Source: an uncultured Candidatus Saccharibacteria bacterium (GTDB lineage Bacteria > Patescibacteriota > Minisyncoccia > Phycocordibacterales > Phycocordibacteraceae). Taken from it: DNA of 64,000 nucleotides. The stretch lies in contig CAZQGQ010000002.1 in assembly GCA_964593365.1 (NCBI GenBank), positions 21,671-85,670 on the forward strand. The letters run 5' to 3'. Numbering within the stretch: the first letter of the stretch is position 1; each line of letters starts with the position of its first letter. Made by a program: the position numbers and the translations under genes. The notes beneath the pieces were generated by a model. That model had not been told where the DNA came from. It saw nothing but the letters and a program-made list of their open reading frames with translations, and searched no databases. Shown here in pieces: positions 1 to 64,000 of the stretch.

Positions 1-123
1 GCAAAGCGAGAATCTATTACTGATGAAGATATTCGGAAAATCCTCGACGAAGGAGGAGTACATGCCCGTCAGGTGAGTGAGGCTAAGATGCAGTTAGTGC
101 GAAAGGCTATTGGCGTAGCATAA
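1..123 (+). CDS. 3' end of an upstream gene (partial); the C-terminal tail resembles a Trp/Tyr-tRNA synthetase terminus
   Basis: Reading frame is open from position 1 to a stop at 121-123 (...DIRKILDEGGVHARQVSEAKMQLVRKAIGVA*). The IL-EG..AR...VR.A.G pattern is typical of the TrpRS C-terminus. The fragment is too short to be certain. Confidence 0.3.
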   Translation, partial: AKRESITDEDIRKILDEGGVHARQVSEAKMQLVRKAIGVA

Positions 124-130
124 TACTCAT

Positions 131-1525
131 ATGAAAGATCGAATACTCATTGGAGACCTTGGGAAGCACGTGGGGGAAACCGTAACCATCGCCGGATGGG
201 TAGATGTGCGTCGTGACCAGGGCAAGATGGTGTTTTTTGATTTCCGAGACATGAGCGGGATGGTGCAGGGTGTTGTGCTTCCGAAAAGTGAGGCTATGGA
301 TGCCGCCAAAGAAGTTCGATCTGAATTTGTTATTACCGTTACAGGTATTGTAAACAAGCGACCTGAAAAGAACGTACAGGCAGACAAGCTCAACGGCGAC
401 ATTGAGCTTGAGGTGACGGGAATCGAGATACTAAACCCTGCAGAGACGCTTCCGTTTGATATAACGACTGACACGAGCGGGATAGACGAACAGGTTCGAC
501 TCCAGTACCGCTATCTTGATTTGCGCTCAAGACGCATGCAAAACAACATGCGCGTGCGAAGCGAATTCATACGACGCTGCCGCGAGCACCTGTTTAGCAA
601 GCTGTTTACTGAAATAGAAACTCCGCTTCTCACCGAGTCCACTCCTGAAGGCTCTCGTGACTTTGTCGTGCCTTCGCGACTTAACCCAGGGAAGTTCTAC
701 GCACTTCCTCAGTCTCCCCAGCAATACAAGCAGCTTTTGATGACGGCAGGATTTGAACGCTACTTCCAGATCGCACGAGCCGTGCGTGATGAGGACCTTC
801 GTGCCGACCGCGGTTTCGAGCATAGCCAAATAGATATCGAGATGTCGTTCGTCACTATGGAGGACGTTATGGCGGCCGTAGAGGATATGATCACGACTGT
901 TGTTGAAGGCATGGGATACACGATTAAAGAGAAGCCATTTCCGCGCATTTCCTATAAAGATGCAATGGAAAAACACGGTGCAGATAAATTTGATCTACGC
1001 ACAGAAGAGGAGAAGCAGCAGGGCATTCTCGCATACGCGTGGGTAGTTAATTTCCCGTTCTTTGAGAAAACGGATGACGGTAAATGGACCTTCACTCACA
1101 ACCCGTTCTCAATGCCTATCCCTGAGCATGTTGAATGGCTTATGAAGGGGGAACACATAGAAGACATCCTTACGACGCAGTACGATCTCGTTTGCAACGG
1201 ATACGAATCAGGAGGGGGCTCAGTACGAGCACATCGTCCTGAGATCCTAGAAGCGACCTACAAAGTGATGGGATTCTCTAAAGATGAGATGGCAGAGCGA
1301 GTTGGACACATGCTAGACGCCTTTAAGTACGGAACTCCGCCCCATGGAGGCATCGCCCTTGGCGTCGAACGCAATATCATGAACTTGACCGGCGAAACCT
1401 ATCTTCGAGAAGTGCAGGCGTTTCCGATGACCCGTGGAGGACAGACTTCTGTGATGAAGGCACCAAAACCTCTGGAGAAGAAGCAGCTTGATGAGCTTGG
1501 ACTTGAACTAAAGAAAAAAGCATGA
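131..1525 (+). CDS. aspS: Aspartyl-tRNA synthetase, short form without the GAD insertion domain
   Basis: 464 aa. N-terminal OB fold and class II core motifs are present (FRDMSGMVQ, QSPQQYKQLLM, ERYFQIARAVRDEDLRADR, GGGSVR). The length fits archaeal-type or non-discriminating AspRS. Confidence 0.9.
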   Translation: MKDRILIGDLGKHVGETVTIAGWVDVRRDQGKMVFFDFRDMSGMVQGVVLPKSEAMDAAKEVRSEFVITVTGIVNKRPEKNVQADKLNGDIELEVTGIEILNPAETLPFDITTDTSGIDEQVRLQYRYLDLRSRRMQNNMRVRSEFIRRCREHLFSKLFTEIETPLLTESTPEGSRDFVVPSRLNPGKFYALPQSPQQYKQLLMTAGFERYFQIARAVRDEDLRADRGFEHSQIDIEMSFVTMEDVMAAVEDMITTVVEGMGYTIKEKPFPRISYKDAMEKHGADKFDLRTEEEKQQGILAYAWVVNFPFFEKTDDGKWTFTHNPFSMPIPEHVEWLMKGEHIEDILTTQYDLVCNGYESGGGSVRAHRPEILEATYKVMGFSKDEMAERVGHMLDAFKYGTPPHGGIALGVERNIMNLTGETYLREVQAFPMTRGGQTSVMKAPKPLEKKQLDELGLELKKKA

Positions 1526-2937
1526 ACATAACATTTGGAACGCAAATAGAGAAAGCACCAAAAGGGTATACCCGCGTCAAACTCACAACCGAAGCACGGG
1601 GAATCAAGCGTCTCGTGCGCGAAGACGGTGCCGATTGGCTTGAGATTGGAGCAGGGAAACCTTCAGATATGAATCTTCGTCGGTTCATTATTCTTTGTCG
1701 ATCTATCATCCAGGCTGCAAAGCAAAACAAATCAAAGAAAATTGCGCTGCAATTTGATGCAACGCCAGAACTCTTCAAGAATCTACAGAACATTACGCCA
1801 GAAGAAATTTCTTCGATTGCCGCTCAGAACTTCGAGATGGCTAACTTCGAGTTCACCACGTATAAGACAAAGCCGAAAAGTGGCTGGAACATCGTTGAAG
1901 ACCTTTTGCTTTGCGGAAAATCATACAAATCAATACACGCGGCTGCTAAGCGAGGACAGACGATAGGAGAAGCAGTAAACGCATGCCGTGCGCTCGCAAA
2001 CACTCCCGGAGGTGACATGACTCCTACGCGACTCGCCAAGGAAGCAAAGGATTCGGTCAAAGGTCTCCCCGTTGCCGTTAAAACCTTGAGCAAGGCAGAG
2101 ATACAGAAAGAAGGCATGGGACTTCTCCTTGGCGTTGCCCAAGGCTCTCCATTTCCTCCAAGCTTCACGATTATGGATTACAAGGGAGGAGCGGGTAAGC
2201 CGATCGTCCTTATCGGTAAAGGTGTCACTTTCGACAGCGGAGGACTGAACCTTAAGTCTGAGTCTGGAATCTATGAAATGCACATGGACATGTCGGGAGC
2301 TGCAGCGGTTATTCACGCAGTTGCGCTTGCTGCTCGCTTGAAGATAAAGAAGCGTGTCATCGGTCTTATCCCTGCAGTCGAGAACGCTCCAGGAAGCTAT
2401 GCCTATCGACCGGGAGACGTCTTGAAGTCTATGGCAGGGAAAACGGTTGAAGTACTGAACACTGACGCGGAAGGTCGTCTCATCCTTGCTGACGCTATTA
2501 CCTATGCCAAACGTTTGAAACCGTCTGTTGTAGTCGACGCGGCTACCTTGACCGGCGCATCAATGGTCGCACTTGGCCTCTATGCAAGCGGCCTCATGAC
2601 GCGTAACGACGAGCTTGCAGACGAGCTGCTCCAGCTTGGAGAGCAGACTGGGGATTATCTCTGGCGATTGCCGCTCTGGGACGAGTACGAAGAGGGGGTC
2701 AAAAGCTCCTTTGCAGATATAGCGAATGTTCCCGGGAACGGGGCATCAGCGCGCTATGGAGGAGCTACTAATGGCGGCATGTTTCTCTGGCAGTTTGCCA
2801 AAGAACTTGAGTGTCCATGGGCGCACCTTGATATAGCTCCGCGTATGACTTCTGCTCCAGGAGACGAGCTCGCCAAGGGAGCTGCCGGTGCTCCGGTGCG
2901 ACTGCTTCTATCCTTTATCGAGTCATGGAAAGCGTAG
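1522..2937 (+). CDS. pepA: Leucyl aminopeptidase, M17 family
   Basis: 471 aa. The NTDAEGRL signature and the DMSGAAAV metal-binding region are present. Start overlaps the aspS stop by 4 nt. Confidence 0.88.
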   Translation: MNITFGTQIEKAPKGYTRVKLTTEARGIKRLVREDGADWLEIGAGKPSDMNLRRFIILCRSIIQAAKQNKSKKIALQFDATPELFKNLQNITPEEISSIAAQNFEMANFEFTTYKTKPKSGWNIVEDLLLCGKSYKSIHAAAKRGQTIGEAVNACRALANTPGGDMTPTRLAKEAKDSVKGLPVAVKTLSKAEIQKEGMGLLLGVAQGSPFPPSFTIMDYKGGAGKPIVLIGKGVTFDSGGLNLKSESGIYEMHMDMSGAAAVIHAVALAARLKIKKRVIGLIPAVENAPGSYAYRPGDVLKSMAGKTVEVLNTDAEGRLILADAITYAKRLKPSVVVDAATLTGASMVALGLYASGLMTRNDELADELLQLGEQTGDYLWRLPLWDEYEEGVKSSFADIANVPGNGASARYGGATNGGMFLWQFAKELECPWAHLDIAPRMTSAPGDELAKGAAGAPVRLLLSFIESWKA

Positions 2938-3662
2938 CGACGTCAGGATTCCAGATACGGACCGAGGTGTACGAGGGACCTCTCGGGGTTCTGCTTGAGC
3001 TTATCCAAGAGAGGAAACTCCTGGTGAACGACTTCTCACTCTCTAAGGTCACCGATGAGTTCATTGCGTATGTGCGAGGACAAGGAAAGTTCCCGATAGA
3101 GGATGCTGCTGATTTCATTCAGATCGCCGCGACGCTGCTTCTCATAAAATCGAAGTCACTTATCCCTGACCTTGAACTCTCGGGAGACGAGGAGGAAGAC
3201 ATTGATGATCTCAAGCTCCGCTTGCTTGCCTATGAGCGGGCGAGGGAAGCAGCGAAAGAACTTTCCCGCATCTTCGGGCGCTCAGTGATGGTATCTGCGG
3301 GAGAACGCCTTCCAGACGTTGTCTTTGCGCCAAGCAAGGATATGACGCTTCAGAATCTTGAACGAGCGCTTCAGGAAGCACTCGCAGCGATGGAAAAGGA
3401 AGAAAAGCTTCCTGAGACACGCGTGCGCCCCATGGTCACTATCGAAGAGATGATGGATCGCCTGATGACGCGTGTACAAAGCGCACTCACTTTGTCTTTC
3501 TCTGAGTTTTCAGGAGGAGTGAAAGAGAAGGTGGAGGTGATCGTTTCGTTCCTAGCGATGCTTGAGCTTGTAAAGCAGGGAGCGATTGACGTTGCCCAGC
3601 ATGGGACGTTTTCGGAGATACGAATTACGAATACAACAGCGGATCTGCCTAAGTACGAATAG
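2925..3662 (+). CDS. scpA: Segregation and condensation protein A
   Basis: 245 aa. N-terminal YEGPLGVLLELIQ matches the ScpA FEGPLDLL signature. Confidence 0.8.
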   Translation: MESVATSGFQIRTEVYEGPLGVLLELIQERKLLVNDFSLSKVTDEFIAYVRGQGKFPIEDAADFIQIAATLLLIKSKSLIPDLELSGDEEEDIDDLKLRLLAYERAREAAKELSRIFGRSVMVSAGERLPDVVFAPSKDMTLQNLERALQEALAAMEKEEKLPETRVRPMVTIEEMMDRLMTRVQSALTLSFSEFSGGVKEKVEVIVSFLAMLELVKQGAIDVAQHGTFSEIRITNTTADLPKYE

Positions 3663-3665
3663 CGC

Positions 3666-4118
3666 ATGCCTCACATCCACGAAAAGATAGATTTCACCGT
3701 TGAGGTGTTTATCGTCCATAGGGATAAAGTTCTCCTAAGGAAGCACGACAAGTACGGCATCTGGCTTTCGATCGGCGGACACATCGAACTCGACGAAGAT
3801 CCAAACCAAGCTGCTCTTCGAGAGGTAAAGGAGGAAGTTGGTCTAGACATCGAACTCTATGACACCAGAGGCTTTACGCACGAGGAGAACGACTTTAAGG
3901 AACTCGTTGCTCCGATAGCACAGAACCGCCATAGGATCTCACCGACTCATGAGCACGTTAGTTCAGTGTACTTTGGGCGAGCTACATCAGACGTCGTTAT
4001 TCCAGAAAAGGAAACTGATGAGTGGAAATGGTATACGGTAGAAAACCTCGATACGCTTGATGGGATACGTCCCGACGTCGCTTATTACGCCAAACGCGCG
4101 ATCAAAGAGCTTTCGTAA
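3666..4118 (+). CDS. NUDIX hydrolase
   Basis: 150 aa. Nudix box GGHIELDEDPNQAALREVKEEVGL fits GX5EX7REUXEEXGU. Confidence 0.75.
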   Translation: MPHIHEKIDFTVEVFIVHRDKVLLRKHDKYGIWLSIGGHIELDEDPNQAALREVKEEVGLDIELYDTRGFTHEENDFKELVAPIAQNRHRISPTHEHVSSVYFGRATSDVVIPEKETDEWKWYTVENLDTLDGIRPDVAYYAKRAIKELS

Positions 4119-4886
4119 CTAAAGAACGACAAAAAAGAATAGGAGCGCAAGTACGATTCGGTAGACGCCGAAAGGAATAAACGTATGGCTTCGCACATAT
4201 TGGAGAAGGAACTTGATGGAAGCGAATGCAACGATAAAGGAAATCACGAATCCAACCGCAAGGAGACCGAAGTCGTCAGGTGTGAAGAGTCCTGCGCTCT
4301 TATAAAGATCGAGACCCGTTGCGGCAAACATGACGGGGACCGCAAGCAAGAACGAGAACTCGACGACCGCAACGCGTCCAACGCCAAGCAGCAAACCTCC
4401 GAGGATGGTTGCAGCAGAACGTGAGACTCCAGGGATAATAGCGAGTGACTGGCACACGCCGATCCAAAACGATTGCGTGTAGGAAATGTCTTTAGTTTCC
4501 TTAGCAGCGGATTCTGATTCCTTATGCAGGAGCTCGAACGCGATAAGCGCCACGCCTCCAAGCAAGAGTGCCCAGAGAACTACCTGCGTGTTCTCAAGCA
4601 GATATTCCTTAGCGAATCCATACAAGAGGAGACCGATCACTCCTGTCGGAATAAACGCGACGATGACGCGCTTGAGGATCGCAATATCAAGGAAAGAGCG
4701 CCAGTAGAGAGCAACCACAGCGAGAATGGCTCCGAGCTGTATGGCTATTTCAAAGCTCTTGAGAAACTCTGTTGAGGGAATGCCAAGAAGGTCACTTACC
4801 AGAATCAAGTGACCGGTAGAAGAAACCGGCAGAAATTCTGTGAGTCCTTCAACGACTCCCAAAATGATCGCGTCTAAATAGCTCAT
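4119..4886 (-). CDS. uppP: Undecaprenyl-diphosphatase (UppP/BacA)
   Basis: 255 aa polytopic membrane protein with the EGLTEFLPVSSTGHL signature. Confidence 0.9.
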   Translation of the reverse strand: MSYLDAIILGVVEGLTEFLPVSSTGHLILVSDLLGIPSTEFLKSFEIAIQLGAILAVVALYWRSFLDIAILKRVIVAFIPTGVIGLLLYGFAKEYLLENTQVVLWALLLGGVALIAFELLHKESESAAKETKDISYTQSFWIGVCQSLAIIPGVSRSAATILGGLLLGVGRVAVVEFSFLLAVPVMFAATGLDLYKSAGLFTPDDFGLLAVGFVISFIVAFASIKFLLQYVRSHTFIPFGVYRIVLALLFFFVVL

Positions 4887-4912
4887 GTGGCCCCTAGTAT
4901 ACCGCGAGCGCT

Positions 4913-5497
4913 TTGCCCCAAGGGCTTAGCGCGGTATTCTGTAGCCTATCTATGCAGCTTACGCCCCCAGCACTCCTTGAAGCGCTCCTCTTCTCTGCAG
5001 GAGAGCCAATAGCCAAAAAGCGCCTTGCATCCCTCATTGGGGTCACTCCTGACATGCTCGAGAAGGCAGTTGAAGTCCTCAAAGATGACCTAGCGACTCG
5101 AGGTCTTTCTTTAGTTGAAACGGACGACGAGCTTGAGCTTCGCACCTCGCCTGAAGCAGCTGATTTTGTGAAAAAGCTCCGAGAGGCAGAACTGTCACGC
5201 GACCTTGGAAAGGCAAGCCTTGAGACACTTGCGATCGTGCTCTATAAGGGAAGCGCAACTCGAGGAGAGATCGATTGGGTGCGAGGCGTGAATTCGTCTG
5301 CAGCACTCCGCTCCCTTATGCTTCGCGGACTGGTTGAGCGAACCGAAGACACGACTGACCGACGTCGTGCTCGTTATAAGACCACCATCGATGCGCTTGC
5401 GCACCTTGGCGTTACCGAACGCTCCGCGCTCCCGCGCTATGAGGAACTGACCGGCATGCTTGATGAGCGAGCAGTCTCTGAAGAAACACCTGCATGA
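4913..5497 (+). CDS. scpB: Segregation and condensation protein B
   Basis: 194 aa. ALLFSAGEP motif and tandem winged-helix pattern. The true start may be the internal Met near 4952. Confidence 0.8.
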   Translation: MPQGLSAVFCSLSMQLTPPALLEALLFSAGEPIAKKRLASLIGVTPDMLEKAVEVLKDDLATRGLSLVETDDELELRTSPEAADFVKKLREAELSRDLGKASLETLAIVLYKGSATRGEIDWVRGVNSSAALRSLMLRGLVERTEDTTDRRRARYKTTIDALAHLGVTERSALPRYEELTGMLDERAVSEETPA

Positions 5498-6432
5498 TTA
5501 ATCTCGGACACATCTTCTCGAAGCTTCAGGCACGCGAACACGCTGGGCTTTTCTTTGCAGGTCTTGCGCTTGTGCTTGCTGTAGGCGCGCTTGGTACCGC
5601 TCAGTTTCTTGCGCGTCCAGAACCGGTGGTCGTTGAAACTCCAGCGCCAGCGCCAAATCCATACGGGAAGGTCGTGCTTACTGCTAAAGCAGCGATCGTG
5701 TACGACCTCATAACCGGCGAGGTGCTCTACGAGAAGAACGCGGAAGCCCAGCTCCCACTTGCGTCTCTCACAAAGCTTTTGACCTTGTACGCAGCAGCTG
5801 ACGCACTTGCCGGAGGAGCGCCAGTCCCGATGACTGCGGCTTCGCTTGCCCAAGAAGGAGATAACGGATTTAGCGAAGGAGAGCGATTCACATTCACCGA
5901 ACTTGCAAAGCTTGCTCTGGTCGCTTCATCAAATGACGCGGCTGATGCTATTGCCGTTGCCGCAGAGAGAAGCCGAGGAATGGATAAGGAACAATTGCTT
6001 GCGGCAGCGGGAAGCGCCGTTGGGCTTTCGCAGACCTACACGCTAAACGGAACAGGACTTGATGAAAGCAGCATCATTTCAGGCGGCTATGGATCCGCAC
6101 GCGATATGGCGCTTCTTGCAGGAGCCTTTCTTGAGCGCGTTCCTGGAATTGCCAGGGCAACATTGAACGCAACAGTGTCTGCAACCTCCCTTGATGGCCG
6201 CTCCTACACGCTTGAGAACACGAACCCCGAAGTCTCTACTATCCCAGGACTGCGCCTTTCAAAGACAGGGTATACGGATCTTGCAGGCGGGAACCTCGCG
6301 ATCGTCTTTGATGCTGGAATGAACCATCCGATCGCCGTGGTCGTTCTTGGCTCGACGCGGGAGGAACGATTTAGCGACGTTGATAAGCTCGTTCGCGCAA
6401 CAGCTTCTTCCTTTGCAGGACTCCTTCCATGA
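5494..6432 (+). CDS. D-alanyl-D-alanine carboxypeptidase, S11 penicillin-binding family
   Basis: 312 aa. N-terminal membrane anchor, then SxxK (SLTKLLT), SxN (SSNDAA) and KTG (KTGYT) motifs. Confidence 0.75.
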   Translation: MINLGHIFSKLQAREHAGLFFAGLALVLAVGALGTAQFLARPEPVVVETPAPAPNPYGKVVLTAKAAIVYDLITGEVLYEKNAEAQLPLASLTKLLTLYAAADALAGGAPVPMTAASLAQEGDNGFSEGERFTFTELAKLALVASSNDAADAIAVAAERSRGMDKEQLLAAAGSAVGLSQTYTLNGTGLDESSIISGGYGSARDMALLAGAFLERVPGIARATLNATVSATSLDGRSYTLENTNPEVSTIPGLRLSKTGYTDLAGGNLAIVFDAGMNHPIAVVVLGSTREERFSDVDKLVRATASSFAGLLP

Positions 6433-7490
6433 TTCTCGACGCCGCACGAGTCCTGATTCCGTTCATCCTCGCCTTTGCGACAGGAATCATACTCGCGCCC
6501 CTACTCGCTAACGAGCTCTACCGCAGGAAAGCCTGGAAGAAGAAAGCAGGGAAGGGAAACGGAATGGGAGATGAAAACGGCACTCCTTTGTTTGATGAAC
6601 TGCATCGGGAGCATGAGATGCGTGCGCCTCGCATGGGCGGCATGTTGGTATGGGCATCGGTTGCCTTAACCGCCTTTGGACTCGTGATTCTCGCATATTT
6701 GTTTAATGGCGTGTTCTCGCTTCTTGATTTCGTGAATCGCGGACAAACGTGGCTTCCGCTTGTCGCGCTCCTGGTTGGCGGGGTCGCTGGCTTATTCGAT
6801 GACTTCCTAGAAGTGAAAAGCGGGACGGGAGGACTTAAGCTTCGTTGGAGACTTTTAGTTGTAGCTATCATGGGCGCGTTTGCAGGCTGGTGGTTTTTTG
6901 AAAAGCTTGGCGTCTCCGCAGTCGGCCTGCCGTTCTTTGGTCCCTTCGAACTTGGTCTTCTGTTCATTCCGTTTTTCATACTGGTAACACTGGCTTTGTA
7001 CGCAAGCGGAGTAATAGACGGGATTGATGGACTTGCCGGGGGCGTGTTCGCGATTATCTTCATGGCCTATGCGGGAATCGCGTTTGCACAAAACCAGATC
7101 GCACTCTCGGCCTTTGCAGCAGCGGTTTCTGGCGGCTTGTTCGCATTCCTCTGGTTTAACGTGCCGCCTGCGCGCTTCTACCTTTCCGAGACCGGAACGA
7201 TGGCGCTCACGCTCGCGCTTGCCGTAACCGCCTTTTCAACCGACGTGCTTGGGGATGGGGTAGGGGTGGGTGTTCTTCCCTTTATCGCGCTTCCGCTTGC
7301 AGCCACCGTCGGTACGAGCGTTCTCCAGGTGCTCTGGAAGAAAATATGGAAGAAGAAGCTGTTTCGCATCGCTCCTATCCATCATCACTTTGAAGCGGTC
7401 GGCTGGCCGCCTTACAAGGTGACTATGCGCTATTGGATCATCACGATTATCGCGAGCGTGTTTGGTCTTGCGATGGCGCTTTTGAAATAA
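6429..7490 (+). CDS. mraY: Phospho-N-acetylmuramoyl-pentapeptide transferase
   Basis: 353 aa. DDxxE-type LFDDFLEV, GIDGLAGG and HHHFE motifs with multiple transmembrane segments. Confidence 0.9.
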   Translation: MILDAARVLIPFILAFATGIILAPLLANELYRRKAWKKKAGKGNGMGDENGTPLFDELHREHEMRAPRMGGMLVWASVALTAFGLVILAYLFNGVFSLLDFVNRGQTWLPLVALLVGGVAGLFDDFLEVKSGTGGLKLRWRLLVVAIMGAFAGWWFFEKLGVSAVGLPFFGPFELGLLFIPFFILVTLALYASGVIDGIDGLAGGVFAIIFMAYAGIAFAQNQIALSAFAAAVSGGLFAFLWFNVPPARFYLSETGTMALTLALAVTAFSTDVLGDGVGVGVLPFIALPLAATVGTSVLQVLWKKIWKKKLFRIAPIHHHFEAVGWPPYKVTMRYWIITIIASVFGLAMALLK

Positions 7491-7547
7491 ACGAGGCCTC
7501 TCAACTATAAGTATGGGTGAGGGCAGTGTAAGATTTGCGCAGAGCCT

Positions 7548-8657
7548 ATGAGAAAAACCATTTCCGGCGACCGCGTTTTCTTCTTTATCGTCCTCATTCT
7601 CGTTGTTGGAGGCATCGCTACCTTTGCCTCTGCTGCCCTTGGCCTTCTTGCGCGCCCAGACTCAGCGCTCGGCCGGCTTGCGTTCACCCAGCTTGCGCTT
7701 GGACTTATTCCGGGTGTGATCGCCCTTCTCATTCTTCGCTTCTCTCCGCAGGCATTGATCGCTCAAGGGGCACCATGGATCTATGGCATTACGGTTGTAG
7801 CGACAGCGCTCGTGTTTGTCCCGGGACTTGGAGAGACGGTGAACGGAGCCACGCGCTGGATTGATGTTGGGTTTACGACTATTCAGCCAGGGGAGTTCCT
7901 GAAGATAGGCGTGGTGCTCATGCTCGCATTTCATCTTGCCCGAGTGAAAGGGAAGCTGCATGAGTTTTCGCATGGCCTTATCCCGTTCTTGCTCATCGTC
8001 GGGGTTCCGTCGCTTATTCTCTTGCTCCAGCCAAACACCTCAACAGTGATCGTGATCGGCATCATGGCGACGGCGCTCTACATTCTTGCTGGCGCTCCGT
8101 TTCGCGATATCGCGATCATAGGCGTTATCGCGGTCGTATTGCTTGGCGTCCTTCTTATGATGCGACCGTACTTGATGGATCGAGTTGCGACGTACTTCGA
8201 TCCCGCCCGAGACCCGCTCTCTTCCGGATATCAGATCCAGCAATCCTTGATCGCCATTGGTTCCGGGCAGATCATTGGCCGCGGATTCGGGCAAAGCGCT
8301 CAGAAGTTTAATTATCTTCCTGAACCGGTAGGGGATTCCGTGTTCGCGGTCTACGGCGAGGAGTTCGGGTTTGTCGGCGCAGTGTTACTCATATTGTTAT
8401 TTACTGCCTTTGCAGCGCGCGGCTTTTACATTGCCTCTTATGCGTCCACTATGTTCGGTTCGCTCACTGCGGCGGGCCTGACGCTCATCATCGTCATCTC
8501 GGCGTTCTTGAATATCGGAGCGATGCTTGCCATTTTGCCATTGACCGGATTGCCGCTTCCGTTTGTCTCCCACGGAGGAACCGCACTTTTGGCGGCCCTG
8601 GCTTCGGTTGGGATCATCTTGAACGTCGCCGCGCACCGCAAATCTAAGCGGGCCTAG
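7548..8657 (+). CDS. ftsW: SEDS-family peptidoglycan glycosyltransferase FtsW/RodA
   Basis: 369 aa, 10 TM. GEFLKIGVVL and PLPFVSHGGTALL motifs. Lies between mraY and murG. Confidence 0.85.
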   Translation: MRKTISGDRVFFFIVLILVVGGIATFASAALGLLARPDSALGRLAFTQLALGLIPGVIALLILRFSPQALIAQGAPWIYGITVVATALVFVPGLGETVNGATRWIDVGFTTIQPGEFLKIGVVLMLAFHLARVKGKLHEFSHGLIPFLLIVGVPSLILLLQPNTSTVIVIGIMATALYILAGAPFRDIAIIGVIAVVLLGVLLMMRPYLMDRVATYFDPARDPLSSGYQIQQSLIAIGSGQIIGRGFGQSAQKFNYLPEPVGDSVFAVYGEEFGFVGAVLLILLFTAFAARGFYIASYASTMFGSLTAAGLTLIIVISAFLNIGAMLAILPLTGLPLPFVSHGGTALLAALASVGIILNVAAHRKSKRA

Positions 8658-8682
8658 AGTGTTATAATCGCGGGATACTGCC

Positions 8683-9834
8683 ATGAAAGTCGTATTTACG
8701 GGAAGCGGGACGGGCGGACATTTCTACCCCAACATAGCCGTCGCAGAATCCATGCGAGCTATTGCTCGTGAGCGCAGGCTCCTTATGCCGCGCCTCTACT
8801 ACCTTGCCCCCTCAGCTTTCGATCAGGAGGCCCTCTTTGAGAACGAGATCATCTTTATACGTTGCCCTGCAGGGAAGTGGCGCAGGTATTTCTCCTTCCA
8901 GAACTTCACCGACCTATTTGTAACCGGGCTTGGGTTTATCTCTGCGATCTTCTCGCTCTTTCGCATCTATCCGGATGTCGTCTTTTCTAAAGGAGGGTAT
9001 GCGAGCGTTCCGGTCGTACTTGCTGCGCGCATGCTTGGCATTCCGGTGATGATCCATGAGTCAGACGCAAAGCCAGGGCGCGCCAACATCATGGCTTCAG
9101 GTTTTGCTATGCGCATCGCGGTTGCCTTTGATAGCGCGTCTGCTTATTTTCCGAAGAAAACACGGAGCAAGATCGCACGTACTGGTATCCCGATCCGATC
9201 GGGACTCACGCGTCCAGAGCCTGAAGGTGCTCGCGAAGAATTGAAGCTCGATATGTCCGTCCCTACCATCCTCATTCTTGGAGGGTCCTCAGGAGCACAG
9301 CGTTTGAATGACATCGTGCTTGGGGCATTGCCCGAGCTTATCGAGGAAGCCAACGTCATCCACCAGACCGGGAAAGATAACTTCCAGGGAGTCGAGGCGC
9401 TTGCGCGCTTGGTGCTTGAAAAGGGAGGCAACGCAGCTCGCTACCATCCGTTCCCATTCCTTTCGGTTCTTTCGCTTCGCCGAGGCGCAGGTGCAGCTGA
9501 CCTCGTCATCTCTCGCGCAGGCTCGACGACCGTTGCTGAGATCGCGCTATGGAAAAAGCCGGCTATTCTCGTTCCTATTCCTGAGTCCGTGAGCCATGAC
9601 CAGCGTGCAAACGCCTATGCATACGCTAATACCGGGGCTGCCATCGTGATCGAGGAAGCGAACCTCACCGCTCACGTCCTTGCCTCTGAAGTGAAGCGCT
9701 TGCTCGGGGACGCCACACTTCGAAAGACGATGGGAGAACAGAGTTCAACGTTTGCAAACGCAAACGCCGCAAACATCATTGCCGAAGAGATCATCGCGAT
9801 CGGACTTTCGCATGAGCCGATCATCCCGTCATGA
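8683..9834 (+). CDS. murG: Undecaprenyldiphospho-muramoylpentapeptide beta-N-acetylglucosaminyltransferase
   Basis: 383 aa. N-terminal GSGTGGHFYPNIAV and C-terminal SRAGSTTVAEIA signatures. A TGTTATAAT hexamer lies 17 nt upstream. Confidence 0.9.
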   Translation: MKVVFTGSGTGGHFYPNIAVAESMRAIARERRLLMPRLYYLAPSAFDQEALFENEIIFIRCPAGKWRRYFSFQNFTDLFVTGLGFISAIFSLFRIYPDVVFSKGGYASVPVVLAARMLGIPVMIHESDAKPGRANIMASGFAMRIAVAFDSASAYFPKKTRSKIARTGIPIRSGLTRPEPEGAREELKLDMSVPTILILGGSSGAQRLNDIVLGALPELIEEANVIHQTGKDNFQGVEALARLVLEKGGNAARYHPFPFLSVLSLRRGAGAADLVISRAGSTTVAEIALWKKPAILVPIPESVSHDQRANAYAYANTGAAIVIEEANLTAHVLASEVKRLLGDATLRKTMGEQSSTFANANAANIIAEEIIAIGLSHEPIIPS

Positions 9835-11270
9835 GCTCCGTCGTCACTCGCTTTGCCCCAAGTCCAACTGGCTTCATGCACGTCGGAGGCGTACGCACGG
9901 CACTCTTTGCCTGGCTCTATGCAAGAAAGCACGGAGGTAAGTTCATCCTTCGCATCGAGGATACTGACAAAGCCAGGGAAGTGGCAGGCTCGATCGAGCA
10001 CATTATGGAGTCATTGCAGTGGATTGGCATCGAGTGGGACGAAGGGCCAGACAAGGGAGGACCGCACGCCCCCTATCTGCAGTCAGATCGTCTCGCTGAA
10101 TATAAAAAGTATGCACAGATCCTCATAGATAAAGGGCATGCATACACTGATCCCTTTACTGAAGCAGAGGTAGAAGTATTTCGTAAGCAAGCAGAAGCAG
10201 AGAAGCGTCCGTTCTTGTACCGCGAACATCGACCGGAAAATACCGAACCTTGGGACGGGACCAAGCCGCTTCGCTTCCGCGTACCGGAAATAAAGCGCTA
10301 CGAATGGAATGACCTGGCGCGAGGACGTTTGTCTGCAGGAGAAGAGGCGCTCGACGATTTCATACTTATAAAAGGAGATGGGTATCCGACCTACAACTTC
10401 GCGCATGTCGTTGATGACTTGTTAATGGAGGTGACGCACATCGTACGCGCAGAGGAATTCATTTCATCAACCCCGAAATTCCTTTCTTTGTATGACGCGC
10501 TTGAAATAAAGCGCCCGGAGTTTGCCACGATGCCGGTCATCTTAGGAAGCGAAGGGACGAAGAAGCTTTCAAAGCGAGACGGCGCAAAAGACATTCTTGA
10601 GTATCGCAATGAAGGATACCGTCCCGAAGCGATGATGAACTTCCTCGCGCTCCTTGGGTGGCACCCCGAAGGAGACCAGGAAGTGCTCTCGCCTGAGGAG
10701 CTCATTGCCGCATTTGATCTGACACGTGTGCAAAAGGGAGGCGCACGCTTTGACGAAGACAAGCTTCTCTTCTTGAATCGCGAGTGGCTGCGTCGCTTGA
10801 CCGACGAGGAATACATGGAGTTCGGAGGCCTTGAGGCTCCTGATCAGGAACGATTGCTGAAAGCCATTCCTTTGATCAAAGACCGTGTGCACACCTTTGG
10901 GGAAGCGAAGCTCATGCTAGAGGGCGAGCTCTCCTGCCTCTTTAGTGCACCAGCCCTAGACCCAAGCCTTCTCCTGACCAAGGAACTAGAGCCAGAGGGA
11001 ACCAGAACGGCCTTGGAAAGCCTTTTAGAGCCCCTAGGAGCCCTTCCTGAGGGCGTTTCGGGAGATGCGGTGAAGGAGGCCATAATGCCGTTTGCAGACG
11101 CTTTGGAGGCAAAGAAAAAGGGAGGCCGGGGAGCGGTTCTCTGGCCCCTTCGATACGCTCTTTCTGGAGTAGAGCGCTCGCCAGATCCCTTCACGCTTGT
11201 CTCTATTTTAGGCCCTTCCGAGAGCGTGAGCCGGGTGAAGAATGCTATCGCTCTTTTAGGTAGCAAGTAA
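9831..11270 (+). CDS. gltX: Glutamyl-tRNA synthetase
   Basis: 479 aa. APSPTGFMHVGGVRTALF (HIGH-region variant) and KLSKRDG (KMSKS) motifs. Confidence 0.9.
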   Translation: MSSVVTRFAPSPTGFMHVGGVRTALFAWLYARKHGGKFILRIEDTDKAREVAGSIEHIMESLQWIGIEWDEGPDKGGPHAPYLQSDRLAEYKKYAQILIDKGHAYTDPFTEAEVEVFRKQAEAEKRPFLYREHRPENTEPWDGTKPLRFRVPEIKRYEWNDLARGRLSAGEEALDDFILIKGDGYPTYNFAHVVDDLLMEVTHIVRAEEFISSTPKFLSLYDALEIKRPEFATMPVILGSEGTKKLSKRDGAKDILEYRNEGYRPEAMMNFLALLGWHPEGDQEVLSPEELIAAFDLTRVQKGGARFDEDKLLFLNREWLRRLTDEEYMEFGGLEAPDQERLLKAIPLIKDRVHTFGEAKLMLEGELSCLFSAPALDPSLLLTKELEPEGTRTALESLLEPLGALPEGVSGDAVKEAIMPFADALEAKKKGGRGAVLWPLRYALSGVERSPDPFTLVSILGPSESVSRVKNAIALLGSK

Positions 11271-11322
11271 GCCATACAAGCGATTATTGTCTCGTCGAGA
11301 ACGTCTAGGTATACTAGACGGG

Positions 11323-12597
11323 ATGAGACTGATCGCTCTTTTGCTTATTAGCGTTGCTCTTCTTGGAGCAATCGCCACGAGCACTCCACTTCCGACTCAT
11401 GCCGAGTCTATCGATGAGATCAAGGACCGGATTGATGAGATCAATCGCGAGCGCGCGAAGATAGACGAAGAAATCGCCGGATACCAGCGGGAGCTTAACG
11501 TCATCTCAGGACAGAAGCAGACACTCCAGTCTGCGATCCAGACGCTTGATGTCTCCCGCTCCAAGACTTCTGCGCAGATAAAAGAGATTCAAAACAAAAT
11601 CGGGGCAGCAACGCTTCGCCTTGAAGAGCTTTCATTTGAGATCACCGACAAGGAACAATCCATCGCGCTTGATCAGTCCACCGTCGCCGCATCGCTTCGT
11701 GCAATCGATATCGCGGACCAGGTTTCTTTTGTCGAGCGGCTTGTTGGAGCGGATGATTTTGCAGCAGCGTGGACCTCTATTGATAACCTCGCGACCTTGA
11801 ATCAATCGCTCCAGGAGCATGCTGCCTTGCTTGCAGGAGCAAAGATCGCGCTAGCAGAGCAGCAGACTTCCGTTTCTTCGACCAAGAATGAGCTCGCTTC
11901 TCATAGCGTTAATCTTGAAAGCCAGAAACAAGCGTTGGATATCAACCGACAAGGAAAGCAGACGCTTCTTTCACAGACCCAAGCGACCGAAAGCCAGTAC
12001 CAGGCAATGATCGCAGAGAAGCGCCGTCAGCAAGCCGCTTTCGAAGCCCAGCTCTTTACATACGAAGCGCAATTGAAACAAGCACTCGATCCTTCTTCCA
12101 TTCCAAGCGCAGGCTCTGGCGTTCTCGCATCTCCATTGGATAGCGTCTTTGTCACGCAGTATTTTGGTAGAACGGTTGATGCAAAGCGATTGTACGTATC
12201 TGGAACGCACGGCGGCATAGATTACCGAGCAACGATTGGCACGCCAATCAAAGCGTCTCTCACGGGAGTCGTCACCGATGTTGAAAGCACGAAGACTAAG
12301 AGTGGTTGCCAATACGGTAAGTGGGTACTCTTGAAACACGCGAACGGGCTCTCTACGCTTTATGGCCACCTTTCGTCAGTGAACGTTTCTCCAGGACAAA
12401 CTGTTTCAACAGGGGATCCGATAGGGCACAGCGGGGACACGGGATATGCAACCGGGCCGCACCTTCACTTTGGTGTGTATGCCACCTCCGGTATTCGTAT
12501 CGTTGACGCCTCCGCGCTTGGCTCTACGTACTGCGCAGGCATCAAGACCGTTGCATCTAACCCTGACGCATACCTTGATCCGATGTCGTATCTTTAG
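11323..12597 (+). CDS. M23-family peptidase with N-terminal signal peptide and coiled-coil (EnvC-like)
   Basis: About 425 aa from the ATG at 11323. The ORF track opens at a TTG at 11287. C-terminal HGGIDY ... GHSGDTGYATGPHLHFGVY LytM motifs. Upstream lies TTGTCT-17nt-TATACT-7nt-ATG. Confidence 0.8.
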   Translation: MRLIALLLISVALLGAIATSTPLPTHAESIDEIKDRIDEINRERAKIDEEIAGYQRELNVISGQKQTLQSAIQTLDVSRSKTSAQIKEIQNKIGAATLRLEELSFEITDKEQSIALDQSTVAASLRAIDIADQVSFVERLVGADDFAAAWTSIDNLATLNQSLQEHAALLAGAKIALAEQQTSVSSTKNELASHSVNLESQKQALDINRQGKQTLLSQTQATESQYQAMIAEKRRQQAAFEAQLFTYEAQLKQALDPSSIPSAGSGVLASPLDSVFVTQYFGRTVDAKRLYVSGTHGGIDYRATIGTPIKASLTGVVTDVESTKTKSGCQYGKWVLLKHANGLSTLYGHLSSVNVSPGQTVSTGDPIGHSGDTGYATGPHLHFGVYATSGIRIVDASALGSTYCAGIKTVASNPDAYLDPMSYL

Positions 12598-12627
12598 GTT
12601 CGAATCCTAGCTAGCCAGAAAAATAAG

Positions 12628-12652
12628 GAGCCCCCGGATATACCGAGGGCTC
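12628..12652 (-). terminator. Hairpin GAGCCCCCGG-atata-CCGAGGGCTC; on the minus strand it is followed by a T-run
   Basis: 10-bp stem with one mismatch. Plus-strand AGAAAAATAA immediately upstream gives TTATTTTTCT after the hairpin on the minus strand. Sits 7 nt past the stop of the minus-strand ORF 12659..12862. Confidence 0.5.
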
Positions 12653-12658
12653 AAGGTT

Positions 12659-12862
12659 CTATGCCACTCCTTTCTTAAACTTGTTACGAATCGAATCAAA
12701 GATCCACAGAGTCAGACCCCCGACTGCAATCGAACATATCCAAAGGAATATAACGACTTCATAGTAGACTCTTCTAATTCCAGTCGGCTTGTTCCTCACA
12801 TAGCGAACCGAGTCGTAAGAGATACACATGGATTTCTCCTTTGAAGATCCACTTCCTGCCAA
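12659..12862 (-). CDS. Hypothetical small membrane protein (67 aa)
   Basis: ORF with one hydrophobic helix (VVIFLWICSIAVGGLTLWIF). Bracketed by two terminator-like hairpins. Coding status uncertain. Confidence 0.3.
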   Translation of the reverse strand: MAGSGSSKEKSMCISYDSVRYVRNKPTGIRRVYYEVVIFLWICSIAVGGLTLWIFDSIRNKFKKGVA

Positions 12863-12892
12863 GGACCATTCCCTAGCAGGGTGGTAGACCCA

Positions 12893-12923
12893 AAAGAAAA
12901 ACCCCGTGGAGACGGGGTTTTTC
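12893..12923. terminator. Bidirectional rho-independent terminator AAAAACCCCGTGGAGACGGGGTTTTT
   Basis: Perfect 6-bp GC stem CCCCGT/ACGGGG with a GGAG loop, flanked by an A-run and a T-run. Confidence 0.65.
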
Positions 12924-13078
12924 AGATGAGTTCTAGAAAGAAATGTCTAGGATACAGAGAAAGCGCCACCGTCGGGGTTTACGATGGGCGGTACGGGAAG
13001 TGCAAAAATGTGCGCTTTCGTATTCATGTTTAAGCAGAATAGCTTAGAAGTTCTAATAAATCAAGTACGTTATATAGG

Positions 13079-13104
13079 TTTCAACATTGTCCCATACAGC
13101 CAGC
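13079..13104 (+). repeat. Island box copy 1 (TTTCAACATTGTCCCATACAGCCAGC)
   Basis: Followed by TATAAT, then 6 nt, then the ATG at 13117. Confidence 0.6.
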
Positions 13105-13116
13105 TATAATAACGGT

Positions 13117-13923
13117 ATGGACAGCACTTCTGCCTCCGACCTTACGAAACGCAATAAAGAAGTCATTCAAAGATTTATTGACTCGGTTAGAGACCGTGCA
13201 GACGGCGTTTTGCTTAGCGGGTCAAACGCCTGGGGAGCGGACTATGCGGTTACCGAGAAATCGGATATCGATCTCTTGGTCCTGGCAAAGGATATCCAAG
13301 GCATGAAGAAAATAATCGATTGCTATATCAGTAATAAATTACTTGTACCTAGGGAGCAAGAACGATTTGAAGCATTTAGCGCGCTATATGAGGAAGGAAG
13401 AGTAGAACAATTTTCTGTGATTGCAGACTATAAGGGTGTTCCGGTGAGCATAGATTTCTTTACCACAAAAACATTACAGTGGATCAGTTTCTTAACTTCA
13501 AAAAATACTGTTCTTCTTAACGGCGTGAGAGTGAGAGTCGTAAGCGAGTTGCGAACAAATCCTCCAAAAGCTTTCGGCTATTCTCTTGATGATTTACAAA
13601 GCTCAAAGAAACTTACCTATCATCCGGTGTTCGAAGAAATAAAAAGTCAGAAAGGCAATGTCTGTGGGTACCTCGCGCAAACTGCAGTCGATGCCTCTGA
13701 TGAACATACTTACTATCTTGGCGTCATGTCGTTTTTCCTTTGTGTCAGTCCGGTCGTGCTATTAGATAAAAACGGCGAACTGCAACGAGCTATACGAGAT
13801 TTGCGAACAAACATCTCAATTCTTTTGAAAGGGGAAGTTCCTCGCCATGTGACAAGAGAAGAACGAATGTCTGAGCAGGTCTTAGAAGAGGTAAAGAATG
13901 CCCTTAGTCCTAAGGGAGCCTAA
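13117..13923 (+). CDS. Pol-beta superfamily nucleotidyltransferase (antibiotic or nucleotide NTase-like; specificity unknown)
   Basis: 268 aa from the ATG at 13117. The track opens at a TTG at 13087 that lies inside the upstream box. GS-x14-DID motif (LSGSNAWGADYAVTEKSDIDLLVL) with a downstream acidic residue (VSIDFF). The helical C-terminal half is similar in size to ANT/Lnu-type or Abi-type NTases. GC is lower than in the core genes. Confidence 0.55.
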   Translation: MDSTSASDLTKRNKEVIQRFIDSVRDRADGVLLSGSNAWGADYAVTEKSDIDLLVLAKDIQGMKKIIDCYISNKLLVPREQERFEAFSALYEEGRVEQFSVIADYKGVPVSIDFFTTKTLQWISFLTSKNTVLLNGVRVRVVSELRTNPPKAFGYSLDDLQSSKKLTYHPVFEEIKSQKGNVCGYLAQTAVDASDEHTYYLGVMSFFLCVSPVVLLDKNGELQRAIRDLRTNISILLKGEVPRHVTREERMSEQVLEEVKNALSPKGA

Positions 13924-13928
13924 AAAGA

Positions 13929-13954
13929 TTCCAACATCGTCTCAGGCAGCCAGC
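13929..13954 (+). repeat. Island box copy 2 (TTCCAACATCGTCTCAGGCAGCCAGC)
   Basis: Lies between the convergent NTase and transglutaminase-like genes. Followed by a weak TATTTT. Confidence 0.55.
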
Positions 13955-14451
13955 TATTTTCTACGTTCATTCTCTAACCACTCGTTAAAAGCAGCATAGA
14001 ACTCTCCGTTGAGAGCAAGGTCTTTATTAATGACCTCCACGTTCTCATCGGCGATAATTGCAGCACTTTCTTTAATGGAGAACAATTTTAAACAAGAAAC
14101 CGCGATAGACGTGTTCGACTTTCCGTCCCACTCACTGACAGGAAGAATCATACTCAAAGAATTATCCCAGGTCGCATCGACATTAATCCAGTCTTTTTCA
14201 TTAAGTACCTCAAGGTATGCATGGGTAGAAGCATCTTCGTGAGCCTTTCCTGACACCTCAACGGGAAGATTGATATCGCTCCATTTGAAGGAACATACGC
14301 GCCATCGTACCTGAAGCCCCTCCTTCTCAAGAAGCGACTTAAGCTGCTTATGTTTACCGGTACAGGATTTGTCAGTTTCCTTCGAGGTTAGCGGAATTCG
14401 ATAGGGAATATCCCGAACCTGATTGAAAATCTCACGTAGGTCGGCTCTCAT
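13954..14451 (-). CDS. Transglutaminase-like / papain-fold cysteine peptidase domain protein
   Basis: 165 aa. Putative Cys nucleophile in SCTGKH, then the H-A-Y-L-E-V ... W-I-N-V-D-A-T-W-D block characteristic of the transglutaminase-like core (Cys-His-Asp). Upstream on its own strand lies TTGGAA-16nt-TAGCAT-6nt-ATG. Confidence 0.5.
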   Translation of the reverse strand: MRADLREIFNQVRDIPYRIPLTSKETDKSCTGKHKQLKSLLEKEGLQVRWRVCSFKWSDINLPVEVSGKAHEDASTHAYLEVLNEKDWINVDATWDNSLSMILPVSEWDGKSNTSIAVSCLKLFSIKESAAIIADENVEVINKDLALNGEFYAAFNEWLENERRK

Positions 14452-14479
14452 ACCCCCATGCTAGCAGGTGCTTGGCAAG

Positions 14480-14505
14480 TTCCAACATCGTCCCAGACAG
14501 CCAGG
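14480..14505 (+). repeat. Island box copy 3 (TTCCAACATCGTCCCAGACAGCCAGG)
   Basis: In the divergent gap between the transglutaminase-like gene and the zinc-ribbon gene, about 155 nt upstream of the ATG at 14661. Confidence 0.6.
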
Positions 14506-14660
14506 GTTGCATGGCTTAAGCGAAAGGAATCTATCGATGTGTACAACAAAGAATCAACTTACAGTCCGTCCACTCTTGCGGATTGATCTGTATGTAAATG
14601 ACCATAATCTTGTGTTTCCGATTTTAATATGTTTTAATCCAATAAACATAACTCCTACTC

Positions 14661-15071
14661 ATGCCTGATTATCAAAAGCCTCGCTTTGCCAAAAAACCCT
14701 TTAACCGTGGGGGTCAAGATCGTTTTAGCGATTCAAAAGAGATGCACAAAACTAACTGCAGCAAATGTAACAATCTGTGCGAAGTACCGTTTCGCCCAAA
14801 CGGCAAGAAACCAGTTTTCTGCAGCAACTGTTTCGTCAAAGACGATGCGCCCCGTCCTTCATATGGTCCGAAGCGTGATTTTTCTCCACGTCCATCTTTT
14901 AGCCCAGCGCCTTCTCGCGATGACCATGGGATGCAGGATCTAAAAATGCAGATGCAAGGCGTAAACGACAAGCTTACCCAGCTCATTCAACTTATGGAAT
15001 CTGCCCAGGCGCCTGTTACTGAGAAGGCTTCAGTAAAAAGGGTAGCCAAAGCAGGGACTAAGAAGAAATAA
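14661..15071 (+). CDS. Hypothetical zinc-ribbon protein with a low-complexity Pro/Ser linker
   Basis: 136 aa. CSKCNNLCEVPFRPNGKKPVFCSNCF resembles a topoisomerase-type C4 zinc ribbon. Basic C-terminal tail. Confidence 0.4.
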   Translation: MPDYQKPRFAKKPFNRGGQDRFSDSKEMHKTNCSKCNNLCEVPFRPNGKKPVFCSNCFVKDDAPRPSYGPKRDFSPRPSFSPAPSRDDHGMQDLKMQMQGVNDKLTQLIQLMESAQAPVTEKASVKRVAKAGTKKK

Positions 15072-15110
15072 TAGCCAGTATCTCCACAAGGCATATTCTC
15101 TAAGCAAGGT

Positions 15111-15136
15111 TCCAACGTCGTCCCAGACAACCGGCT
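15111..15136 (+). repeat. Island box copy 4 (TTCCAACGTCGTCCCAGACAACCGGC)
   Basis: Followed by TATACT, then 6 nt, then the ATG at 15153. Confidence 0.6.
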
Positions 15137-15152
15137 CGTTTATACTAGTCCT

Positions 15153-15557
15153 ATGAAGATATATCTCGGTTGTTCACTTACTCAAGCTCCAGAGGACTTT
15201 AAGACCGTTATTGGAGACTTAAAGAACAGGCTCCGGCAGGACTACGACGTATTAGACTTCATTGGTACCGTCGCTGGCACACCTCATGAGGTCTACAACT
15301 GGGATATTCACGAATGCGTTGCAAAGTGCGATGCCTTCATTGCGATTTGCGATCTGCCAGCCATAGGTCTTGGTTATGAACTCAGTGTCGCAGTCGAGAA
15401 GCTCAAGAAGCCGACGCTCGCTCTTGCGCATACGGATGCGAAAATCTCACGTCTTCTTCTTGGTATCAAACAGCCTCACTACATATTTGAACGCTACGAT
15501 TCTTTTGACGAGGTGGAAGACCGGATCAGATTATTCCTAAGCAGTTTAGAGAAATAA
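15153..15557 (+). CDS. Nucleoside 2-deoxyribosyltransferase-like (NDT-like) Rossmann-fold protein
   Basis: 134 aa. N-terminal MKIYLGCS and the block AIGLGYELSVAVEKLKKP match the NDT signature (KIYFAG ... GLGMELGYA..GK). Confidence 0.5.
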   Translation: MKIYLGCSLTQAPEDFKTVIGDLKNRLRQDYDVLDFIGTVAGTPHEVYNWDIHECVAKCDAFIAICDLPAIGLGYELSVAVEKLKKPTLALAHTDAKISRLLLGIKQPHYIFERYDSFDEVEDRIRLFLSSLEK

Positions 15558-15558
15558 G

Positions 15559-15584
15559 TTGCAAGGTCGGCCCAGACTGGGGCA
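15559..15584 (+). repeat. Island box copy 5 (TTGCAAGGTCGGCCCAGACTGGGGCA)
   Basis: The core CCCAG-A-CTGGG is a perfect inverted repeat here. A TTTATAT sequence lies 4 nt before the ATG at about 15616. Confidence 0.5.
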
Positions 15585-15615
15585 CGTGGTACTGTTTTAG
15601 AAACTTTATATCCCT

Positions 15616-16479
15616 ATGTCTGTCGCAATTGGTGTCTTGCTTGCCTTGATAGCCCTCGTCGCATGGGGTTTGGGGGACTTTTTAATTCAGAGAACTACCA
15701 GGCTGGTAGGTAGCGCCAAGGCTCTTTTCTTCATAGGAGTTGTTGCATTCGTTGTTTTGTTTCCGTTTGTACTACACGAACTTCCACATCTCACGTTCGC
15801 AAACTACCTCTTGCTCGGGACGCTGTCTTTAGCGGTTATCTTCGGAGCAGCTTTTGACTTCGAGGCTCTGCGCACCGGCAAAATGGCCGCTGTTGAACCA
15901 GTGGTGGGTCTTGAGCTTCCGATGACGGTCATTCTGAGCGTCATCTTCGTAGGTGAACATCTAACAGGACATCAGCTCTTTTGGATGCTTCTCGTGTTCA
16001 TTGGAACGGGGCTTACGGTTACAAAAAGCATAAGCCACTTGTCACAGGCATTCGAAAAGGGAGTGTGGCTCGCCTTTCTAGCAGCAATTGGTACAGCGTT
16101 AACTTCGCTCTTGGTTGGTATGTCGAGTCAGGAGATTTCTCCACTCGTTTCTATATGGTTTTCGCACGGGACGTTAGCGCTCGTGTCGGGTCTGTATATT
16201 CTTCGTTCTGGCCAGATGAGATCCGTTATACAAGATATCCGCAGCCACCCTGTAACTATTGGCTGCCAAAGCGTCTTTGATAACCTCGCGTGGATTGCTT
16301 TTGCCATTGCAGCAACCCTTATTCCGATCTCAATCGCTACGACCATTAGCGGGGGATATGTTGCCCTTGGGGTACTGCTTGGTATTTTCGTAAGCCGCGA
16401 GCGTGTTCGTGGTCATCAGGCGTTCGGTATTGCGCTTGTATCGATTGGCATTATTGCTCTCTCCTATTATTTCAGCTAG
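15616..16479 (+). CDS. EamA/DMT-family transporter
   Basis: 287 aa, about 10 TM. GDFLIQR-type EamA signature and two internally repeated halves. Confidence 0.7.
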   Translation: MSVAIGVLLALIALVAWGLGDFLIQRTTRLVGSAKALFFIGVVAFVVLFPFVLHELPHLTFANYLLLGTLSLAVIFGAAFDFEALRTGKMAAVEPVVGLELPMTVILSVIFVGEHLTGHQLFWMLLVFIGTGLTVTKSISHLSQAFEKGVWLAFLAAIGTALTSLLVGMSSQEISPLVSIWFSHGTLALVSGLYILRSGQMRSVIQDIRSHPVTIGCQSVFDNLAWIAFAIAATLIPISIATTISGGYVALGVLLGIFVSRERVRGHQAFGIALVSIGIIALSYYFS

Positions 16480-16484
16480 CAAGA

Positions 16485-16510
16485 TTTCCATGTCGTTCCA
16501 GGCAATTAAT
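16485..16510 (+). repeat. Island box copy 6 (TTTCCATGTCGTTCCAGGCAATTAAT)
   Basis: Followed by TACTATATT, then 4 nt, then the ATG at 16534. Confidence 0.5.
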
Positions 16511-16533
16511 AACAATCTGTTACTATATTCCGC

Positions 16534-17073
16534 ATGAAAGTCATCATCGCTTCCCACAATCCTGTGAAAATCAATGCCGCTAGGGAAGCGTTCAAGCAAA
16601 TGTTTCCGGGAGAGACATTTGAGGTTATAGGGACTGATGTTCCTTCAGACGTTTCTGACCAACCTATGACCGACACTGAGACGTATACCGGTGCTGTAAA
16701 CCGCGCGGAAAACGCTTCCCAGAAAGAGAGCGATGCTGACTTCTGGGTAGGAATCGAGGGCGGATTAGAAGAGAAAAGTGGAGATCTTGAATGTTTCGCG
16801 TGGGTGGTAATAAAAGATAAAGACGGAACGATTGGCAAAGGAAGAAGCGCCGCGTTCTTTTTGCCGCCTGCGGTAGCCCAGAAGATCCGTGAGGGAATGG
16901 AACTCGGGCATGCAGCGGACGCAGTTTTTAACGAGACCAACCTGAAGCAAAACCAAGGCACCGTTGGCATGCTCACGAAGGGATTAATCGAGAGGACGAA
17001 GTACTATGTCGATCCGGCGATTATGGCGTTAATCCCGTTTGCGAACCCTTCGCTGTTTGGAAAAACTGGCTAA
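16534..17073 (+). CDS. Inosine/xanthosine triphosphatase, YjjX family
   Basis: 179 aa. NPVKINAAREAF, DFWVGIEGG and GMLTKGLIERT closely follow the E. coli YjjX pattern. Confidence 0.75.
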   Translation: MKVIIASHNPVKINAAREAFKQMFPGETFEVIGTDVPSDVSDQPMTDTETYTGAVNRAENASQKESDADFWVGIEGGLEEKSGDLECFAWVVIKDKDGTIGKGRSAAFFLPPAVAQKIREGMELGHAADAVFNETNLKQNQGTVGMLTKGLIERTKYYVDPAIMALIPFANPSLFGKTG

Positions 17074-17087
17074 GCTCAATTCTTTGT

Positions 17088-17543
17088 ATGGATCAAGGCA
17101 TTCTAGACTACATTAAATCCCAGCGAATCTCCGTGTTTGGAATCGAGATGCTTGATGGTTCACCACATGGTGCAACAGTACATTTCGCACATCAAGAGAA
17201 CCCGTTAACTTTCATATTTGAAACGAGTTCGAAATACCGCAAGAGCGAGCCCTTGCTCGCCAACGACACAGCCCGAGCAACGCTCGTCATTGGATTTGTT
17301 GAAGGGCCGACTGAAAAAACATTCCAAGCAGACGGGATCGCAACGTTGCTTACGAGTGATGACCAGCTAAAGAAAGTCTATCTGTCGAAGTTTCCAGAAA
17401 AGGAAGCAAAGGCAGGAGATCCAGACAACATTTTCTTCTCCTTCACTCCAACATGGTGGAGATTCACTGATTGGGGCCGACCAGAAGGGAAGACCGTTAT
17501 CACTTCAGACGGCAAAGTAGTTGTCGCAGGGAAGTCTGCTTAA
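17088..17543 (+). CDS. Pyridoxamine 5'-phosphate oxidase-like (split-barrel, FMN-binding) family protein
   Basis: 151 aa. Size and hydrophobic periodicity resemble PNPOx-like or general-stress-protein-26 folds. Only 14 nt downstream of the ITPase gene, so probably co-transcribed. Confidence 0.4.
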   Translation: MDQGILDYIKSQRISVFGIEMLDGSPHGATVHFAHQENPLTFIFETSSKYRKSEPLLANDTARATLVIGFVEGPTEKTFQADGIATLLTSDDQLKKVYLSKFPEKEAKAGDPDNIFFSFTPTWWRFTDWGRPEGKTVITSDGKVVVAGKSA

Positions 17544-17545
17544 AG

Positions 17546-18160
17546 CTATTTAGTATCCCGGCTCTTCCAAAGGATTCGGCAGGCGAGCGAGCGGTACGGA
17601 GACCAGCAAGCAGATATCTTCTCAAGCTTTGCCCGTGACGGGTTCTTGATCATATACAGATCTTCAATAGAGCGTACGAGCCCAAGGTCTCCTGCAGAGA
17701 AAATGTCCGGATGCTGAAGCGCGAACATGAGAAACATCTCGCTCGTCCAGGGGCCAATGCCCCATACTGCAGTTAATGTTTCTTCTGCTTCTTCCGGGGA
17801 CTTCTTGCGAAGGGAAGGGAGGTCGAGTCCTTTGGTAACCGCTTTTGCGAGTTCTTTTAAGGTCTTTGCTTTTGCGCTGGAGAGTCCGGCTTTGCGAAGG
17901 CGGGGAAGAGAAGTCTTCAGTACTGACGAAGGAGTGACCTTGCCTCCGCACACACTTTCTACCCGAGCCCAAATAGCGTCCGCTGCCTTCACGGCTAGCT
18001 GCTGGCTTACGACTGATTCAGCAAGCGCCGCGAACAAGCGATCAGACCCGCGTACTTGAGGACGTCGCAGAATAAGTTTCCGGTGACTGTACGCAGCTTG
18101 GTACATGATTGGATCGACGCGCTTGAAGTGGCGAAGAGCGTTAGGGAGATCAGGATGCAT
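17546..18160 (-). CDS. alkA: DNA-3-methyladenine glycosylase II-like (HhH-GPD)
   Basis: 204 aa. Helix-hairpin-helix motif VWGIGPWTSEMFLMFAL followed by a catalytic Asp in SAGDLGL. Confidence 0.7.
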   Translation of the reverse strand: MHPDLPNALRHFKRVDPIMYQAAYSHRKLILRRPQVRGSDRLFAALAESVVSQQLAVKAADAIWARVESVCGGKVTPSSVLKTSLPRLRKAGLSSAKAKTLKELAKAVTKGLDLPSLRKKSPEEAEETLTAVWGIGPWTSEMFLMFALQHPDIFSAGDLGLVRSIEDLYMIKNPSRAKLEKISACWSPYRSLACRILWKSRDTK

Positions 18161-18167
18161 AGTGAAG

Positions 18168-18186
18168 TTGATTATACCCAGGAGCC
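18168..18186 (+). repeat. Degenerate island box copy 7 (TTGATTATACCCAGGAGCC)
   Basis: Retains the CCCAG-GAGCC core. Followed by TATATAAT, then 7 nt, then the ATG at 18224. Confidence 0.3.
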
Positions 18187-18223
18187 TTCCTTTTTACGCA
18201 CGTTAGGCTATATAATCCGTCGT

Positions 18224-18421
18224 ATGGTACGCCTCATTATCTGGATCGTTATTGGGCTTCTGGCCCTCTCATTTTTTGGCATCTCCCTTCGAGCACTCGT
18301 TGATAACCCAACAAACCAGGACAATTGGTCCTTTTTACTAGCCTTGCTCCGAGACGGCTGGGACTATATAACCGCTTGGTTTGAAGATGCATTCCGCCCG
18401 ATCGCTCAGTGGTTCGACTAA
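18224..18421 (+). CDS. Hypothetical small membrane protein (65 aa)
   Basis: Internal ATG of track ORF 18056..18421. The earlier part of that ORF is antisense to alkA. One TM helix (LIIWIVIGLLALSFFGI). Confidence 0.45.
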   Translation: MVRLIIWIVIGLLALSFFGISLRALVDNPTNQDNWSFLLALLRDGWDYITAWFEDAFRPIAQWFD

Positions 18422-18513
18422 ATCTTCATAAAGTCTTCATTGTTCTTGTTGTATTACTTGGGTACCGGGTTCCTTTACTGGAACCCCATTTGTCCATTTA
18501 CTTTTACCCTCGT

Positions 18514-18741
18514 ATGAAGACAGTGGCACTGGCAGCAACGCTTTTCCTCGTAGGACCCGCACTCGCAATGGCCGCCACGTACGCATATGTGAACACAGCA
18601 GGAGAAGTGATGTCTGTGGAAGCTTCAACAGCTACCCAGGCTCTCACTACAGCTCCAAACCTTCACGTTCATAGCGGCGTGATGCTTGTTGACGGCTCAG
18701 ATGATTCTGAAGTCATCGGAGACGACGTTCCTGGAACCTAA
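18514..18741 (+). CDS. Hypothetical small secreted protein (about 75 aa)
   Basis: Internal ATG of track ORF 18409..18741. Signal-peptide-like N-terminus MKTVALAATLFLVGPALAMA. Confidence 0.4.
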   Translation: MKTVALAATLFLVGPALAMAATYAYVNTAGEVMSVEASTATQALTTAPNLHVHSGVMLVDGSDDSEVIGDDVPGT

Positions 18742-18767
18742 AGAAAAGATAAACCGGTTTATTTGTT

Positions 18768-18797
18768 AAACTCCCGGAGTCATGACTTCGGGAGTTT
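18768..18797. terminator. 30-nt near-perfect palindrome AAACTCCCGGAGTCATGACTTCGGGAGTTT
   Basis: 9-10 bp stem AAACTCCCG/CGGGAGTTT with a self-complementary loop AGTCATGACT. Lies 27 nt after the stop of the small secreted protein. Could be a terminator or a protein-binding site. Confidence 0.5.
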
Positions 18798-18872
18798 AGC
18801 GTTTCTCCTTGCTTCATGAATAAGTTCACAAACTCGCTCATAATCGTCTTCGACCCTATACTTTAGAGACAT

Positions 18873-19739
18873 ATGCATACCTCACGTCTACATCTTTCAG
18901 TGTTAGGAATCCTCATGTTTTCTCTCATCTTCTTTCCAAGCAGCACCTTCGCTGCAGTTAAGGGAGAATTTGACCAGGCGTCCCTTATTTCAACGACAAC
19001 CCGCCCAACTTTGAGCGGCGAGATCTCTGGAGCCTCTGTCGTGCGTGTTCTTGTTGAAAACGAGAAGGGAAAGAATGTCTATAAGAGTAAGGACATCAAG
19101 GCAAAGGGCGGGGAGTGGAAAACCAAGGTTTCTAAGCTCCTCACCGTTGGAAAGTACAAAGTCACCCTCTACAGCGTTCAAAGCGGTAAGCAAAGCATTG
19201 TTACCACAGGAACCCTTACGATCTTGTCTAAGAAAGGAACTCCGACGACCTCATCCTCAGGAACAAAGAAGCCTACGACAAGCTCTGCGAGTGGCGGAAC
19301 TCTCTCAGCTTCTCCAGTCCCGCTTTTGTGGGGCGGTAACGCAGCGCACGGAGCCTCGATCCCTGTTGCATACGTGAAGCTTATAAATACTGGCAAGACC
19401 ACAACTTCAATTGATGGGTTCCGCCTTATAGAAAATGGATCCGCTCCTGACGATGTTGTTATCGGGTTCTCAGTAAGCGACGATAAGGGCGGCTCGCGCG
19501 CAACGATAGGAGGTTTCGAAGGATCAAAACAATTCAACAAAGGCTCAGCCTTCGTTCCGCTTCCTGCAACGCTTGCACCCGGACAGCTGCGCATCTTTAC
19601 GATAAAAGCGATTTTGAGTCGCGATAGCGGCATTCACTTTGGCAAACAACTTTTGATAGATGTCGCTGGAGTTGAAGGCAAAGCATCTACCAAAGGCACC
19701 TTCCCGATGCGCGGCACCACTTGGACGCTTACGTACTAA
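18873..19739 (+). CDS. Hypothetical secreted protein with signal peptide and Ser/Thr-rich linker
   Basis: 288 aa. N-terminal hydrophobic signal ending FAA. Central run TPTTSSSGTKKPTTSSASGG. Confidence 0.5.
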   Translation: MHTSRLHLSVLGILMFSLIFFPSSTFAAVKGEFDQASLISTTTRPTLSGEISGASVVRVLVENEKGKNVYKSKDIKAKGGEWKTKVSKLLTVGKYKVTLYSVQSGKQSIVTTGTLTILSKKGTPTTSSSGTKKPTTSSASGGTLSASPVPLLWGGNAAHGASIPVAYVKLINTGKTTTSIDGFRLIENGSAPDDVVIGFSVSDDKGGSRATIGGFEGSKQFNKGSAFVPLPATLAPGQLRIFTIKAILSRDSGIHFGKQLLIDVAGVEGKASTKGTFPMRGTTWTLTY

Positions 19740-20232
19740 CGAAGAACGCTCCAGCATAGCTAGAGCGTAAAAACCGACGCGAGGGTCAAGGTGGGCGATG
19801 TGCGGCGGGAAAGCAATTTACCGGACCCGCACAAACATCAACCCTCGCATCGGCGACGGCACGGGAAGCATTAGGGCCGAGAGGGAGGAACGGGGCGGGG
19901 ATGTTCCTAACTCGAAGCTTGTCTGCAACCCGTGACGCTTCGAGGATATTGGACTAGGGAACCAGCTGTGTCAAGAATGTTTTACTTTCAGTATTAGACA
20001 GGGAAGTCAGGTACAGAAAACGCCCCCGAAAAGTTGGAGGCGCAAATGCGGACATGGGAACCAAGGGAGCATAGTCGTGCTGCACGAATCGCGGTGTGGT
20101 AGCGGACACCATTTGCCTTCACGACTACCTTGGCCCCATGCCGCAGACAGATACTAGGCTTTATGAAGTATCTCGTCAAATGGAGGCTTCACTACAACAC
20201 ATCTCGGTCGACCGAGATTAGGTTCTAGAGCA
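19740..20232. other. 490-nt ORF-free GC-rich region with several perfect stem-loops (candidate structured ncRNA; class not identified)
   Basis: Nested helices GCGAGGGT(19778)/ACCCTCGC(19848) enclosing GTGCGG/CCGCAC. Further hairpins CTCGAAGC/GCTTCGAG (19911-19942) and AGGAAC/GTTCCT. An 18-bp palindrome lies at 20201-20218. On the minus strand the large stem is followed by GTCGGTTTTT. Confidence 0.3.
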
Positions 20233-20496
20233 GTGTATGCTTATAGAATGGACTTTAACGCAATGCCTAAGCTTATATGTGATGCCTGGCACCTGAATAA
20301 CAATCGGGTGTGGTTCTTCTTCGGTTTTACCTCAGGAACTGATAAATCAGCCCTCCTTCTCAGTCCTAAAGGCGCTAAGGGCTTCCTTCTCGAGCTCCAG
20401 AAGCGAATTACTAAGTACGAGAAAGACCATGGGGAGATAGATATGACCGGCCATCAAGCAGGAATTCAGTCTCCAATACAAATAAAGCCGGAGTAA
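20233..20496 (+). CDS. Hypothetical protein (87 aa)
   Basis: ORF directly downstream of the perfect palindrome. No recognisable motif. Confidence 0.35.
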   Translation: MYAYRMDFNAMPKLICDAWHLNNNRVWFFFGFTSGTDKSALLLSPKGAKGFLLELQKRITKYEKDHGEIDMTGHQAGIQSPIQIKPE

Positions 20497-20842
20497 AGGA
20501 TCAGAAGCCGTTTTCCTTGTTCCCTTAGGAGTACTTCGCAAAAGATATATTGTGCGAAGGTCTTATATTTTAGGTCAGATAAGCTTAGGGATCTCCGTTC
20601 AATATGTCTTCCCCACCTAATGAGCAGTCTTTATAACTTAAACTGGTTATGCGAACACTCGCTCTCATTTCTCCACTTTGTAAAAGATGTACTGCTATAA
20701 ATCCCCTCTCAGTAGGGTACTGGGGGAGAGTTGAGAGACGATTTAGGTAAAAAACTGAAAAAGATCTCTGACTCCCCTACCCTAATCTATTTCACTAAAA
20801 TCGACACCTTTAACATTTGAGTGTTCAGTTGAAAGAAATTAA

Positions 20843-21511
20843 CTAAAATAACTTCTTTCTACTTTCTTTCATCACCTTAACCCCTGGTTTCGCATACTCA
20901 ATTGATTCCATCCGAGCCAAATCTGCGTGAGGGACAGCTTCCAACTCCTCAGTTAATTCGCTACAAAGAACGTCAAATCTTGATTCAACGTACATTCTCG
21001 TTTTTGTAATCAGCAACTCAAGGTTTTGTATATTTTCTGAAGTATTCATTTCTGCACTAAAACTCACACCTATAATCTTAGCTATCTTGAAAGGCGCTCC
21101 TGGCTTATTAATCACTGCGCCTGGTAGACATTGCATTAAAGGGTTATCATCGTGAGCTATATTTTTATCCCTTAGATCCTTGAAAAACTCGAAAACTTCC
21201 TGACCCATAAGGTCTCCTTTTAGGACCTCTTCCTTGAATAGCTGCGTAGCTCTTGCATTATTTTTTCCAAAACATTTAAGAAAACTAATCACAGCCAACC
21301 GCCAGAAGACTTTTTGTTCAAGGCTTCTATCTTCTGCATTCTTCAAAGCTACCAAACAGTCTTGAGCTGTTATCAGATCGTGTCTGTGGAGAGTCATATC
21401 TGCCAACTCCTGGGCTTTCTTGCCTCGCAGCGCGACTGCTTTAAGTGCGTCCGGGAAGTCAGTTAGACGCAGACCTGTTCCCTCTTGGTGCTCAATGTTT
21501 AATTGCTGCAT
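20843..21511 (-). CDS. Hypothetical protein with a putative HEPN-like Rx5H motif (third gene of the AT-rich operon)
   Basis: 222 aa. Strong SD (GGAGGGGAAG) 8 nt upstream. Sequence FFKDLRDKNIAHDDNP contains R-x5-H. GC about 38-40%. Confidence 0.45.
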   Translation of the reverse strand: MQQLNIEHQEGTGLRLTDFPDALKAVALRGKKAQELADMTLHRHDLITAQDCLVALKNAEDRSLEQKVFWRLAVISFLKCFGKNNARATQLFKEEVLKGDLMGQEVFEFFKDLRDKNIAHDDNPLMQCLPGAVINKPGAPFKIAKIIGVSFSAEMNTSENIQNLELLITKTRMYVESRFDVLCSELTEELEAVPHADLARMESIEYAKPGVKVMKESRKKLF

Positions 21512-21551
21512 ACCAGCATCCTACTTCCCCTCCCTCTCTAAACAAACATAT

Positions 21552-21887
21552 CTAAGAACCAAGAATATCTTTCAAAACTTGATCAAAACCGTGCAATTTG
21601 CCCTGCAGAACACCAAAAAGGGTGGTCAACTTTTCTTTACCTTCAGGACCGAAAACGTCTTCTCCAAAACGAAGGTAAGTTTGCTCGTCTTCTTTTGAAG
21701 CGTAGAAGTACATATGATAATCTCCGTCTTCATCTTGCATTATTGACCATAAGTATTTATTGCCGGGATAAGTAAAGAAATATTCTTCTGCGTTCTCGAC
21801 AGGTGTTGTAGGTTTTCGCACTGATTGGATTTGATCCTGATCAGATAACATTTTTTTCACAACGTCTTGTATTTGTTTGTCATTCAT
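21552..21887 (-). CDS. Hypothetical protein (second gene of the AT-rich operon)
   Basis: 111 aa from the internal ATG, which lies 1 nt after the upstream stop. The track ORF extends to 21920. Acidic, Tyr-rich, no known motif. Confidence 0.4.
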   Translation of the reverse strand: MNDKQIQDVVKKMLSDQDQIQSVRKPTTPVENAEEYFFTYPGNKYLWSIMQDEDGDYHMYFYASKEDEQTYLRFGEDVFGPEGKEKLTTLFGVLQGKLHGFDQVLKDILGS

Positions 21888-21888
21888 A

Positions 21889-22404
21889 TTATTTTTGTTG
21901 TTTTGAAGTATGATTTTCAATCTCTAAGGTTGTGAGTCGTTCCTTCAACTCCGTGCATAAACTTATTTTATCCGTTTCATTAACTGTTCGTCCAGCATCC
22001 AGTTCATCTATCATTATTTTAATAGGTTTTAACACTTTTGTACCCATGTGTTTTTGTAATATTTCGTTTCCACGAATCTTTCCATGAATACGAGCAAGGG
22101 TTACTCGCACAGCACGTGGGTTAGGAGGGTCTTCGATTGAATGCTCATTTAACTTCTCTATTAAGTGATTTAAATCTGAAAGAGAGGTTCTTAAAGAATA
22201 ACTAAGTAACAGGGAAAAGGCTGCAGAAATCTTCTTTCTCTGTGTTAAGCCGATAACGAACGCAGCAATACCAAGTAGAACCTGAACAATGTCAGCGCTA
22301 AATGATGTCAAGGCAACTATGAATGTTGCAGTGCTGGTGGACACTAATCTAAAATAGCATAAAAAATCGAGCCGCCCGTAATCTCTTGTACCGACTTCGT
22401 ACAA
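21889..22404 (-). CDS. Hypothetical membrane protein, 2 TM plus a cytoplasmic domain (first gene of the AT-rich operon)
   Basis: 171 aa. Hydrophobic helices FIVALTSFSADIVQVLLGIAAFVIGL. Confidence 0.4.
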   Translation of the reverse strand: MYEVGTRDYGRLDFLCYFRLVSTSTATFIVALTSFSADIVQVLLGIAAFVIGLTQRKKISAAFSLLLSYSLRTSLSDLNHLIEKLNEHSIEDPPNPRAVRVTLARIHGKIRGNEILQKHMGTKVLKPIKIMIDELDAGRTVNETDKISLCTELKERLTTLEIENHTSKQQK

Positions 22405-22440
22405 CGCAGATTGTGCACCTCCTGTTATACTCCTGGCTAT

Positions 22441-22917
22441 ATGGCAGAGAACGGCGAACCAGACGGCAAATCTAAGCTTATAAAGGAGTTAGAGGTCGCT
22501 GGCCAACTTGAGTCTATTAAGACGCAACTCACAACCGCGGTTGAGAAGCGTAAACGCGCTCGAGAGTTCCTAGCGATCCGAAAGGACATTCTCACCAGGC
22601 TTGAAGAGAAGTTCGCTGCAAACCCCAATATCACGAAAGGAGAAGTCGTTTTGGACATAGGAGCATGGGCAACGACCGAAGAAGAGATGCATAAAAACAA
22701 TTCCAAGGCTACGGAGATTTTTGAGAAACTTACTGCCTCGTATCCAGAAGAAGATCTTGATGAGGACGTTCCTGAAAACGATACGGATCAAGAAGGTCTC
22801 GATACCCTTTCAAACGAGTTCCAAGACCTAACGCTCCTGGTCTTTCAAGAAACACAAGAAATGGAGCCGCAGGTGCAGCGTCTCCGAGTACTCATAGACA
22901 AGCTACGACAGTCTTAG
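22441..22917 (+). CDS. Hypothetical acidic coiled-coil protein, divergent from the AT-rich operon
   Basis: About 158 aa from MAENGEPD. The track opens at 22411. Strongly acidic C-terminal half (EEDLDEDVPENDTDQEGLD). Confidence 0.4.
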   Translation: MAENGEPDGKSKLIKELEVAGQLESIKTQLTTAVEKRKRAREFLAIRKDILTRLEEKFAANPNITKGEVVLDIGAWATTEEEMHKNNSKATEIFEKLTASYPEEDLDEDVPENDTDQEGLDTLSNEFQDLTLLVFQETQEMEPQVQRLRVLIDKLRQS

Positions 22918-23663
22918 CACTGCGTGTTCGCGACGATGTACTCGTACGCTTCATCTACTGAATCAACGAGCTTGTAGAGATCCATATCCGCCTCATCGAT
23001 CGCGTGATACTGCTCATAGAGCTTCGTCTTGAAGTGGTGCAAGACTGGTGTCCAGTATTCCTTACCGTAGAGCACGATCGGAATCTTCTTTATGTTCCTC
23101 GTCTGCACAAGCGTAAGGATCTCTGTGAACTCGTCCATGGTGCCAAAACCTCCTGGGAAGTAGATGTAGACCTCAGAAGCAAACGTAAGCATCACCTTGC
23201 GCACGAAGAAGTGATCGAACATGAGCTGCTCCGTGACGTAGCGGTTGGTGGACTGGTTGTCTGCGAGGCGGATATTCAAACCAACAGATGCACCTCCCGC
23301 TTCAAATGCCCCGCGATTGGCTGCTTCCATGATGCCTGAAGCGCCTCCGGTAATGATCGAGAACCCGCGCTTGGAAAGGCGCGCTGCAAGATCCGTCGCG
23401 TCTTGGTAGAGCTTGCTGTCAAAGGTTGCACGGGTAGTACCGAAAAAAGATGCTGCAAGCGCGTGCTTTTGCAGGAGTTCGAATCCTTCCACGAATTCGG
23501 ACATGATCTTGAATACGCGCCACGGTTCAAGCTCGCGAGGCTTACACACCAGAGGATTAGGCTCCTCGGGTACCGAGCCCTTCCCTTCCTCGACCATGCG
23601 CGCGACTTTGAGCCCCATCTGCTGATGCTCTGCCGGTGTTTTTGGTTTCAAGTCGTCAGCCAT
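22914..23663 (-). CDS. LOG-family protein (cytokinin riboside 5'-monophosphate phosphoribohydrolase-like; TIGR00730)
   Basis: 249 aa. ITGGASGIMEAANRGA and FPGGFGTMDEFTEIL motifs. Confidence 0.8.
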   Translation of the reverse strand: MADDLKPKTPAEHQQMGLKVARMVEEGKGSVPEEPNPLVCKPRELEPWRVFKIMSEFVEGFELLQKHALAASFFGTTRATFDSKLYQDATDLAARLSKRGFSIITGGASGIMEAANRGAFEAGGASVGLNIRLADNQSTNRYVTEQLMFDHFFVRKVMLTFASEVYIYFPGGFGTMDEFTEILTLVQTRNIKKIPIVLYGKEYWTPVLHHFKTKLYEQYHAIDEADMDLYKLVDSVDEAYEYIVANTQC

Positions 23664-24259
23664 GGTATGTCGTATGAATCAAAGTCTGGTATCAGTTTCT
23701 TATTATACGCCATGCGCGAGATAACCTCGGCGTGGAGAAGCGCTCCCATAAGCGCGTTATGAGGCTTGGGTTCCTCAGGAAGCCCGCAATAGCGGAGAAT
23801 GAACCCGAGATCCATAAGTGAGCGGTGGCTCCCTTCTGGAGGCGTCATGCCCTGCTTGGTCATATGAAGCCAGGCAACGCTGTGTACGTCGATGGTGCGC
23901 TTAGCAAACGGGAAATCGATACCAGCTCGCCTACAGGCAGAAGCGACAAATTCAAAGTCAAAGGAGACATTCTGAGCTGCGAAGGTTCGATTCTCTGGCC
24001 TATCGGTTGCCCAGGCGACAAACGCTTTTACGAGCTCTGCTTCGCTTTGTCGAGCAGGGTCCTGTGCTTCTTCTTTGGTAAACCCGTTAATTGCGAGCGC
24101 TGCCTCTTCGATCTTTGCCCCATCCCATGCACGACATTCTCCATAGAACTGATTCGTCGGGTCGCTAAGATCGAGCGCCCCAAGGGAGAGTATTGAGTGC
24201 TGGTCGGGACGGAGCCCTGTTGTCTCTACATCAAGAACGATCATGTCTTTGGTTCCCAA
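23648..24259 (-). CDS. DEDDh 3'-5' exonuclease (DnaQ/oligoribonuclease-like)
   Basis: 203 aa. Exo I VLDVETTGL, Exo II AQNVSFDFEF and Exo III HNALMGALL. Confidence 0.75.
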   Translation of the reverse strand: MGTKDMIVLDVETTGLRPDQHSILSLGALDLSDPTNQFYGECRAWDGAKIEEAALAINGFTKEEAQDPARQSEAELVKAFVAWATDRPENRTFAAQNVSFDFEFVASACRRAGIDFPFAKRTIDVHSVAWLHMTKQGMTPPEGSHRSLMDLGFILRYCGLPEEPKPHNALMGALLHAEVISRMAYNKKLIPDFDSYDIPWLTT

Positions 24260-24750
24260 AATATCTGCCCCCCATGCGTGCCCATAAGGTTCCCTAGGTA
24301 GTCGGCATAACTGCGGAGGCGCACCTGTCTCTCGTTTTGACGCATCGTAAACGCTTTTGATTGATCTTCAGTCAAAAGACCTTTCTTAACAAGCTCGTGC
24401 TTATTTGCTTGCTGCGCTAACAATTTATTAATGATGGGGACAATCAGTCCTGGTTGGTCGGCAGGATTAAGGTCGCCATGATAATAATTGCGAAGCAGTT
24501 CTTGATAGGTTACGAATATCGCATCTTTTATTTTCTCCTGCGCTGCCTGCTGCTGCGAAGTAATCTCAGTTTGGTCTGTAGAAGGAAGACTGGGAATCGT
24601 CTCATCTACCTGTCTGAATAGCTCAGTCATTTTTTCAAGAACCGCATTCTCGCGCTTCTCAGTCTCTTCAAGTATGGAAAGCATTGCCTGTGACTCGAAG
24701 TCGGGGAGAGGCTTTGGTCCTTCTGGAGGGTCATTAGGAGTGCGAGGCAT
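24241..24750 (-). CDS. Hypothetical protein
   Basis: 169 aa ORF overlapping the exonuclease 3' end by 19 nt. No motif recognised. Confidence 0.35.
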   Translation of the reverse strand: MPRTPNDPPEGPKPLPDFESQAMLSILEETEKRENAVLEKMTELFRQVDETIPSLPSTDQTEITSQQQAAQEKIKDAIFVTYQELLRNYYHGDLNPADQPGLIVPIINKLLAQQANKHELVKKGLLTEDQSKAFTMRQNERQVRLRSYADYLGNLMGTHGGQIFWEPKT

Positions 24751-24769
24751 GCAAGTATTTTACTACGTT

Positions 24770-25171
24770 CTATATACCTTTACAGTTTTTTGCCGGAGCG
24801 TAGCCCTTGGCTTCCGCCTCTTCTTTAGTCGCAAACCATATCTTGTTCTCTTCTTTGATCTGCTTAGCACCGCCACACCAGGGCAAGTGGTAACTTTTAC
24901 CGCTTTTAGAGGCTACGTACTGCCCTCCTGCGGCCATAGGGGGTAATGGCTCTTCCGAAGAAGCCAGCGCACTGGCCGCCGTAGGCATCTGATTTACCTG
25001 AGGGATCTCTTGGAAAGTGACCTCCCCTTTCCGGGTATCCTGGCCATAGAGGGCGCCTAGTCCGAAGCTTCCAGAACAGGCAAGAAGGACGATGAGGGTG
25101 GTCAGGGTCCCCTCTGGAATACGGCCTAGAAGCGCCTTGCCTTTGGCATAGATGTCGGCTATAATCGCCAT
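24770..25171 (-). CDS. Membrane-anchored protein with a C-terminal Ada-like metal-binding motif
   Basis: 133 aa. N-terminal TM. C-terminal YHLPWCGGAKQIKEENKIWFATKEEAEAKGYAPAKNC resembles the Ada N-terminal pattern CxxxC ... FF.T..EA...G.RPC. Confidence 0.4.
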   Translation of the reverse strand: MAIIADIYAKGKALLGRIPEGTLTTLIVLLACSGSFGLGALYGQDTRKGEVTFQEIPQVNQMPTAASALASSEEPLPPMAAGGQYVASKSGKSYHLPWCGGAKQIKEENKIWFATKEEAEAKGYAPAKNCKGI

Positions 25172-25191
25172 ACTAGTTACAGGATAGCATT

Positions 25192-25464
25192 ATGGCACAT
25201 ACAAAAGCCGGTGGATCAGCAAAAAACCTCAACGACTCAAACCCGAAATACTTGGGTGTGAAGCTCGCAGACGGCGCAGCAGCTCGTCCAGGCATGGTTA
25301 TCGTCCGCCAGCGCGGCACCAAGGTTGAAGCAGGCAAGAACGTCAAAGTCGGCAAGGACCACACGCTCTACTCGATGACGACCGGAAAGGTTGCGTTCTC
25401 CGAGAAGCGAAAGACCGGATTTGACGGCCGCGTCTTCAGAAAGAAAGTCGTTAGCGTCGTCTAA
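25192..25464 (+). CDS. rpmA: 50S ribosomal protein L27
   Basis: 90 aa. MAHTKAGGS..N..DSNPKYLGVK ... VRQRGTK. Confidence 0.9.
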   Translation: MAHTKAGGSAKNLNDSNPKYLGVKLADGAAARPGMVIVRQRGTKVEAGKNVKVGKDHTLYSMTTGKVAFSEKRKTGFDGRVFRKKVVSVV

Positions 25465-25470
25465 GACAGC

Positions 25471-25507
25471 TAAAAAGAAAAAGCCCGCATCAAGCGGGCT
25501 TTTTCTT
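25471..25507. terminator. Bidirectional terminator AAAAAGCCCGCatcaaGCGGGCTTTTTCTTT
   Basis: Perfect GCCCGC/GCGGGC stem flanked by A- and T-runs, between the convergent rpmA and rplI genes. Confidence 0.7.
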
Positions 25508-25520
25508 TATCTTCTCTTCC

Positions 25521-25946
25521 CTATTCAGCTTCAACCGTGATGGTGAGCTTGCCGAAATTCTCGCCAAAGGCAACCGGGACTTCAAACGTACCAAGTTCCT
25601 TAAATGGCTTCTCGATGTGGATTGCGTCCTCTGGGAGACTCACACGCTCTGCGATCTCTTTTGCATCAACGGCATCATAGAGATGACCCTTCTCGTTTGC
25701 CTTCTTGATGAAGACGATGCGCTCTTCTGCGAGGGCTGCGAGGCGTTCCTCGATAAGCTTGGTATCAAGCTCACGGCGCTCCTGAACCTGCTTATGGCGC
25801 ATCTCAGCATCTTTGAGAGCTGCTGGGGTTGCCGCAATAGCGAGCTTGCGAGGGATCAAAAAGTTAATAGCGTGCCCGTCTTTGACGTCCACGACCGAAT
25901 ACGCCTTTCCCGTTTTCTTGATGTCTTTAAGCAGTACGACTTTCAT
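25521..25946 (-). CDS. rplI: 50S ribosomal protein L9
   Basis: 141 aa. MKVVLLKDIKKTGKAYSVVDVKDGHAINFLIPRKLA. Confidence 0.85.
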   Translation of the reverse strand: MKVVLLKDIKKTGKAYSVVDVKDGHAINFLIPRKLAIAATPAALKDAEMRHKQVQERRELDTKLIEERLAALAEERIVFIKKANEKGHLYDAVDAKEIAERVSLPEDAIHIEKPFKELGTFEVPVAFGENFGKLTITVEAE

Positions 25947-25990
25947 AGTCCGCCCATCCTACCCTGTCCCCCTAAGGTTCGCAACTGAAT

Positions 25991-26023
25991 AACAAAAGGC
26001 CGCCTACGAGTGAAGCGGCCTTT
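25991..26023 (-). terminator. Hairpin GGCCGC-ctacgagtgaa-GCGGCC with a T-run on the minus strand
   Basis: Minus-strand reading gives the stem followed by TTTTGTTATT, 27 nt past the stop of ORF 26050..26307. Confidence 0.5.
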
Positions 26024-26049
26024 CGCTTCGTATTCGTAGTAGCGGCCTT

Positions 26050-26307
26050 TTACGCTGCCAGCGCTTCTCGAGTGTCGAAACTAAAGGAAGTCTGACGTTC
26101 CGTTACCACGGCGCTATTGGGGGTTGGGCTGTGCTGGCATCGTTCGTGCTTTCTATAAGTCATCACGAGCTGTTTTCTGCCAGGAACCTTCTTCCCCTTG
26201 AACACCGTTTTGACGTACGTCTCTCCCACCTCAATCATGTGCGAGCAGCGATCGCAACGATACTCAATCGCTGCGGTATGCCGGGTTTCGCTTGGCTTTT
26301 TGGGCAT
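26050..26307 (-). CDS. Hypothetical small Cys/His-rich protein (85 aa)
   Basis: CDRCSH ... ERCQH zinc-ribbon-like spacing. Has its own terminator. Confidence 0.4.
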   Translation of the reverse strand: MPKKPSETRHTAAIEYRCDRCSHMIEVGETYVKTVFKGKKVPGRKQLVMTYRKHERCQHSPTPNSAVVTERQTSFSFDTREALAA

Positions 26308-26362
26308 AGCAGTTTCCCCTCGACAATGGAGGAATCCTAGACCCGAAGGGCCTTGTGGTCAA

Positions 26363-27622
26363 TTATTTTCCTGTTGTAAGAAACTGTACGGCTCGATCGC
26401 GCTGCGGATCCTTGCCTGCCTCCGTGTCTGCTTGGGAGCGCTCGACGACAATGTCTGGCGTAAGACCTCCGTCTGAAATAGAGCGACCTGAAGGAGTGAG
26501 CCATTTAGCGATCGTGATTTTGAGGGATCCTCCACCGATGTCGACAAGTTCCTGAACCGATCCCTTGCCGTATGAGTTAACGCCGATCAAAGTCGCAACG
26601 TCAGTGTCCTGGAGCGCGCCTGCAAGAATCTCAGAGGCTGATGCTGAGCCATGGTCTATAAGAATGGCGATCGTGGTCCCGTTTGGAATGCCGCCGGTAC
26701 CGCGGGAGCGCTGGATGACGTCTTCTTTCGCTCCTTCGTAGTCTTCTGTCACGATCACTTCGCCCTCAGGAAGGAAGTGGCTTGCTGTTGAGACAGCCGC
26801 GGCAAGGTAGCCTCCTGGGTTTCCGCGAAGGTCGATAAGAAGGCGGTGCGAACCTGAAGCGCGGAACTCGGCGAGTGCGCGCGTGAACAAGGATCCTGAG
26901 TTTGCGCTAAAGCTGTAGAAGGAGATGGTGTAGACGTTGTTTATAGGATCAAGCGAGGATTCGATGATCGGCACCTGGATGGTTGCCCGGGTAACAGTAA
27001 TCTCAAGCGTCTCACCTGCGCGAAGCATGCGGAACGTGATGGGCGTCCCTTCCTTGCCACGAATCTTCTTGACCGCCTCTTCAGTTGAAGAGCCGTCAGT
27101 AGACACGTCATCTATTGCAAGAATGAGGTCGCCAGCGCGAACGCCCGCCTTTTCTGCAGGGGTTCCTTTGAGTGGCGCAATGACTGTCAGCACTCCTTCC
27201 TTGTTAAGCCCGATCTCCATTCCTACGCCGCTGAAGTTCCCAGCGATATCCTCGGCAAAGAGCTTTGCCTCGTCCGGACGGAGAAACACCGTGTATGGAT
27301 CGTTATAGCTTTGCGCTAGCCCATCGATAGCTCCCCAAAGCTTTTCTCGTGCGTTAGGAATGGTCGTCGAAGCGTGCGTTTCGACGAAGCGGGTATCGAG
27401 CACGTTCCAGGCCTTCCAGAAATCAGAGAGATCAACTGAAAGATCCGGAGTCGGATCAAGGCCGCCGTTCAACAGTGGGATATCTGAGAAGACTTTGGTG
27501 CCAGAAGCCCCCACCGAAAGCCCTCCGACAAAGCCAAGCGCGGCAACGATTGCACAGAGCGCCGCAATTCGAGCGATACCCATCATAAAGGTGGGACGCT
27601 CGTGCTTCTCAGAGTCAGTCAT
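26363..27622 (-). CDS. ctpA: Carboxyl-terminal processing protease, S41 family
   Basis: 419 aa. N-terminal TM, PDZ region, LIDLRGNPGGYL and GSASASEILAGALQD motifs. Confidence 0.85.
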   Translation of the reverse strand: MTDSEKHERPTFMMGIARIAALCAIVAALGFVGGLSVGASGTKVFSDIPLLNGGLDPTPDLSVDLSDFWKAWNVLDTRFVETHASTTIPNAREKLWGAIDGLAQSYNDPYTVFLRPDEAKLFAEDIAGNFSGVGMEIGLNKEGVLTVIAPLKGTPAEKAGVRAGDLILAIDDVSTDGSSTEEAVKKIRGKEGTPITFRMLRAGETLEITVTRATIQVPIIESSLDPINNVYTISFYSFSANSGSLFTRALAEFRASGSHRLLIDLRGNPGGYLAAAVSTASHFLPEGEVIVTEDYEGAKEDVIQRSRGTGGIPNGTTIAILIDHGSASASEILAGALQDTDVATLIGVNSYGKGSVQELVDIGGGSLKITIAKWLTPSGRSISDGGLTPDIVVERSQADTEAGKDPQRDRAVQFLTTGK

Positions 27623-27655
27623 TCTAAAAATTATACCACACGCCGCTTTTGAAGC

Positions 27656-28600
27656 GTGTACAAGAACGGTATACTGTCACTCATGACAACACGGCATGAG
27701 CGAGGATCGGTCACCTGGGTCGACTTGGAATCCCCAACACGCGAAGAGCTGCATGCGGTGATCGAGGAATTTGGCATCGATGCCCGTATCGAAGCGGAAA
27801 TCGTCTCCCCGACCCCCTATCCACTGGTCGCAACCTTCCCTACCTACTCGTATCTGATCCTTCACTTCCCTACCGCAGACGCTACCTGCGGCACCCGCAA
27901 CCAGGAGGTCGATATTATCGCTGGTAAGAACTTCCTCATTACCGCCCGTTACGAAGTGGTGAGCTGCATCCATTCCCTCCATAAGGCGTTTGAAGCGGAA
28001 ATACTCCTTAGTGCCCCGAGCAAGGAATCAGACACCTCATTCCTTCTGGAGCGCGTTATGCGGCACCTGTACTCAAGCATGCGCGAGGAGATCGAGCAGG
28101 TCGCACGAACCCTGGATCGGATCGAAGGCGACATCTTCGGAGGCTCAGAGCGCAAGATGGTGCGCGCCATCTCTGAAGTCGGGCGCATCTTGCTCCGCTT
28201 TGATACGACACTCGCCAGGCACGAGGAGCCTCTTTCAGAATTCCTCCTCGAACTCCAGGCCCCTTCTATTCTTGGTAAGAAACTCGGAGCTTCTGCTTCT
28301 CACATCGAAGGAGAACGCTCCCACGTGGCAGCCCTTGTCGCTTCCTACCGCGCAGTCGCCCGTGAGCTTCGAAGTACCAACGATTCGTTGCTTTCAACGT
28401 CTCAAAACGACGTGATGCGAATCTTTACCGTCATCAACGTGGCGATCCTCCCGCTTGCCCTTATCGCAGCGCTGTTTGGCATGCACGCGAAGCATCCTCC
28501 GATACTTGGTACGCCCCATGACTTCTGGATTATCATCGGCCTCATGGTACTTGTTGAAGTGCTTATGCTTCTCTTCCTTCGACTGAAGCGTTGGATCTAG
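27656..28600 (+). CDS. corA: CorA-family divalent cation transporter (GMH variant of the GMN motif)
   Basis: 314 aa. Large cytoplasmic domain plus two C-terminal TM helices with FGMHAKHP in the loop position of YGMNF. Confidence 0.65.
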   Translation: MYKNGILSLMTTRHERGSVTWVDLESPTREELHAVIEEFGIDARIEAEIVSPTPYPLVATFPTYSYLILHFPTADATCGTRNQEVDIIAGKNFLITARYEVVSCIHSLHKAFEAEILLSAPSKESDTSFLLERVMRHLYSSMREEIEQVARTLDRIEGDIFGGSERKMVRAISEVGRILLRFDTTLARHEEPLSEFLLELQAPSILGKKLGASASHIEGERSHVAALVASYRAVARELRSTNDSLLSTSQNDVMRIFTVINVAILPLALIAALFGMHAKHPPILGTPHDFWIIIGLMVLVEVLMLLFLRLKRWI

Positions 28601-28603
28601 CGT

Positions 28604-30040
28604 ATGTGGCCGTTTAGCAAAGAGAAGCGAAAAGGTCCTGGAGCACCCATATTCCTTACCAACACGCTTTCGGGAGACAAGGAACGATTCTCCCCTCTTA
28701 AGGCCGGAAAAGTGCTGCAGTACTCGTGCGGACCGACCGTCTACGGCCCCCAACATATCGGCAACCTTCGAGCTGCTGTCTTCTCTGACACCCTTGCCCG
28801 CACCCTTACGTTGGGCGGATACAAAGTGCGCCGGGTAGTTAACATCACGGACGTCGGGCACATGGTCGGAGACGGAGACGAAGGAGAGGACAAGATGCAA
28901 GTGGGAGCTAAGCGCGAGAACGTGCGTCCGGAAGAAATCGCAGAACGCTACACCAAGCAATACTTGGGAGACATCAAGGCGCTCAACATCAATACGGATT
29001 CTATCCTCTTCCCGCGGGCAACCGAGTACATCAAGGAGCAAATAGCGATGATCGACGCTCTTGAAAAGAAAGGACTTGCCTACCGTGCTGAAGACGGCGT
29101 CTATTTTGATACGAAGAAGTTTCCTGATTACGGAAAGCTCGGCGGGATTATGGACGTGAAGCTCATGGCCGGAGCGCGCGTGAAGATGATCAGCGGCAAG
29201 CGAAACATCCATGACTTTGCGCTTTGGCGCTTTGCAAAGAAAGGAGACCTACAGGTATGGGGCTCTCCGTGGGGACCCGGAAATCCCGGCTGGAGCATCG
29301 AATGCTCTGCGATGGCACGCGCGCTTCTAGGCGAGACGATCGACATACACACAGGAGGCGAAGACCATGTAGGCGTTCACCACAACAATGAGATCGCACA
29401 GTCTGAAGGAGCAAACGGCAGGCCGCTCGCTCGCTACTGGCTCCACAATGCCTTCCTTACTATTGAAGGAGAGAAAGTTTCCAAGTCTCTCGGAAACATT
29501 TACGTACTTGCCGACATCACCGCAAAGGGATTCGATCCACTCGCGCTCCGTTACTTCTTCATGCAGGCTCATTACCGCTCCTCACTCTCCTTCTCCTTCG
29601 AAGCGCTTCAAGCCTCTGCAGAAGGACTGACTCGCCTCCAGCGCAGCGCAGCGCAAATCCAAAAGAGGGCTGGTGGACGCGAAAGCGAATCAGATGTGAG
29701 GCAGAAGATAGACACCCTTCTCAAAGACGACCTTGGGACTCCTAAAGCCCTTGCCTGCCTCTGGGAGGCGCTTGGAAGCGACGAGCTTACCGACCGAGAG
29801 AAATGGGGCGCTATCGTGACTGCAGACGCGGTTCTTGGCCTTTCCTTGGGCTTTTCGGAGAACACCCTATCTCTTTCAGAGCTTCCAGAAGACCTCCAGA
29901 CGCTTGCGCAGGAGCGTGAGCAGGCTCGCAAAGCCAAGGACTTTGCCCGCTCGGACGAATTACGTATCCACTTATCAAACCGGGGATATCATGTGGAAGA
30001 CACCCCTTCCGGACCCCTCTTCAGCAAAAGCACGAAGTGA
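28604..30040 (+). CDS. cysS: Cysteinyl-tRNA synthetase
   Basis: 478 aa. CGPTVYGPQHIGN (HIGH-motif variant HIGN), Cys-binding region, KVSKSLGN (KMSKS). Confidence 0.88.
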   Translation: MWPFSKEKRKGPGAPIFLTNTLSGDKERFSPLKAGKVLQYSCGPTVYGPQHIGNLRAAVFSDTLARTLTLGGYKVRRVVNITDVGHMVGDGDEGEDKMQVGAKRENVRPEEIAERYTKQYLGDIKALNINTDSILFPRATEYIKEQIAMIDALEKKGLAYRAEDGVYFDTKKFPDYGKLGGIMDVKLMAGARVKMISGKRNIHDFALWRFAKKGDLQVWGSPWGPGNPGWSIECSAMARALLGETIDIHTGGEDHVGVHHNNEIAQSEGANGRPLARYWLHNAFLTIEGEKVSKSLGNIYVLADITAKGFDPLALRYFFMQAHYRSSLSFSFEALQASAEGLTRLQRSAAQIQKRAGGRESESDVRQKIDTLLKDDLGTPKALACLWEALGSDELTDREKWGAIVTADAVLGLSLGFSENTLSLSELPEDLQTLAQEREQARKAKDFARSDELRIHLSNRGYHVEDTPSGPLFSKSTK

Positions 30041-30054
30041 TACTATGAGCCGTA

Positions 30055-31419
30055 ATGGCTTCTGACCCCACGCTTCGCGTTCCTCCCCAAAGTCTTGATT
30101 CCGAGCGTGCGCTTCTCGGTTCCCTACTTCTAAAGCCCGACGCACTTCACGACGTTGCTGATACGGTCCGCGCTGATTCTTTTTACGCGGAAAAGCACAA
30201 GCTTATTTTCGAAGCGATGCGCGATCTCTCTGACCGCGGGGAGCCTATCGATCTCCTCTCCCTTTCAGAGCGCCTCACCGGTAACGGAGCGCTCGAGCGC
30301 GCAGGCGGCAGAGCCTACATCGCGGAGCTTGCAAACGCAGCTCCGGCTCCTGGAAACTACGCTCACTACGCAGAACTAGTAGCGCGCAAGCACGTGATGC
30401 GCTCATTGATCGATGTCTCGTACACGATCACTGAAAGCGCGTATGACGAAGGACGCGAAGCGGCCGAGCTTCTGGATGAGGCTGAAAAACAAATCTATGC
30501 GATCGGGAACGGCATGTCTTCGCATAAGTTCACCGCAATCTCCGACAAGCTTGGAGACGCGTGGGATCGCATCGAGGCGATGTCCAAGAAAGAAGACGGC
30601 ATCCGCGGCGTGCCAACTGGATTCTCAGGACTCGACAGTCTTCTCTCCGGTCTTCACCCGTCTGACCTCGTGATTCTTGCCGCACGACCTTCGGTCGGTA
30701 AGTCATCCTTGATGCTCGATATCGTGCGCCATGCTGCCGTGCATCACAATGTCCCAGTCGGTATCTTCTCGCTTGAAATGAGCTCGGAGCAGCTTATCGA
30801 TCGCATGCTCTCAGCAGAGTCGTACGTGAACGCATGGAAGATCCGCACCGGAGCCATCAAGGAGGAGGAAGATTTCGCAAGGATTCGTGACGCATTGGAG
30901 ACCCTATCCAAGGCTCCTATTTATATAGACGACAAGCCAGGCAACAACATCCTCGCCATGCGCGCGGTAGCCAGGCGCTTGAAGCGCGAACGCGGTATCG
31001 GGCTCATTGTCGTTGACTACCTCCAGCTCATGGCCCCCGTTGGCGCTAAAGCTTCAGATTCCATGGTGCAGCAGGTCACGGAGATCTCTCGCTCCCTGAA
31101 GCAGCTTGCTCGTGAGTTGAATGTGCCGGTGCTTGCTCTCTCCCAGCTTTCCCGTGCCGTCGAACAGCGAGGCGGTAAGCCGCGCCTTTCAGACCTTCGC
31201 GACTCAGGCTCGATTGAGCAGGACGCTGACGTTGTTATGTTCATCCACCGAGACGACAAGCGTAACCCTGATTCGGATCGCCCGAACATCGCTGAGATCC
31301 TTATCGAGAAGCATCGCAACGGTCCGACCGGCAAAGTCGATCTCTACTTTGATGAGAAGCGCGCAAGCTACCAGTCCGTGGACACCAAGGGATACGGCGA
31401 GCTCGCTAACGAATTTTAA
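30055..31419 (+). CDS. dnaB: Replicative DNA helicase
   Basis: 454 aa. Walker A ARPSVGKSSLMLD, Walker B LIVVDYLQLM and the DnaB N-terminal domain. Confidence 0.9.
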   Translation: MASDPTLRVPPQSLDSERALLGSLLLKPDALHDVADTVRADSFYAEKHKLIFEAMRDLSDRGEPIDLLSLSERLTGNGALERAGGRAYIAELANAAPAPGNYAHYAELVARKHVMRSLIDVSYTITESAYDEGREAAELLDEAEKQIYAIGNGMSSHKFTAISDKLGDAWDRIEAMSKKEDGIRGVPTGFSGLDSLLSGLHPSDLVILAARPSVGKSSLMLDIVRHAAVHHNVPVGIFSLEMSSEQLIDRMLSAESYVNAWKIRTGAIKEEEDFARIRDALETLSKAPIYIDDKPGNNILAMRAVARRLKRERGIGLIVVDYLQLMAPVGAKASDSMVQQVTEISRSLKQLARELNVPVLALSQLSRAVEQRGGKPRLSDLRDSGSIEQDADVVMFIHRDDKRNPDSDRPNIAEILIEKHRNGPTGKVDLYFDEKRASYQSVDTKGYGELANEF

Positions 31420-31421
31420 TC

Positions 31422-32021
31422 ATGGACCGGGTTGAGGAACTTGCGCGTGCGTTCGAACGATTTCCTGGGATAGGCCCTCGGCAGGCACGACGCTTCGTGT
31501 ACTTTCTCCTTGGCACGTCCCAAAGCGATCGCGCGAAGATCGCTTCCCTGCTGACCGATCTTAGTAAGGATGTGAAGCAGTGTCCTGAATGCATGCGCTA
31601 CGCCAACGGGGGCGCGGCCGTCTGCTCCTACTGCGCAGACACGTCTCGGGATGATTCCGTTCTCATGCTCGTCGAAAAGGACCAGGATCTTCTTGCGCTT
31701 GAGCGTGCTGGTACCTACAAGGGACGCTACTTCGTGCTTGGGGGCGTGCTCACGCTTTCTGGTAAGGGTGTGATCCGAGAGAAGGAGCTTATGAAAGCCG
31801 TTGAACGAAGATCAAAGAATGGCCTTACGGAGATTGTTCTCGCTCTTTCCGCGACAAGCGAAGGAGAGAATACCGCCGACCATCTTCGTGAATCCCTCCG
31901 ACAGTATCGGGACACGATTAAGCTCACCAAGCTTGGCCGGGGCCTCGCAACGGGATCCGAGCTTGAGTACTCAGACGCAGAAACGCTCTCGGGAGCGCTT
32001 CAAAACAGAAAGGAGACGTAA
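31422..32021 (+). CDS. recR: Recombination protein RecR
   Basis: 199 aa. HhH (FPGIGPRQARR), C4 zinc finger CPECMRYANGGAAVCSYC, Toprim. Confidence 0.88.
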   Translation: MDRVEELARAFERFPGIGPRQARRFVYFLLGTSQSDRAKIASLLTDLSKDVKQCPECMRYANGGAAVCSYCADTSRDDSVLMLVEKDQDLLALERAGTYKGRYFVLGGVLTLSGKGVIREKELMKAVERRSKNGLTEIVLALSATSEGENTADHLRESLRQYRDTIKLTKLGRGLATGSELEYSDAETLSGALQNRKET

Positions 32022-32051
32022 ACGAAAAACCCGCCTTCTGGCGGGATTTCG

Positions 32052-32384
32052 TTATGCGACTGAATCGACTTTCACTTTGATATACGGCTGGCGGTGTCCG
32101 CGGCGTTTCAAGTAGCGGCTCTTTGCCTTGTACTTAACGACGTCGATCTTCTTGGCGCGGCCAACGATCTCTACCGTTGCTGTAACCGATGCTCCCTTAA
32201 CAAAAGGGGTGCCGATAACGGCAGTCTTTCCGTCGTCTGTCATGAGCACTTCGTCGAAGGTGACTGAGTCCCCTTTCTTCAAAGCTTGGGTATTGATACC
32301 CCGACCGAGCTTCTCGATGTTGATTTGGGTGCCCTTAGAGACGACATACTGCTTGCCGCCGGTCTTGATGACTGCCAATTCCAT
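32052..32384 (-). CDS. rplU: 50S ribosomal protein L21
   Basis: 110 aa. MELAVIKTGGKQYVVSKG..I.IEKL. Confidence 0.85.
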   Translation of the reverse strand: MELAVIKTGGKQYVVSKGTQINIEKLGRGINTQALKKGDSVTFDEVLMTDDGKTAVIGTPFVKGASVTATVEIVGRAKKIDVVKYKAKSRYLKRRGHRQPYIKVKVDSVA

Positions 32385-32444
32385 AGTCCCCGAAGAGTAC
32401 CCTAGACCAGGGCTAAAAGCAAGGTAGCGGGCCCTTTCTAAGGG

Positions 32445-33497
32445 TTATTCAGCCTCGTCAGCTCGGGGCTTTTCGAGGAGCGTGGCCTCAATCCCGGCCT
32501 TAGACTCTGCAATCCGGTATACGTCCTTATCTATCTTCCCAAGCTCCTTATATCCGGCGTTGTAATGGGAGACGGTGGTCTCCAGGGACTTCCCGAGTTT
32601 CTTGTAGTACTCCTCATAGGAGCCTATGTGCTTGCCCAGTTCCCCGACGCGCTTTTGTATCTCTACGGCTTTCTGCTCGATCTGGAGCGCCTTCAGGCCC
32701 TGCATAACTGTCTGCAGATAGGCGAGGAAGGAGGTTGGCGAGACGATGATGACCTTGTCTTTGGATGCTGCACGCTGGATGAGGTTCTCTTCCTCCCCTG
32801 CTCCCACCGAGTTTATAAGAAGCTCATAGTAGATGCCCTCGCTTGGGATGAACATGAACGCGAAGTCCATCGTTCCTTCGTCAGGACGGATGTATTTTGC
32901 CGTCTCGTTGATACGGAGTTTCAGGTCGTTCACGAATGCCTTCTCAAGCGTGATGCGCTCGACTGGGTCGGTCGTTGCGGCAAGGCGGTTGTAGTTTTCA
33001 AGCGAGAACTTAGAGTCGATCGGCACTACCTTATCATTGACGAAGACTACAGCGTCCACGATCTCTCCGTTCTTAAACGGATACTGCATCCGGAACATTC
33101 CCGGCGGAAGCACATTCTTCAATACGGTCTCAAGAAAATACTCCCCAAGGACACCTCGCTGCTTAGGGTTTTTGAGAATATCCTGCAGAGACTGCATTTG
33201 CTCTGCGAACTTCCCTGTCTGCCGCCCGATCTCTTTGACGGAGGTCAGCTCCTCGGTCATTTCCTTAATGAGGCGCGATGATTCTGAAAGCTGTACCCGC
33301 ATCGTCTCGTGCACTTGCTTGGAAGACTCGTTCATTCTCGAGTCGAGCGTGCGCTCGAGGTTCTCCATCTGCTTTTGGATAAGGAAGAGGCTATCGGGGG
33401 CCTTCGCTTCCTCCTTGCGGCGCAACATGATCCAGAGTCCTATGCCCTGCAAGAAGAGGAGCGTTAGAACGATGATGGCGATCCAAAAGAGGCTCAT
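32445..33497 (-). CDS. rmuC: DNA recombination protein RmuC
   Basis: 350 aa. N-terminal TM, long coiled-coil, RmuC C-terminal nuclease-like domain pattern. Confidence 0.75.
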   Translation of the reverse strand: MSLFWIAIIVLTLLFLQGIGLWIMLRRKEEAKAPDSLFLIQKQMENLERTLDSRMNESSKQVHETMRVQLSESSRLIKEMTEELTSVKEIGRQTGKFAEQMQSLQDILKNPKQRGVLGEYFLETVLKNVLPPGMFRMQYPFKNGEIVDAVVFVNDKVVPIDSKFSLENYNRLAATTDPVERITLEKAFVNDLKLRINETAKYIRPDEGTMDFAFMFIPSEGIYYELLINSVGAGEEENLIQRAASKDKVIIVSPTSFLAYLQTVMQGLKALQIEQKAVEIQKRVGELGKHIGSYEEYYKKLGKSLETTVSHYNAGYKELGKIDKDVYRIAESKAGIEATLLEKPRADEAE

Positions 33498-36181
33498 GCG
33501 GCTAGTATACCGGTTTCGCTTCCCTTGCGGCGCGCAGGACCGATGAAGAAGAGTTCCTTGGCTATCTCGATAAGGAAGAGGTTCAGTACGCCGGCTGACG
33601 CGATGATGGCAAGGTCAAAGCCGCTCACAGGAACCGTATGAACGAGTGCCTGGATGAAAGGAACGAAGAGAGCCGCAAGAAGCATGAGGATGCTTCCGAG
33701 CAATGAGACCAGGAGCAACGGGTTAGAAAGGAGCGGCAGCTTCCAGAGCCTCGTACCAAAGGACTTCAAGGAGAAGGCGCCGGCGACCGAGCTTGCGGAG
33801 ATCGCGCCGAACATGATGGTGCGAAGCTCTTCCTCTGGAATACCCGTCCCGACAAGGTAGAAGTGGATGCAGATGAGCATGATGCCCGTCAGGCTTCCAA
33901 CACACACGATGAGCTTCAGAAGATCCATGGAGAGCACCTTGGCGACGTCAGGATGCTTTGGCGAGCGCTTCATGGCACTTGGATAGAGAGGCTCAAACGC
34001 AAGCGCGACGTTCATAGGACCTCCCTCAATCAAGTTCGCCCACATGATCTGGGTCGGAAGGATGGGAAGCGGGAGGCCAACAGCAAGGGACGCAGTAATA
34101 ACGAACATCTCGCTGAAGTTCGTGGAGAGCATGTACGCAAACATCTTCTTCACGTTGTCGCGAAGGCGTCTGCCTTCTTGGATCGCTTTGGTTATGACCG
34201 AGAAGTTGTCGTTCAAAAGAACGAGGTCAGACGCTTCCTTGGCGACATCGGTCCCGCTTCCAAGCGCAACGCCGATAGCGGCAGCTTCAAGCGCAGGAGC
34301 ATCGTTGACCCCGTCGCCTGTCATCGCGACAACTTCTCCAGCTGAGGTAAGCACGCGGGCAATACGAAGTTTGTCGGCCGGAGCAACGCGGGCAAAGACC
34401 GTATTCTCGCGAAGAAGCGCAAGGAGGGCATCGTCCCCGAGCTCCTTGAACTCAGCTCCGGTGTGCGCTGTAGCTCCTTCCTCGGCAATGCCTGTCTGCT
34501 TGGCAAACCAGAGCGCCGTTTCCGGATTGTCCCCGGTGAGCATTATGACGCGAGCACCCGCTCCCTGCATCTCGCGCACCGACTGCAGAGCGTCCTTTCG
34601 AACCACGTCCGAGAAGACGATGAATCCAATAAGTTCCAGTGTTGAAATGAATGCTTCAAGGTTTGCTTCCTCTGGGAAAGCCTTATCTTTGGTAACGATT
34701 CGCCCGACCGCAAGCACGCGCTTCCCTTCGCGTGCGGCACGCTTCAATGCTTCCTCAAAGTATTCTGCGTTCTCCGGAGTAAACGCGCGGTCGCCGCCTC
34801 TCGTTCCCATAGAGCGGACAGCGTGTGCGAGGAAGAGTTCCGGCACCCCCGTTACGTAAGCGACATTCTTTGCTCCTTCTTTGACGATCATGCCCCCAAA
34901 GCGGCGCGTTGAGGTGAAATGCAGCTCATCTATTCGAGGACACTCGGCTCGAAGCACGCGCTCTGAGAACCCTGCCTCAAGGCCAGCAAGAAGGATTGCC
35001 TGCTCCATAGGGCGGCCCCTCGCAACGATAAGGTCTGCACCTGGCGCCGGGTCATCCACTTCCTCTATATAGCCGTCAGAGGCGAGAACGGCAGCACGAA
35101 GCATGGTGCGGGCAGTCTCTCCGTCTGCCTCTTCAGTCGTGCCTGCGAGCGTTACAAATCCTGCAGCTTTCATTCGCCCTTCGGTCAGCGTTCCTGTCTT
35201 GTCCGTCAAAATGATACTTGTCGCTCCCAGGGTCTCGGCAGCAAGAAGATTGCGAACGAGTCCTCCTGACTTCAAGATCCGCTCCATGCCAAGCGCGAGT
35301 ACAACCGTAACGGCAGCAGGAAGGCCTTCTGGGATAGACGCGACCGCAAGAGAGATAGCGATCAGGAATGTTTCGCTAAGCGAGAGGCCACGGAGAAGTG
35401 CGAGTGTTCCGATAAGCACGATGACCACGGCAACCAAAACCAGAAGGAGCCGGGCAATGCTTTTAATATCGCGCTGCAGCGGGGTTTCGGTTCGATGCCC
35501 TTGTGAAAGTTCGCGAGCGATTGCACCCAGTTCGGTGTGCTCCCCTGTTGCAACCACGACGCCAGTCGCAGCTCCTGAGACGGTGAGGGTTCCTGCGTAT
35601 GCCATGTTCGAACGCTCAACAAGCGGCGCGTCGGGCCGAACCGGTTCTGTCGCCTTGTCTACCGGAAGCCACTCTCCTGAAAGCGCAGCCTCTTGCACCA
35701 TGAGTCCGTGCACTTCAATAAGGCGGACGTCTGCTGGCACCTTAGCGCCAGCTGAAAGCACGACGATGTCACCAGGAACGACTTCTTCAGCCGGAATCTC
35801 ACGACGCTCTCCATGGCGAAGCACCACTGCATGGGGCGCTTCTTCTTTTTGAAGAGCAGCGAATGCGTTCCCTGCCCGTCCTTCTTGGAAGATACCGATA
35901 GCGACGTTAACGAGAAGTGCGAGCGCGATAATGAGCGCATCGGTGTAGTGGGAGATGAATAGCGTTGCAAAGGCAGCAAGCAAGAGCACTACCGCGATCG
36001 GGCTTTTGAGCTGTCTGAACACGCGCTTGAACAAGGTATCGGCCGGGGGCGTAGCGAGCCGGTTGCGACCTTGGCGAAGACGAAGACGAGCCTCTTCAAG
36101 CGAGAGACCTGTCGAGGCGTCTATACCGAATGCTGTAAGCGCCTCCTTTACAGGAAGCGCGTACCACGAGCGTAACTCCAT
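33494..36181 (-). CDS. P-type cation-transporting ATPase (P2-type, Ca2+/Mg2+-like)
   Basis: About 895 aa from MELRSW. The track extends the N-terminus to 36271. DKTGTLTEG, MLTGDNPETA and GDGVNDAPAL motifs. Confidence 0.85.
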   Translation of the reverse strand: MELRSWYALPVKEALTAFGIDASTGLSLEEARLRLRQGRNRLATPPADTLFKRVFRQLKSPIAVVLLLAAFATLFISHYTDALIIALALLVNVAIGIFQEGRAGNAFAALQKEEAPHAVVLRHGERREIPAEEVVPGDIVVLSAGAKVPADVRLIEVHGLMVQEAALSGEWLPVDKATEPVRPDAPLVERSNMAYAGTLTVSGAATGVVVATGEHTELGAIARELSQGHRTETPLQRDIKSIARLLLVLVAVVIVLIGTLALLRGLSLSETFLIAISLAVASIPEGLPAAVTVVLALGMERILKSGGLVRNLLAAETLGATSIILTDKTGTLTEGRMKAAGFVTLAGTTEEADGETARTMLRAAVLASDGYIEEVDDPAPGADLIVARGRPMEQAILLAGLEAGFSERVLRAECPRIDELHFTSTRRFGGMIVKEGAKNVAYVTGVPELFLAHAVRSMGTRGGDRAFTPENAEYFEEALKRAAREGKRVLAVGRIVTKDKAFPEEANLEAFISTLELIGFIVFSDVVRKDALQSVREMQGAGARVIMLTGDNPETALWFAKQTGIAEEGATAHTGAEFKELGDDALLALLRENTVFARVAPADKLRIARVLTSAGEVVAMTGDGVNDAPALEAAAIGVALGSGTDVAKEASDLVLLNDNFSVITKAIQEGRRLRDNVKKMFAYMLSTNFSEMFVITASLAVGLPLPILPTQIMWANLIEGGPMNVALAFEPLYPSAMKRSPKHPDVAKVLSMDLLKLIVCVGSLTGIMLICIHFYLVGTGIPEEELRTIMFGAISASSVAGAFSLKSFGTRLWKLPLLSNPLLLVSLLGSILMLLAALFVPFIQALVHTVPVSGFDLAIIASAGVLNLFLIEIAKELFFIGPARRKGSETGILAA

Positions 36182-36219
36182 TGAAATCAGTATACCAAGA
36201 GTGTGGTACCCTACGAAAT

Positions 36220-36672
36220 ATGACGATTCATGAAGGAATAAAGGCTGGCGTTCCAGAGGCTTTAAAGGCAAAAGACGAGGTGCGCCTGCGTACCCTACGC
36301 TCCCTTTTGACCGCGATGACCAATGAGGTGGTAGCTAAAAAGCGAAAGCCTAATGAATTCCTGACTGATGAAGAGGCGCTCGCAGTCCTTAAGAGGGCTT
36401 CCAACCAGAGAAAGGACTCCATCCAGCAATTTGAGGCTGCAGGACGCGGAGAACTTGCTGAGACTGAGAAAGCAGAGCTTGCCATCATCGAGGCGCTCCT
36501 CCCTGCCCAGATGTCTAAAGAAGAGATAGAGGCGGTCGTGAAAGCGAAAATTGCCGAGATGGGAGCAGATAAATCAAAAGCCGGTCAGCTCACGGGCGCA
36601 GTCATGAAAGACCTTAAGGGTAAGGCTGACGGAGGTGATGTAAAAGCCGTTGTTGACGCACTACTTTCGTAA
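36220..36672 (+). CDS. GatB/YqeY domain protein
   Basis: About 150 aa from MTIHEGIKAG. The track opens at 36181. Typical YqeY helical pattern (LKRASNQRKDSIQQFEAAGRGELAE). Confidence 0.75.
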   Translation: MTIHEGIKAGVPEALKAKDEVRLRTLRSLLTAMTNEVVAKKRKPNEFLTDEEALAVLKRASNQRKDSIQQFEAAGRGELAETEKAELAIIEALLPAQMSKEEIEAVVKAKIAEMGADKSKAGQLTGAVMKDLKGKADGGDVKAVVDALLS

Positions 36673-36683
36673 GAACAACTCGT

Positions 36684-36758
36684 TGGTGACCTCACGGGGA
36701 ATCGAACCCCGATTTCCAGCGTGAGAGGCTAGCGTCCTAACCGTTAGACGATGAGGCC
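36684..36758 (-). tRNA. tRNA-Glu (anticodon CUC)
   Basis: Cloverleaf: acceptor GGCCUCA/UGAGGUC, D-arm UCGUCUAACGGUUAGGAC, anticodon stem CUAGC/GCUGG with loop CUCUCAC, T-arm CGGGG-UUCGAUU-CCCCG, discriminator A, encoded CCA. Confidence 0.85.
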
Positions 36759-36797
36759 AGTCAGAGAAAAATACCAATACTTTACGCTTCCGGCAAG

Positions 36798-38084
36798 CTA
36801 GCGCTTCTTCCACTCAAGATCCTGGCGCACCAAATGCTCTACGTCCTTCTCGTCGTGGAGAAGCGCTTCCGTGATTCGCTCAGTGCGAACTGACTGTGAT
36901 CCCTTGATAAGGACAATGTCTCCAGGCTCGATAATGTCTGGGAGCGCTGCTGCAGCCGCATGCGAGTCATCAAAGTGGAAGACGCTCTCTTCCGTCTTTC
37001 CTGCTCCCCGAGCAGCTTCTGCAAGTGAGCGGGCCCGGAACCCGACACCGACGATAACGTCAGCGGTTTCCGCTGCGATCTTCCCTATCCGCTCATGCTC
37101 GTCCATGGAATAGCGTCCAAGCTCAAGCATGTCTCCCAAAACAGCAACGCAACGAGGCGTATCACAGACAAGTGCAAGGGACCGGAGAATCTCCTCAGTT
37201 GCCGCAGGAGACGCGTTGTATGAGTCATCGATCAAGATGACGCCCTTCTTGCCGCCTAGGATCCTGGCTCGCCCTGAAGGAGGAACATAGCTTGCAAGCC
37301 CCTTGAGGGCATCCTTGGCGCTCATACCAAGCGAGAGCGCAAGAGCGAGCGCTGCTGCTGGCGCGTAGAGCTGCTGACGGCCGAGCACGCCACGAACAAT
37401 AAGCATGTGCTTGTCATTTCCTACAAAAATTTGAGCCTGCATTCCTGCAGGCCTTCCTTCTTCCATATAGACTTGCACCTCCTCAAAGCGAATGTCCGCC
37501 TTTGGTGAGGTGCCGTAGGTGGTGACGGTAGCTGGTAGCGGCTTAGCGAGCGCCTCGGCAAACGAATCATCAGCAGATACGATAAGCGGAGCCTCAGGAG
37601 GGAGCGCATACGCTGGCGCAAATTCCTCTTTACGAACGTCCCCCGGAGACGCATATGCCTCAACATGCACCGGTACTTCAGGAAGTCGCGTGACGATAAC
37701 CGCATCAGGAGTTGCAATCTTCAAAATGCGAGCGAGGTCTCCAGGGCGATCCGCACCAACTTCAAGTACTAAAAGTTTCGGATAGTGACTTTTGAAAAAA
37801 ATAAGAGCGAGTGCTTCTTCAAACACCCCAAGCCAGTTCCCTACATTGATCCACGGATTCTCTACGCCAATAATGGTGAACGGGACCCCGAACTCGCTGT
37901 TATAGCTCTTCTCGCTTGCTCGAAGGTAATACCGTTCCTTAAGCGCTGCCGCGACCGCGTCCTTGGTCGAGGTCTTCCCCACGCTTCCTGTCACCATCAC
38001 GATGGTCGGCTTGTATTTTCGAAGGATTGCCCGTGACAAGAACGCAAGGACGGATGCTATTAGGTATCTAAAAAACTCTTTCAT
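36798..38084 (-). CDS. murF: UDP-N-acetylmuramoyl-tripeptide--D-alanyl-D-alanine ligase
   Basis: 428 aa. Mur ligase P-loop VTGSVGKTSTKD. Confidence 0.85.
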   Translation of the reverse strand: MKEFFRYLIASVLAFLSRAILRKYKPTIVMVTGSVGKTSTKDAVAAALKERYYLRASEKSYNSEFGVPFTIIGVENPWINVGNWLGVFEEALALIFFKSHYPKLLVLEVGADRPGDLARILKIATPDAVIVTRLPEVPVHVEAYASPGDVRKEEFAPAYALPPEAPLIVSADDSFAEALAKPLPATVTTYGTSPKADIRFEEVQVYMEEGRPAGMQAQIFVGNDKHMLIVRGVLGRQQLYAPAAALALALSLGMSAKDALKGLASYVPPSGRARILGGKKGVILIDDSYNASPAATEEILRSLALVCDTPRCVAVLGDMLELGRYSMDEHERIGKIAAETADVIVGVGFRARSLAEAARGAGKTEESVFHFDDSHAAAAALPDIIEPGDIVLIKGSQSVRTERITEALLHDEKDVEHLVRQDLEWKKR

Positions 38085-38111
38085 AACGATAAGAAATTAT
38101 ACTACCTCCTT

Positions 38112-39830
38112 CTACGGAGTGCGATCGGGTGGTAAATCGTAATAACTTATAAGGAAATGGGTCAGCTCCATAAAGGGCTCGGTCAATGTCTCGGAAGCAT
38201 AGCGCACGCCCTGAGGCTCGCGAGTGTACAAAAGGATAATGAACTTAGGATCATAGGCCGGGAAATAGCCAAAGAACGAGTGGAAGTAGCGATATGAGGA
38301 GTAGCCGCCTCCAGCGTCTGCGACCTGGGCTGTTCCTGTCTTTGCCGCAACACTCATTTCAGGGATGGTGTGCACCCCGCCAGCAAGCGCGTGATCGACC
38401 ACATGCACGAGCATGCGCGTGGTCTCTTCAACCGCTTCGGGCGAATACACACGCTCGCTTCCTCCCCACGAGAGCTCTTTGGTAACGCCATTCTCAAGTC
38501 GTATCGCTTTGACCAAGTGCGGCGTCACAAGCGATCCCTCGTTTGCAAGCGCGCCAAGCGCACGGATCATCTCAACGGGAGTCACCGCGATACCCTGACC
38601 GAAGGAAGCGGTCGCGTACTCAACATCGCGCGGACTGTCTTTGATGTTTTGTATATCACCTGAGATCTCGCTTGGAAGGTCAATGCCGGTCTCAGTTCCA
38701 AACCCGAGCTTTTCTATGTATGAGCGCATGCGCTCATGCCCGAGGCGTCCGGCGACATAGGAAGCACCGAGGTTAAGGGACTGGGAGAGCACTTCTTGAA
38801 GCGGAGTAACTCCACGAGCCTTCAAGTCATGGTTGCAGATCTTCTTGGTGTTCAAGGTGATGCAGCCCAGGTCGGTGTAGGTGGTGTCTGCATTCACAAC
38901 GCCCGCATCAATGCCTGAAGCGACAGTAAGCGCCTTAACAATCGAACCAAACTCATGACGGTGCTCGACAAGCGGATTGCCAAAATGCTCGGGATCCCCG
39001 TTTGCAACGTCATTGGGGTCATAGGACGGCACGCTCTCAAGCGCGATGATCTCTCCGGTCTTAGGGTCCATGATGATGCCGCTCGTCTCAACACTCGCGT
39101 ACCGGGCGCTCGCATCAAGCAGGATCTGTCGCAGCTTCTCTGCTACCACCGGTTCGATCGTCGTGATGAGATCCCCTTCTTTTGCATCGCGCGCATCTCC
39201 TGCAACGCTATCAAGGTTTGCGAAGAGTTCCGTGAAGAAGTTGCCGAAGAGTCCTTCGCTTCGCCTGGAGAGAACGTCTTCGTAGTAGCGCTCAAGACCG
39301 TAACGCCCTGCAAGCGAATCATCATTATCAAAGGCAACGAATCCGACTGACTGCGCAGACGAGTTTCCTGCCGGATAGCTTCGCCAGCGCTCGCGCTCAA
39401 CGATGACCCCCGGCATTTCAGCGTCAGCTATAACTTTTCCTGCGTTCTCGGGAAGGCGAACCGCGACCGCTTCGTACGGATCTCCCTTTTTGCTTGCCGC
39501 AGAGAGAAACATATCTCGATCCACAGAGGCTTGCGCTGCGATAAATGAATACGTTTGTTCAGGATCTTCTATGCGATCAGGCGCAACGGCAAGCCGGAAT
39601 CCGGTTGAAAGGCCTGCAGCAGAGATGAGCGTTCCGTCTTTGCGGGTGAAATAGATGGAGCCGCGATCATACAAAGCAGTTGAGGCGTTTGTGTACTGAC
39701 GTTCCGCTTTTAGAGAAAACTCTTCACCATGCACGACCTGTATGAAATACAGCCGTACGATAAGCAAGAGTGCAAAGAGGATGAGTGCTGCCGAGAAGAA
39801 GCGGAGCTTGAGCCGGAGCGCTGCCCGCAT
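38112..39830 (-). CDS. ftsI: Penicillin-binding protein transpeptidase (FtsI/PBP3-like)
   Basis: 572 aa. N-terminal TM, SxxK-like GSIVKAL, KTGT motif (AAKTGTAQV). Lies in the dcw cluster between ftsL and murF. Confidence 0.8.
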   Translation of the reverse strand: MRAALRLKLRFFSAALILFALLLIVRLYFIQVVHGEEFSLKAERQYTNASTALYDRGSIYFTRKDGTLISAAGLSTGFRLAVAPDRIEDPEQTYSFIAAQASVDRDMFLSAASKKGDPYEAVAVRLPENAGKVIADAEMPGVIVERERWRSYPAGNSSAQSVGFVAFDNDDSLAGRYGLERYYEDVLSRRSEGLFGNFFTELFANLDSVAGDARDAKEGDLITTIEPVVAEKLRQILLDASARYASVETSGIIMDPKTGEIIALESVPSYDPNDVANGDPEHFGNPLVEHRHEFGSIVKALTVASGIDAGVVNADTTYTDLGCITLNTKKICNHDLKARGVTPLQEVLSQSLNLGASYVAGRLGHERMRSYIEKLGFGTETGIDLPSEISGDIQNIKDSPRDVEYATASFGQGIAVTPVEMIRALGALANEGSLVTPHLVKAIRLENGVTKELSWGGSERVYSPEAVEETTRMLVHVVDHALAGGVHTIPEMSVAAKTGTAQVADAGGGYSSYRYFHSFFGYFPAYDPKFIILLYTREPQGVRYASETLTEPFMELTHFLISYYDLPPDRTP

Positions 39831-39833
39831 ATG

Positions 39834-40130
39834 CTAGCGAGACGCCCGGGTCACGGTTGGCGTGCCATCAAGCGCTACGTATTCAACTCGCTCCGGGAGG
39901 ACCAAACCGATGCTTGCCGCATCAATCTCATTCAAGCTTGCGATTTGAGCGTAGTACTGCGTTTCGAGAGCGCCTACGCGGCTCTCAGCCTCGCGAACGG
40001 AAGCCGCAAGTTCCGTCTGGGACGCTGCAAACAAGACCGCCGTTGCCAGAAGGCCTAGGTATGCGGTAAGCGCGAGGGCGCAAGCCGCAGAGAGTGCTGG
40101 GATGAGTTTAGGCATAGGCATAGGTGGCAA
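39834..40130 (-). CDS. ftsL: Cell division protein FtsL-like
   Basis: 98 aa single-TM coiled-coil protein between rsmH and ftsI. Confidence 0.55.
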   Translation of the reverse strand: MPPMPMPKLIPALSAACALALTAYLGLLATAVLFAASQTELAASVREAESRVGALETQYYAQIASLNEIDAASIGLVLPERVEYVALDGTPTVTRASR

Positions 40131-41049
40131 AGTGAGTAAGTGAAGAGGTCCCGCCTTCTAAACGCTCGAAGATGCGGAGCTTAGCGGAACGAGCGCGAGG
40201 GTTCTGTGTTCGCTCAGTTATAGAAGGCTCAATTGGCTTCTTGGTGATGACGGTTCCAAAACCCCCGTGTGCCCCATCTCGGAACATTGTTTTGACGACT
40301 CGGTCCTCAAGACTATGGAACGTGATGACAGCAATGCGTCCGCCAACCGAAAGGCGCTTCATCGCGCTTTGGAGCCCTTCGCGAAGCGCGCCGAGTTCAT
40401 CATTTACGTACATGCGAAGCGCTTGGAATGTTTTGGTTGCCGGATGGATGCGGCGACCGTGATACCACTCTGGTGTGCTTGCAATGACTGCGTCAGCGAG
40501 TGCCGTTGTCGTAAGGATGCGTTCCTTGGAACGGATGCGCACGATGCCGCGTGCGATTTGGCGTGCGAAGCGTTCTTCGCCAAGCGAGTGGAGAATATCG
40601 GAGAGCGTTTCCTCAGTGGCTGAGTTAACGACATCTGCCGCGGTTTTCCCCATTTCAGGAGTTCCGTAGGTCATGAGAAGCGGTTCCTCAACGCGAAATG
40701 AAAACCCACGACCGGACGTGAGGTGATACGAGCTCCAGCCCAGATCAAAGAGCGCTCCTGAAATTGTCTCCACCTGAAGCTCATCTAATATCCGATCAAG
40801 GTCACGGAAGTTCCCGAGCACTACTTCAGCGCGCACTCCCTCGCTTGTGCCTGCGATCTCTTTCCCTCGTTCAACTGCCTCAGGATCCGCATCAATGCCG
40901 ATCAGGAGCCCCTCGTGTTCAAGCTTCTGTAGCAATGCGCCGTAGTGCCCTGCCCCGCCAATAGTGGCGTCGACAATGATGTCGCCAGGAACGACGTTCA
41001 GCCCTTCGACTGCTTCCTTCAAAAAGACGCTTTCGTGTACGGAAGTCAT
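40108..41049 (-). CDS. rsmH: 16S rRNA (cytosine1402-N4)-methyltransferase
   Basis: About 313 aa from MTSVHESVFLKEAVEGL. The track opens at 41142. SAM motif VDATIGGAGH. Confidence 0.85.
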   Translation of the reverse strand: MTSVHESVFLKEAVEGLNVVPGDIIVDATIGGAGHYGALLQKLEHEGLLIGIDADPEAVERGKEIAGTSEGVRAEVVLGNFRDLDRILDELQVETISGALFDLGWSSYHLTSGRGFSFRVEEPLLMTYGTPEMGKTAADVVNSATEETLSDILHSLGEERFARQIARGIVRIRSKERILTTTALADAVIASTPEWYHGRRIHPATKTFQALRMYVNDELGALREGLQSAMKRLSVGGRIAVITFHSLEDRVVKTMFRDGAHGGFGTVITKKPIEPSITERTQNPRARSAKLRIFERLEGGTSSLTHFATYAYA

Positions 41050-41050
41050 A

Positions 41051-41470
41051 TTAGATGGAAAGCTTCTCAGCGAACTGATCAGCATCGCGCTCGATCGACG
41101 CGGTGTACGAAGTCCAAGCGCTCTCATCCCAAATCTCAACACGATCAGACACGCCGGCGATCACACTCTTCTCTTTCAAGTTTGCAAAGGAGCGAAGATA
41201 GTCTGGAACCAAGACGCGTCCTGCAGAATCAACGTCAGCTTCAGCAGCTCCTGCGAGCATGAGGCGTGCAAGGCCGCGGCCGGCGCTTCCGCCAGTTGAA
41301 TGACCTGCTATCTTTGCTGCTTCTTTCTTCCAAGAGGCTTTCGGGTATACAAAAAGACACTTATCGAGTCCGCGCGTCACAATGACGGAGTTACCGAGTT
41401 CCTTCCGGAACTTAGCCGGAAGTGAGATGCGATTTTTCGCGTCAAACGTGTGTCGGTACTCTCCTATGAA
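41051..41470 (-). CDS. mraZ: Transcriptional regulator MraZ
   Basis: About 139 aa from MFIGEYRHTFDAKNRISLP. Duplicated DxxxR motifs (DAKNRISLP / DSAGRVLVP). Confidence 0.85.
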   Translation of the reverse strand, partial: FIGEYRHTFDAKNRISLPAKFRKELGNSVIVTRGLDKCLFVYPKASWKKEAAKIAGHSTGGSAGRGLARLMLAGAAEADVDSAGRVLVPDYLRSFANLKEKSVIAGVSDRVEIWDESAWTSYTASIERDADQFAEKLSI

Positions 41471-41635
41471 CATGAAAATAATGTGAGGGGGTGAAGTGAG
41501 GCCGTGGAAACACCCGCCGAAACCTTCCACTCACAAGCGTTCCACCATGACTTGGAACGGTATTGGAGTTTAAAAAACAAACTGTGGGTGGAAGGTCTCG
41601 ACGGGCGTTTGGGGATGATCTGTCTTAAAGTGATT

Positions 41636-41660
41636 ATCCCTAATCCCACTTCATCCCACT
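41636..41660 (-). promoter_or_regulatory. Candidate MraZ operator: three GGGAT direct repeats upstream of mraZ
   Basis: Minus strand reads GTGGGATgaaGTGGGATtaGGGAT, with repeat starts spaced 10 and 7 nt apart, about 170-190 nt upstream of the mraZ start. Confidence 0.4.
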
Positions 41661-41887
41661 AGTAAGCAAGTATATGACACTCTCTCCCACTTCCCTCTTT
41701 TAAGCCTGTGGATAAGGGAAGAAACGTTCGTTGACAGCCATATACAAGGCCGATAGGATGGTTCCTACATGACTCAAGCGATGTCCCAGGTCCTACGTAT
41801 TGTGATTCGTACCCTACTTACCAAGGTCGGGGTTTCGCTTGAGCTTTCTCCAATACGCATCTAAAAGGACAAAGAGAACACTGAAGC

Positions 41888-41911
41888 GAGCCCCCGACCG
41901 GGGGCTCGCTT
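41888..41911. terminator. Perfect 10-bp GC hairpin GCGAGCCCCC-gacc-GGGGGCTCGC
   Basis: Seen directly. Followed by TTGCGTTT on the plus strand. Lies about 75 nt upstream of the ATG at 41988, so could be a terminator or a 5'-UTR structure. Confidence 0.45.
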
Positions 41912-41987
41912 GCGTTTAGGCCGCAGGTTGTACCTTACAGACAAAAGACGTGCCTATCGTCTTTCAAACCCTACAAGGGGAATAATA

Positions 41988-42395
41988 ATGACGGTCTATG
42001 TAGCCCGTTCCACTGACCCGCTCTGCGTTCTGGCGCTTGAGCACTTGGCCTCTCTTGGCGCAGCAACGCGTGTTCTTGAGGACGACGAGCCGGTATCTGA
42101 GGATGCCATCTCGATTTTCCCGACAAGCGGAGCTATGCCAAGTAAGTTTTTCCGACTCGTGACGCCACACAACACGCGTCTGGGCATTGAGATTCCAGCA
42201 TGGGCTGCATCAGCTTCGCAGCACGTCGCTCTCAAGGCCTCCCGCACAGGGGAAGAACCGAACTTCAAGGCCGCCCTTTGTGACATGCACGCGCATCTCA
42301 CGGGGTGGACACCGCCTCCTACCGATAAAGCGAAAAAAGCTCCGCGCGAGCGGAGAAATCGGACGAGAGTCGGTCGGTGGATCGAATACGACTAA
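41988..42395 (+). CDS. Hypothetical protein (135 aa)
   Basis: Internal ATG with an AAGGGGA SD 8 nt upstream. The track opens at 41910 inside the hairpin. No motif recognised. Confidence 0.4.
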   Translation: MTVYVARSTDPLCVLALEHLASLGAATRVLEDDEPVSEDAISIFPTSGAMPSKFFRLVTPHNTRLGIEIPAWAASASQHVALKASRTGEEPNFKAALCDMHAHLTGWTPPPTDKAKKAPRERRNRTRVGRWIEYD

Positions 42396-42449
42396 GTCAG
42401 CCATTCCGTATTGGAATGCAGGCGGTCCCACTTTGTTGGGGCCGCTTTC

Positions 42450-44348
42450 TTATGCAAACAAGGGGAAGCGCTTCGTAAGCGCGTCTATCTGAGAGGAGGT
42501 TCCAAACACCAATACACCAAGCAGCTCAACATCTGCAAACTGCATAAGAGCGGTCTTCTCTGCGATCTTGCGATCGTTCGTGGTCTCAAGCATCTCCCGC
42601 GTGAATGCTCCTACCTGGAGACCTTCGGCTTTCGCCGCTAATAGAAGCGCGTGCAAATCGCTTCCCTCCTCCGTCTGTTTGAGGACAATGGCGTGCTGCA
42701 TGTTAAGCGGAATACGTTCGCCGTCAGCAGTTGCGATCGAGTCTTGTGTGAGTAGTGGTCGACCTTCGCGTATACCAAGCTCAGCAGAAAGATGTGCGAC
42801 TGTGTTTAGCACCTGCCACGGTTCGAGTCCCGTCTTGTTCACAACGGCAACGGCGACCTTCTTTTCCTTTGATGCTTTGCCTCCTCCCTCCTTGGGGCGC
42901 ATGAGCGGGAAAATTTGCGCCTCTCGTACTGATACTCCTTCAAGGAAACTGAAGAGTCGCTCAGAAAGACCGAACCCGAATGCCGGCGGCATACCGTACT
43001 CAAGCGCCTCCACATACGAGGAGTCATTCATCTGCGCCTCCTCATCCCCCTGATCTCGAAGCGATTGCTGGTGCGCGAAGCGGTCAGCCTGATCGACAGG
43101 GTCATTCAGTTCGCTAAATCCTTTGCCCATCTCTGATCCTCCGAAGATGACCTGGAAGCGCTCGACGACCTTCGGATTGTTCGGATCTTTCTTAGCGAGC
43201 GGCTCCATATATGCCGGAACGCCGATCAGGAATCCAGGACCAACTAAGCTCTTTCGTATCTGCTTCCACAGGAGATCGATTCCTCGCTCAAGGTTGAATT
43301 CTTTAGGGTCAAACTGGATGTTCTCTTTCATGAGAGTCGCCCGGACCTCATCAACTGTTGCTTCCAGAGGATGGAGGTCAAACTCCTTCTGTATGAGCGA
43401 ACCATAGTCGTACTCCTTCCAGGGGCTTGCAAAATCAACCTCTACGCCCCTAATGGTGAACCGCTCGGTGCCATACACCGCCCTCGCGATCGTGCGGTAG
43501 AGATCGGTAATCATCTCCATTCCCTTGCGGTAGTCGCTAAAGGCCTCATAAAACTCAAGCTGCGTGTAGTCTTGCAGGTGCTCCGCGGACATTCCCTCAT
43601 TACGAAAAATGCGGCCGATCTCAAACACTTTCGGTAGACCGGCGACCATAAGGCGCTTCTGCCAGAGCTCGCCTGCTGAGATGCGAAGATACACATCGAT
43701 ATCAAGCGCATTGTGATGCGTCACAAACGGTCGAGCGTCTGCTCCTCCCGTCGTCGTTTCAAGAACGGGAGTCTCTACTTCGATATAACCCTTCTCAAGC
43801 AGATAGGAGCGAATGGTATTCCAAAAGAGAGACCTGCGGCGTATGCGCTCTGCAAGATCTGTTGAGAGCAGGATGTCGAGATAGCGCTTGCGGTAGCGCT
43901 CATCCTCATCTTTGATGCCGTACCACTGATCAGGGACCGGACGAAGCGCCTTAGCAGACATACGCCACTCAGACACGAGAAGAGACTTCGTTCCTCGCTC
44001 GGTCGTAAACGCAGTACCAGAGACTTCGATGATGTCGCCAAGATCAACAAAGTCGACAAACGCGTCGTAGTGTTTCTGATCAATCGCATCCTTTTTAAGG
44101 GACGCCTGGACTTTTTCCGTCCCATCAAACAAATCAACGAACATAAGTCCGCCGTGCCCGCGCATGGACATGATGCGTCCGGCAAGCGTTGCTTGTGCAC
44201 CTGTCTTTTCAAGCTCAGCGTGTACCCCAAGAAAACCCCGGCCATCGTGGGTGCGAAGGCTCGTGGCAGGATACGGATCGATCCCCTGCTCTTGCATGCG
44301 GGAGATCTTCTTTAGTCGTTCGGCTCGCACCTCTTCTAGTAGCGCCAT
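42450..44348 (-). CDS. lysS: Lysyl-tRNA synthetase class II with an extra C-terminal domain of about 130 aa
   Basis: 632 aa. OB fold and class II motifs (FRNEG, GGSEMGKGFSELNDP, GFGLSERL) in the first 500 aa or so. An additional domain follows a KEGGGKASKEKK linker. Confidence 0.85.
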   Translation of the reverse strand: MALLEEVRAERLKKISRMQEQGIDPYPATSLRTHDGRGFLGVHAELEKTGAQATLAGRIMSMRGHGGLMFVDLFDGTEKVQASLKKDAIDQKHYDAFVDFVDLGDIIEVSGTAFTTERGTKSLLVSEWRMSAKALRPVPDQWYGIKDEDERYRKRYLDILLSTDLAERIRRRSLFWNTIRSYLLEKGYIEVETPVLETTTGGADARPFVTHHNALDIDVYLRISAGELWQKRLMVAGLPKVFEIGRIFRNEGMSAEHLQDYTQLEFYEAFSDYRKGMEMITDLYRTIARAVYGTERFTIRGVEVDFASPWKEYDYGSLIQKEFDLHPLEATVDEVRATLMKENIQFDPKEFNLERGIDLLWKQIRKSLVGPGFLIGVPAYMEPLAKKDPNNPKVVERFQVIFGGSEMGKGFSELNDPVDQADRFAHQQSLRDQGDEEAQMNDSSYVEALEYGMPPAFGFGLSERLFSFLEGVSVREAQIFPLMRPKEGGGKASKEKKVAVAVVNKTGLEPWQVLNTVAHLSAELGIREGRPLLTQDSIATADGERIPLNMQHAIVLKQTEEGSDLHALLLAAKAEGLQVGAFTREMLETTNDRKIAEKTALMQFADVELLGVLVFGTSSQIDALTKRFPLFA

Positions 44349-44390
44349 GTGCTTCCTAGTATACCCGGTCTAAACCCGCCGAGGCAGGGC

Positions 44391-44861
44391 TTATGCCACC
44401 TTCTGTACCGTATAGGTCTGCTTGCCGTTCGGGGTCTCAAATGTGAATACGTCCCCTTTCTTCTTGCCCATGAGAGCCGCTCCAAGCGGAGAGACGTGGG
44501 AGAGCTTACGGTCGCGCATGTCAGCTTCTTCGCTGCCGACAATCTTGTATTCGTGAGCGTCATCGTTCCCTTCCTTCTTAATGGTGACTGACGAACCGAA
44601 ACCAACGACGTCCTTTTTCTTGCCGTCAGTGATAATCGTTGCTCTCTTCACCAGGTCCTCGAGCTTGCGGATGCGCTCTTCGGTCGCTGCCTGTAACTCT
44701 CGTGCCTCCTGGTATTCGGCGTTCTCAGACAAATCACCTAATGAACGGGCGTATTCGAGGTTCTTAGCAATTTCTGAGCGGCGAACAGTTTTCAAATGAT
44801 CAAGCTCTTTTGCCATCTCGTCGAACTTCTCTTGGCTCACAACAGTATCCTGGTCGCTCAT
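44391..44861 (-). CDS. greA: Transcription elongation factor GreA
   Basis: 156 aa. Coiled-coil N-domain with GDLSENAEY and FKBP-like C-domain. Confidence 0.88.
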   Translation of the reverse strand: MSDQDTVVSQEKFDEMAKELDHLKTVRRSEIAKNLEYARSLGDLSENAEYQEARELQAATEERIRKLEDLVKRATIITDGKKKDVVGFGSSVTIKKEGNDDAHEYKIVGSEEADMRDRKLSHVSPLGAALMGKKKGDVFTFETPNGKQTYTVQKVA

Positions 44862-44910
44862 GAAAGGGTTTTATGAATGTGGGCTTATTGTACGCAGACG
44901 CACACGTACG

Positions 44911-46701
44911 TCAAATAGCGGCAACGGGCGCAAGGCCAAAATATTCGGGTGCCGTCTGTCGAAGTTCAGACAGGACTTGGTACATGACGTAGATACCGCC
45001 AACGGCATTCGTGTTTGGCCCGCGCTCCATCACAACGGCGTACGCGTATTTAGGATCGTCATACGGGAAGAAACCAACAGCCCAGGAGTTATAGAACTCG
45101 TTATTGGCTCCGATCTGCGCCGTTCCGGTTTTCCCTGCAGCCTGCACGTACGACAGAGGATTCAATCCGACCGACGTTCCTTCGGTTACGCCCAGGCGCA
45201 TGCCTTCGCGTGCAATCTGAAGACCTTCCTGGTTGATAGCGATGGTTTCGCCGCGAATCATCGAGTCTTTAATGATACTCGTTTGCAGCAGCTTCCCATT
45301 GTTTGCAACCGCAGCGATCGCACGAACGGCTTCAAGCACTGTGATCTGCATTGCGTACTGCCCGATTGCCGTGTGATACGTGTTTCCAATGCGCCACGGC
45401 TCGTCATAGGTTTCTTCCTTCCAGGCGGGAGTTGGCACGAAGCCCTCTGCTTCGTTTCCAATCTCAATACCTGTTGGCGACGTAAGACCGAATGCTTTGT
45501 ACCAGTACGCGAGTCGCTCGATCCCTAATCCGGGCTGGCCGCCAAACCCTCCGCCAACAGTATAGAAATAGACGTCTGAGGAATACGCGACTGCGCTTCG
45601 CATGTTCATCGCACCGAGCGCTTTCCAATCGCGGAAGATAGTGGGGTTTGAGGGATCATACACGTTTGGCACTGAGATCTGCCCCGTGGAGACGATGATC
45701 TTCTCGGGAGAAATGATGCCGTCGTTAAAGACGCCAGCAGCGATCATGGGCTTTACGATCGAGCCTGGCGTGTAAAGACCCGCAACTGGACGATTCAAAT
45801 ACGGCTCTCGAGGGTCGCTCAGATACGACTGAATGGTCTCAGAGGGAGAGCCGGTGGAAAGAACGTTTGAGTCAGGCTCAGGATACGAGACAAGCGCATG
45901 CAGTTCTCCGGTACGAACATCCATAAGCACCCCTGCCCCGCCACGAAATGGAATGCGGTCAGCAAGCTCAGAGATAGCGTCGTAAAACGCTTGCTGGGCT
46001 CGTGCGTCAAGCGAAAGCGCCACCGTGTCCCCATCTTTGACTGGAATCACGCTTCCCTCAGATACGATATTTCCAAGCGCGTCCTCCTCGACCAAATGCT
46101 TACCGTTTACGCCAGCAAGAACAGCATTAAATGTCTTCTCAGCGCCCGACACACCCGTAATCTCCGTCTCATAGTAATTGCCGGAGCTATCTTTCTTAGG
46201 GTACGACACATAGCCGAGTACCGTTCCAAAGCCCGGAGCTTTGTACACGCGAAGCGGGAATCCTTCTTCAACCGCTTCGTTTGACGCGAGGACGACACCA
46301 TTTCGATCGGTTATCGCGCCGCGCGCAGCGAACATGATCTCTGGACGAAGCCGGTTGCGCTCGCTCTGAGCGGCATAGGCGTCTCCTTTATAGATCTCAA
46401 GCACGCCCGCCTGAACAAACAGAATTAAAAAGAGAACGAGTACTGTGACCGAGAGACTGATGTGCGTAAACCGCGAAAGAGGCCGGACGATCTGCCCTTC
46501 AAGGCGGTCCTGGTCGAAGTCGGGCAGGTTTGATGAATCAAGAAATATCTCATCGGGCGCAAGTTCATACTCGCGCTTTCGGTGTCGTTTGCCTCTTCCA
46601 AATATCTTCACGACCCTATGATACGCGTTTTTACGAAACGGCGCACGAGAATGCCAAGCAAGGTCAATACAGCTCCCGTTAGGATCCCCACGGGAAGCCA
46701 C
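44911..46701 (-). CDS. mrdA: Penicillin-binding protein 2 (elongasome transpeptidase)
   Basis: 596 aa. TM, dimerisation and transpeptidase domains. Adjacent to mreDCB. The 5' end overlaps mreD by 94 nt, so one of the two starts is miscalled. Confidence 0.75.
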   Translation of the reverse strand: MASRGDPNGSCIDLAWHSRAPFRKNAYHRVVKIFGRGKRHRKREYELAPDEIFLDSSNLPDFDQDRLEGQIVRPLSRFTHISLSVTVLVLFLILFVQAGVLEIYKGDAYAAQSERNRLRPEIMFAARGAITDRNGVVLASNEAVEEGFPLRVYKAPGFGTVLGYVSYPKKDSSGNYYETEITGVSGAEKTFNAVLAGVNGKHLVEEDALGNIVSEGSVIPVKDGDTVALSLDARAQQAFYDAISELADRIPFRGGAGVLMDVRTGELHALVSYPEPDSNVLSTGSPSETIQSYLSDPREPYLNRPVAGLYTPGSIVKPMIAAGVFNDGIISPEKIIVSTGQISVPNVYDPSNPTIFRDWKALGAMNMRSAVAYSSDVYFYTVGGGFGGQPGLGIERLAYWYKAFGLTSPTGIEIGNEAEGFVPTPAWKEETYDEPWRIGNTYHTAIGQYAMQITVLEAVRAIAAVANNGKLLQTSIIKDSMIRGETIAINQEGLQIAREGMRLGVTEGTSVGLNPLSYVQAAGKTGTAQIGANNEFYNSWAVGFFPYDDPKYAYAVVMERGPNTNAVGGIYVMYQVLSELRQTAPEYFGLAPVAAI

Positions 46702-46862
46702 GAGGCGCCTGACGTGTAGTAGAGGGCATCAACCAGAAGGCCGATCATGATGCCTACCGGCGGGAGCAGCAGAGACGCTACGAGCGCCAAGATAAGAGTT
46801 GCGGGGTATGGAAAGAGAAAGGGAGAAAGGAATGCTGCCGCGATCAAGATGATGCGGATCAT
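46608..46862 (-). CDS. mreD: Rod shape-determining protein MreD-like
   Basis: 84 aa, hydrophobic 3-TM protein between mreC and mrdA. Shorter than typical MreD. Confidence 0.5.
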   Translation of the reverse strand: MIRIILIAAAFLSPFLFPYPATLILALVASLLLPPVGIMIGLLVDALYYTSGASWLPVGILTGAVLTLLGILVRRFVKTRIIGS

Positions 46863-47605
46863 AGCGGGTCTGCAATACGAACCCAGGTAAGCATGAAGGG
46901 ATTGACTGACGGGCGGATCGAAAGCGTAGCGTGGGGCGCTGAAGCGCTTGTCTTTACGCGGGCCACCGTACCAACGGGAACCGCGCCGGGTCCTGGAAGA
47001 TACACGACGGCCCCTTCAACGACTCCTGCGTCACTTGCCACCGTTGCGCTCCAGAGCCCGCCTCCCTGCCCTTCAAGCGTGATAGGAATACGCTCTTCAC
47101 CCACCCATCCCTCAGTCGTTCGTCCGGAAGCTGAATAGAGCGCGACGCGCGAACGCGACTGCGAGATATTCCCAACGGTACCGATTGGAATCTCTCCTGG
47201 TGCATACACCAGTGACCCCTCGGTTACGCCTTCCTTGGTTCCCGCACCAACGACTAGAACGTCATAGGGAGCAAGCGGCGGACGAGCAAGCACTCCAGCT
47301 AATACTCCCGATGCGTCAAAGGGAGCAACGTCGGCAAGACGCGCAGCAAGCATCTCGTTTTCTCGTAGCAGCACTTCGTTTTCTATGCGGAGCGTATCGC
47401 GCTCTTGCATAACGGCTGCTGCCCCTTCAGGAAACGCAAGCGTTGCCGTTGCGGCAGATCCCATACGCCAGAGGGGGTCGCCAAGCGCGGCGAGTGCCCC
47501 TGGAAATACGAAACGAAGAATGAGAAGGAGGAGTACGAAAAAACCAATAGCGCCAACCGCAAGTCCGCCCTTGAATTTAGGCCTTCGGGAGAATGACGTC
47601 TTCAT
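46859..47605 (-). CDS. mreC: Rod shape-determining protein MreC
   Basis: 248 aa. N-terminal TM, coiled-coil (RIENEVLLRENEMLAARL) and beta-rich C-domain. Confidence 0.75.
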   Translation of the reverse strand: MKTSFSRRPKFKGGLAVGAIGFFVLLLLILRFVFPGALAALGDPLWRMGSAATATLAFPEGAAAVMQERDTLRIENEVLLRENEMLAARLADVAPFDASGVLAGVLARPPLAPYDVLVVGAGTKEGVTEGSLVYAPGEIPIGTVGNISQSRSRVALYSASGRTTEGWVGEERIPITLEGQGGGLWSATVASDAGVVEGAVVYLPGPGAVPVGTVARVKTSASAPHATLSIRPSVNPFMLTWVRIADPL

Positions 47606-48632
47606 AGAGGAACATGCCGTGCCATGGGCGCGGGTCTTCGGTTATGATGCCGGTCCCGCGAACCACGGCGGTAAGCGGATCGGTTGCAACAAACACGGGA
47701 ACGCCAAGCATTTTAGAGAGAAGCGTTGGAAGCCCTCGAAGCAACGCTCCCCCGCCAAAGACGGTTACGCCGCGTTCAAGAACGTCCGAGAGAAGCTCGG
47801 GAGGCGTTGATTCGATTACTTCCTTCATCGCTTCCATGATCTGATCAAGGGAAGGCTGCAAGGCTTCGCGCACATGGGTGTCCGTCAGGATAATTTCTCG
47901 CGGAAGCCCGGTTGCAAGGTCGCGACCACGAACCGTGCGCTCAAGTGGAGTATCAAGCGGGAGCACGGCGCCGATAGCGATCTTCACGTCCTCGGCAGTA
48001 CGCTCGCCAATGGCAAGCTGGAACTCGCTGCGGACAAACTCGATAATGTCGTTGTTGAAGCGATCCCCGGCGACATGCGAGCTTTTTGATGCGACGGTTC
48101 CCCCAAGCGAGAGCACCGCGATGTCGATTGTGCCGCCACCAATATCAAGCACCATGGTTCCGACAGGGTCATGCACCGGGAGCTTCGCGCCGATTGCGCC
48201 AGCAACCGGTTCCTCGATGATGAACACTTCACGTGCGCCGGCTGCCATGGCAGCGTCTCGCACCGCACGACTCTCGACGTTTGTGACACCTGTCGGAACA
48301 CCAATCACAACGCGAGGACCCAAGATGCGTGTGCGGTCTCCCTGCGCTTTGCGGATGAGGTACGCAAGCAACTCCTCAGTCACTTCGAAGTCTGAGATAA
48401 CGCCGTTTGAAAGCGGACGAACTGCGCGAATGTGCGGAGGCGTCTTCCCGAGCATCGCTTTCGCTTCCTTCCCGATTGCTACCACCTGCCCGGTCTTATC
48501 GTTCACTGCAACGACTGATGGCTCATTCAAGACAACCCCCTTTCCTCGAACATAGACGAGGGTGTTCGCCGTTCCAAGATCGATACCAATATCGGTCGAG
48601 AACAGGGAGTTTTTGGAAATGCGCTTTGCCAT
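47577..48632 (-). CDS. mreB: Rod shape-determining protein MreB
   Basis: 351 aa actin fold. IGIDLGTANTLVYV and DIGGGTTDIAV motifs. Confidence 0.9.
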   Translation of the reverse strand: MAKRISKNSLFSTDIGIDLGTANTLVYVRGKGVVLNEPSVVAVNDKTGQVVAIGKEAKAMLGKTPPHIRAVRPLSNGVISDFEVTEELLAYLIRKAQGDRTRILGPRVVIGVPTGVTNVESRAVRDAAMAAGAREVFIIEEPVAGAIGAKLPVHDPVGTMVLDIGGGTIDIAVLSLGGTVASKSSHVAGDRFNNDIIEFVRSEFQLAIGERTAEDVKIAIGAVLPLDTPLERTVRGRDLATGLPREIILTDTHVREALQPSLDQIMEAMKEVIESTPPELLSDVLERGVTVFGGGALLRGLPTLLSKMLGVPVFVATDPLTAVVRGTGIITEDPRPWHGMFLYEDVILPKA

Positions 48633-48633
48633 A

Positions 48634-49878
48634 TTAGAAGGCTAGAAGCTCGTCACGTGAGACTTTCTTGGTCTCGCCCGTCTTTCGGTTCACGAGCTCA
48701 AGCTGCCCGCTTGCTTTGGTTTCTTTTCCGACGTTCACTCGGTACGGGATGCCGATCAAGTCTGAGTCTGCAAACTTCTCTCCAGCGCGAGCATCGCGAT
48801 CGTCATAGAGAACGGTTGATCCTTTCTTCTGAAGATCAGCGTAGAGCGCGTCTGCAAACGCTACCGACTCAGCATCGTCTGGAAGCAGCGAAAGGAGATG
48901 GAAACGGAACGGAGCGACTGATTCTGGCCAGACGATTCCCTTATCGTCAGCAAGCAGCTCGACAATCGTACCCATGAGGCGTCCGAGGCCAATCCCGTAT
49001 GCGCCATAAACTACCGGCTTCACGGTGCCATCTTCGTCAGTAAACGTAACGCCAAGTTCCTTGGTATAGCGGGTTCCGTACTTAAAGATATTTCCTACTT
49101 CAATGGACTTCGCTTCCTTCAGATTCTCCCGTTTCACGCCAAGACCGGCGAGGATTTCGTCTTGCATTACCTCGTCGTTTACCGCAATGCCCTTCTCTTC
49201 ATCTATATAAATCACGTCTTCGCCAGCATCACAGATGGTCTGGAATTCATGGCTGAACTTGCTGAACATGCCGCCTGAAGCAAACGTTACGTAGGTTTTA
49301 TCGCCGATTCCAGCCCGGTCATACACCCGCTTATAGGCTTCAACTGCTTTCTCATAGAATGCATCCAGCTCCTCTTCGCTCTTATTAAAGGAATACATAT
49401 CCTTCATAAGGAACTCGCGCCCGCGCATAATGCCTGACTTTGCGCGAAGCTCGTTACGGAACTTAGTCTGGAACTGGTAGGTGTAGCGTGGAAGATCTCG
49501 ATACGAAGCAATATGCTCGCGAATCATGCGTGCCATCGGTTCTTCGTGGGTGCATCCAAGACCAAGCTCGTTTCCGTTCTTAAGCTTTGTCTTAAACCAC
49601 ACATCTACTTTTTCATCATCCCAGCGATCAGTCGCCTTCCACAGTTCTGGATCTTGAAGCGCTGAGAGCGATACTTCCTGTCCACCGATACTATTCATCT
49701 CTTCCCGGATGATGGTGCGGATGTTATCGAGAACTCGAAGGCCAAGCGGCAAGTAGTCATACACTCCCGCCATCTCCTTATGCACAAAGCCTGCGCGAAT
49801 GAGGAGCTGCGCGTTTTTGGCTACCTCATCTGAGGGCGCCTCGCGCCTCGTTTTTGTGAAAAGCTCCGATTGCCGCAT
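48634..49878 (-). CDS. proS: Prolyl-tRNA synthetase, bacterial type lacking the INS editing domain
   Basis: 414 aa. Class II motifs (FRNELRAKSGIMRGREFLMKDMYSF) and a C-terminal anticodon-binding domain. Confidence 0.85.
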   Translation of the reverse strand: MRQSELFTKTRREAPSDEVAKNAQLLIRAGFVHKEMAGVYDYLPLGLRVLDNIRTIIREEMNSIGGQEVSLSALQDPELWKATDRWDDEKVDVWFKTKLKNGNELGLGCTHEEPMARMIREHIASYRDLPRYTYQFQTKFRNELRAKSGIMRGREFLMKDMYSFNKSEEELDAFYEKAVEAYKRVYDRAGIGDKTYVTFASGGMFSKFSHEFQTICDAGEDVIYIDEEKGIAVNDEVMQDEILAGLGVKRENLKEAKSIEVGNIFKYGTRYTKELGVTFTDEDGTVKPVVYGAYGIGLGRLMGTIVELLADDKGIVWPESVAPFRFHLLSLLPDDAESVAFADALYADLQKKGSTVLYDDRDARAGEKFADSDLIGIPYRVNVGKETKASGQLELVNRKTGETKKVSRDELLAF

Positions 49879-49924
49879 AGTCGCTCTAGTATAAGCCGGC
49901 AGCTACTTTGCCGCAAAACGAGCT

Positions 49925-50254
49925 TTAGGCGAGCCTGGCGCCTAGACCCACTTCTTGGTCAGGCACGGCCAATACGACCGACCCGTCGTCTCGATAGAAT
50001 CCGGTCGTCAATACCTCAGAGACGAACGGTCCGATGCTTCGGGGCGGAAAGTTAGTGACGCACACTACAAGCTTTCCGATGAGCTCGGCAGGAGTATAAA
50101 GGTCCGTTATCTGCGCGCTTGATGACTTCACGCCGAAATCTCCAAAATCTATGCGCAGCTTGTATGCGGGTTTGCGAGCTTCGGGGAATTCTTCTGCCTC
50201 GATGATCTTTCCAACACGCAATTCTATCTGTTCGAAGTCTTCGATAGTCGCCAT
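49925..50254 (-). CDS. csaA: tRNA-binding protein CsaA (Trbp111/MetRS-C-like OB fold)
   Basis: 109 aa. DLRVGKIIEAE ... KLRIDFGD pattern. Confidence 0.75.
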   Translation of the reverse strand: MATIEDFEQIELRVGKIIEAEEFPEARKPAYKLRIDFGDFGVKSSSAQITDLYTPAELIGKLVVCVTNFPPRSIGPFVSEVLTTGFYRDDGSVVLAVPDQEVGLGARLA

Positions 50255-50261
50255 ACCTTTC

Positions 50262-51356
50262 CTACAGGAGTTTCAAGATATCGCTTGCGGTAATTACAAC
50301 CATAAGAAGGATAAGGAGCGCGAACCCGATGCCGTTCACAGCACCAGCTACTTTCGCAGAAATGGGACGGCGAGTTATCGCTTCGATCAACACAAAGAGA
50401 AGCCGTCCACCATCAAGCGCTGGAATAGGTATGAGATTGATGAGCGCGAGGTTGATTGAAATGACCGCGGTCAAGGAAAGAAGCGCGAGGAGCCCGCTTG
50501 CAGAAGCATCCCCCACTGCTCCGGCAATGCCGATGGGTCCTGCAACTTGTGATAGATCAGCAGTAAACGTGAAGATGCTTCCGAAGAAATGGATGAGTCC
50601 CTCGCCTATAGCAAGCGTTGCTGTCGTTGTGACTTTTGCGCCTTCTATCGGAGCTTCAAGCAGGGGGACGGGCGTGCTGGTCACCGTTGCGACCCCGACG
50701 CCAAGCGCCGCGCGTGAAGGATCTTCGGCTATGGTTCCCACTTCCGGACGAGCTGAAAGAATGAGCGTTTCTCCATCTCGAAGAATGGTGAGCCCGAGAC
50801 CTTGTTCTCCTCCCTGCGCGATAAACGCAGTAAAAGATTCGGCGGTAGCCCCTTCAAATAGCGTGTCTCCCGCCTGGGCGCCCACCACCTCATCTCCCGC
50901 CTGTAGGCCGGCGCGCTCTGCAGGAGATCCGGCAATGACGCGTGAAATAACGATCTGAGAATCAGCGACTTGGAGTGCTTCTTCGGCTGAAATGGTACGA
51001 GGCATGCCGCCTGCAAGCGTTATGGAAAGCAATACCCACGCAAATACCAGGTTCATCGCAATACCTGCAACAAGCACAAGTGCCTGCTGCCACTTGGGCT
51101 TTGCGGCAAAAGAATCTGCAGAGGGAGCTGCGCCCGGTTCTCCGTCTTCGCCAAAGATCTTCACGAATCCGCCAAACGGAAGCCAGTTCAGCGTGTAGTC
51201 GGTGCCGCCCTTGCGATAAAAGGTCATCGCGCGGGGCGGATATCCGATCCCGAACTCATCAACGCGCATCTTGAACACCTTTGCAGCGATAAGGTGGCCG
51301 AACTCGTGCACCACAATGAGTGCGACGAGGACTACTATAAAAAGAATGATGCTCAT
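50262..51356 (-). CDS. rseP: RIP zinc metalloprotease RseP (site-2 protease, M50)
   Basis: 364 aa. HEFGHLIAAK zinc motif, PDZ domain, C-terminal LDGG motif. Confidence 0.85.
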   Translation of the reverse strand: MSIILFIVVLVALIVVHEFGHLIAAKVFKMRVDEFGIGYPPRAMTFYRKGGTDYTLNWLPFGGFVKIFGEDGEPGAAPSADSFAAKPKWQQALVLVAGIAMNLVFAWVLLSITLAGGMPRTISAEEALQVADSQIVISRVIAGSPAERAGLQAGDEVVGAQAGDTLFEGATAESFTAFIAQGGEQGLGLTILRDGETLILSARPEVGTIAEDPSRAALGVGVATVTSTPVPLLEAPIEGAKVTTTATLAIGEGLIHFFGSIFTFTADLSQVAGPIGIAGAVGDASASGLLALLSLTAVISINLALINLIPIPALDGGRLLFVLIEAITRRPISAKVAGAVNGIGFALLILLMVVITASDILKLL

Positions 51357-51365
51357 GAGGCAGTG

Positions 51366-51917
51366 CTACTGAGAGATCTCTTCCTCCTTCTTGGTGAGCA
51401 GCGTATCAAGTGATTTCATCGCTTCATCGATCAGCTTCTGCACGTCATCTTTCAGGCGCTTCAGATCGTCTTCGCCCATGCCTCCCTCCTTCTCTTCTGC
51501 TTCCAATACTTTGATTGCATCTCCTCGATGTCCTCGCAAGGTAACGCGCGCATGCTCGAGCTTCTCGTTTGCAAGCTTCTTGAGCATGGTGCGGCGTTCG
51601 GCGGTGAGTTCAGGGAAGATCACGCGAAGACCCGAATCATCTGCCATCGCAGAGACGCCAAGGTCAGCCTCGGTGATCGCCTTCTCTATTGCCTTCGATA
51701 CTTCCTTGTCCCAAGGAATGATGCGGATCGTGCGAGCGTCTTCAACTGAAATGGAAGCTAGCTCCTGGAGGGACATGCGGTTGCCGTACGCTTCGGCTCG
51801 GACAGAAGAAAGGAGCGTCGGGGTTGCGCGCCCGGTACGGATGCCGGAAAACTCCCGAGTAAGCCATTCCTCGGTTTCCTTGATGTGGTTCTTGAGCTTA
51901 GAAAAGTCGTATGCCAT
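51366..51917 (-). CDS. frr: Ribosome recycling factor
   Basis: 183 aa with the characteristic RRF sequence pattern. Confidence 0.88.
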   Translation of the reverse strand: MAYDFSKLKNHIKETEEWLTREFSGIRTGRATPTLLSSVRAEAYGNRMSLQELASISVEDARTIRIIPWDKEVSKAIEKAITEADLGVSAMADDSGLRVIFPELTAERRTMLKKLANEKLEHARVTLRGHRGDAIKVLEAEEKEGGMGEDDLKRLKDDVQKLIDEAMKSLDTLLTKKEEEISQ

Positions 51918-51922
51918 TACCC

Positions 51923-54900
51923 TCAGTTTACACTATCGTCTGACCGGGGTCGTCCCCGTCGGCGTCGTTTCCGAGACCGCTGCTCCTGCGGCACAGGCGG
52001 TGGCTGAACTTGCTTTTTTTCCCGAGCGACTCGCACGAAGTCAAAGAAGAACTCGTTTTTATTAAGATCAACGTTGCGTAGCTTTAGAACAAGCGTCTTT
52101 CCTGCGACCACTTCATTCCACGCCTTGTCGCTCATTGAAGGGATTTCCTCTCGACGCAGCTCGTACGACTTAACGCTCGGACGCGTTAAGAGAGTGATAT
52201 AGAGAGCGTTCTCACCTCGGCTTACGATGCGTGCCTGCACAATCTTCTCTGTATATTTCTCTCCGACCCGTTGGTATGGATTAACGAAAGGAATCGCCCG
52301 GGTCTTAACAAGGCGCTCAAATATGAACTCGGGAGTCGCGGCCGATGCCGATGCGCCGATATGAATAATCATCTTTTGTCCTCCCTCTCGTAATCGTGTG
52401 GTCAGAGCTTCCCGCGTACTCTTATCAAGAGGCGTTCCGTCTTTTGTGCGTAGTGAGGTGAGCGGAAGAGGATAGGATTCGAGGAGCTGTTTCTTCCCGT
52501 AATGCATCTTGACGTACACCATCCCGGTTGCCTGATCATACGCGTCTACGTGGGCAGCGATCGGCGAAGTAGGAGAAAGTGTCTGTAACTGTTTTAGGCC
52601 TCGTTCGTTCATGAGAGCCGCGATGTCGACAGTGCCAGTAACGCGCCGAAGCGTCGGGTCAATTGACCCTACCGTAAAGACGATCCGTTTCCCCCCTTCG
52701 TTCTTGGGGCTTCGAAGCAGCGCCCAGTTCTCCGCAGAAAGCTTCTCACCGGAACTGCTGCGAATGTCGTTCCTACTCATTCGCTGCGAGAAGCGGGCCC
52801 CGCCTGGAAGGTCGAACTCGAACAGAGCCACTCTCTCTTCAACCCGTACTACCCGAACAGCAATCCGAGTATCAGCAGTATTGGCTCCTAGCTTCTTCTC
52901 AAGAAGCGAAAGCGAGAGGAACGAATTCATGTCTCGTTCAGAGCGCATGATCTGCCGCTCGCGGACGTTTGCGATACCGGCTACCTCTTTCAGCTCATTC
53001 AGCGTTGCTTCGTTATCGACGGTTACCGCACGCTTGTAGAGCACGCTACTGAGCAGTCGGTGTGTTTTGATATCTGCATAGCGCCGTATGGGAGAGGTGT
53101 AATGGCCGTAGTGCCTCAGTGTTAGCCCAAAATGTATTTCCTTACCTCCAAGCCCCTCTTGCGTCTCGACAGCGTATCCAGCCTTTTCCATGGTCCTCAC
53201 GAGCGTAGCTTCTTTGCGAATCTGCACGTCTTCACGCGGCTCAGCATCAATGCGAGCTCGTATCGCTTCCAAAATCTCGTGAGGCCTATAGGCGCCCTCC
53301 CCGTCCCAAATATCCTCGTACCCTATGCCCTTAAGCAGAGCGAGGATATTTCCTTTTTGTGGCGGTCGGTGAACACGCAGAAATGCGACCGCACCGGGCG
53401 CGGCCTGTAAAGTAGTTTTAGTCACTTCCTCGTTTGCCTTTATCATCATGTGCTCGATGAGCTTCATGCTCTCAAGCGGCTTTCCTTGGCTTGCTTGAAC
53501 CGGCTCTCCTTTCGCATTCAATTCAAACTCAATGTCTCCTCCTACGGTGGTCAGCATAACGAAGCCGTCTTTTTCCATCAGCTTCTCGAAGTGTTTGGAA
53601 AACGACTGTAACGCTACGAGTTCCTCATGCCACTCGGCATTCTTATCTTTCAGGTCTTTCTGCGCCTGCTGATAGGTAGAGCGGCGCTTTGAGTTCATGA
53701 CCGTTCGTACATGGTGTACTTCAGGCTCTGGAGGCTCTTCAGGATTTTCCCAGGTAGCTCGAGGCGGATAGATAAGGTATGTCGTGAACGCAAGGCGGTC
53801 CTCCCCTTCCACAAGACTGCACAGGAGGTTCGCTAGCACTTCAGGGAAAAGCGGTAGTGTTTTCGGCAAGTACTGCGTTGCCTGCCTGAACTGCGCAATA
53901 AGATCGAGTGGAGAACCGGAAGGTATAAGCGCTGTCGGGTCTGCAATATGTACCCCAACCTCGATGCGTCCGTCCGGAAGCTCCCGATACGAAAGCGCGT
54001 CATCGAAATCCTTGGCTTGCTTGGGATCAATGGTAAATGTCCGGATGTCACGAATGTCGAGTCGGTTGGATCCGTGTACATACTTGTCCAAGGAGTCGAC
54101 AAGAGGATCTGAACCAAGCTCCCACTCCTGCAGACAGCGGACGACAAGCTCGTCCGTTGAGACTTTTCCTGATTTCAAGTCACGCGCCAGGTCTTCGAGG
54201 AACCTTATCTGTTCGTGAAGCTTCTCTGCCGTAAGGCTCTCAAGACGTCCTTTCAGTATCGGGAAGCGGTGAGGATCAAGATATTCAGCGTACGCCTTTA
54301 TGTCTTCGTCATTTAGCTGTTCGACACGCTTGGCGCCGTTTGGCGTTCTAAGCGCAATTGCTTCTGCTTCAATGACAGCATTGCCTGCCTCTCCGATTAC
54401 TCGTGAAAGCTTCCATTCTTCCTCTTGTATATTTGGTTCGCGAGCAAGGATTACTTTCAAGCCGCGGACGCTTGAGCCGACATCAAGTGCAGTAAGTGGG
54501 AGCACAAGAGGCTGGCGAGTGAGGATAAAGCTATCAGGGTACGCAACAAGAGCTGGGCCCCGATTCGTTTGTTCGAGGCGAACTGTTGCAACAACCTTAT
54601 GAGGATAGCGTTCAACGATGCGAACGACTTCCGCGCTTTCACCATCCGGTGACATGTGGACGTCTACAACATCTCGCGCAAGAGCGCCGTTGGTAATGAC
54701 GGGAATTTCTCTGTCGTTGTCGAGGAGGACGAGCTCGCTATCCGTTGCGCCCCTAAAAAGAATCGCGCGGGTTGTTATTAAGGATTCCTTCTGCTCTTGC
54801 TTCCGCTTCGGCCTCACTGCCTTCCCTGTCACTTCTTTCATGAGCGCAGCGAGTTCCTTCTCTTCCGCACCTTCAGGAAGTGATGGCTCACCGGAGCTTT

Positions 54901-55312
54901 CCGGCTCTCCGAGATAGCGCTCAAGCGCCTCGTCGTCCGCAAGGCTTGACTGTCGTGCTACAGCCTTAGAGTCCAAGACGCCTGGCTCCTCTGTTAGGAC
55001 TTCTGCTTTCTGTACAGGAGGCGCGGACTTCACTGGTTGTTCCTTATCTATTACCATCCCGACATATACCGGCGTTCCTCCTCCTACGAAACGGTGCCAT
55101 GAAAATGTAAGTGTTTCTCCAGCAGCGAAAGAACGCTTGGGAATCTCGATCACTAGCGGATGTTCCTTCCCTTTTTCATGGACACGGAGCTTGATGGTCT
55201 GTGCTTCTACGTCTTCGCCCACGAGCGGATGCTCGCTCTCGGGAACGATAGTGACCTCCATCCGCTTTAGCGGTTGGCGCTCGAGGTTAGGAATAAAGCC
55301 GTTTTGGCTCAT
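51923..55312 (-). CDS. rnr: Ribonuclease R (RNB family) with long N- and C-terminal extensions
   Basis: 1129 aa. RNB motif I DPKQAKDFDDA begins about 440 residues in. S1-like domain. Arginine-rich tail RSRKRRRRGRPRSDD. Confidence 0.8.
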   Translation of the reverse strand: MSQNGFIPNLERQPLKRMEVTIVPESEHPLVGEDVEAQTIKLRVHEKGKEHPLVIEIPKRSFAAGETLTFSWHRFVGGGTPVYVGMVIDKEQPVKSAPPVQKAEVLTEEPGVLDSKAVARQSSLADDEALERYLGEPESSGEPSLPEGAEEKELAALMKEVTGKAVRPKRKQEQKESLITTRAILFRGATDSELVLLDNDREIPVITNGALARDVVDVHMSPDGESAEVVRIVERYPHKVVATVRLEQTNRGPALVAYPDSFILTRQPLVLPLTALDVGSSVRGLKVILAREPNIQEEEWKLSRVIGEAGNAVIEAEAIALRTPNGAKRVEQLNDEDIKAYAEYLDPHRFPILKGRLESLTAEKLHEQIRFLEDLARDLKSGKVSTDELVVRCLQEWELGSDPLVDSLDKYVHGSNRLDIRDIRTFTIDPKQAKDFDDALSYRELPDGRIEVGVHIADPTALIPSGSPLDLIAQFRQATQYLPKTLPLFPEVLANLLCSLVEGEDRLAFTTYLIYPPRATWENPEEPPEPEVHHVRTVMNSKRRSTYQQAQKDLKDKNAEWHEELVALQSFSKHFEKLMEKDGFVMLTTVGGDIEFELNAKGEPVQASQGKPLESMKLIEHMMIKANEEVTKTTLQAAPGAVAFLRVHRPPQKGNILALLKGIGYEDIWDGEGAYRPHEILEAIRARIDAEPREDVQIRKEATLVRTMEKAGYAVETQEGLGGKEIHFGLTLRHYGHYTSPIRRYADIKTHRLLSSVLYKRAVTVDNEATLNELKEVAGIANVRERQIMRSERDMNSFLSLSLLEKKLGANTADTRIAVRVVRVEERVALFEFDLPGGARFSQRMSRNDIRSSSGEKLSAENWALLRSPKNEGGKRIVFTVGSIDPTLRRVTGTVDIAALMNERGLKQLQTLSPTSPIAAHVDAYDQATGMVYVKMHYGKKQLLESYPLPLTSLRTKDGTPLDKSTREALTTRLREGGQKMIIHIGASASAATPEFIFERLVKTRAIPFVNPYQRVGEKYTEKIVQARIVSRGENALYITLLTRPSVKSYELRREEIPSMSDKAWNEVVAGKTLVLKLRNVDLNKNEFFFDFVRVAREKKQVQPPPVPQEQRSRKRRRRGRPRSDDSVN

Positions 55313-55317
55313 AGGTG

Positions 55318-55584
55318 TTATGCGAATGTAAGCACGCTATCGTGGATGTCCTCAATGATAGGACCGATAACGTCACGTGCTTGCGGCACATGCGCTTCGA
55401 TGAAGGCGCTTATCTTCTCTTCATCCCCCTCAGCAAGCACTTCTTCAAACTCGGCAAGCCGTTCACTAGGGAGCGCATCAATGACCGCGAGCGATATCGT
55501 CTCAAGCATGGTCATCTCCAGCGAGTCAGCCGTATCGCTTGAAGCGAGCGGTATTCCAAGGAACATGGGAGTTGCGTTTGTCAT
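55318..55584 (-). CDS. Hypothetical small acidic protein
   Basis: 88 aa ORF 3 nt downstream of ORF 55588..56604. Confidence 0.35.
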   Translation of the reverse strand: MTNATPMFLGIPLASSDTADSLEMTMLETISLAVIDALPSERLAEFEEVLAEGDEEKISAFIEAHVPQARDVIGPIIEDIHDSVLTFA

Positions 55585-55587
55585 GGT

Positions 55588-56604
55588 TTATTTCGTATCG
55601 AACGGTCCCTCATACGGCTGGGGGCCATTTTGCGTATCGAGCAGCACCTGCGGATTCCCCGTTGGGGTATTCAAAACGATCTCGACTTTTTGCTTACCAT
55701 CAACCGTCACTATGGTGATAACAAAGGAGCTTTGCTCTTGCGGATTTACATAAGGAAGAAGCGCAGACTCGCCTTCGTCATTTAAAAGATTCAACTGACG
55801 AGCGAGCACGTCAGCCTGCTCGTCGAGTGTTGCTGGCAAAGGAATTTCAAGCTGACTAAACAGTGACTGCAGATTCGCTTGCCCCATGCGTGGAAGCAGG
55901 CGCTTAAAGGCATGTATCGCTCCCTCCCCTTCTTGAACCAGTTCCGGAGTGAGCGTGTGCACATTGTCCCGGCTACGGAGATTCTCCTCGGTTGAGAGTC
56001 CTTCGTTATCCCATTGCTGCTGCCCTGCACTTGATTGGCCTACGTTTGGACGGGCCGTGTCTTCAGTAGGTTCAGGTTCTCGATCTGGATTAGTTGCGTA
56101 ATCAACTGCAGCTGCTGTTCCAACGGCAACGAATGCAAACGCGAGCGCTCGGAGTTTGCCTGGCACCAACTTACGAAGCGCTTCCTTTGTCCGCTTCCAC
56201 GCTTCCTGGCGTTCACTTCCAAGAAGCGATGCTTTGATTTCATTCAAGCGCTCTCGCTCTCTTCGCGCAAAGTTATCGATCAGGATTGCCTGGTGCTCTG
56301 GATCGATATTGCGACGCTCGGAATAAGCAGCAAGATCGCTCGCGAGTGTATCGCGTGCAACGTTGTATTGATTTCGCATCCAGGTAGCGAGCTTCTCTGC
56401 CTGTGGGTCCCGCGTCTTCCAGTATTGGTAATACGCAGTGAAGTACGCTTTGCGCGCTGAGAGCACCTGATCTATGCGGACTGGGGAGAAAACCCCTTCT
56501 ATCTCTGTAAAAGGCGACTCAGCAAGCTTCTGCTTGAGTACGTATTCAGGCTCACCCGGTTCAGGCTCTCGTATCCAAGCTCCCGCCATCTCAACAGTTG
56601 CCAT
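55588..56604 (-). CDS. Hypothetical protein with a central TM segment
   Basis: 338 aa. LRALAFAFVAVGTAAAV helix. No motif recognised. Confidence 0.4.
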   Translation of the reverse strand: MATVEMAGAWIREPEPGEPEYVLKQKLAESPFTEIEGVFSPVRIDQVLSARKAYFTAYYQYWKTRDPQAEKLATWMRNQYNVARDTLASDLAAYSERRNIDPEHQAILIDNFARRERERLNEIKASLLGSERQEAWKRTKEALRKLVPGKLRALAFAFVAVGTAAAVDYATNPDREPEPTEDTARPNVGQSSAGQQQWDNEGLSTEENLRSRDNVHTLTPELVQEGEGAIHAFKRLLPRMGQANLQSLFSQLEIPLPATLDEQADVLARQLNLLNDEGESALLPYVNPQEQSSFVITIVTVDGKQKVEIVLNTPTGNPQVLLDTQNGPQPYEGPFDTK

Positions 56605-56699
56605 AGGTTGTTGTTAGAAAGTGTAGCATTCGCCTTGTGGATGCGCGCGAATGGGTGAGGAATAACCTCAGTAAGTACCTATATATTATACCACCGAAA

Positions 56700-57377
56700 C
56701 TAGTCTTTTGTCAATCTTTTGGGAGCTGCAATCAGGAGATGCTCAAGAATGGGTTTCAAGGGAGCCGAGCGCTCATGGAGTATTGGAACGAAAGCATTTA
56801 AGTCTTGCAAGAATGCAATAGAATCATCCGTTCGTTTTGTTTCGTACGTCGCTCTCACCAGTTCTTGTACAAATGAAAGCGCTTCGATGCGCGCAGCCTG
56901 CTTCTCTTCTGGTTCGTTCTTCTTTGCGCGAGCGAGTATCTTCTCGATAATTTTCTCGCGCCCTACCTGCGTCGCATTCAGGAACTCCTCCCCCTTAAGC
57001 GGGGCCTCACTCCCCTCTTCAGGGAGTGCAAGCAGTCGCGAGCGAAGTGTCGTGATGATCGCACCTTCTGACGGAACAACGAGTATGAGATAGGTTCCTA
57101 GAGGAGGTTCTTCAAAGGTTTTCAAAAGAGCGTTCTGCGCTTCGTGAAAAAGGCGCTTGGCACCAATGACGATGAGCTTCTTATCGCCTCGAAGCGGCAT
57201 CCGATTCGCACTATCGATAATGGCTCGAGCATCATCGACCGAAAACAAGTCATATCGAAACGTAATGACGTCCGGATTCCCTACAGGATCCAGTGAAAGC
57301 TCGCTTGCAGCGAATGCGTGCGCTTTGGCTATTCCCTCTTCGCCGTCTCCCGCAATGAAATAGGCATGGTGTGCCAT
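56700..57377 (-). CDS. holB: DNA polymerase III delta' subunit (short)
   Basis: 225 aa. HAYFIAG.GEEG, NALLKTFEEPP and TLRSRL (SRC-like) motifs. Confidence 0.75.
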   Translation of the reverse strand: MAHHAYFIAGDGEEGIAKAHAFAASELSLDPVGNPDVITFRYDLFSVDDARAIIDSANRMPLRGDKKLIVIGAKRLFHEAQNALLKTFEEPPLGTYLILVVPSEGAIITTLRSRLLALPEEGSEAPLKGEEFLNATQVGREKIIEKILARAKKNEPEEKQAARIEALSFVQELVRATYETKRTDDSIAFLQDLNAFVPILHERSAPLKPILEHLLIAAPKRLTKD

Positions 57378-57379
57378 TG

Positions 57380-58393
57380 TTATTTTTTGGAAAGAATACT
57401 CTTCTTGTAGGTATCAAGGTGCTTGAGGGCAATGCCGGTTCCTCGCGCAACGCAGAAATAGGCTTCCTGCGCGAGTCGCGCACGAACGCCTGTGCGCCTA
57501 AACACAAGTTCCGGCATGTTGCGAAGCTGCGAGGTACCGCCGGTCAAGATGATGCCGTTATCAATAATGTCTGACGCAAGCTCGGGAGGAGTTTCCTGAA
57601 GCACCTTGCGAACCGCATTCATCATGTCGCGGAGCTCGCGGTTAGTTGCCTGCACGATCTCGTTTGATTTCAGTTCGATGGTGCGCGGAAGACCAGACAC
57701 CATGTCTCGTCCTTTGACCGGCATCGAAAGCTCTTCGCTCATGGGAACTGCCGAGCCGATAGTTATCTTTACTTCTTCTGCAGTCTTATCACCTATTGAA
57801 AGATTGAACTGCTTTTTGACGTGGTCGATGATAGCCCGATCAAGCGCGTTTCCAGCCACCTTGACCGAAGTTGAAGCGACGATGCCGCCAAGGGAGATCA
57901 CGGCGACGTCGATGGTGCCTCCTCCCATATCAGCGACCATCCGTCCTGACGGCTCATGAATCGGGATACCAGCACCAATGGCAGCGAGGATTGGCTCCTT
58001 AACGACAAAGGCATCAGCCGCACCTGCCTTCATCGCAGCTTCGATCACTGCGCGCTTTTCAGTTGACGTCACGCCTGCGGGAACGGAAACGAGAACGGTT
58101 GGCTTGAACACATTCCACTTGCCAAGCGCCTTGCGGAAAAAATAACGGAGCATCGCTTCGGTGACGCGGTAATCGGCGATCACGCCGTCTTTCATAGGGC
58201 GATACGCAGTAATGGAATCAGGAGTGCGGCCGATCATTTTCTTAGCCTCGACTCCGATAGCGACTACCTTGTTGTTTTCTGTTGAGACGGCGACCACTGA
58301 CGGCTCGTTGAGGACGATACCCTTCCCCGGCAGAAAGACCAGCACATTGGTCGTACCAAGGTCGATACCGAGTTTGGGAGAGAAAAATGCCAT
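57380..58393 (-). CDS. MreB-like actin homolog (second paralog)
   Basis: 337 aa. LGIDLGTTNVLVF and DMGGGTIDVAV motifs. About 50% identical in pattern to the mreB at 47577..48632. Confidence 0.85.
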   Translation of the reverse strand: MAFFSPKLGIDLGTTNVLVFLPGKGIVLNEPSVVAVSTENNKVVAIGVEAKKMIGRTPDSITAYRPMKDGVIADYRVTEAMLRYFFRKALGKWNVFKPTVLVSVPAGVTSTEKRAVIEAAMKAGAADAFVVKEPILAAIGAGIPIHEPSGRMVADMGGGTIDVAVISLGGIVASTSVKVAGNALDRAIIDHVKKQFNLSIGDKTAEEVKITIGSAVPMSEELSMPVKGRDMVSGLPRTIELKSNEIVQATNRELRDMMNAVRKVLQETPPELASDIIDNGIILTGGTSQLRNMPELVFRRTGVRARLAQEAYFCVARGTGIALKHLDTYKKSILSKK

Positions 58394-58489
58394 AACGTCC
58401 CTGCATGATACCGCGAGAGGCGGAAAGCCTCAAAATGTATAAAAGAAAGGTATTTCTTGAAAAGCTTCCCTTGCGCTACAATTCGGCAA

Positions 58490-59794
58490 ATGAACGCTGA
58501 ATCGAGCTTTGTTATTAACGGCGGGAAGAAGCTCTCCGGCACTATACGCACGAACCGCTCCAAAAACGGGGCGGTCGCTCTCCTTGCCGCTTCCCTCCTT
58601 AATAAAGGAACAACGACGCTTCGTAATGTCCCGAAGATCGAAGAAGTGAATCGGCTTATCGAAGTGCTCCGTTCGATCGACGTTGCAGTTGAATGGAAGG
58701 ATCATGATGTGGTCATTACTCCGCCAGAAACGCTCTCGCTTGATAACCTAGACCGAAAGGCCGCAGAGCGAACCAGAAGCATCCTCATGTTCATCGGGCC
58801 GCTTCTCCATCACTTCGAATCGTTCTATCTTCCTCAGTCTGGCGGCTGCACCTTGGGCCTTCGAAGCGTACGCCCGCATCTCTGGGCGCTTGAGCGCTTC
58901 GGCGTCTCGATCGAAGCCCTTTCTGATCGCTTCAATATTTCTCGCGGGGAGCTTAAGGCGACCGAGATCGTCTTGTACGAATCAAGCGACACGGCAACCA
59001 TCAACACGCTCCTCGTTGCTGCCGGCATCCCGGACCGCACGATCATTAAGTACGCCTCCGCCAACTACCAGGTGCAGGAAGTATGCGGCTACCTGCAAAG
59101 CTTGGGCGTTGCCGTCCACGGCATAGGCACTACGACCCTTACCGTGCTCGGAAAGACCGATATCCGCACCGATGTCGACTACTCAGTTGCCGAAGACCCT
59201 ACAGACGCCATGTTCTTCATCGCCGCAGCAGCAGCGACAAAATCGAAGCTCCGAATCGAGCGCGTGCCTATTGATTTCCTTGAAGTCGAGCTTGCGGTGC
59301 TTGAAAAGATGGGACTTGCCTTCTCCATCACGCCAGCGCCAACGTCAGAGAACGGCATCACGCGACTCGTTGACCTTGAGATTCTTCCGTCTGAACTCTC
59401 TGCCTTTCCAGAAAAGATTCACGCGCGTCCATACCCTGGACTTAATATCGACAACCTTCCCTTCTTCGCAGTCATCGCGGCCGTCGCAAATGGCACGACG
59501 ATGATCCATGACTGGGTGTACGAGAAACGCGCCATCTACTACACCGAGCTTGATCGGCTTGGCGGGGAGACACTCCTTCTTGATCCGCACCGCATCCAGA
59601 TCACCGGTCCCCGACACCTTCGAGGAGCCGAGGTGACCGCCCCGCCGGCGCTCCGCCCTGCCACCATCCTTCTTATCGGCATGCTTGCCGCAGAGGGCCG
59701 TTCTGTCCTTAAAAACGTCTATACCATCCACCGCGGCTACGAGAACCTGGCTGAGCGCCTGAAGAGCATAGGGGCCGACGTCGAGGCCAGTTAG
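58490..59794 (+). CDS. murA: UDP-N-acetylglucosamine 1-carboxyvinyltransferase
   Basis: About 434 aa from MNAESSFVINGGKKLSG. The track opens at 58457. Catalytic Cys region SGGCTLGLR. Confidence 0.85.
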   Translation: MNAESSFVINGGKKLSGTIRTNRSKNGAVALLAASLLNKGTTTLRNVPKIEEVNRLIEVLRSIDVAVEWKDHDVVITPPETLSLDNLDRKAAERTRSILMFIGPLLHHFESFYLPQSGGCTLGLRSVRPHLWALERFGVSIEALSDRFNISRGELKATEIVLYESSDTATINTLLVAAGIPDRTIIKYASANYQVQEVCGYLQSLGVAVHGIGTTTLTVLGKTDIRTDVDYSVAEDPTDAMFFIAAAAATKSKLRIERVPIDFLEVELAVLEKMGLAFSITPAPTSENGITRLVDLEILPSELSAFPEKIHARPYPGLNIDNLPFFAVIAAVANGTTMIHDWVYEKRAIYYTELDRLGGETLLLDPHRIQITGPRHLRGAEVTAPPALRPATILLIGMLAAEGRSVLKNVYTIHRGYENLAERLKSIGADVEAS

Positions 59795-59836
59795 CCCCTT
59801 CAGCTCTTTTTTGGTAGGCTAGACCCTAAGCACCCC

Positions 59837-60625
59837 ATGAAAAAAGTCGTCTCACTTCTCAAAACACATTGGTTTTTCTTTAGCTTTCTTGGGCTCATTG
59901 CGCTCATTGCAATCCTCTACACCGTTGGGCTTCGCGTTGGTCCAGGTCCTTCCATCGTTCGCGTTGGTACACTTCTCATCTCTGACGTTCCCGAGCAGAC
60001 AGAGGTGTATGTAGATGACACGCGCCGAGCGGCAGTGGTTGGCGGAGTCGCGCGCATCGCACTTTCTCCAGGTCCTCATACCGTCATCATTGCAGCGCCA
60101 GAAGCTCAGCCATGGAGCGAGCTCGTGTTGATCGAATCTGGCGAATCGTTTGAAGTCTCTCCCATCCTTGCACCAACAAGCATCCACGGAGAAAAGCTCG
60201 CGGGCGCTGATGCAGAAGCAGCACGCAAGGCAATCCTCGCCTACAAGCTTCCACTGAAAGCAGGACCCCTTTCTCTTGCAAGCGGCTGCGCTCTTGTCTA
60301 TACCGCCCAGAACCGAATCGTTGCGGAAGCGACAACGACCGAGACCTGCACGACACCTCCTGACTACCTCTGCATTGGCGAAGGGTGCGCAACGACCGTT
60401 ATCTTCCCGCCAACAGGCACACTCCGCTCCGTCTCCCCGCTTCCTGGCCGAGACGATGCCCTTCTGGTGTCTTCCGGGAACATGGTCTACGTGCTCGAGC
60501 TTGATCCCCGAGACCCGCGCTTCTTTGCTCCTCTCTATAAAGGAATCGCTCCGATTGGCATTCCAGGTACAGACGGCAAGATACTCGTTCAAGACGGCAA
60601 ACTCTTCTATCAGCTCTCTCTATGA
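59837..60625 (+). CDS. Hypothetical membrane-anchored protein with a PEGA-like domain
   Basis: 262 aa. N-terminal TM. PEQTEVYVDDTRRAAVVGGVARIALSPGPHTVII resembles a PEGA beta-sandwich. Confidence 0.4.
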   Translation: MKKVVSLLKTHWFFFSFLGLIALIAILYTVGLRVGPGPSIVRVGTLLISDVPEQTEVYVDDTRRAAVVGGVARIALSPGPHTVIIAAPEAQPWSELVLIESGESFEVSPILAPTSIHGEKLAGADAEAARKAILAYKLPLKAGPLSLASGCALVYTAQNRIVAEATTTETCTTPPDYLCIGEGCATTVIFPPTGTLRSVSPLPGRDDALLVSSGNMVYVLELDPRDPRFFAPLYKGIAPIGIPGTDGKILVQDGKLFYQLSL

Positions 60626-60903
60626 AGCACATCGGTGACCTCGTTTCGCGCATCACTAATGAGAAGACGCGCAAAACAGAGCGAGGCGAACTGATGCGCT
60701 ATTTCATCACGCGCTTGAACGCGTCGCGCGCTAAGGACGGACTTCCCCTCCTTTCGATGGCGCGTCTTGGACGGATTCTCCAGGGTATCCCGACCAAAGA
60801 TTTGTATTACCTCCAAAGCGTCTGCAATCAGTCCAAACATTTTAGTAAGAAGTTCTGGTGGGAGATCGATCCGAAGAAGCACGTCACAGAAAATCCTTTT
60901 TAG
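60622..60903 (+). CDS. Hypothetical small basic protein
   Basis: 93 aa ORF in an ATGA overlap with the previous gene. Confidence 0.35.
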   Translation: MKHIGDLVSRITNEKTRKTERGELMRYFITRLNASRAKDGLPLLSMARLGRILQGIPTKDLYYLQSVCNQSKHFSKKFWWEIDPKKHVTENPF

Positions 60904-61132
60904 TTCTTGACCTTCCATGCGCGAAAGGTATGCTCTTGCATAAGTCAGGGATCGTTTCGCAGCCTCCCTGGCCCAACCGGTGCGGGGCGGCCTACGTGAT
61001 TTCGCCGCCTCGCACCCCCCTTGTTCCCGGAATACTGTTTTAGCGATGTTGAGCGGCGTGCCTCGCACGCATGTTTATTGCTCCGTCGCGCCCTTCGTCC
61101 TCTCCCGCTGGCTCAGGCTACGAGGATGAAGG

Positions 61133-61172
61133 AAGAGCTGGCCGGTTGCTTACTTCAAGCGCCGGCCAGTTT
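61133..61172 (+). terminator. Rho-independent terminator CTGGCCGG-16nt-CCGGCCAG followed by TTTTCTGTTAT
   Basis: 8-bp GC stem followed by a T-rich tract, 18 nt before the def ATG. Confidence 0.5.
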
Positions 61173-61189
61173 TCTGTTATAGTCTTGCC

Positions 61190-61717
61190 ATGTCTATCGT
61201 CCAGGAAGGAGACCCAGTACTCCGCGAGATCGCTAAACCCTTTTCCAAGGAGGAGTTTGGCTCCAAAGAGCTCACGTCACTCATCAAAAAGATGACCGAT
61301 TTGCTCGATGTCGAGCAAAACGACTATTCAGTCGGGGTAGCGCTTGCCGCTCCCCAGATCGGGGTTTCGAAGCGCCTGTTCGTTGTCCGCTATGACCGCA
61401 CTAATCGCAAGACACGAACAGCAGGCTCAGCGCCTGACCTAGGCGTATTCATAAACCCGAAGATCATCCGCAGTTCACGCAAGCGCGTCATCATGGACGA
61501 AGGCTGCCTTTCGGTCCGCGACCTCTATGGATATGTGCCTCGTTTTGAGCGCGCCACCGTAGAGGCGTATGACGAATCTGGGAAGAAGTTCACGAGAGGT
61601 GCTGGAGGGCTCCTTGCACAAATCTTCCAGCACGAGATAGATCACCTAGACGGCATTCTGTTTATTGACCAGGCAACTGATTGCTGGCGACATGGTCCCC
61701 CTTCCGATGAACAGTAA
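61190..61717 (+). CDS. def: Peptide deformylase
   Basis: 175 aa. GVGLAAPQIG, EGCLS and QHEIDHLDG motifs. Confidence 0.9.
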   Translation: MSIVQEGDPVLREIAKPFSKEEFGSKELTSLIKKMTDLLDVEQNDYSVGVALAAPQIGVSKRLFVVRYDRTNRKTRTAGSAPDLGVFINPKIIRSSRKRVIMDEGCLSVRDLYGYVPRFERATVEAYDESGKKFTRGAGGLLAQIFQHEIDHLDGILFIDQATDCWRHGPPSDEQ

Positions 61718-62555
61718 CTCATTCATTTACTTTGGAACGCCCTATGTGGCGAGCGATACGCTTTCCGTACTGATCGAACGCGGGTTTGTGCCTCTAGCAG
61801 TAGTAACTTCGCCTGACGCGCGCCAAGGCCGCGGCCTCTCGTATGCGCCTTCGTCAACTAAGGTAGTAGCAGAGGAAAACAAGATTCCCGTCTTAACGCC
61901 GGAGCGGCTTGATAGCGAAGTGCTTGAACAGATCCGCTCCTATGGAGCTTCCTATGCGATCGTGGTTGCTTACGGAAAGATACTTCCTCGCGCGATTATC
62001 GAATCCTTCCCGCTTGGAGTGCTCAACATCCATTATTCCCTTCTCCCAAAGTATCGAGGTGCTTCCCCTGTCGAGTCAGCGCTTCTCAATAACGAGACGG
62101 TCACCGGTGTCTCGATACAGAAAATGGTGTATGAGCTTGATGCAGGAGATCTGATTGCAATGAAGGAAGTGGCGATCGAGCCTACTGAGACTACTCGGGA
62201 ACTTCGCCCGAGACTTGTCCAGATCGGAGCAGAACTCCTTGCAGATACCCTTCCCGCTTTTCTAGAAGGTACGCTTCCAGCTACCCCTCAAGACGCTGGT
62301 GAGGCCACGACCTGCGGACGCATTGAGAAGTCTGAAGGCGAGCTTTCCTTGCAGGACGACCCTCAGAAGAATTGGAATAAGTACCGAGCGTATGCAGAGT
62401 CTCCTGGGACCTACTTTTTCATGGAAAAAAACGGCAAGAAACTACGGGTGAAGATAAAGACCGCGACGTTTACGAACGGGATGTTTACTCCTGAGCGTAT
62501 CGTTCCTGAAGGAAAGAAAGAGACGGGATATAAAGAATTCTCTGAAGGCGCTTAG
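61710..62555 (+). CDS. fmt: Methionyl-tRNA formyltransferase
   Basis: About 281 aa from MNSNSFIYFGTP. The track opens at 61665. NIHYSLLPKYRGASPV motif. Overlaps the def stop by 8 nt. Confidence 0.85.
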   Translation, partial: NSNSFIYFGTPYVASDTLSVLIERGFVPLAVVTSPDARQGRGLSYAPSSTKVVAEENKIPVLTPERLDSEVLEQIRSYGASYAIVVAYGKILPRAIIESFPLGVLNIHYSLLPKYRGASPVESALLNNETVTGVSIQKMVYELDAGDLIAMKEVAIEPTETTRELRPRLVQIGAELLADTLPAFLEGTLPATPQDAGEATTCGRIEKSEGELSLQDDPQKNWNKYRAYAESPGTYFFMEKNGKKLRVKIKTATFTNGMFTPERIVPEGKKETGYKEFSEGA

Positions 62556-62830
62556 GTGTCGATATCGAAGATCTTTCTCGGCGAGCGGTGTCCTGAGATA
62601 AGCTTGATCTTCGTAATCGGGATACGAAACTCCCAGGCAAGGAGCGAGCGGACGCGATCATTTGCCTGGTTTCGCGCGGCCGGTTCTTTGACCGAAATGG
62701 AATAGGTCTTTTCATCAGTCTGGATGAGAGACTCTTTCTTGGCGGAGGGCTGTACCTGGACGCGTACGTACATGGCTTGGGCGCGAAGTATACCATTTGC
62801 CCATTCGACGAATTCGGCTAGAATGCCCAT
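62552..62830 (-). CDS. DUF167 (YggU) family protein
   Basis: 92 aa. V.V.P.AK...I ... GxANxxLxxLLA pattern. Confidence 0.6.
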   Translation of the reverse strand: MGILAEFVEWANGILRAQAMYVRVQVQPSAKKESLIQTDEKTYSISVKEPAARNQANDRVRSLLAWEFRIPITKIKLISGHRSPRKIFDIDT

Positions 62831-62855
62831 ACGCCCTTCGTTGGGCGCGTTACAT

Positions 62856-62927
62856 TCCGCGGTAGCTCAGTGGTAGAGCGGTCGACTGTTAATCGATTGG
62901 TCGTAGGTTCGAATCCTACCCGCGGAG
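62856..62927 (+). tRNA. tRNA-Asn (anticodon GUU)
   Basis: Acceptor UCCGCGG/CCGCGGA, D-arm GCUCAGUGGUAGAGC, anticodon loop CUGUUAA, T-arm GUAGG-UUCGAAU-CCUAC, discriminator G. No CCA encoded. Confidence 0.85.
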
Positions 62928-62966
62928 CAGATAGCATTACACGGTATTTCTTGGAATACTGTAAGT

Positions 62967-63146
62967 ATGAAAACGAAAGCTAAACTACACATGGTTGCAG
63001 GTGTATTTCTTGTCGGAGTACTTATATTCCTTGGAGTCACCTGGTGGGTAAACGGTCGTGACGATACATGGCTCTACGCAGTTTGTGGGTTAATCGTTCT
63101 GACATCCTTTATTCCACTGTTGCCTAAGAAAGACGAAAAGAAGTAG
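62967..63146 (+). CDS. Hypothetical small membrane protein (59 aa, below the ORF-track cutoff)
   Basis: ATG..TAG frame read manually: MKTKAKLHMVAGVFLVGVLIFLGVTWWVNGRDDTWLYAVCGLIVLTSFIPLLPKKDEKK. Two hydrophobic helices. Confidence 0.35.
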   Translation: MKTKAKLHMVAGVFLVGVLIFLGVTWWVNGRDDTWLYAVCGLIVLTSFIPLLPKKDEKK

Positions 63147-63148
63147 TG

Positions 63149-63568
63149 TTACTTATTCCTCTTCTTCATCTCCACCACGGACTTCTTGATGATCTGCTTG
63201 AGAACTTTCATATCCACATCTTCTAGCTTGTTGATATACAGACATCCTACGCTCGTTTTGTGCTTACCTAACTTCTTCAGAAGCGTCTTTTGATCAGCAA
63301 ATCCTGACATGACGTAGAGCGTCAGGTTCTGCTTGCGTGGAGAAAATCCAGTAAGAGGCCAGTACCCTTCCTGCGCGCTTTTGGTCGACTTGTAGTGATA
63401 GGAGCCGAACCCAATGATGCTTGCACCCCACATCTTAGGCTTTTCTTTAGTCACTTCCTTAAAGAGTTTTAGGAGAGCAGTAGCATCCTTCCTCTTCTGA
63501 GGGTTAGGCACTGTTTGAATAAAAGCCGTGACGCTCGCCTTGGTAAGTTGTGTCTTCAGTTCTGCCAT
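63149..63568 (-). CDS. DUF1801 (YdhG-like) domain protein
   Basis: 139 aa. MWGASIIGFGSYHYKS ... FSPRKQNLTLYV pattern. Confidence 0.6.
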   Translation of the reverse strand: MAELKTQLTKASVTAFIQTVPNPQKRKDATALLKLFKEVTKEKPKMWGASIIGFGSYHYKSTKSAQEGYWPLTGFSPRKQNLTLYVMSGFADQKTLLKKLGKHKTSVGCLYINKLEDVDMKVLKQIIKKSVVEMKKRNK

Positions 63569-63595
63569 ACGTATATCTTATAACAAAAGACTTGG

Positions 63596-63994
63596 TTACT
63601 TAGCACGCTTTTCGTGTTGAATATGCTCAACGCCAAGTCCTCTTTCTTGGAGCGAGGGGGTAAGCATAGTAAGGCGGTGACAGGACCGATAGTCCCCTTC
63701 AGAACACATGACGCTTACCTTCTTTCCGCTCTTCACGAGCTGCACCACCTCGTCTATGGTTTCCTCGTACGCGGTGTTAACTCCCCTGCCTCCAAGGCTG
63801 GAGCCTCTTCCCAGATAGCTGATTCCCTTCTTGGGAAGTTTCTCACTAAGGCTACGTTCGTTAAACCACGGGCAAAAGCGAGAACGCGGGAAGGTGCGCA
63901 CATCAACGAGTGTGTCTATTCCCTTCTCTTCAAGCTTCTGAAGAAATTCAGACAAAGACTTGTTGCTGTGCCCAATCGTATAGATAGTATCCAT
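63596..63994 (-). CDS. DUF488 family protein
   Basis: 132 aa. IYTIGHSN ... LVDVRTFPRSR ... GISY pattern. Confidence 0.6.
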   Translation of the reverse strand: MDTIYTIGHSNKSLSEFLQKLEEKGIDTLVDVRTFPRSRFCPWFNERSLSEKLPKKGISYLGRGSSLGGRGVNTAYEETIDEVVQLVKSGKKVSVMCSEGDYRSCHRLTMLTPSLQERGLGVEHIQHEKRAK

Positions 63995-64000
63995 TCCTAC

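Follow-up and report, generated by a model that had tools for sequence, protein, structure and literature searches.

The question raised by this locus is what a hairpin-rich gap in the chromosome, located at 19740-20247 of the 64,000-nucleotide window (the whole stretch of DNA that was analysed), is there to do, and whether it acts as RNA, as DNA or as the remains of a gene. The stop codon of the gene that closes the left replichore, which encodes an Ig-like protein, directly precedes the gap, and the next gene begins at the ATG at 20248 (gene call in L001; the start is kept in L059). This gene (20248..20496, plus strand) encodes 82 amino acids, is 71% identical to L059 at the nucleotide level and has a weak similarity to DUF3467 (Pfam E 0.0037, below the curated cutoff). 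The neighbouring genes gave no matches to defence or phage functions with PADLOC, NCBIfam, PHROGs and Pfam. The GC content of the gap was 54.2% (46.0% in 13000-23000, 52.3% over the entire window), and the original prediction of a GC content above that of the surrounding AT-rich island was thus correct.

The gap had also been predicted to contain no open reading frame of 60 amino acids or more. No conserved reading frame was found, but one ORF of 61 amino acids with a TTG start is listed on the minus strand (19994..20179); it reads through a terminator. Translated similarity between the gap and the orthologous regions of relatives was observed in several frames and on both strands simultaneously, which points to conservation at the nucleotide level and not at the coding level. 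A decayed protein-coding gene could be suspected, as a small gene would be roughly as long as the gap and in relatives the Ig-like gene is often followed immediately by another gene. However, tblastn with 3144 ORF translations from relatives gave nothing in 19740-20232, six-frame comparisons gave no frame-consistent protein similarity for the gap, and the folding z-scores given below lie far outside the range of coding DNA. With the multi-frame similarity added, a pseudogene is hardly credible. Small toxin or peptide genes within the RNAs were rejected as well, since the short ORFs, judged from their sequences, were neither conserved nor hydrophobic.

The minimum free energy of the gap was -190.3 kcal/mol on the plus strand (z -5.72) and -198.6 kcal/mol on the minus strand (z -7.93), and a fold of this stability was reached by none of 100 dinucleotide shuffles. 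Eight coding segments of 493 nt from the same window were used as controls and gave z-scores from -0.8 to +2.6. In a GC-regressed scan with 200-nt segments the gap reached a z of only about -2.5, and three other places in the window were more extreme. All helices listed in the original prediction are present in the sequence. These are ACGCTC-11-GAGCGT at 19746-19768, the nested stem GCGAGGGT...ACCCTCGC around GTGCGG...CCGCAC within 19774-19853, AGGAAC-11-GTTCCT at 19886-19908 and CTCGAAGC-18-GCTTCGAG at 19911-19944. The last of these straddles the predicted start of RNA-2, described below, and is unused in the minimum-energy folds. On the minus strand the nested stem is followed by GTCGGTTTTT (19778-19769). 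The region is non-coding and structured above the genome background, as originally proposed and as seen from the fold z-scores against coding controls and from the lack of a conserved frame. It favours the minus strand and its signals are conserved.

In a covariance-model scan against Rfam 15, only two tRNAs in the whole window reached the gathering threshold, and the gap matched no family. At E<=10 the segment 19600-20400 gave only spurious miRNA and snoRNA matches of 12-16 bits. Nothing real was found with Rfam on the gap's right-hand neighbour and on L006, and ten relative loci gave 0 matches. Plasmid antisense and copy-control RNAs gave weak matches that fell far short of the gathering thresholds and were confined to terminator hairpins of neighbouring or related sequence. 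No tmRNA was found in the window by ARAGORN. The earlier view that the region is neither tmRNA, RNase P RNA nor SRP RNA agrees with these searches. By eye, an SRP-like RNA was rejected for its lack of a GNRA-capped domain IV motif and a 6S-like RNA for its lack of a central bubble.

The explanation favoured here, with a confidence somewhat better than even, is that the gap consists of two independent small-RNA genes arranged in tandem on the minus strand, which belong to an undescribed and lineage-restricted family. Each unit would comprise a sigma-70-type promoter (TTGACN, 17 nt, nAnTAT), a long imperfect rod hairpin and a Rho-independent terminator, and from these signals both units are predicted to be transcribed. 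For RNA-1, the promoter scan gave the predicted promoter P1 (20151..20179, minus strand), composed of TTGACG (20179-20174), a 17-nt spacer and TAGTAT (20156-20151). The pattern ATTTGAC-17-nAnTAT is conserved in L059, L061 and L064, the three Paceibacteria contigs that were used as orthologous genomes, and also in L005, L006 and L058. The predicted transcript of about 130 nt would extend over 20013..20144 on the minus strand. It contains a rod-like hairpin of about 100 nt (20146-20046) with small internal loops, followed by the terminator T1, and its minimum-energy fold is -62.8 kcal/mol. A stretch on the 3' side of the internal-loop region, AUUCGUGCAG (20080..20089, minus strand), is invariant in the window, L061 and L064 amid varying flanking helices, and is absent from L059. 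T1 (20013..20043, minus strand) was found by terminator scan and reads GCGCCTCC-loop-GGGGGCGT followed by TTTTCTGT. It is kept with compensating changes in L059, L061 and L064, and is also conserved in L005 and L006.

The predicted promoter of RNA-2, P2 (19946..19974, minus strand), consists of TTGACA (19974-19969), a 17-nt spacer and CAATAT (19951-19946). P2 was found by our own scan and lies below the threshold of the scan tool in the window, because CAATAT matches the consensus at only 3 of 6 positions. The P2 pattern TTCTTGACA-17-(C/T)AGTAT is conserved in L059, L061 and L064, and the P2 segment is 72% identical to L059, compared to 28-45% for the neighbouring segments. The predicted transcript of about 172 nt would cover 19769..19940 on the minus strand, end at a run of five U residues and contain two modules, b and c. 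Module b (19853..19938, minus strand) is the core hairpin, with the base GCGUCACGGG...CCCGUGCCGUCGC; equivalents are present in L059, in L058 and in unit A of L061 and L064 (GGACGACACGGGAG...CUCCCGUGUCGUCC). Module c (19774..19853, minus strand) is a hairpin of 80 nt followed by UUUUU at 19773-19769, and its arms are nearly identical in the window and L059. The covariance model built from RNA-1, termed R1, matches 19737-19858 (29.5 bits, E 5e-5), and module c thus resembles a third, promoter-less copy of a hairpin with terminator. The locus would in this way comprise three related hairpin modules side by side, in two transcription units. The small ACGCTC-11-GAGCGT hairpin (19746..19768, minus strand), which was also detected by the terminator scan and sits immediately next to the Ig-like gene's stop codon, is followed by TCTTCG and may be the final terminator of RNA-2. 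L059 has an equivalent hairpin followed by UUUCUU. With a 3' end after this hairpin, at 19741, RNA-2 would be about 200 nt long.

The original prediction was one minus-strand transcript of about 450 nt with its 3' end near 19770. The 3' end is plausible, but a single transcript gained no support, since the internal T1 (20043-20013) and the conserved P2 (19974-19946) split the region. A single structured RNA, with T1 as a structural hairpin or an attenuator, would fit the z-score of -7.9 for the whole region on the minus strand and the one orientation common to all modules, and read-through of T1 is possible. It is nevertheless quite improbable. T1 has the canonical form of a GC-rich hairpin followed by UUUU, and in four genomes it is succeeded by a perfect TTGACA -35 element and a conserved -10 element. 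A gene of 323-364 amino acids stands between the two units in L061 and L064, and only one unit each is present in L006 and L058. When the whole region is folded to minimum energy, the two halves are joined only by a weak peripheral closing helix, formed between the far 5' flank (around the palindrome at 20201-20218) and the spacer just downstream of T1, while the bodies of RNA-1 and RNA-2 show no mutual pairing.

Orthologues of RNA-1 were found by nhmmer in L061 (E 2.4e-11) and L064 (E 1.5e-7) and by covariance model in L059, and an orthologue of RNA-2 by nhmmer in L059 (E 3.1e-17). P1, P2 and the terminators are kept in all four genomes, i.e. the window, L059, L061 and L064. The RNA-1 hairpin is only 41% identical to L059, yet it still folds into a rod there. 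Compensatory changes, which the original prediction had named as a check on the orthologous region, were seen in both RNAs, at 7 of 28 consensus pairs in RNA-1 and 7 of 43 in RNA-2, four genomes giving little statistical power. In a manual alignment of the RNA-1 helices 89 of 90 cells were paired, and the helix CCAAGG/CCUUGG covaried at all six positions, with one non-standard cell, in L059.

More remote units were searched for with R1, which essentially describes a long hairpin with a terminator and gives rough E-values. In 391 kb, further matches with E from 4e-5 to 5e-3 were obtained in unit A of L061 and L064, at 19737-19858 of the window, in L058, in L005 (two) and in L006, solely on the minus strand and within the interval between the Ig-like gene and the Xer recombination site dif, described below. 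Our own scan identified minus-strand units of promoter, hairpin and terminator in the window (two), L005 (two), L006, L024, L035 and L058, and two hairpin-terminator units in L011, where a promoter was matched for one only. No such unit was found on the plus strand. In every fetched locus with units these lie between the Ig-like gene and dif, and transcription is directed away from dif. In 10 of 12 units the minus strand folded better, and in all 12 it had more G-U pairs. Together with the location of all promoter and terminator signals on that strand, this supports the original assignment of function to the minus strand. A MAFFT alignment of six hairpins of different genomes was too poor for a claim of homology.

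The distribution of the units is patchy. A homologue of the gap was not detected by nhmmer in L005-L007 or in 51 loci retrieved by means of the flanking Ig-like protein, and most relatives have no gap after the Ig-like gene, which is often directly followed by a gene. About half of the relatives that share the synteny of gene and dif are without such a unit, and the RNAs are therefore dispensable or quickly replaced. As judged from these searches, the units are a family found so far only in some Paceibacteria (CPR). A dispersed MITE- or REP-like repeat was rejected, since scattered copies were not found within the 64-kb window; nhmmer with the gap found only the gap itself, and R1 found only the local array and two weak matches near 42.4 kb (E 0.07 and 0.19).

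Hairpins with terminators may also be explained as a cluster of terminators or insulators placed where the transcription of the two replichores converges, with no function of their own and with promoters that are due to chance or are vestigial. Gene orientation does converge here, the terminator scan found 9 terminator-like hairpins compared to 3.4 expected in 3 kb, and the units are missing from many relatives. Against this, the hairpins of 80-100 nt are well beyond what a terminator needs, and every hairpin also has its own short terminator. The sequence and spacing of P1 and P2 are kept in genomes in which the flanking protein shares only about 55% identity, and the 82-aa gene on the plus strand stands between the minus-strand genes and these terminators. 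A mere terminator cluster is for these reasons rather improbable, and two small-RNA genes are preferred.

A 28-bp dif-like Xer site was found to the right of the gap at 20532..20560 on the plus strand. It reads (T)ACTTCGCAAAA-GATATA-TTGTGCGAAG(G), or ACTTCGCAAAA-GATATA-TTGTGCGAAGG; a 6-bp centre is flanked on each side by an 11-bp inverted arm, and the core is CGYAAAAGRTATATTGTGCG. The right arm shows no variation across 13 loci, the left arm varies, and more distant loci retain the inner core. One copy is present in the 64-kb window and one in each relative locus, always on the plus strand. The cumulative GC skew has its maximum at about 14-20 kb of the window, and gene orientation flips from plus to minus at about 20.5 kb. 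That the locus is the replication terminus and that 20532-20560 is the chromosomal dif is a well-supported assignment from these sequence features. A test of 10 large ORFs of the window gave no match to FtsK or to the integrase family. That the Zot-encoding inovirus contigs described below have the core too is an indirect pointer to Xer recombination at the site. The gap is thereby positioned about 300-800 nt to the left of dif, and P1 about 215-360 nt from it.

The motif AGGGAAG inverts at dif, with 12 copies on the plus strand and 1 on the minus strand to the left and 3 and 17, respectively, to the right in the 64-kb window. Among 754 frequent 7-mers it ranks first for strand switching (p 1.4e-5, about 0.01 after correction). 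Copies at 27835, 27865, 31543 and 17811 are on the non-coding strand of their genes. AGGGARG is a candidate for the FtsK-orienting, KOPS-like motif of this lineage. One copy, CAGGGAAGTC (19999..20008, plus strand), is located between the two RNA units and points to dif, and L059, L061 and L064 all have AGGGAAGT at the same place.

Other motifs are concentrated on the left flank of dif. In 20 loci, ATCTCG[GT], GTGGGC[CG] and GGGAAGT were enriched 13- to 17-fold within 450 nt to the left of dif; for ATCTCG[GT] the density was 3.67 per kb in this segment compared to 0.28 per kb elsewhere, and it was present in 18 of the 20 loci. Between P1 and the divergent 82-aa gene lies the palindrome ATCTCGG-TCGA-CCGAGAT (20201..20218), which is also present in L007, L059, L061 and L064, and a half-site, ATCTCGT, is at 20172-20178. 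The promoter of RNA-1 is surrounded by an ATCTCGG palindrome, a GTGGGCC box and GGGAAGT.

These observations open the possibility that hairpins and motifs are accessory DNA of the terminus, which would act in double-stranded or extruded form as sites for Xer accessory proteins, for factors that load or orient FtsK, or for terminus-organising or fork-arrest proteins, and that the RNA signals are incidental. The position close to a well-supported dif and at the switch of skew and orientation, as well as the enriched motifs, would be expected of such DNA, and a constraint at the DNA level could explain the near-invariant arms of module c in the window and L059. However, the enriched motifs adjoin the hairpins and are not within them. 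G-U pairs and folding energy favour one strand, which a cruciform would not, and unlike protein-binding sites the arms change by compensation with little constraint on their sequence. Conserved promoters with a spacing of exactly 17 nt and U-tract terminators, moreover, flank each hairpin. Accessory DNA as the explanation of the hairpins is unlikely.

Recombination at dif is also used by integrating elements, and the gap could be the scar of such an element (IMEX or filamentous phage), with the hairpins as former single-strand origins or packaging signals. The dif core was found to be identical in 25 IMG/VR contigs, and Zot, the assembly ATPase of inoviruses, is encoded by the two that were examined. 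Relatives differ greatly in the interval from the Ig-like gene to dif, and degenerate dif-like repeats are present close to dif in L005, L006 and L060. At the left edge of the gap, however, a position-weight scan revealed no degenerate dif; the sole weak site was at 20674, to the right of dif. The RNA-1 motif had no matches in IMG/VR, R1 gave only one weak and short match in the 25 dif-carrying viral contigs (L078, 53 nt, 21 bits, E 0.003), and the neighbouring genes had no Pfam or PHROG matches to phage proteins or Zot. An integrated IMEX or filamentous phage was rejected, as neither a left-edge degenerate dif nor adjoining phage genes were found in these scans, and a scar of one is very improbable.

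Regarding the function of the two small-RNA genes, our best guess is that they encode stand-alone regulatory RNAs, possibly linked to dif. The stable rod may serve as a scaffold, and the contact site for a protein or another RNA may be AUUCGUGCAG of RNA-1 or else the arms of module c, which are nearly invariant. Expression of the RNAs would perhaps be tied to events at dif. A comparison by RNAduplex with 63 translation-initiation regions gave nothing outstanding as a target; the best z was -2.8, for implausible duplexes with long loops.

CPR genomes are only 0.6-1 Mb and have few regulators, and an RNA family that is not recognised by the databases is a concrete and testable entry point to their regulation. 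No paper on small regulatory RNAs in CPR/Patescibacteria emerged from a full-text search on non-coding RNA in Patescibacteria, and no relevant paper on dif in CPR was found. The terminus context is possibly more useful than the RNAs themselves. The dif core CGYAAAAGRTATATTGTGCG, shared by filamentous-phage contigs, AGGGARG and the dif-flanking motifs can be used to locate termini, to orient metagenome-assembled contigs and to recognise Xer-dependent elements in CPR.

Tandem duplicated trans-acting small RNAs, each with its own promoter and Rho-independent terminator, are known from PrrF1/PrrF2 and OmrA/OmrB. The units described here resemble them as stand-alone intergenic non-coding genes that occur as local tandem paralogues, with a predicted sigma-70-type promoter and intrinsic terminator for each copy, and in their rapid evolution with structure kept above sequence. 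They differ in having no sequence or Rfam relationship to these RNAs and no target in the 63 initiation regions, in forming one rod of 80-100 nt in place of short seed regions with small hairpins, and in their CPR host. 6S RNA is likewise a rod-like, mostly double-stranded small RNA conserved in structure above sequence, but no Rfam 6S match was obtained at E<=10, the hairpin here is only about 100 nt and a large central bubble is lacking. RNAI and other ctRNAs share the arrangement of hairpins followed by a terminator, whereas here the scores are far under the gathering thresholds, a plasmid context is lacking and no overlapping sense transcript was identified.

For the surroundings of the RNAs the known comparison system is chromosomal dif/XerCD with KOPS or SRS polar sequences (PMC3025954, PMC3384302). 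The site described here has the same 28-bp 11-6-11 architecture with one conserved and one variable arm, is single copy and lies at the shift point of the skew. A polar, G-rich motif switches strand there, and the same core occurs in filamentous phages. The core CGYAAAAGRTATATTGTGCG and the polar motif AGGGARG are on the other hand specific to this lineage, and the left flank has extra conserved motifs that are not known for chromosomal dif sites.

A small RNA next to a Xer site is known from plasmid ColE1, where Rcd is transcribed from Pcer inside the Xer site cer (about 240 bp) and binds a protein and not an antisense target (PMC4393325). Rcd is, as is predicted for RNA-1, a small structured non-coding RNA with its promoter in DNA flanking a XerCD core site, and protein binding would suit a rod-like RNA without an obvious target. 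By analogy, the RNAs could be the chromosomal counterpart of the Rcd checkpoint and the dif flank a true accessory region, marked by the ATCTCGG palindromes, the GTGGGCC boxes and a KOPS-like GGGAAGT cluster. P1 would then fire according to the Xer/FtsK state at dif, e.g. at an unresolved chromosome dimer, and division or replication would be delayed once the rod RNA has bound a protein. Little probability is given to this analogy. Rcd is plasmid-borne with Pcer within cer, whereas P1 lies about 215-360 nt from a chromosomal dif, with the 82-aa gene intervening in the window; there is no sequence similarity, and the RNA family is missing from many relatives with the same dif. Were it true, the RNAs would be the first RNA output from a chromosomal dif, in organisms with minimal regulatory repertoires. 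Any coupling of the RNAs to dif would link dimer resolution to an RNA signal, as is so far known for ColE1 only.

The ORF-free gap between the gene for a 288-aa Ig-like protein and a divergent 82-aa gene had been predicted to encode one structured minus-strand RNA of about 450 nt, ending near 19770. The four helices and the minus-strand GTCGGTTTTT described for 19740-20232 were all found in place, and the GC content was raised as claimed (54%, compared to 46% in the 13-23 kb island). The gap extends to 20247, since the 82-aa gene starts at 20248. The absence of ORFs of 60 aa or more was correct except for a mechanical 61-aa ORF with a TTG start on the minus strand, and no evidence backed this ORF as a gene. 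Folding energies of -190 kcal/mol (plus strand) and -199 kcal/mol (minus strand) were obtained, with z of -5.7 and -7.9 against dinucleotide shuffles; eight coding segments of equal length from the same window gave z of -0.8 to +2.6. In a GC-regressed scan of 200-nt windows the region was just moderately extreme, with z about -2.5. The strongest-folded 200-nt stretch of the window after GC correction was located at 41401-41700 (z -4.3 on the plus and -4.7 on the minus strand), upstream of the MraW/RsmH gene (40108-41142, minus), and matched no Rfam family at gathering score. At 12598-13086, a further gap of about 490 nt is ORF-free and folds well; it has a bidirectional terminator (12898-12926), a GGGAAGT copy at 12995 and, by eye, a possible small minus-strand ORF of about 55 aa (about 12663-12832). 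The window also encodes two full-length MreB paralogues (47577-48632 and 57380-58393), noteworthy given a genome size of about 0.66 Mb.

At gathering score, Rfam 15 gave two tRNAs and no other family in the whole window, and matches to the region at E<=10 were all spurious. No tmRNA was detected by ARAGORN. A decayed gene (pseudogene) is very improbable, as tblastn of 3144 ORF translations from relatives gave no match inside the region, and its similarity to the orthologous regions appears in several frames and on both strands.

Two predicted minus-strand small-RNA units were found at 19740-20247, and the one-unit architecture of the original prediction was thus wrong. Unit 1 consists of promoter P1 (TTGACG-17-TAGTAT, 20179-20151, by promoter scan), a rod-like hairpin, about 100 nt long and identified by folding (20146-20046), and terminator T1 (20043-20013, by terminator scan), a GC-rich stem followed by UUUUCUGU; it predicts an RNA of about 130 nt (RNA-1). 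Unit 2 (RNA-2) has its own promoter P2 (TTGACA-17-CAATAT, 19974-19946, by promoter scan), followed by the module b hairpin (19938-19853, base GCGUCACGGG/CCCGUGCCGUCGC), module c (19853-19774, an 80-nt hairpin and then UUUUU) and a small terminator-like hairpin (19768-19746) directly past the stop codon of the convergent Ig-like gene. A palindrome, ATCTCGGTCGACCGAGAT, lies right of P1 at 20201-20218, between P1 and the 82-aa gene.

Most relatives had no gap behind the Ig-like gene, and nhmmer gave zero matches to the region among the first 58 loci. Real orthologues were found on three further contigs. L059 has the complete arrangement, including an 80-aa gene and the Xer site dif, with an RNA-2 match of E 3e-17. 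RNA-1 adjoins dif in L061 (E 2e-11) and L064 (E 1.5e-7), where the second unit stands straight behind the Ig-like gene and a 323-364-aa gene is inserted between the units. The inserted gene has the same orientation and carries no Pfam annotation (L061 5006-6100, L064 4983-5954). A single 450-nt RNA spanning the gap is weakened by this gene between the units and by the promoter and terminator of each unit. All four genomes keep both the sequence and the spacing of P1 and P2. Compared with L059, the window had identities of 93% for dif, 72% for P2, 71% for the 82-aa gene, 68% for module c (arms nearly identical), 45% for module b and 41% for the RNA-1 hairpin; despite the low identity, the fold of rod and terminator is common to all orthologues. 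The comparative check revealed compensating double changes in 7 of 28 pairs of RNA-1 and 7 of 43 pairs of RNA-2 (RNAalifold, four genomes), and 89 of 90 cells pair in a hand-made alignment of the RNA-1 helices. One 6-bp helix reads CCAAGG/CCUUGG in the window, CUGAUG/CAUCAG in L061, UUGGUG/CACCGG in L064 and UUGAGA/UAUUGA in L059, the last with one unpaired position (G-A). In 10 of 12 units the minus strand folded more stably than the plus strand, and in all 12 it had more G-U pairs. Folding, Rfam, ORF comparisons and strand asymmetry bore out a structured, non-coding minus-strand region outside known families; it was further shown to be strand-specific, to have conserved promoter and terminator signals at its flanks and to be maintained by compensating change. 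The readings of the hairpins as a functionless terminator cluster, or as accessory or terminus elements acting at the DNA level, were both weakened.

A covariance model, R1, was built from the four RNA-1 orthologues and searched against 391 kb. Every match at E<=5e-3 outside the training set was a minus-strand unit between the Ig-like gene and dif (E 4e-5 to 5e-3): unit A of L061 and of L064, L058, L005 (two), L006 and window 19737-19858, which corresponds to module c plus the small hairpin. The promoter and terminator scan found like units in L011, L024 and L035, and none on the plus strand. From these matches and the scan, three related hairpin modules form a local array in the window and make up two predicted transcription units. 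In relatives the number is one or two, and about half are without any. The distant memberships are tentative, because R1 is close to 'long hairpin plus terminator'.

The Xer site, (T)ACTTCGCAAAA-GATATA-TTGTGCGAAG(G), is located at 20532-20560, about 300 nt right of the region, a setting absent from the original prediction. It is 28 bp long with two 11-bp inverted arms (the right also given as TTGTGCGAAGG) and a 6-bp centre. A single copy of the 20-nt core is present in the window and in each of about 25 relative loci, always on the plus strand and 0.02-1.6 kb past the Ig-like gene; the site keeps an invariant right arm, its left arm being variable. Cumulative GC skew has its maximum at about 14-20 kb, and gene orientation turns from plus to minus at about 20.5 kb. 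AGGGAAG was the top strand-switching word among 754 frequent 7-mers of the window (p 1.4e-5; +12/-1 left of dif, +3/-17 right of it), followed by related G-rich words. Within genes, several copies occur on the non-coding strand; the bias thus tracks the replichore rather than gene direction, and AGGGAAG is a candidate FtsK-orienting (KOPS-like) motif of the lineage. The consensus is about GCAGGGARG, with copies near the region at 19999-20008 (plus, CAGGGAAGTC, between the two units) and 20770-20783 (minus). Under the criteria set out in PMC3025954 and PMC3384302, 20532-20560 is, judged on sequence, a dif site with a KOPS-like motif alongside, which places the region at the replication terminus. 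Homologues of the Ig-like protein carry the labels Candidatus Paceibacterota or Patescibacteria, and the window sequence is also present, within a 659-kb contig, in JGI metagenome 3300020186, with identical copies in other samples.

Directly right of dif is another block with no ORF, about 250-280 nt long (20561-20842; L006 7304-7540, L058 811-1045, and others). It is conserved at its far end (GACTCCCCTRCCCT, the polar motif reversed), several relatives have an internal hairpin CCCCTTCCCC...GGGGAGGGG, and no Rfam match was found. The sequence at 20674-20701, CACTTTGTAAAAGATGTACTGCTATAAA, is similar to dif in its left arm and centre and has a degenerate right arm; relatives do not keep it, and Xer-mediated integration may have left it as a scar. 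Perfect long palindromes just left of dif in L006 (7180-7303), L005 (7340-7433) and L060 (5020-5132) contain the inverted left arm and degenerate dif-like sequence, e.g. TCGCAAAGATGCAGAATGTGCGCA, and recall folded attP sites of Xer-dependent phages. The explanation of the region itself as a scar of a Xer-integrating mobile element was weakened; the adjoining genes gave no defence, phage or curated-family match.

The dif core ATGTCGYAAAAGRTATATTGTGCGACAT was also found in 25 predicted viral contigs of IMG/VR (L065-L089; 3.9-43 kb, GC 30-47%), for example at L075 274-293 and L068 1239-1258. These two small contigs were checked, and both encode Zot, the inovirus assembly ATPase, above the Pfam cutoff. 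Core plus Zot is the arrangement expected of filamentous phages integrating through Xer, and contigs of this type therefore look like filamentous phages of Patescibacteria using the host Xer/dif.

Motif densities in the 450 nt left of dif were compared with those elsewhere in 20 loci. ATCTCG[GT] (3.7 against 0.28 per kb) and GTGGGC[CG] (1.4 against 0.11 per kb) were each enriched about 13-fold, and GGGAAGT 17-fold (3.3 against 0.19 per kb). ATCTCG[GT], with window copies at 20172-20178 and 20201-20218, often forms the inverted pair ATCTCGG-N4-CCGAGAT. The first two look like candidate sites of a terminus or dif accessory protein. P1 lies among these strongly enriched motifs, and a GTGGGCC box in L061 overlaps the P1 spacer and -10 box, so a regulatory link of P1 to events at dif is possible. 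As by-products, the dif core and its flanking motifs, the polar motif and the dif-carrying inovirus contigs may be more useful in practice.

Two small RNAs would be made, constitutively or under local control, and the rod could give RNA stability. Contact could be made through the invariant module c arms and through the unpaired AUUCGUGCAG of RNA-1 (20089-20080), a stretch that three of the four genomes conserve. No convincing base-pairing target was found in the window, and an antisense target is therefore no likelier than a protein partner. Stand-alone promoter-terminator small RNAs are an already known kind; this set is lineage-restricted and placed beside dif. An Rcd-like role for RNAs in this position appears quite improbable. 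Rcd, the only precedent for an RNA tied to Xer site events, is produced from cer of ColE1 when the plasmid is dimeric, and its binding partner is tryptophanase (PMC4393325).
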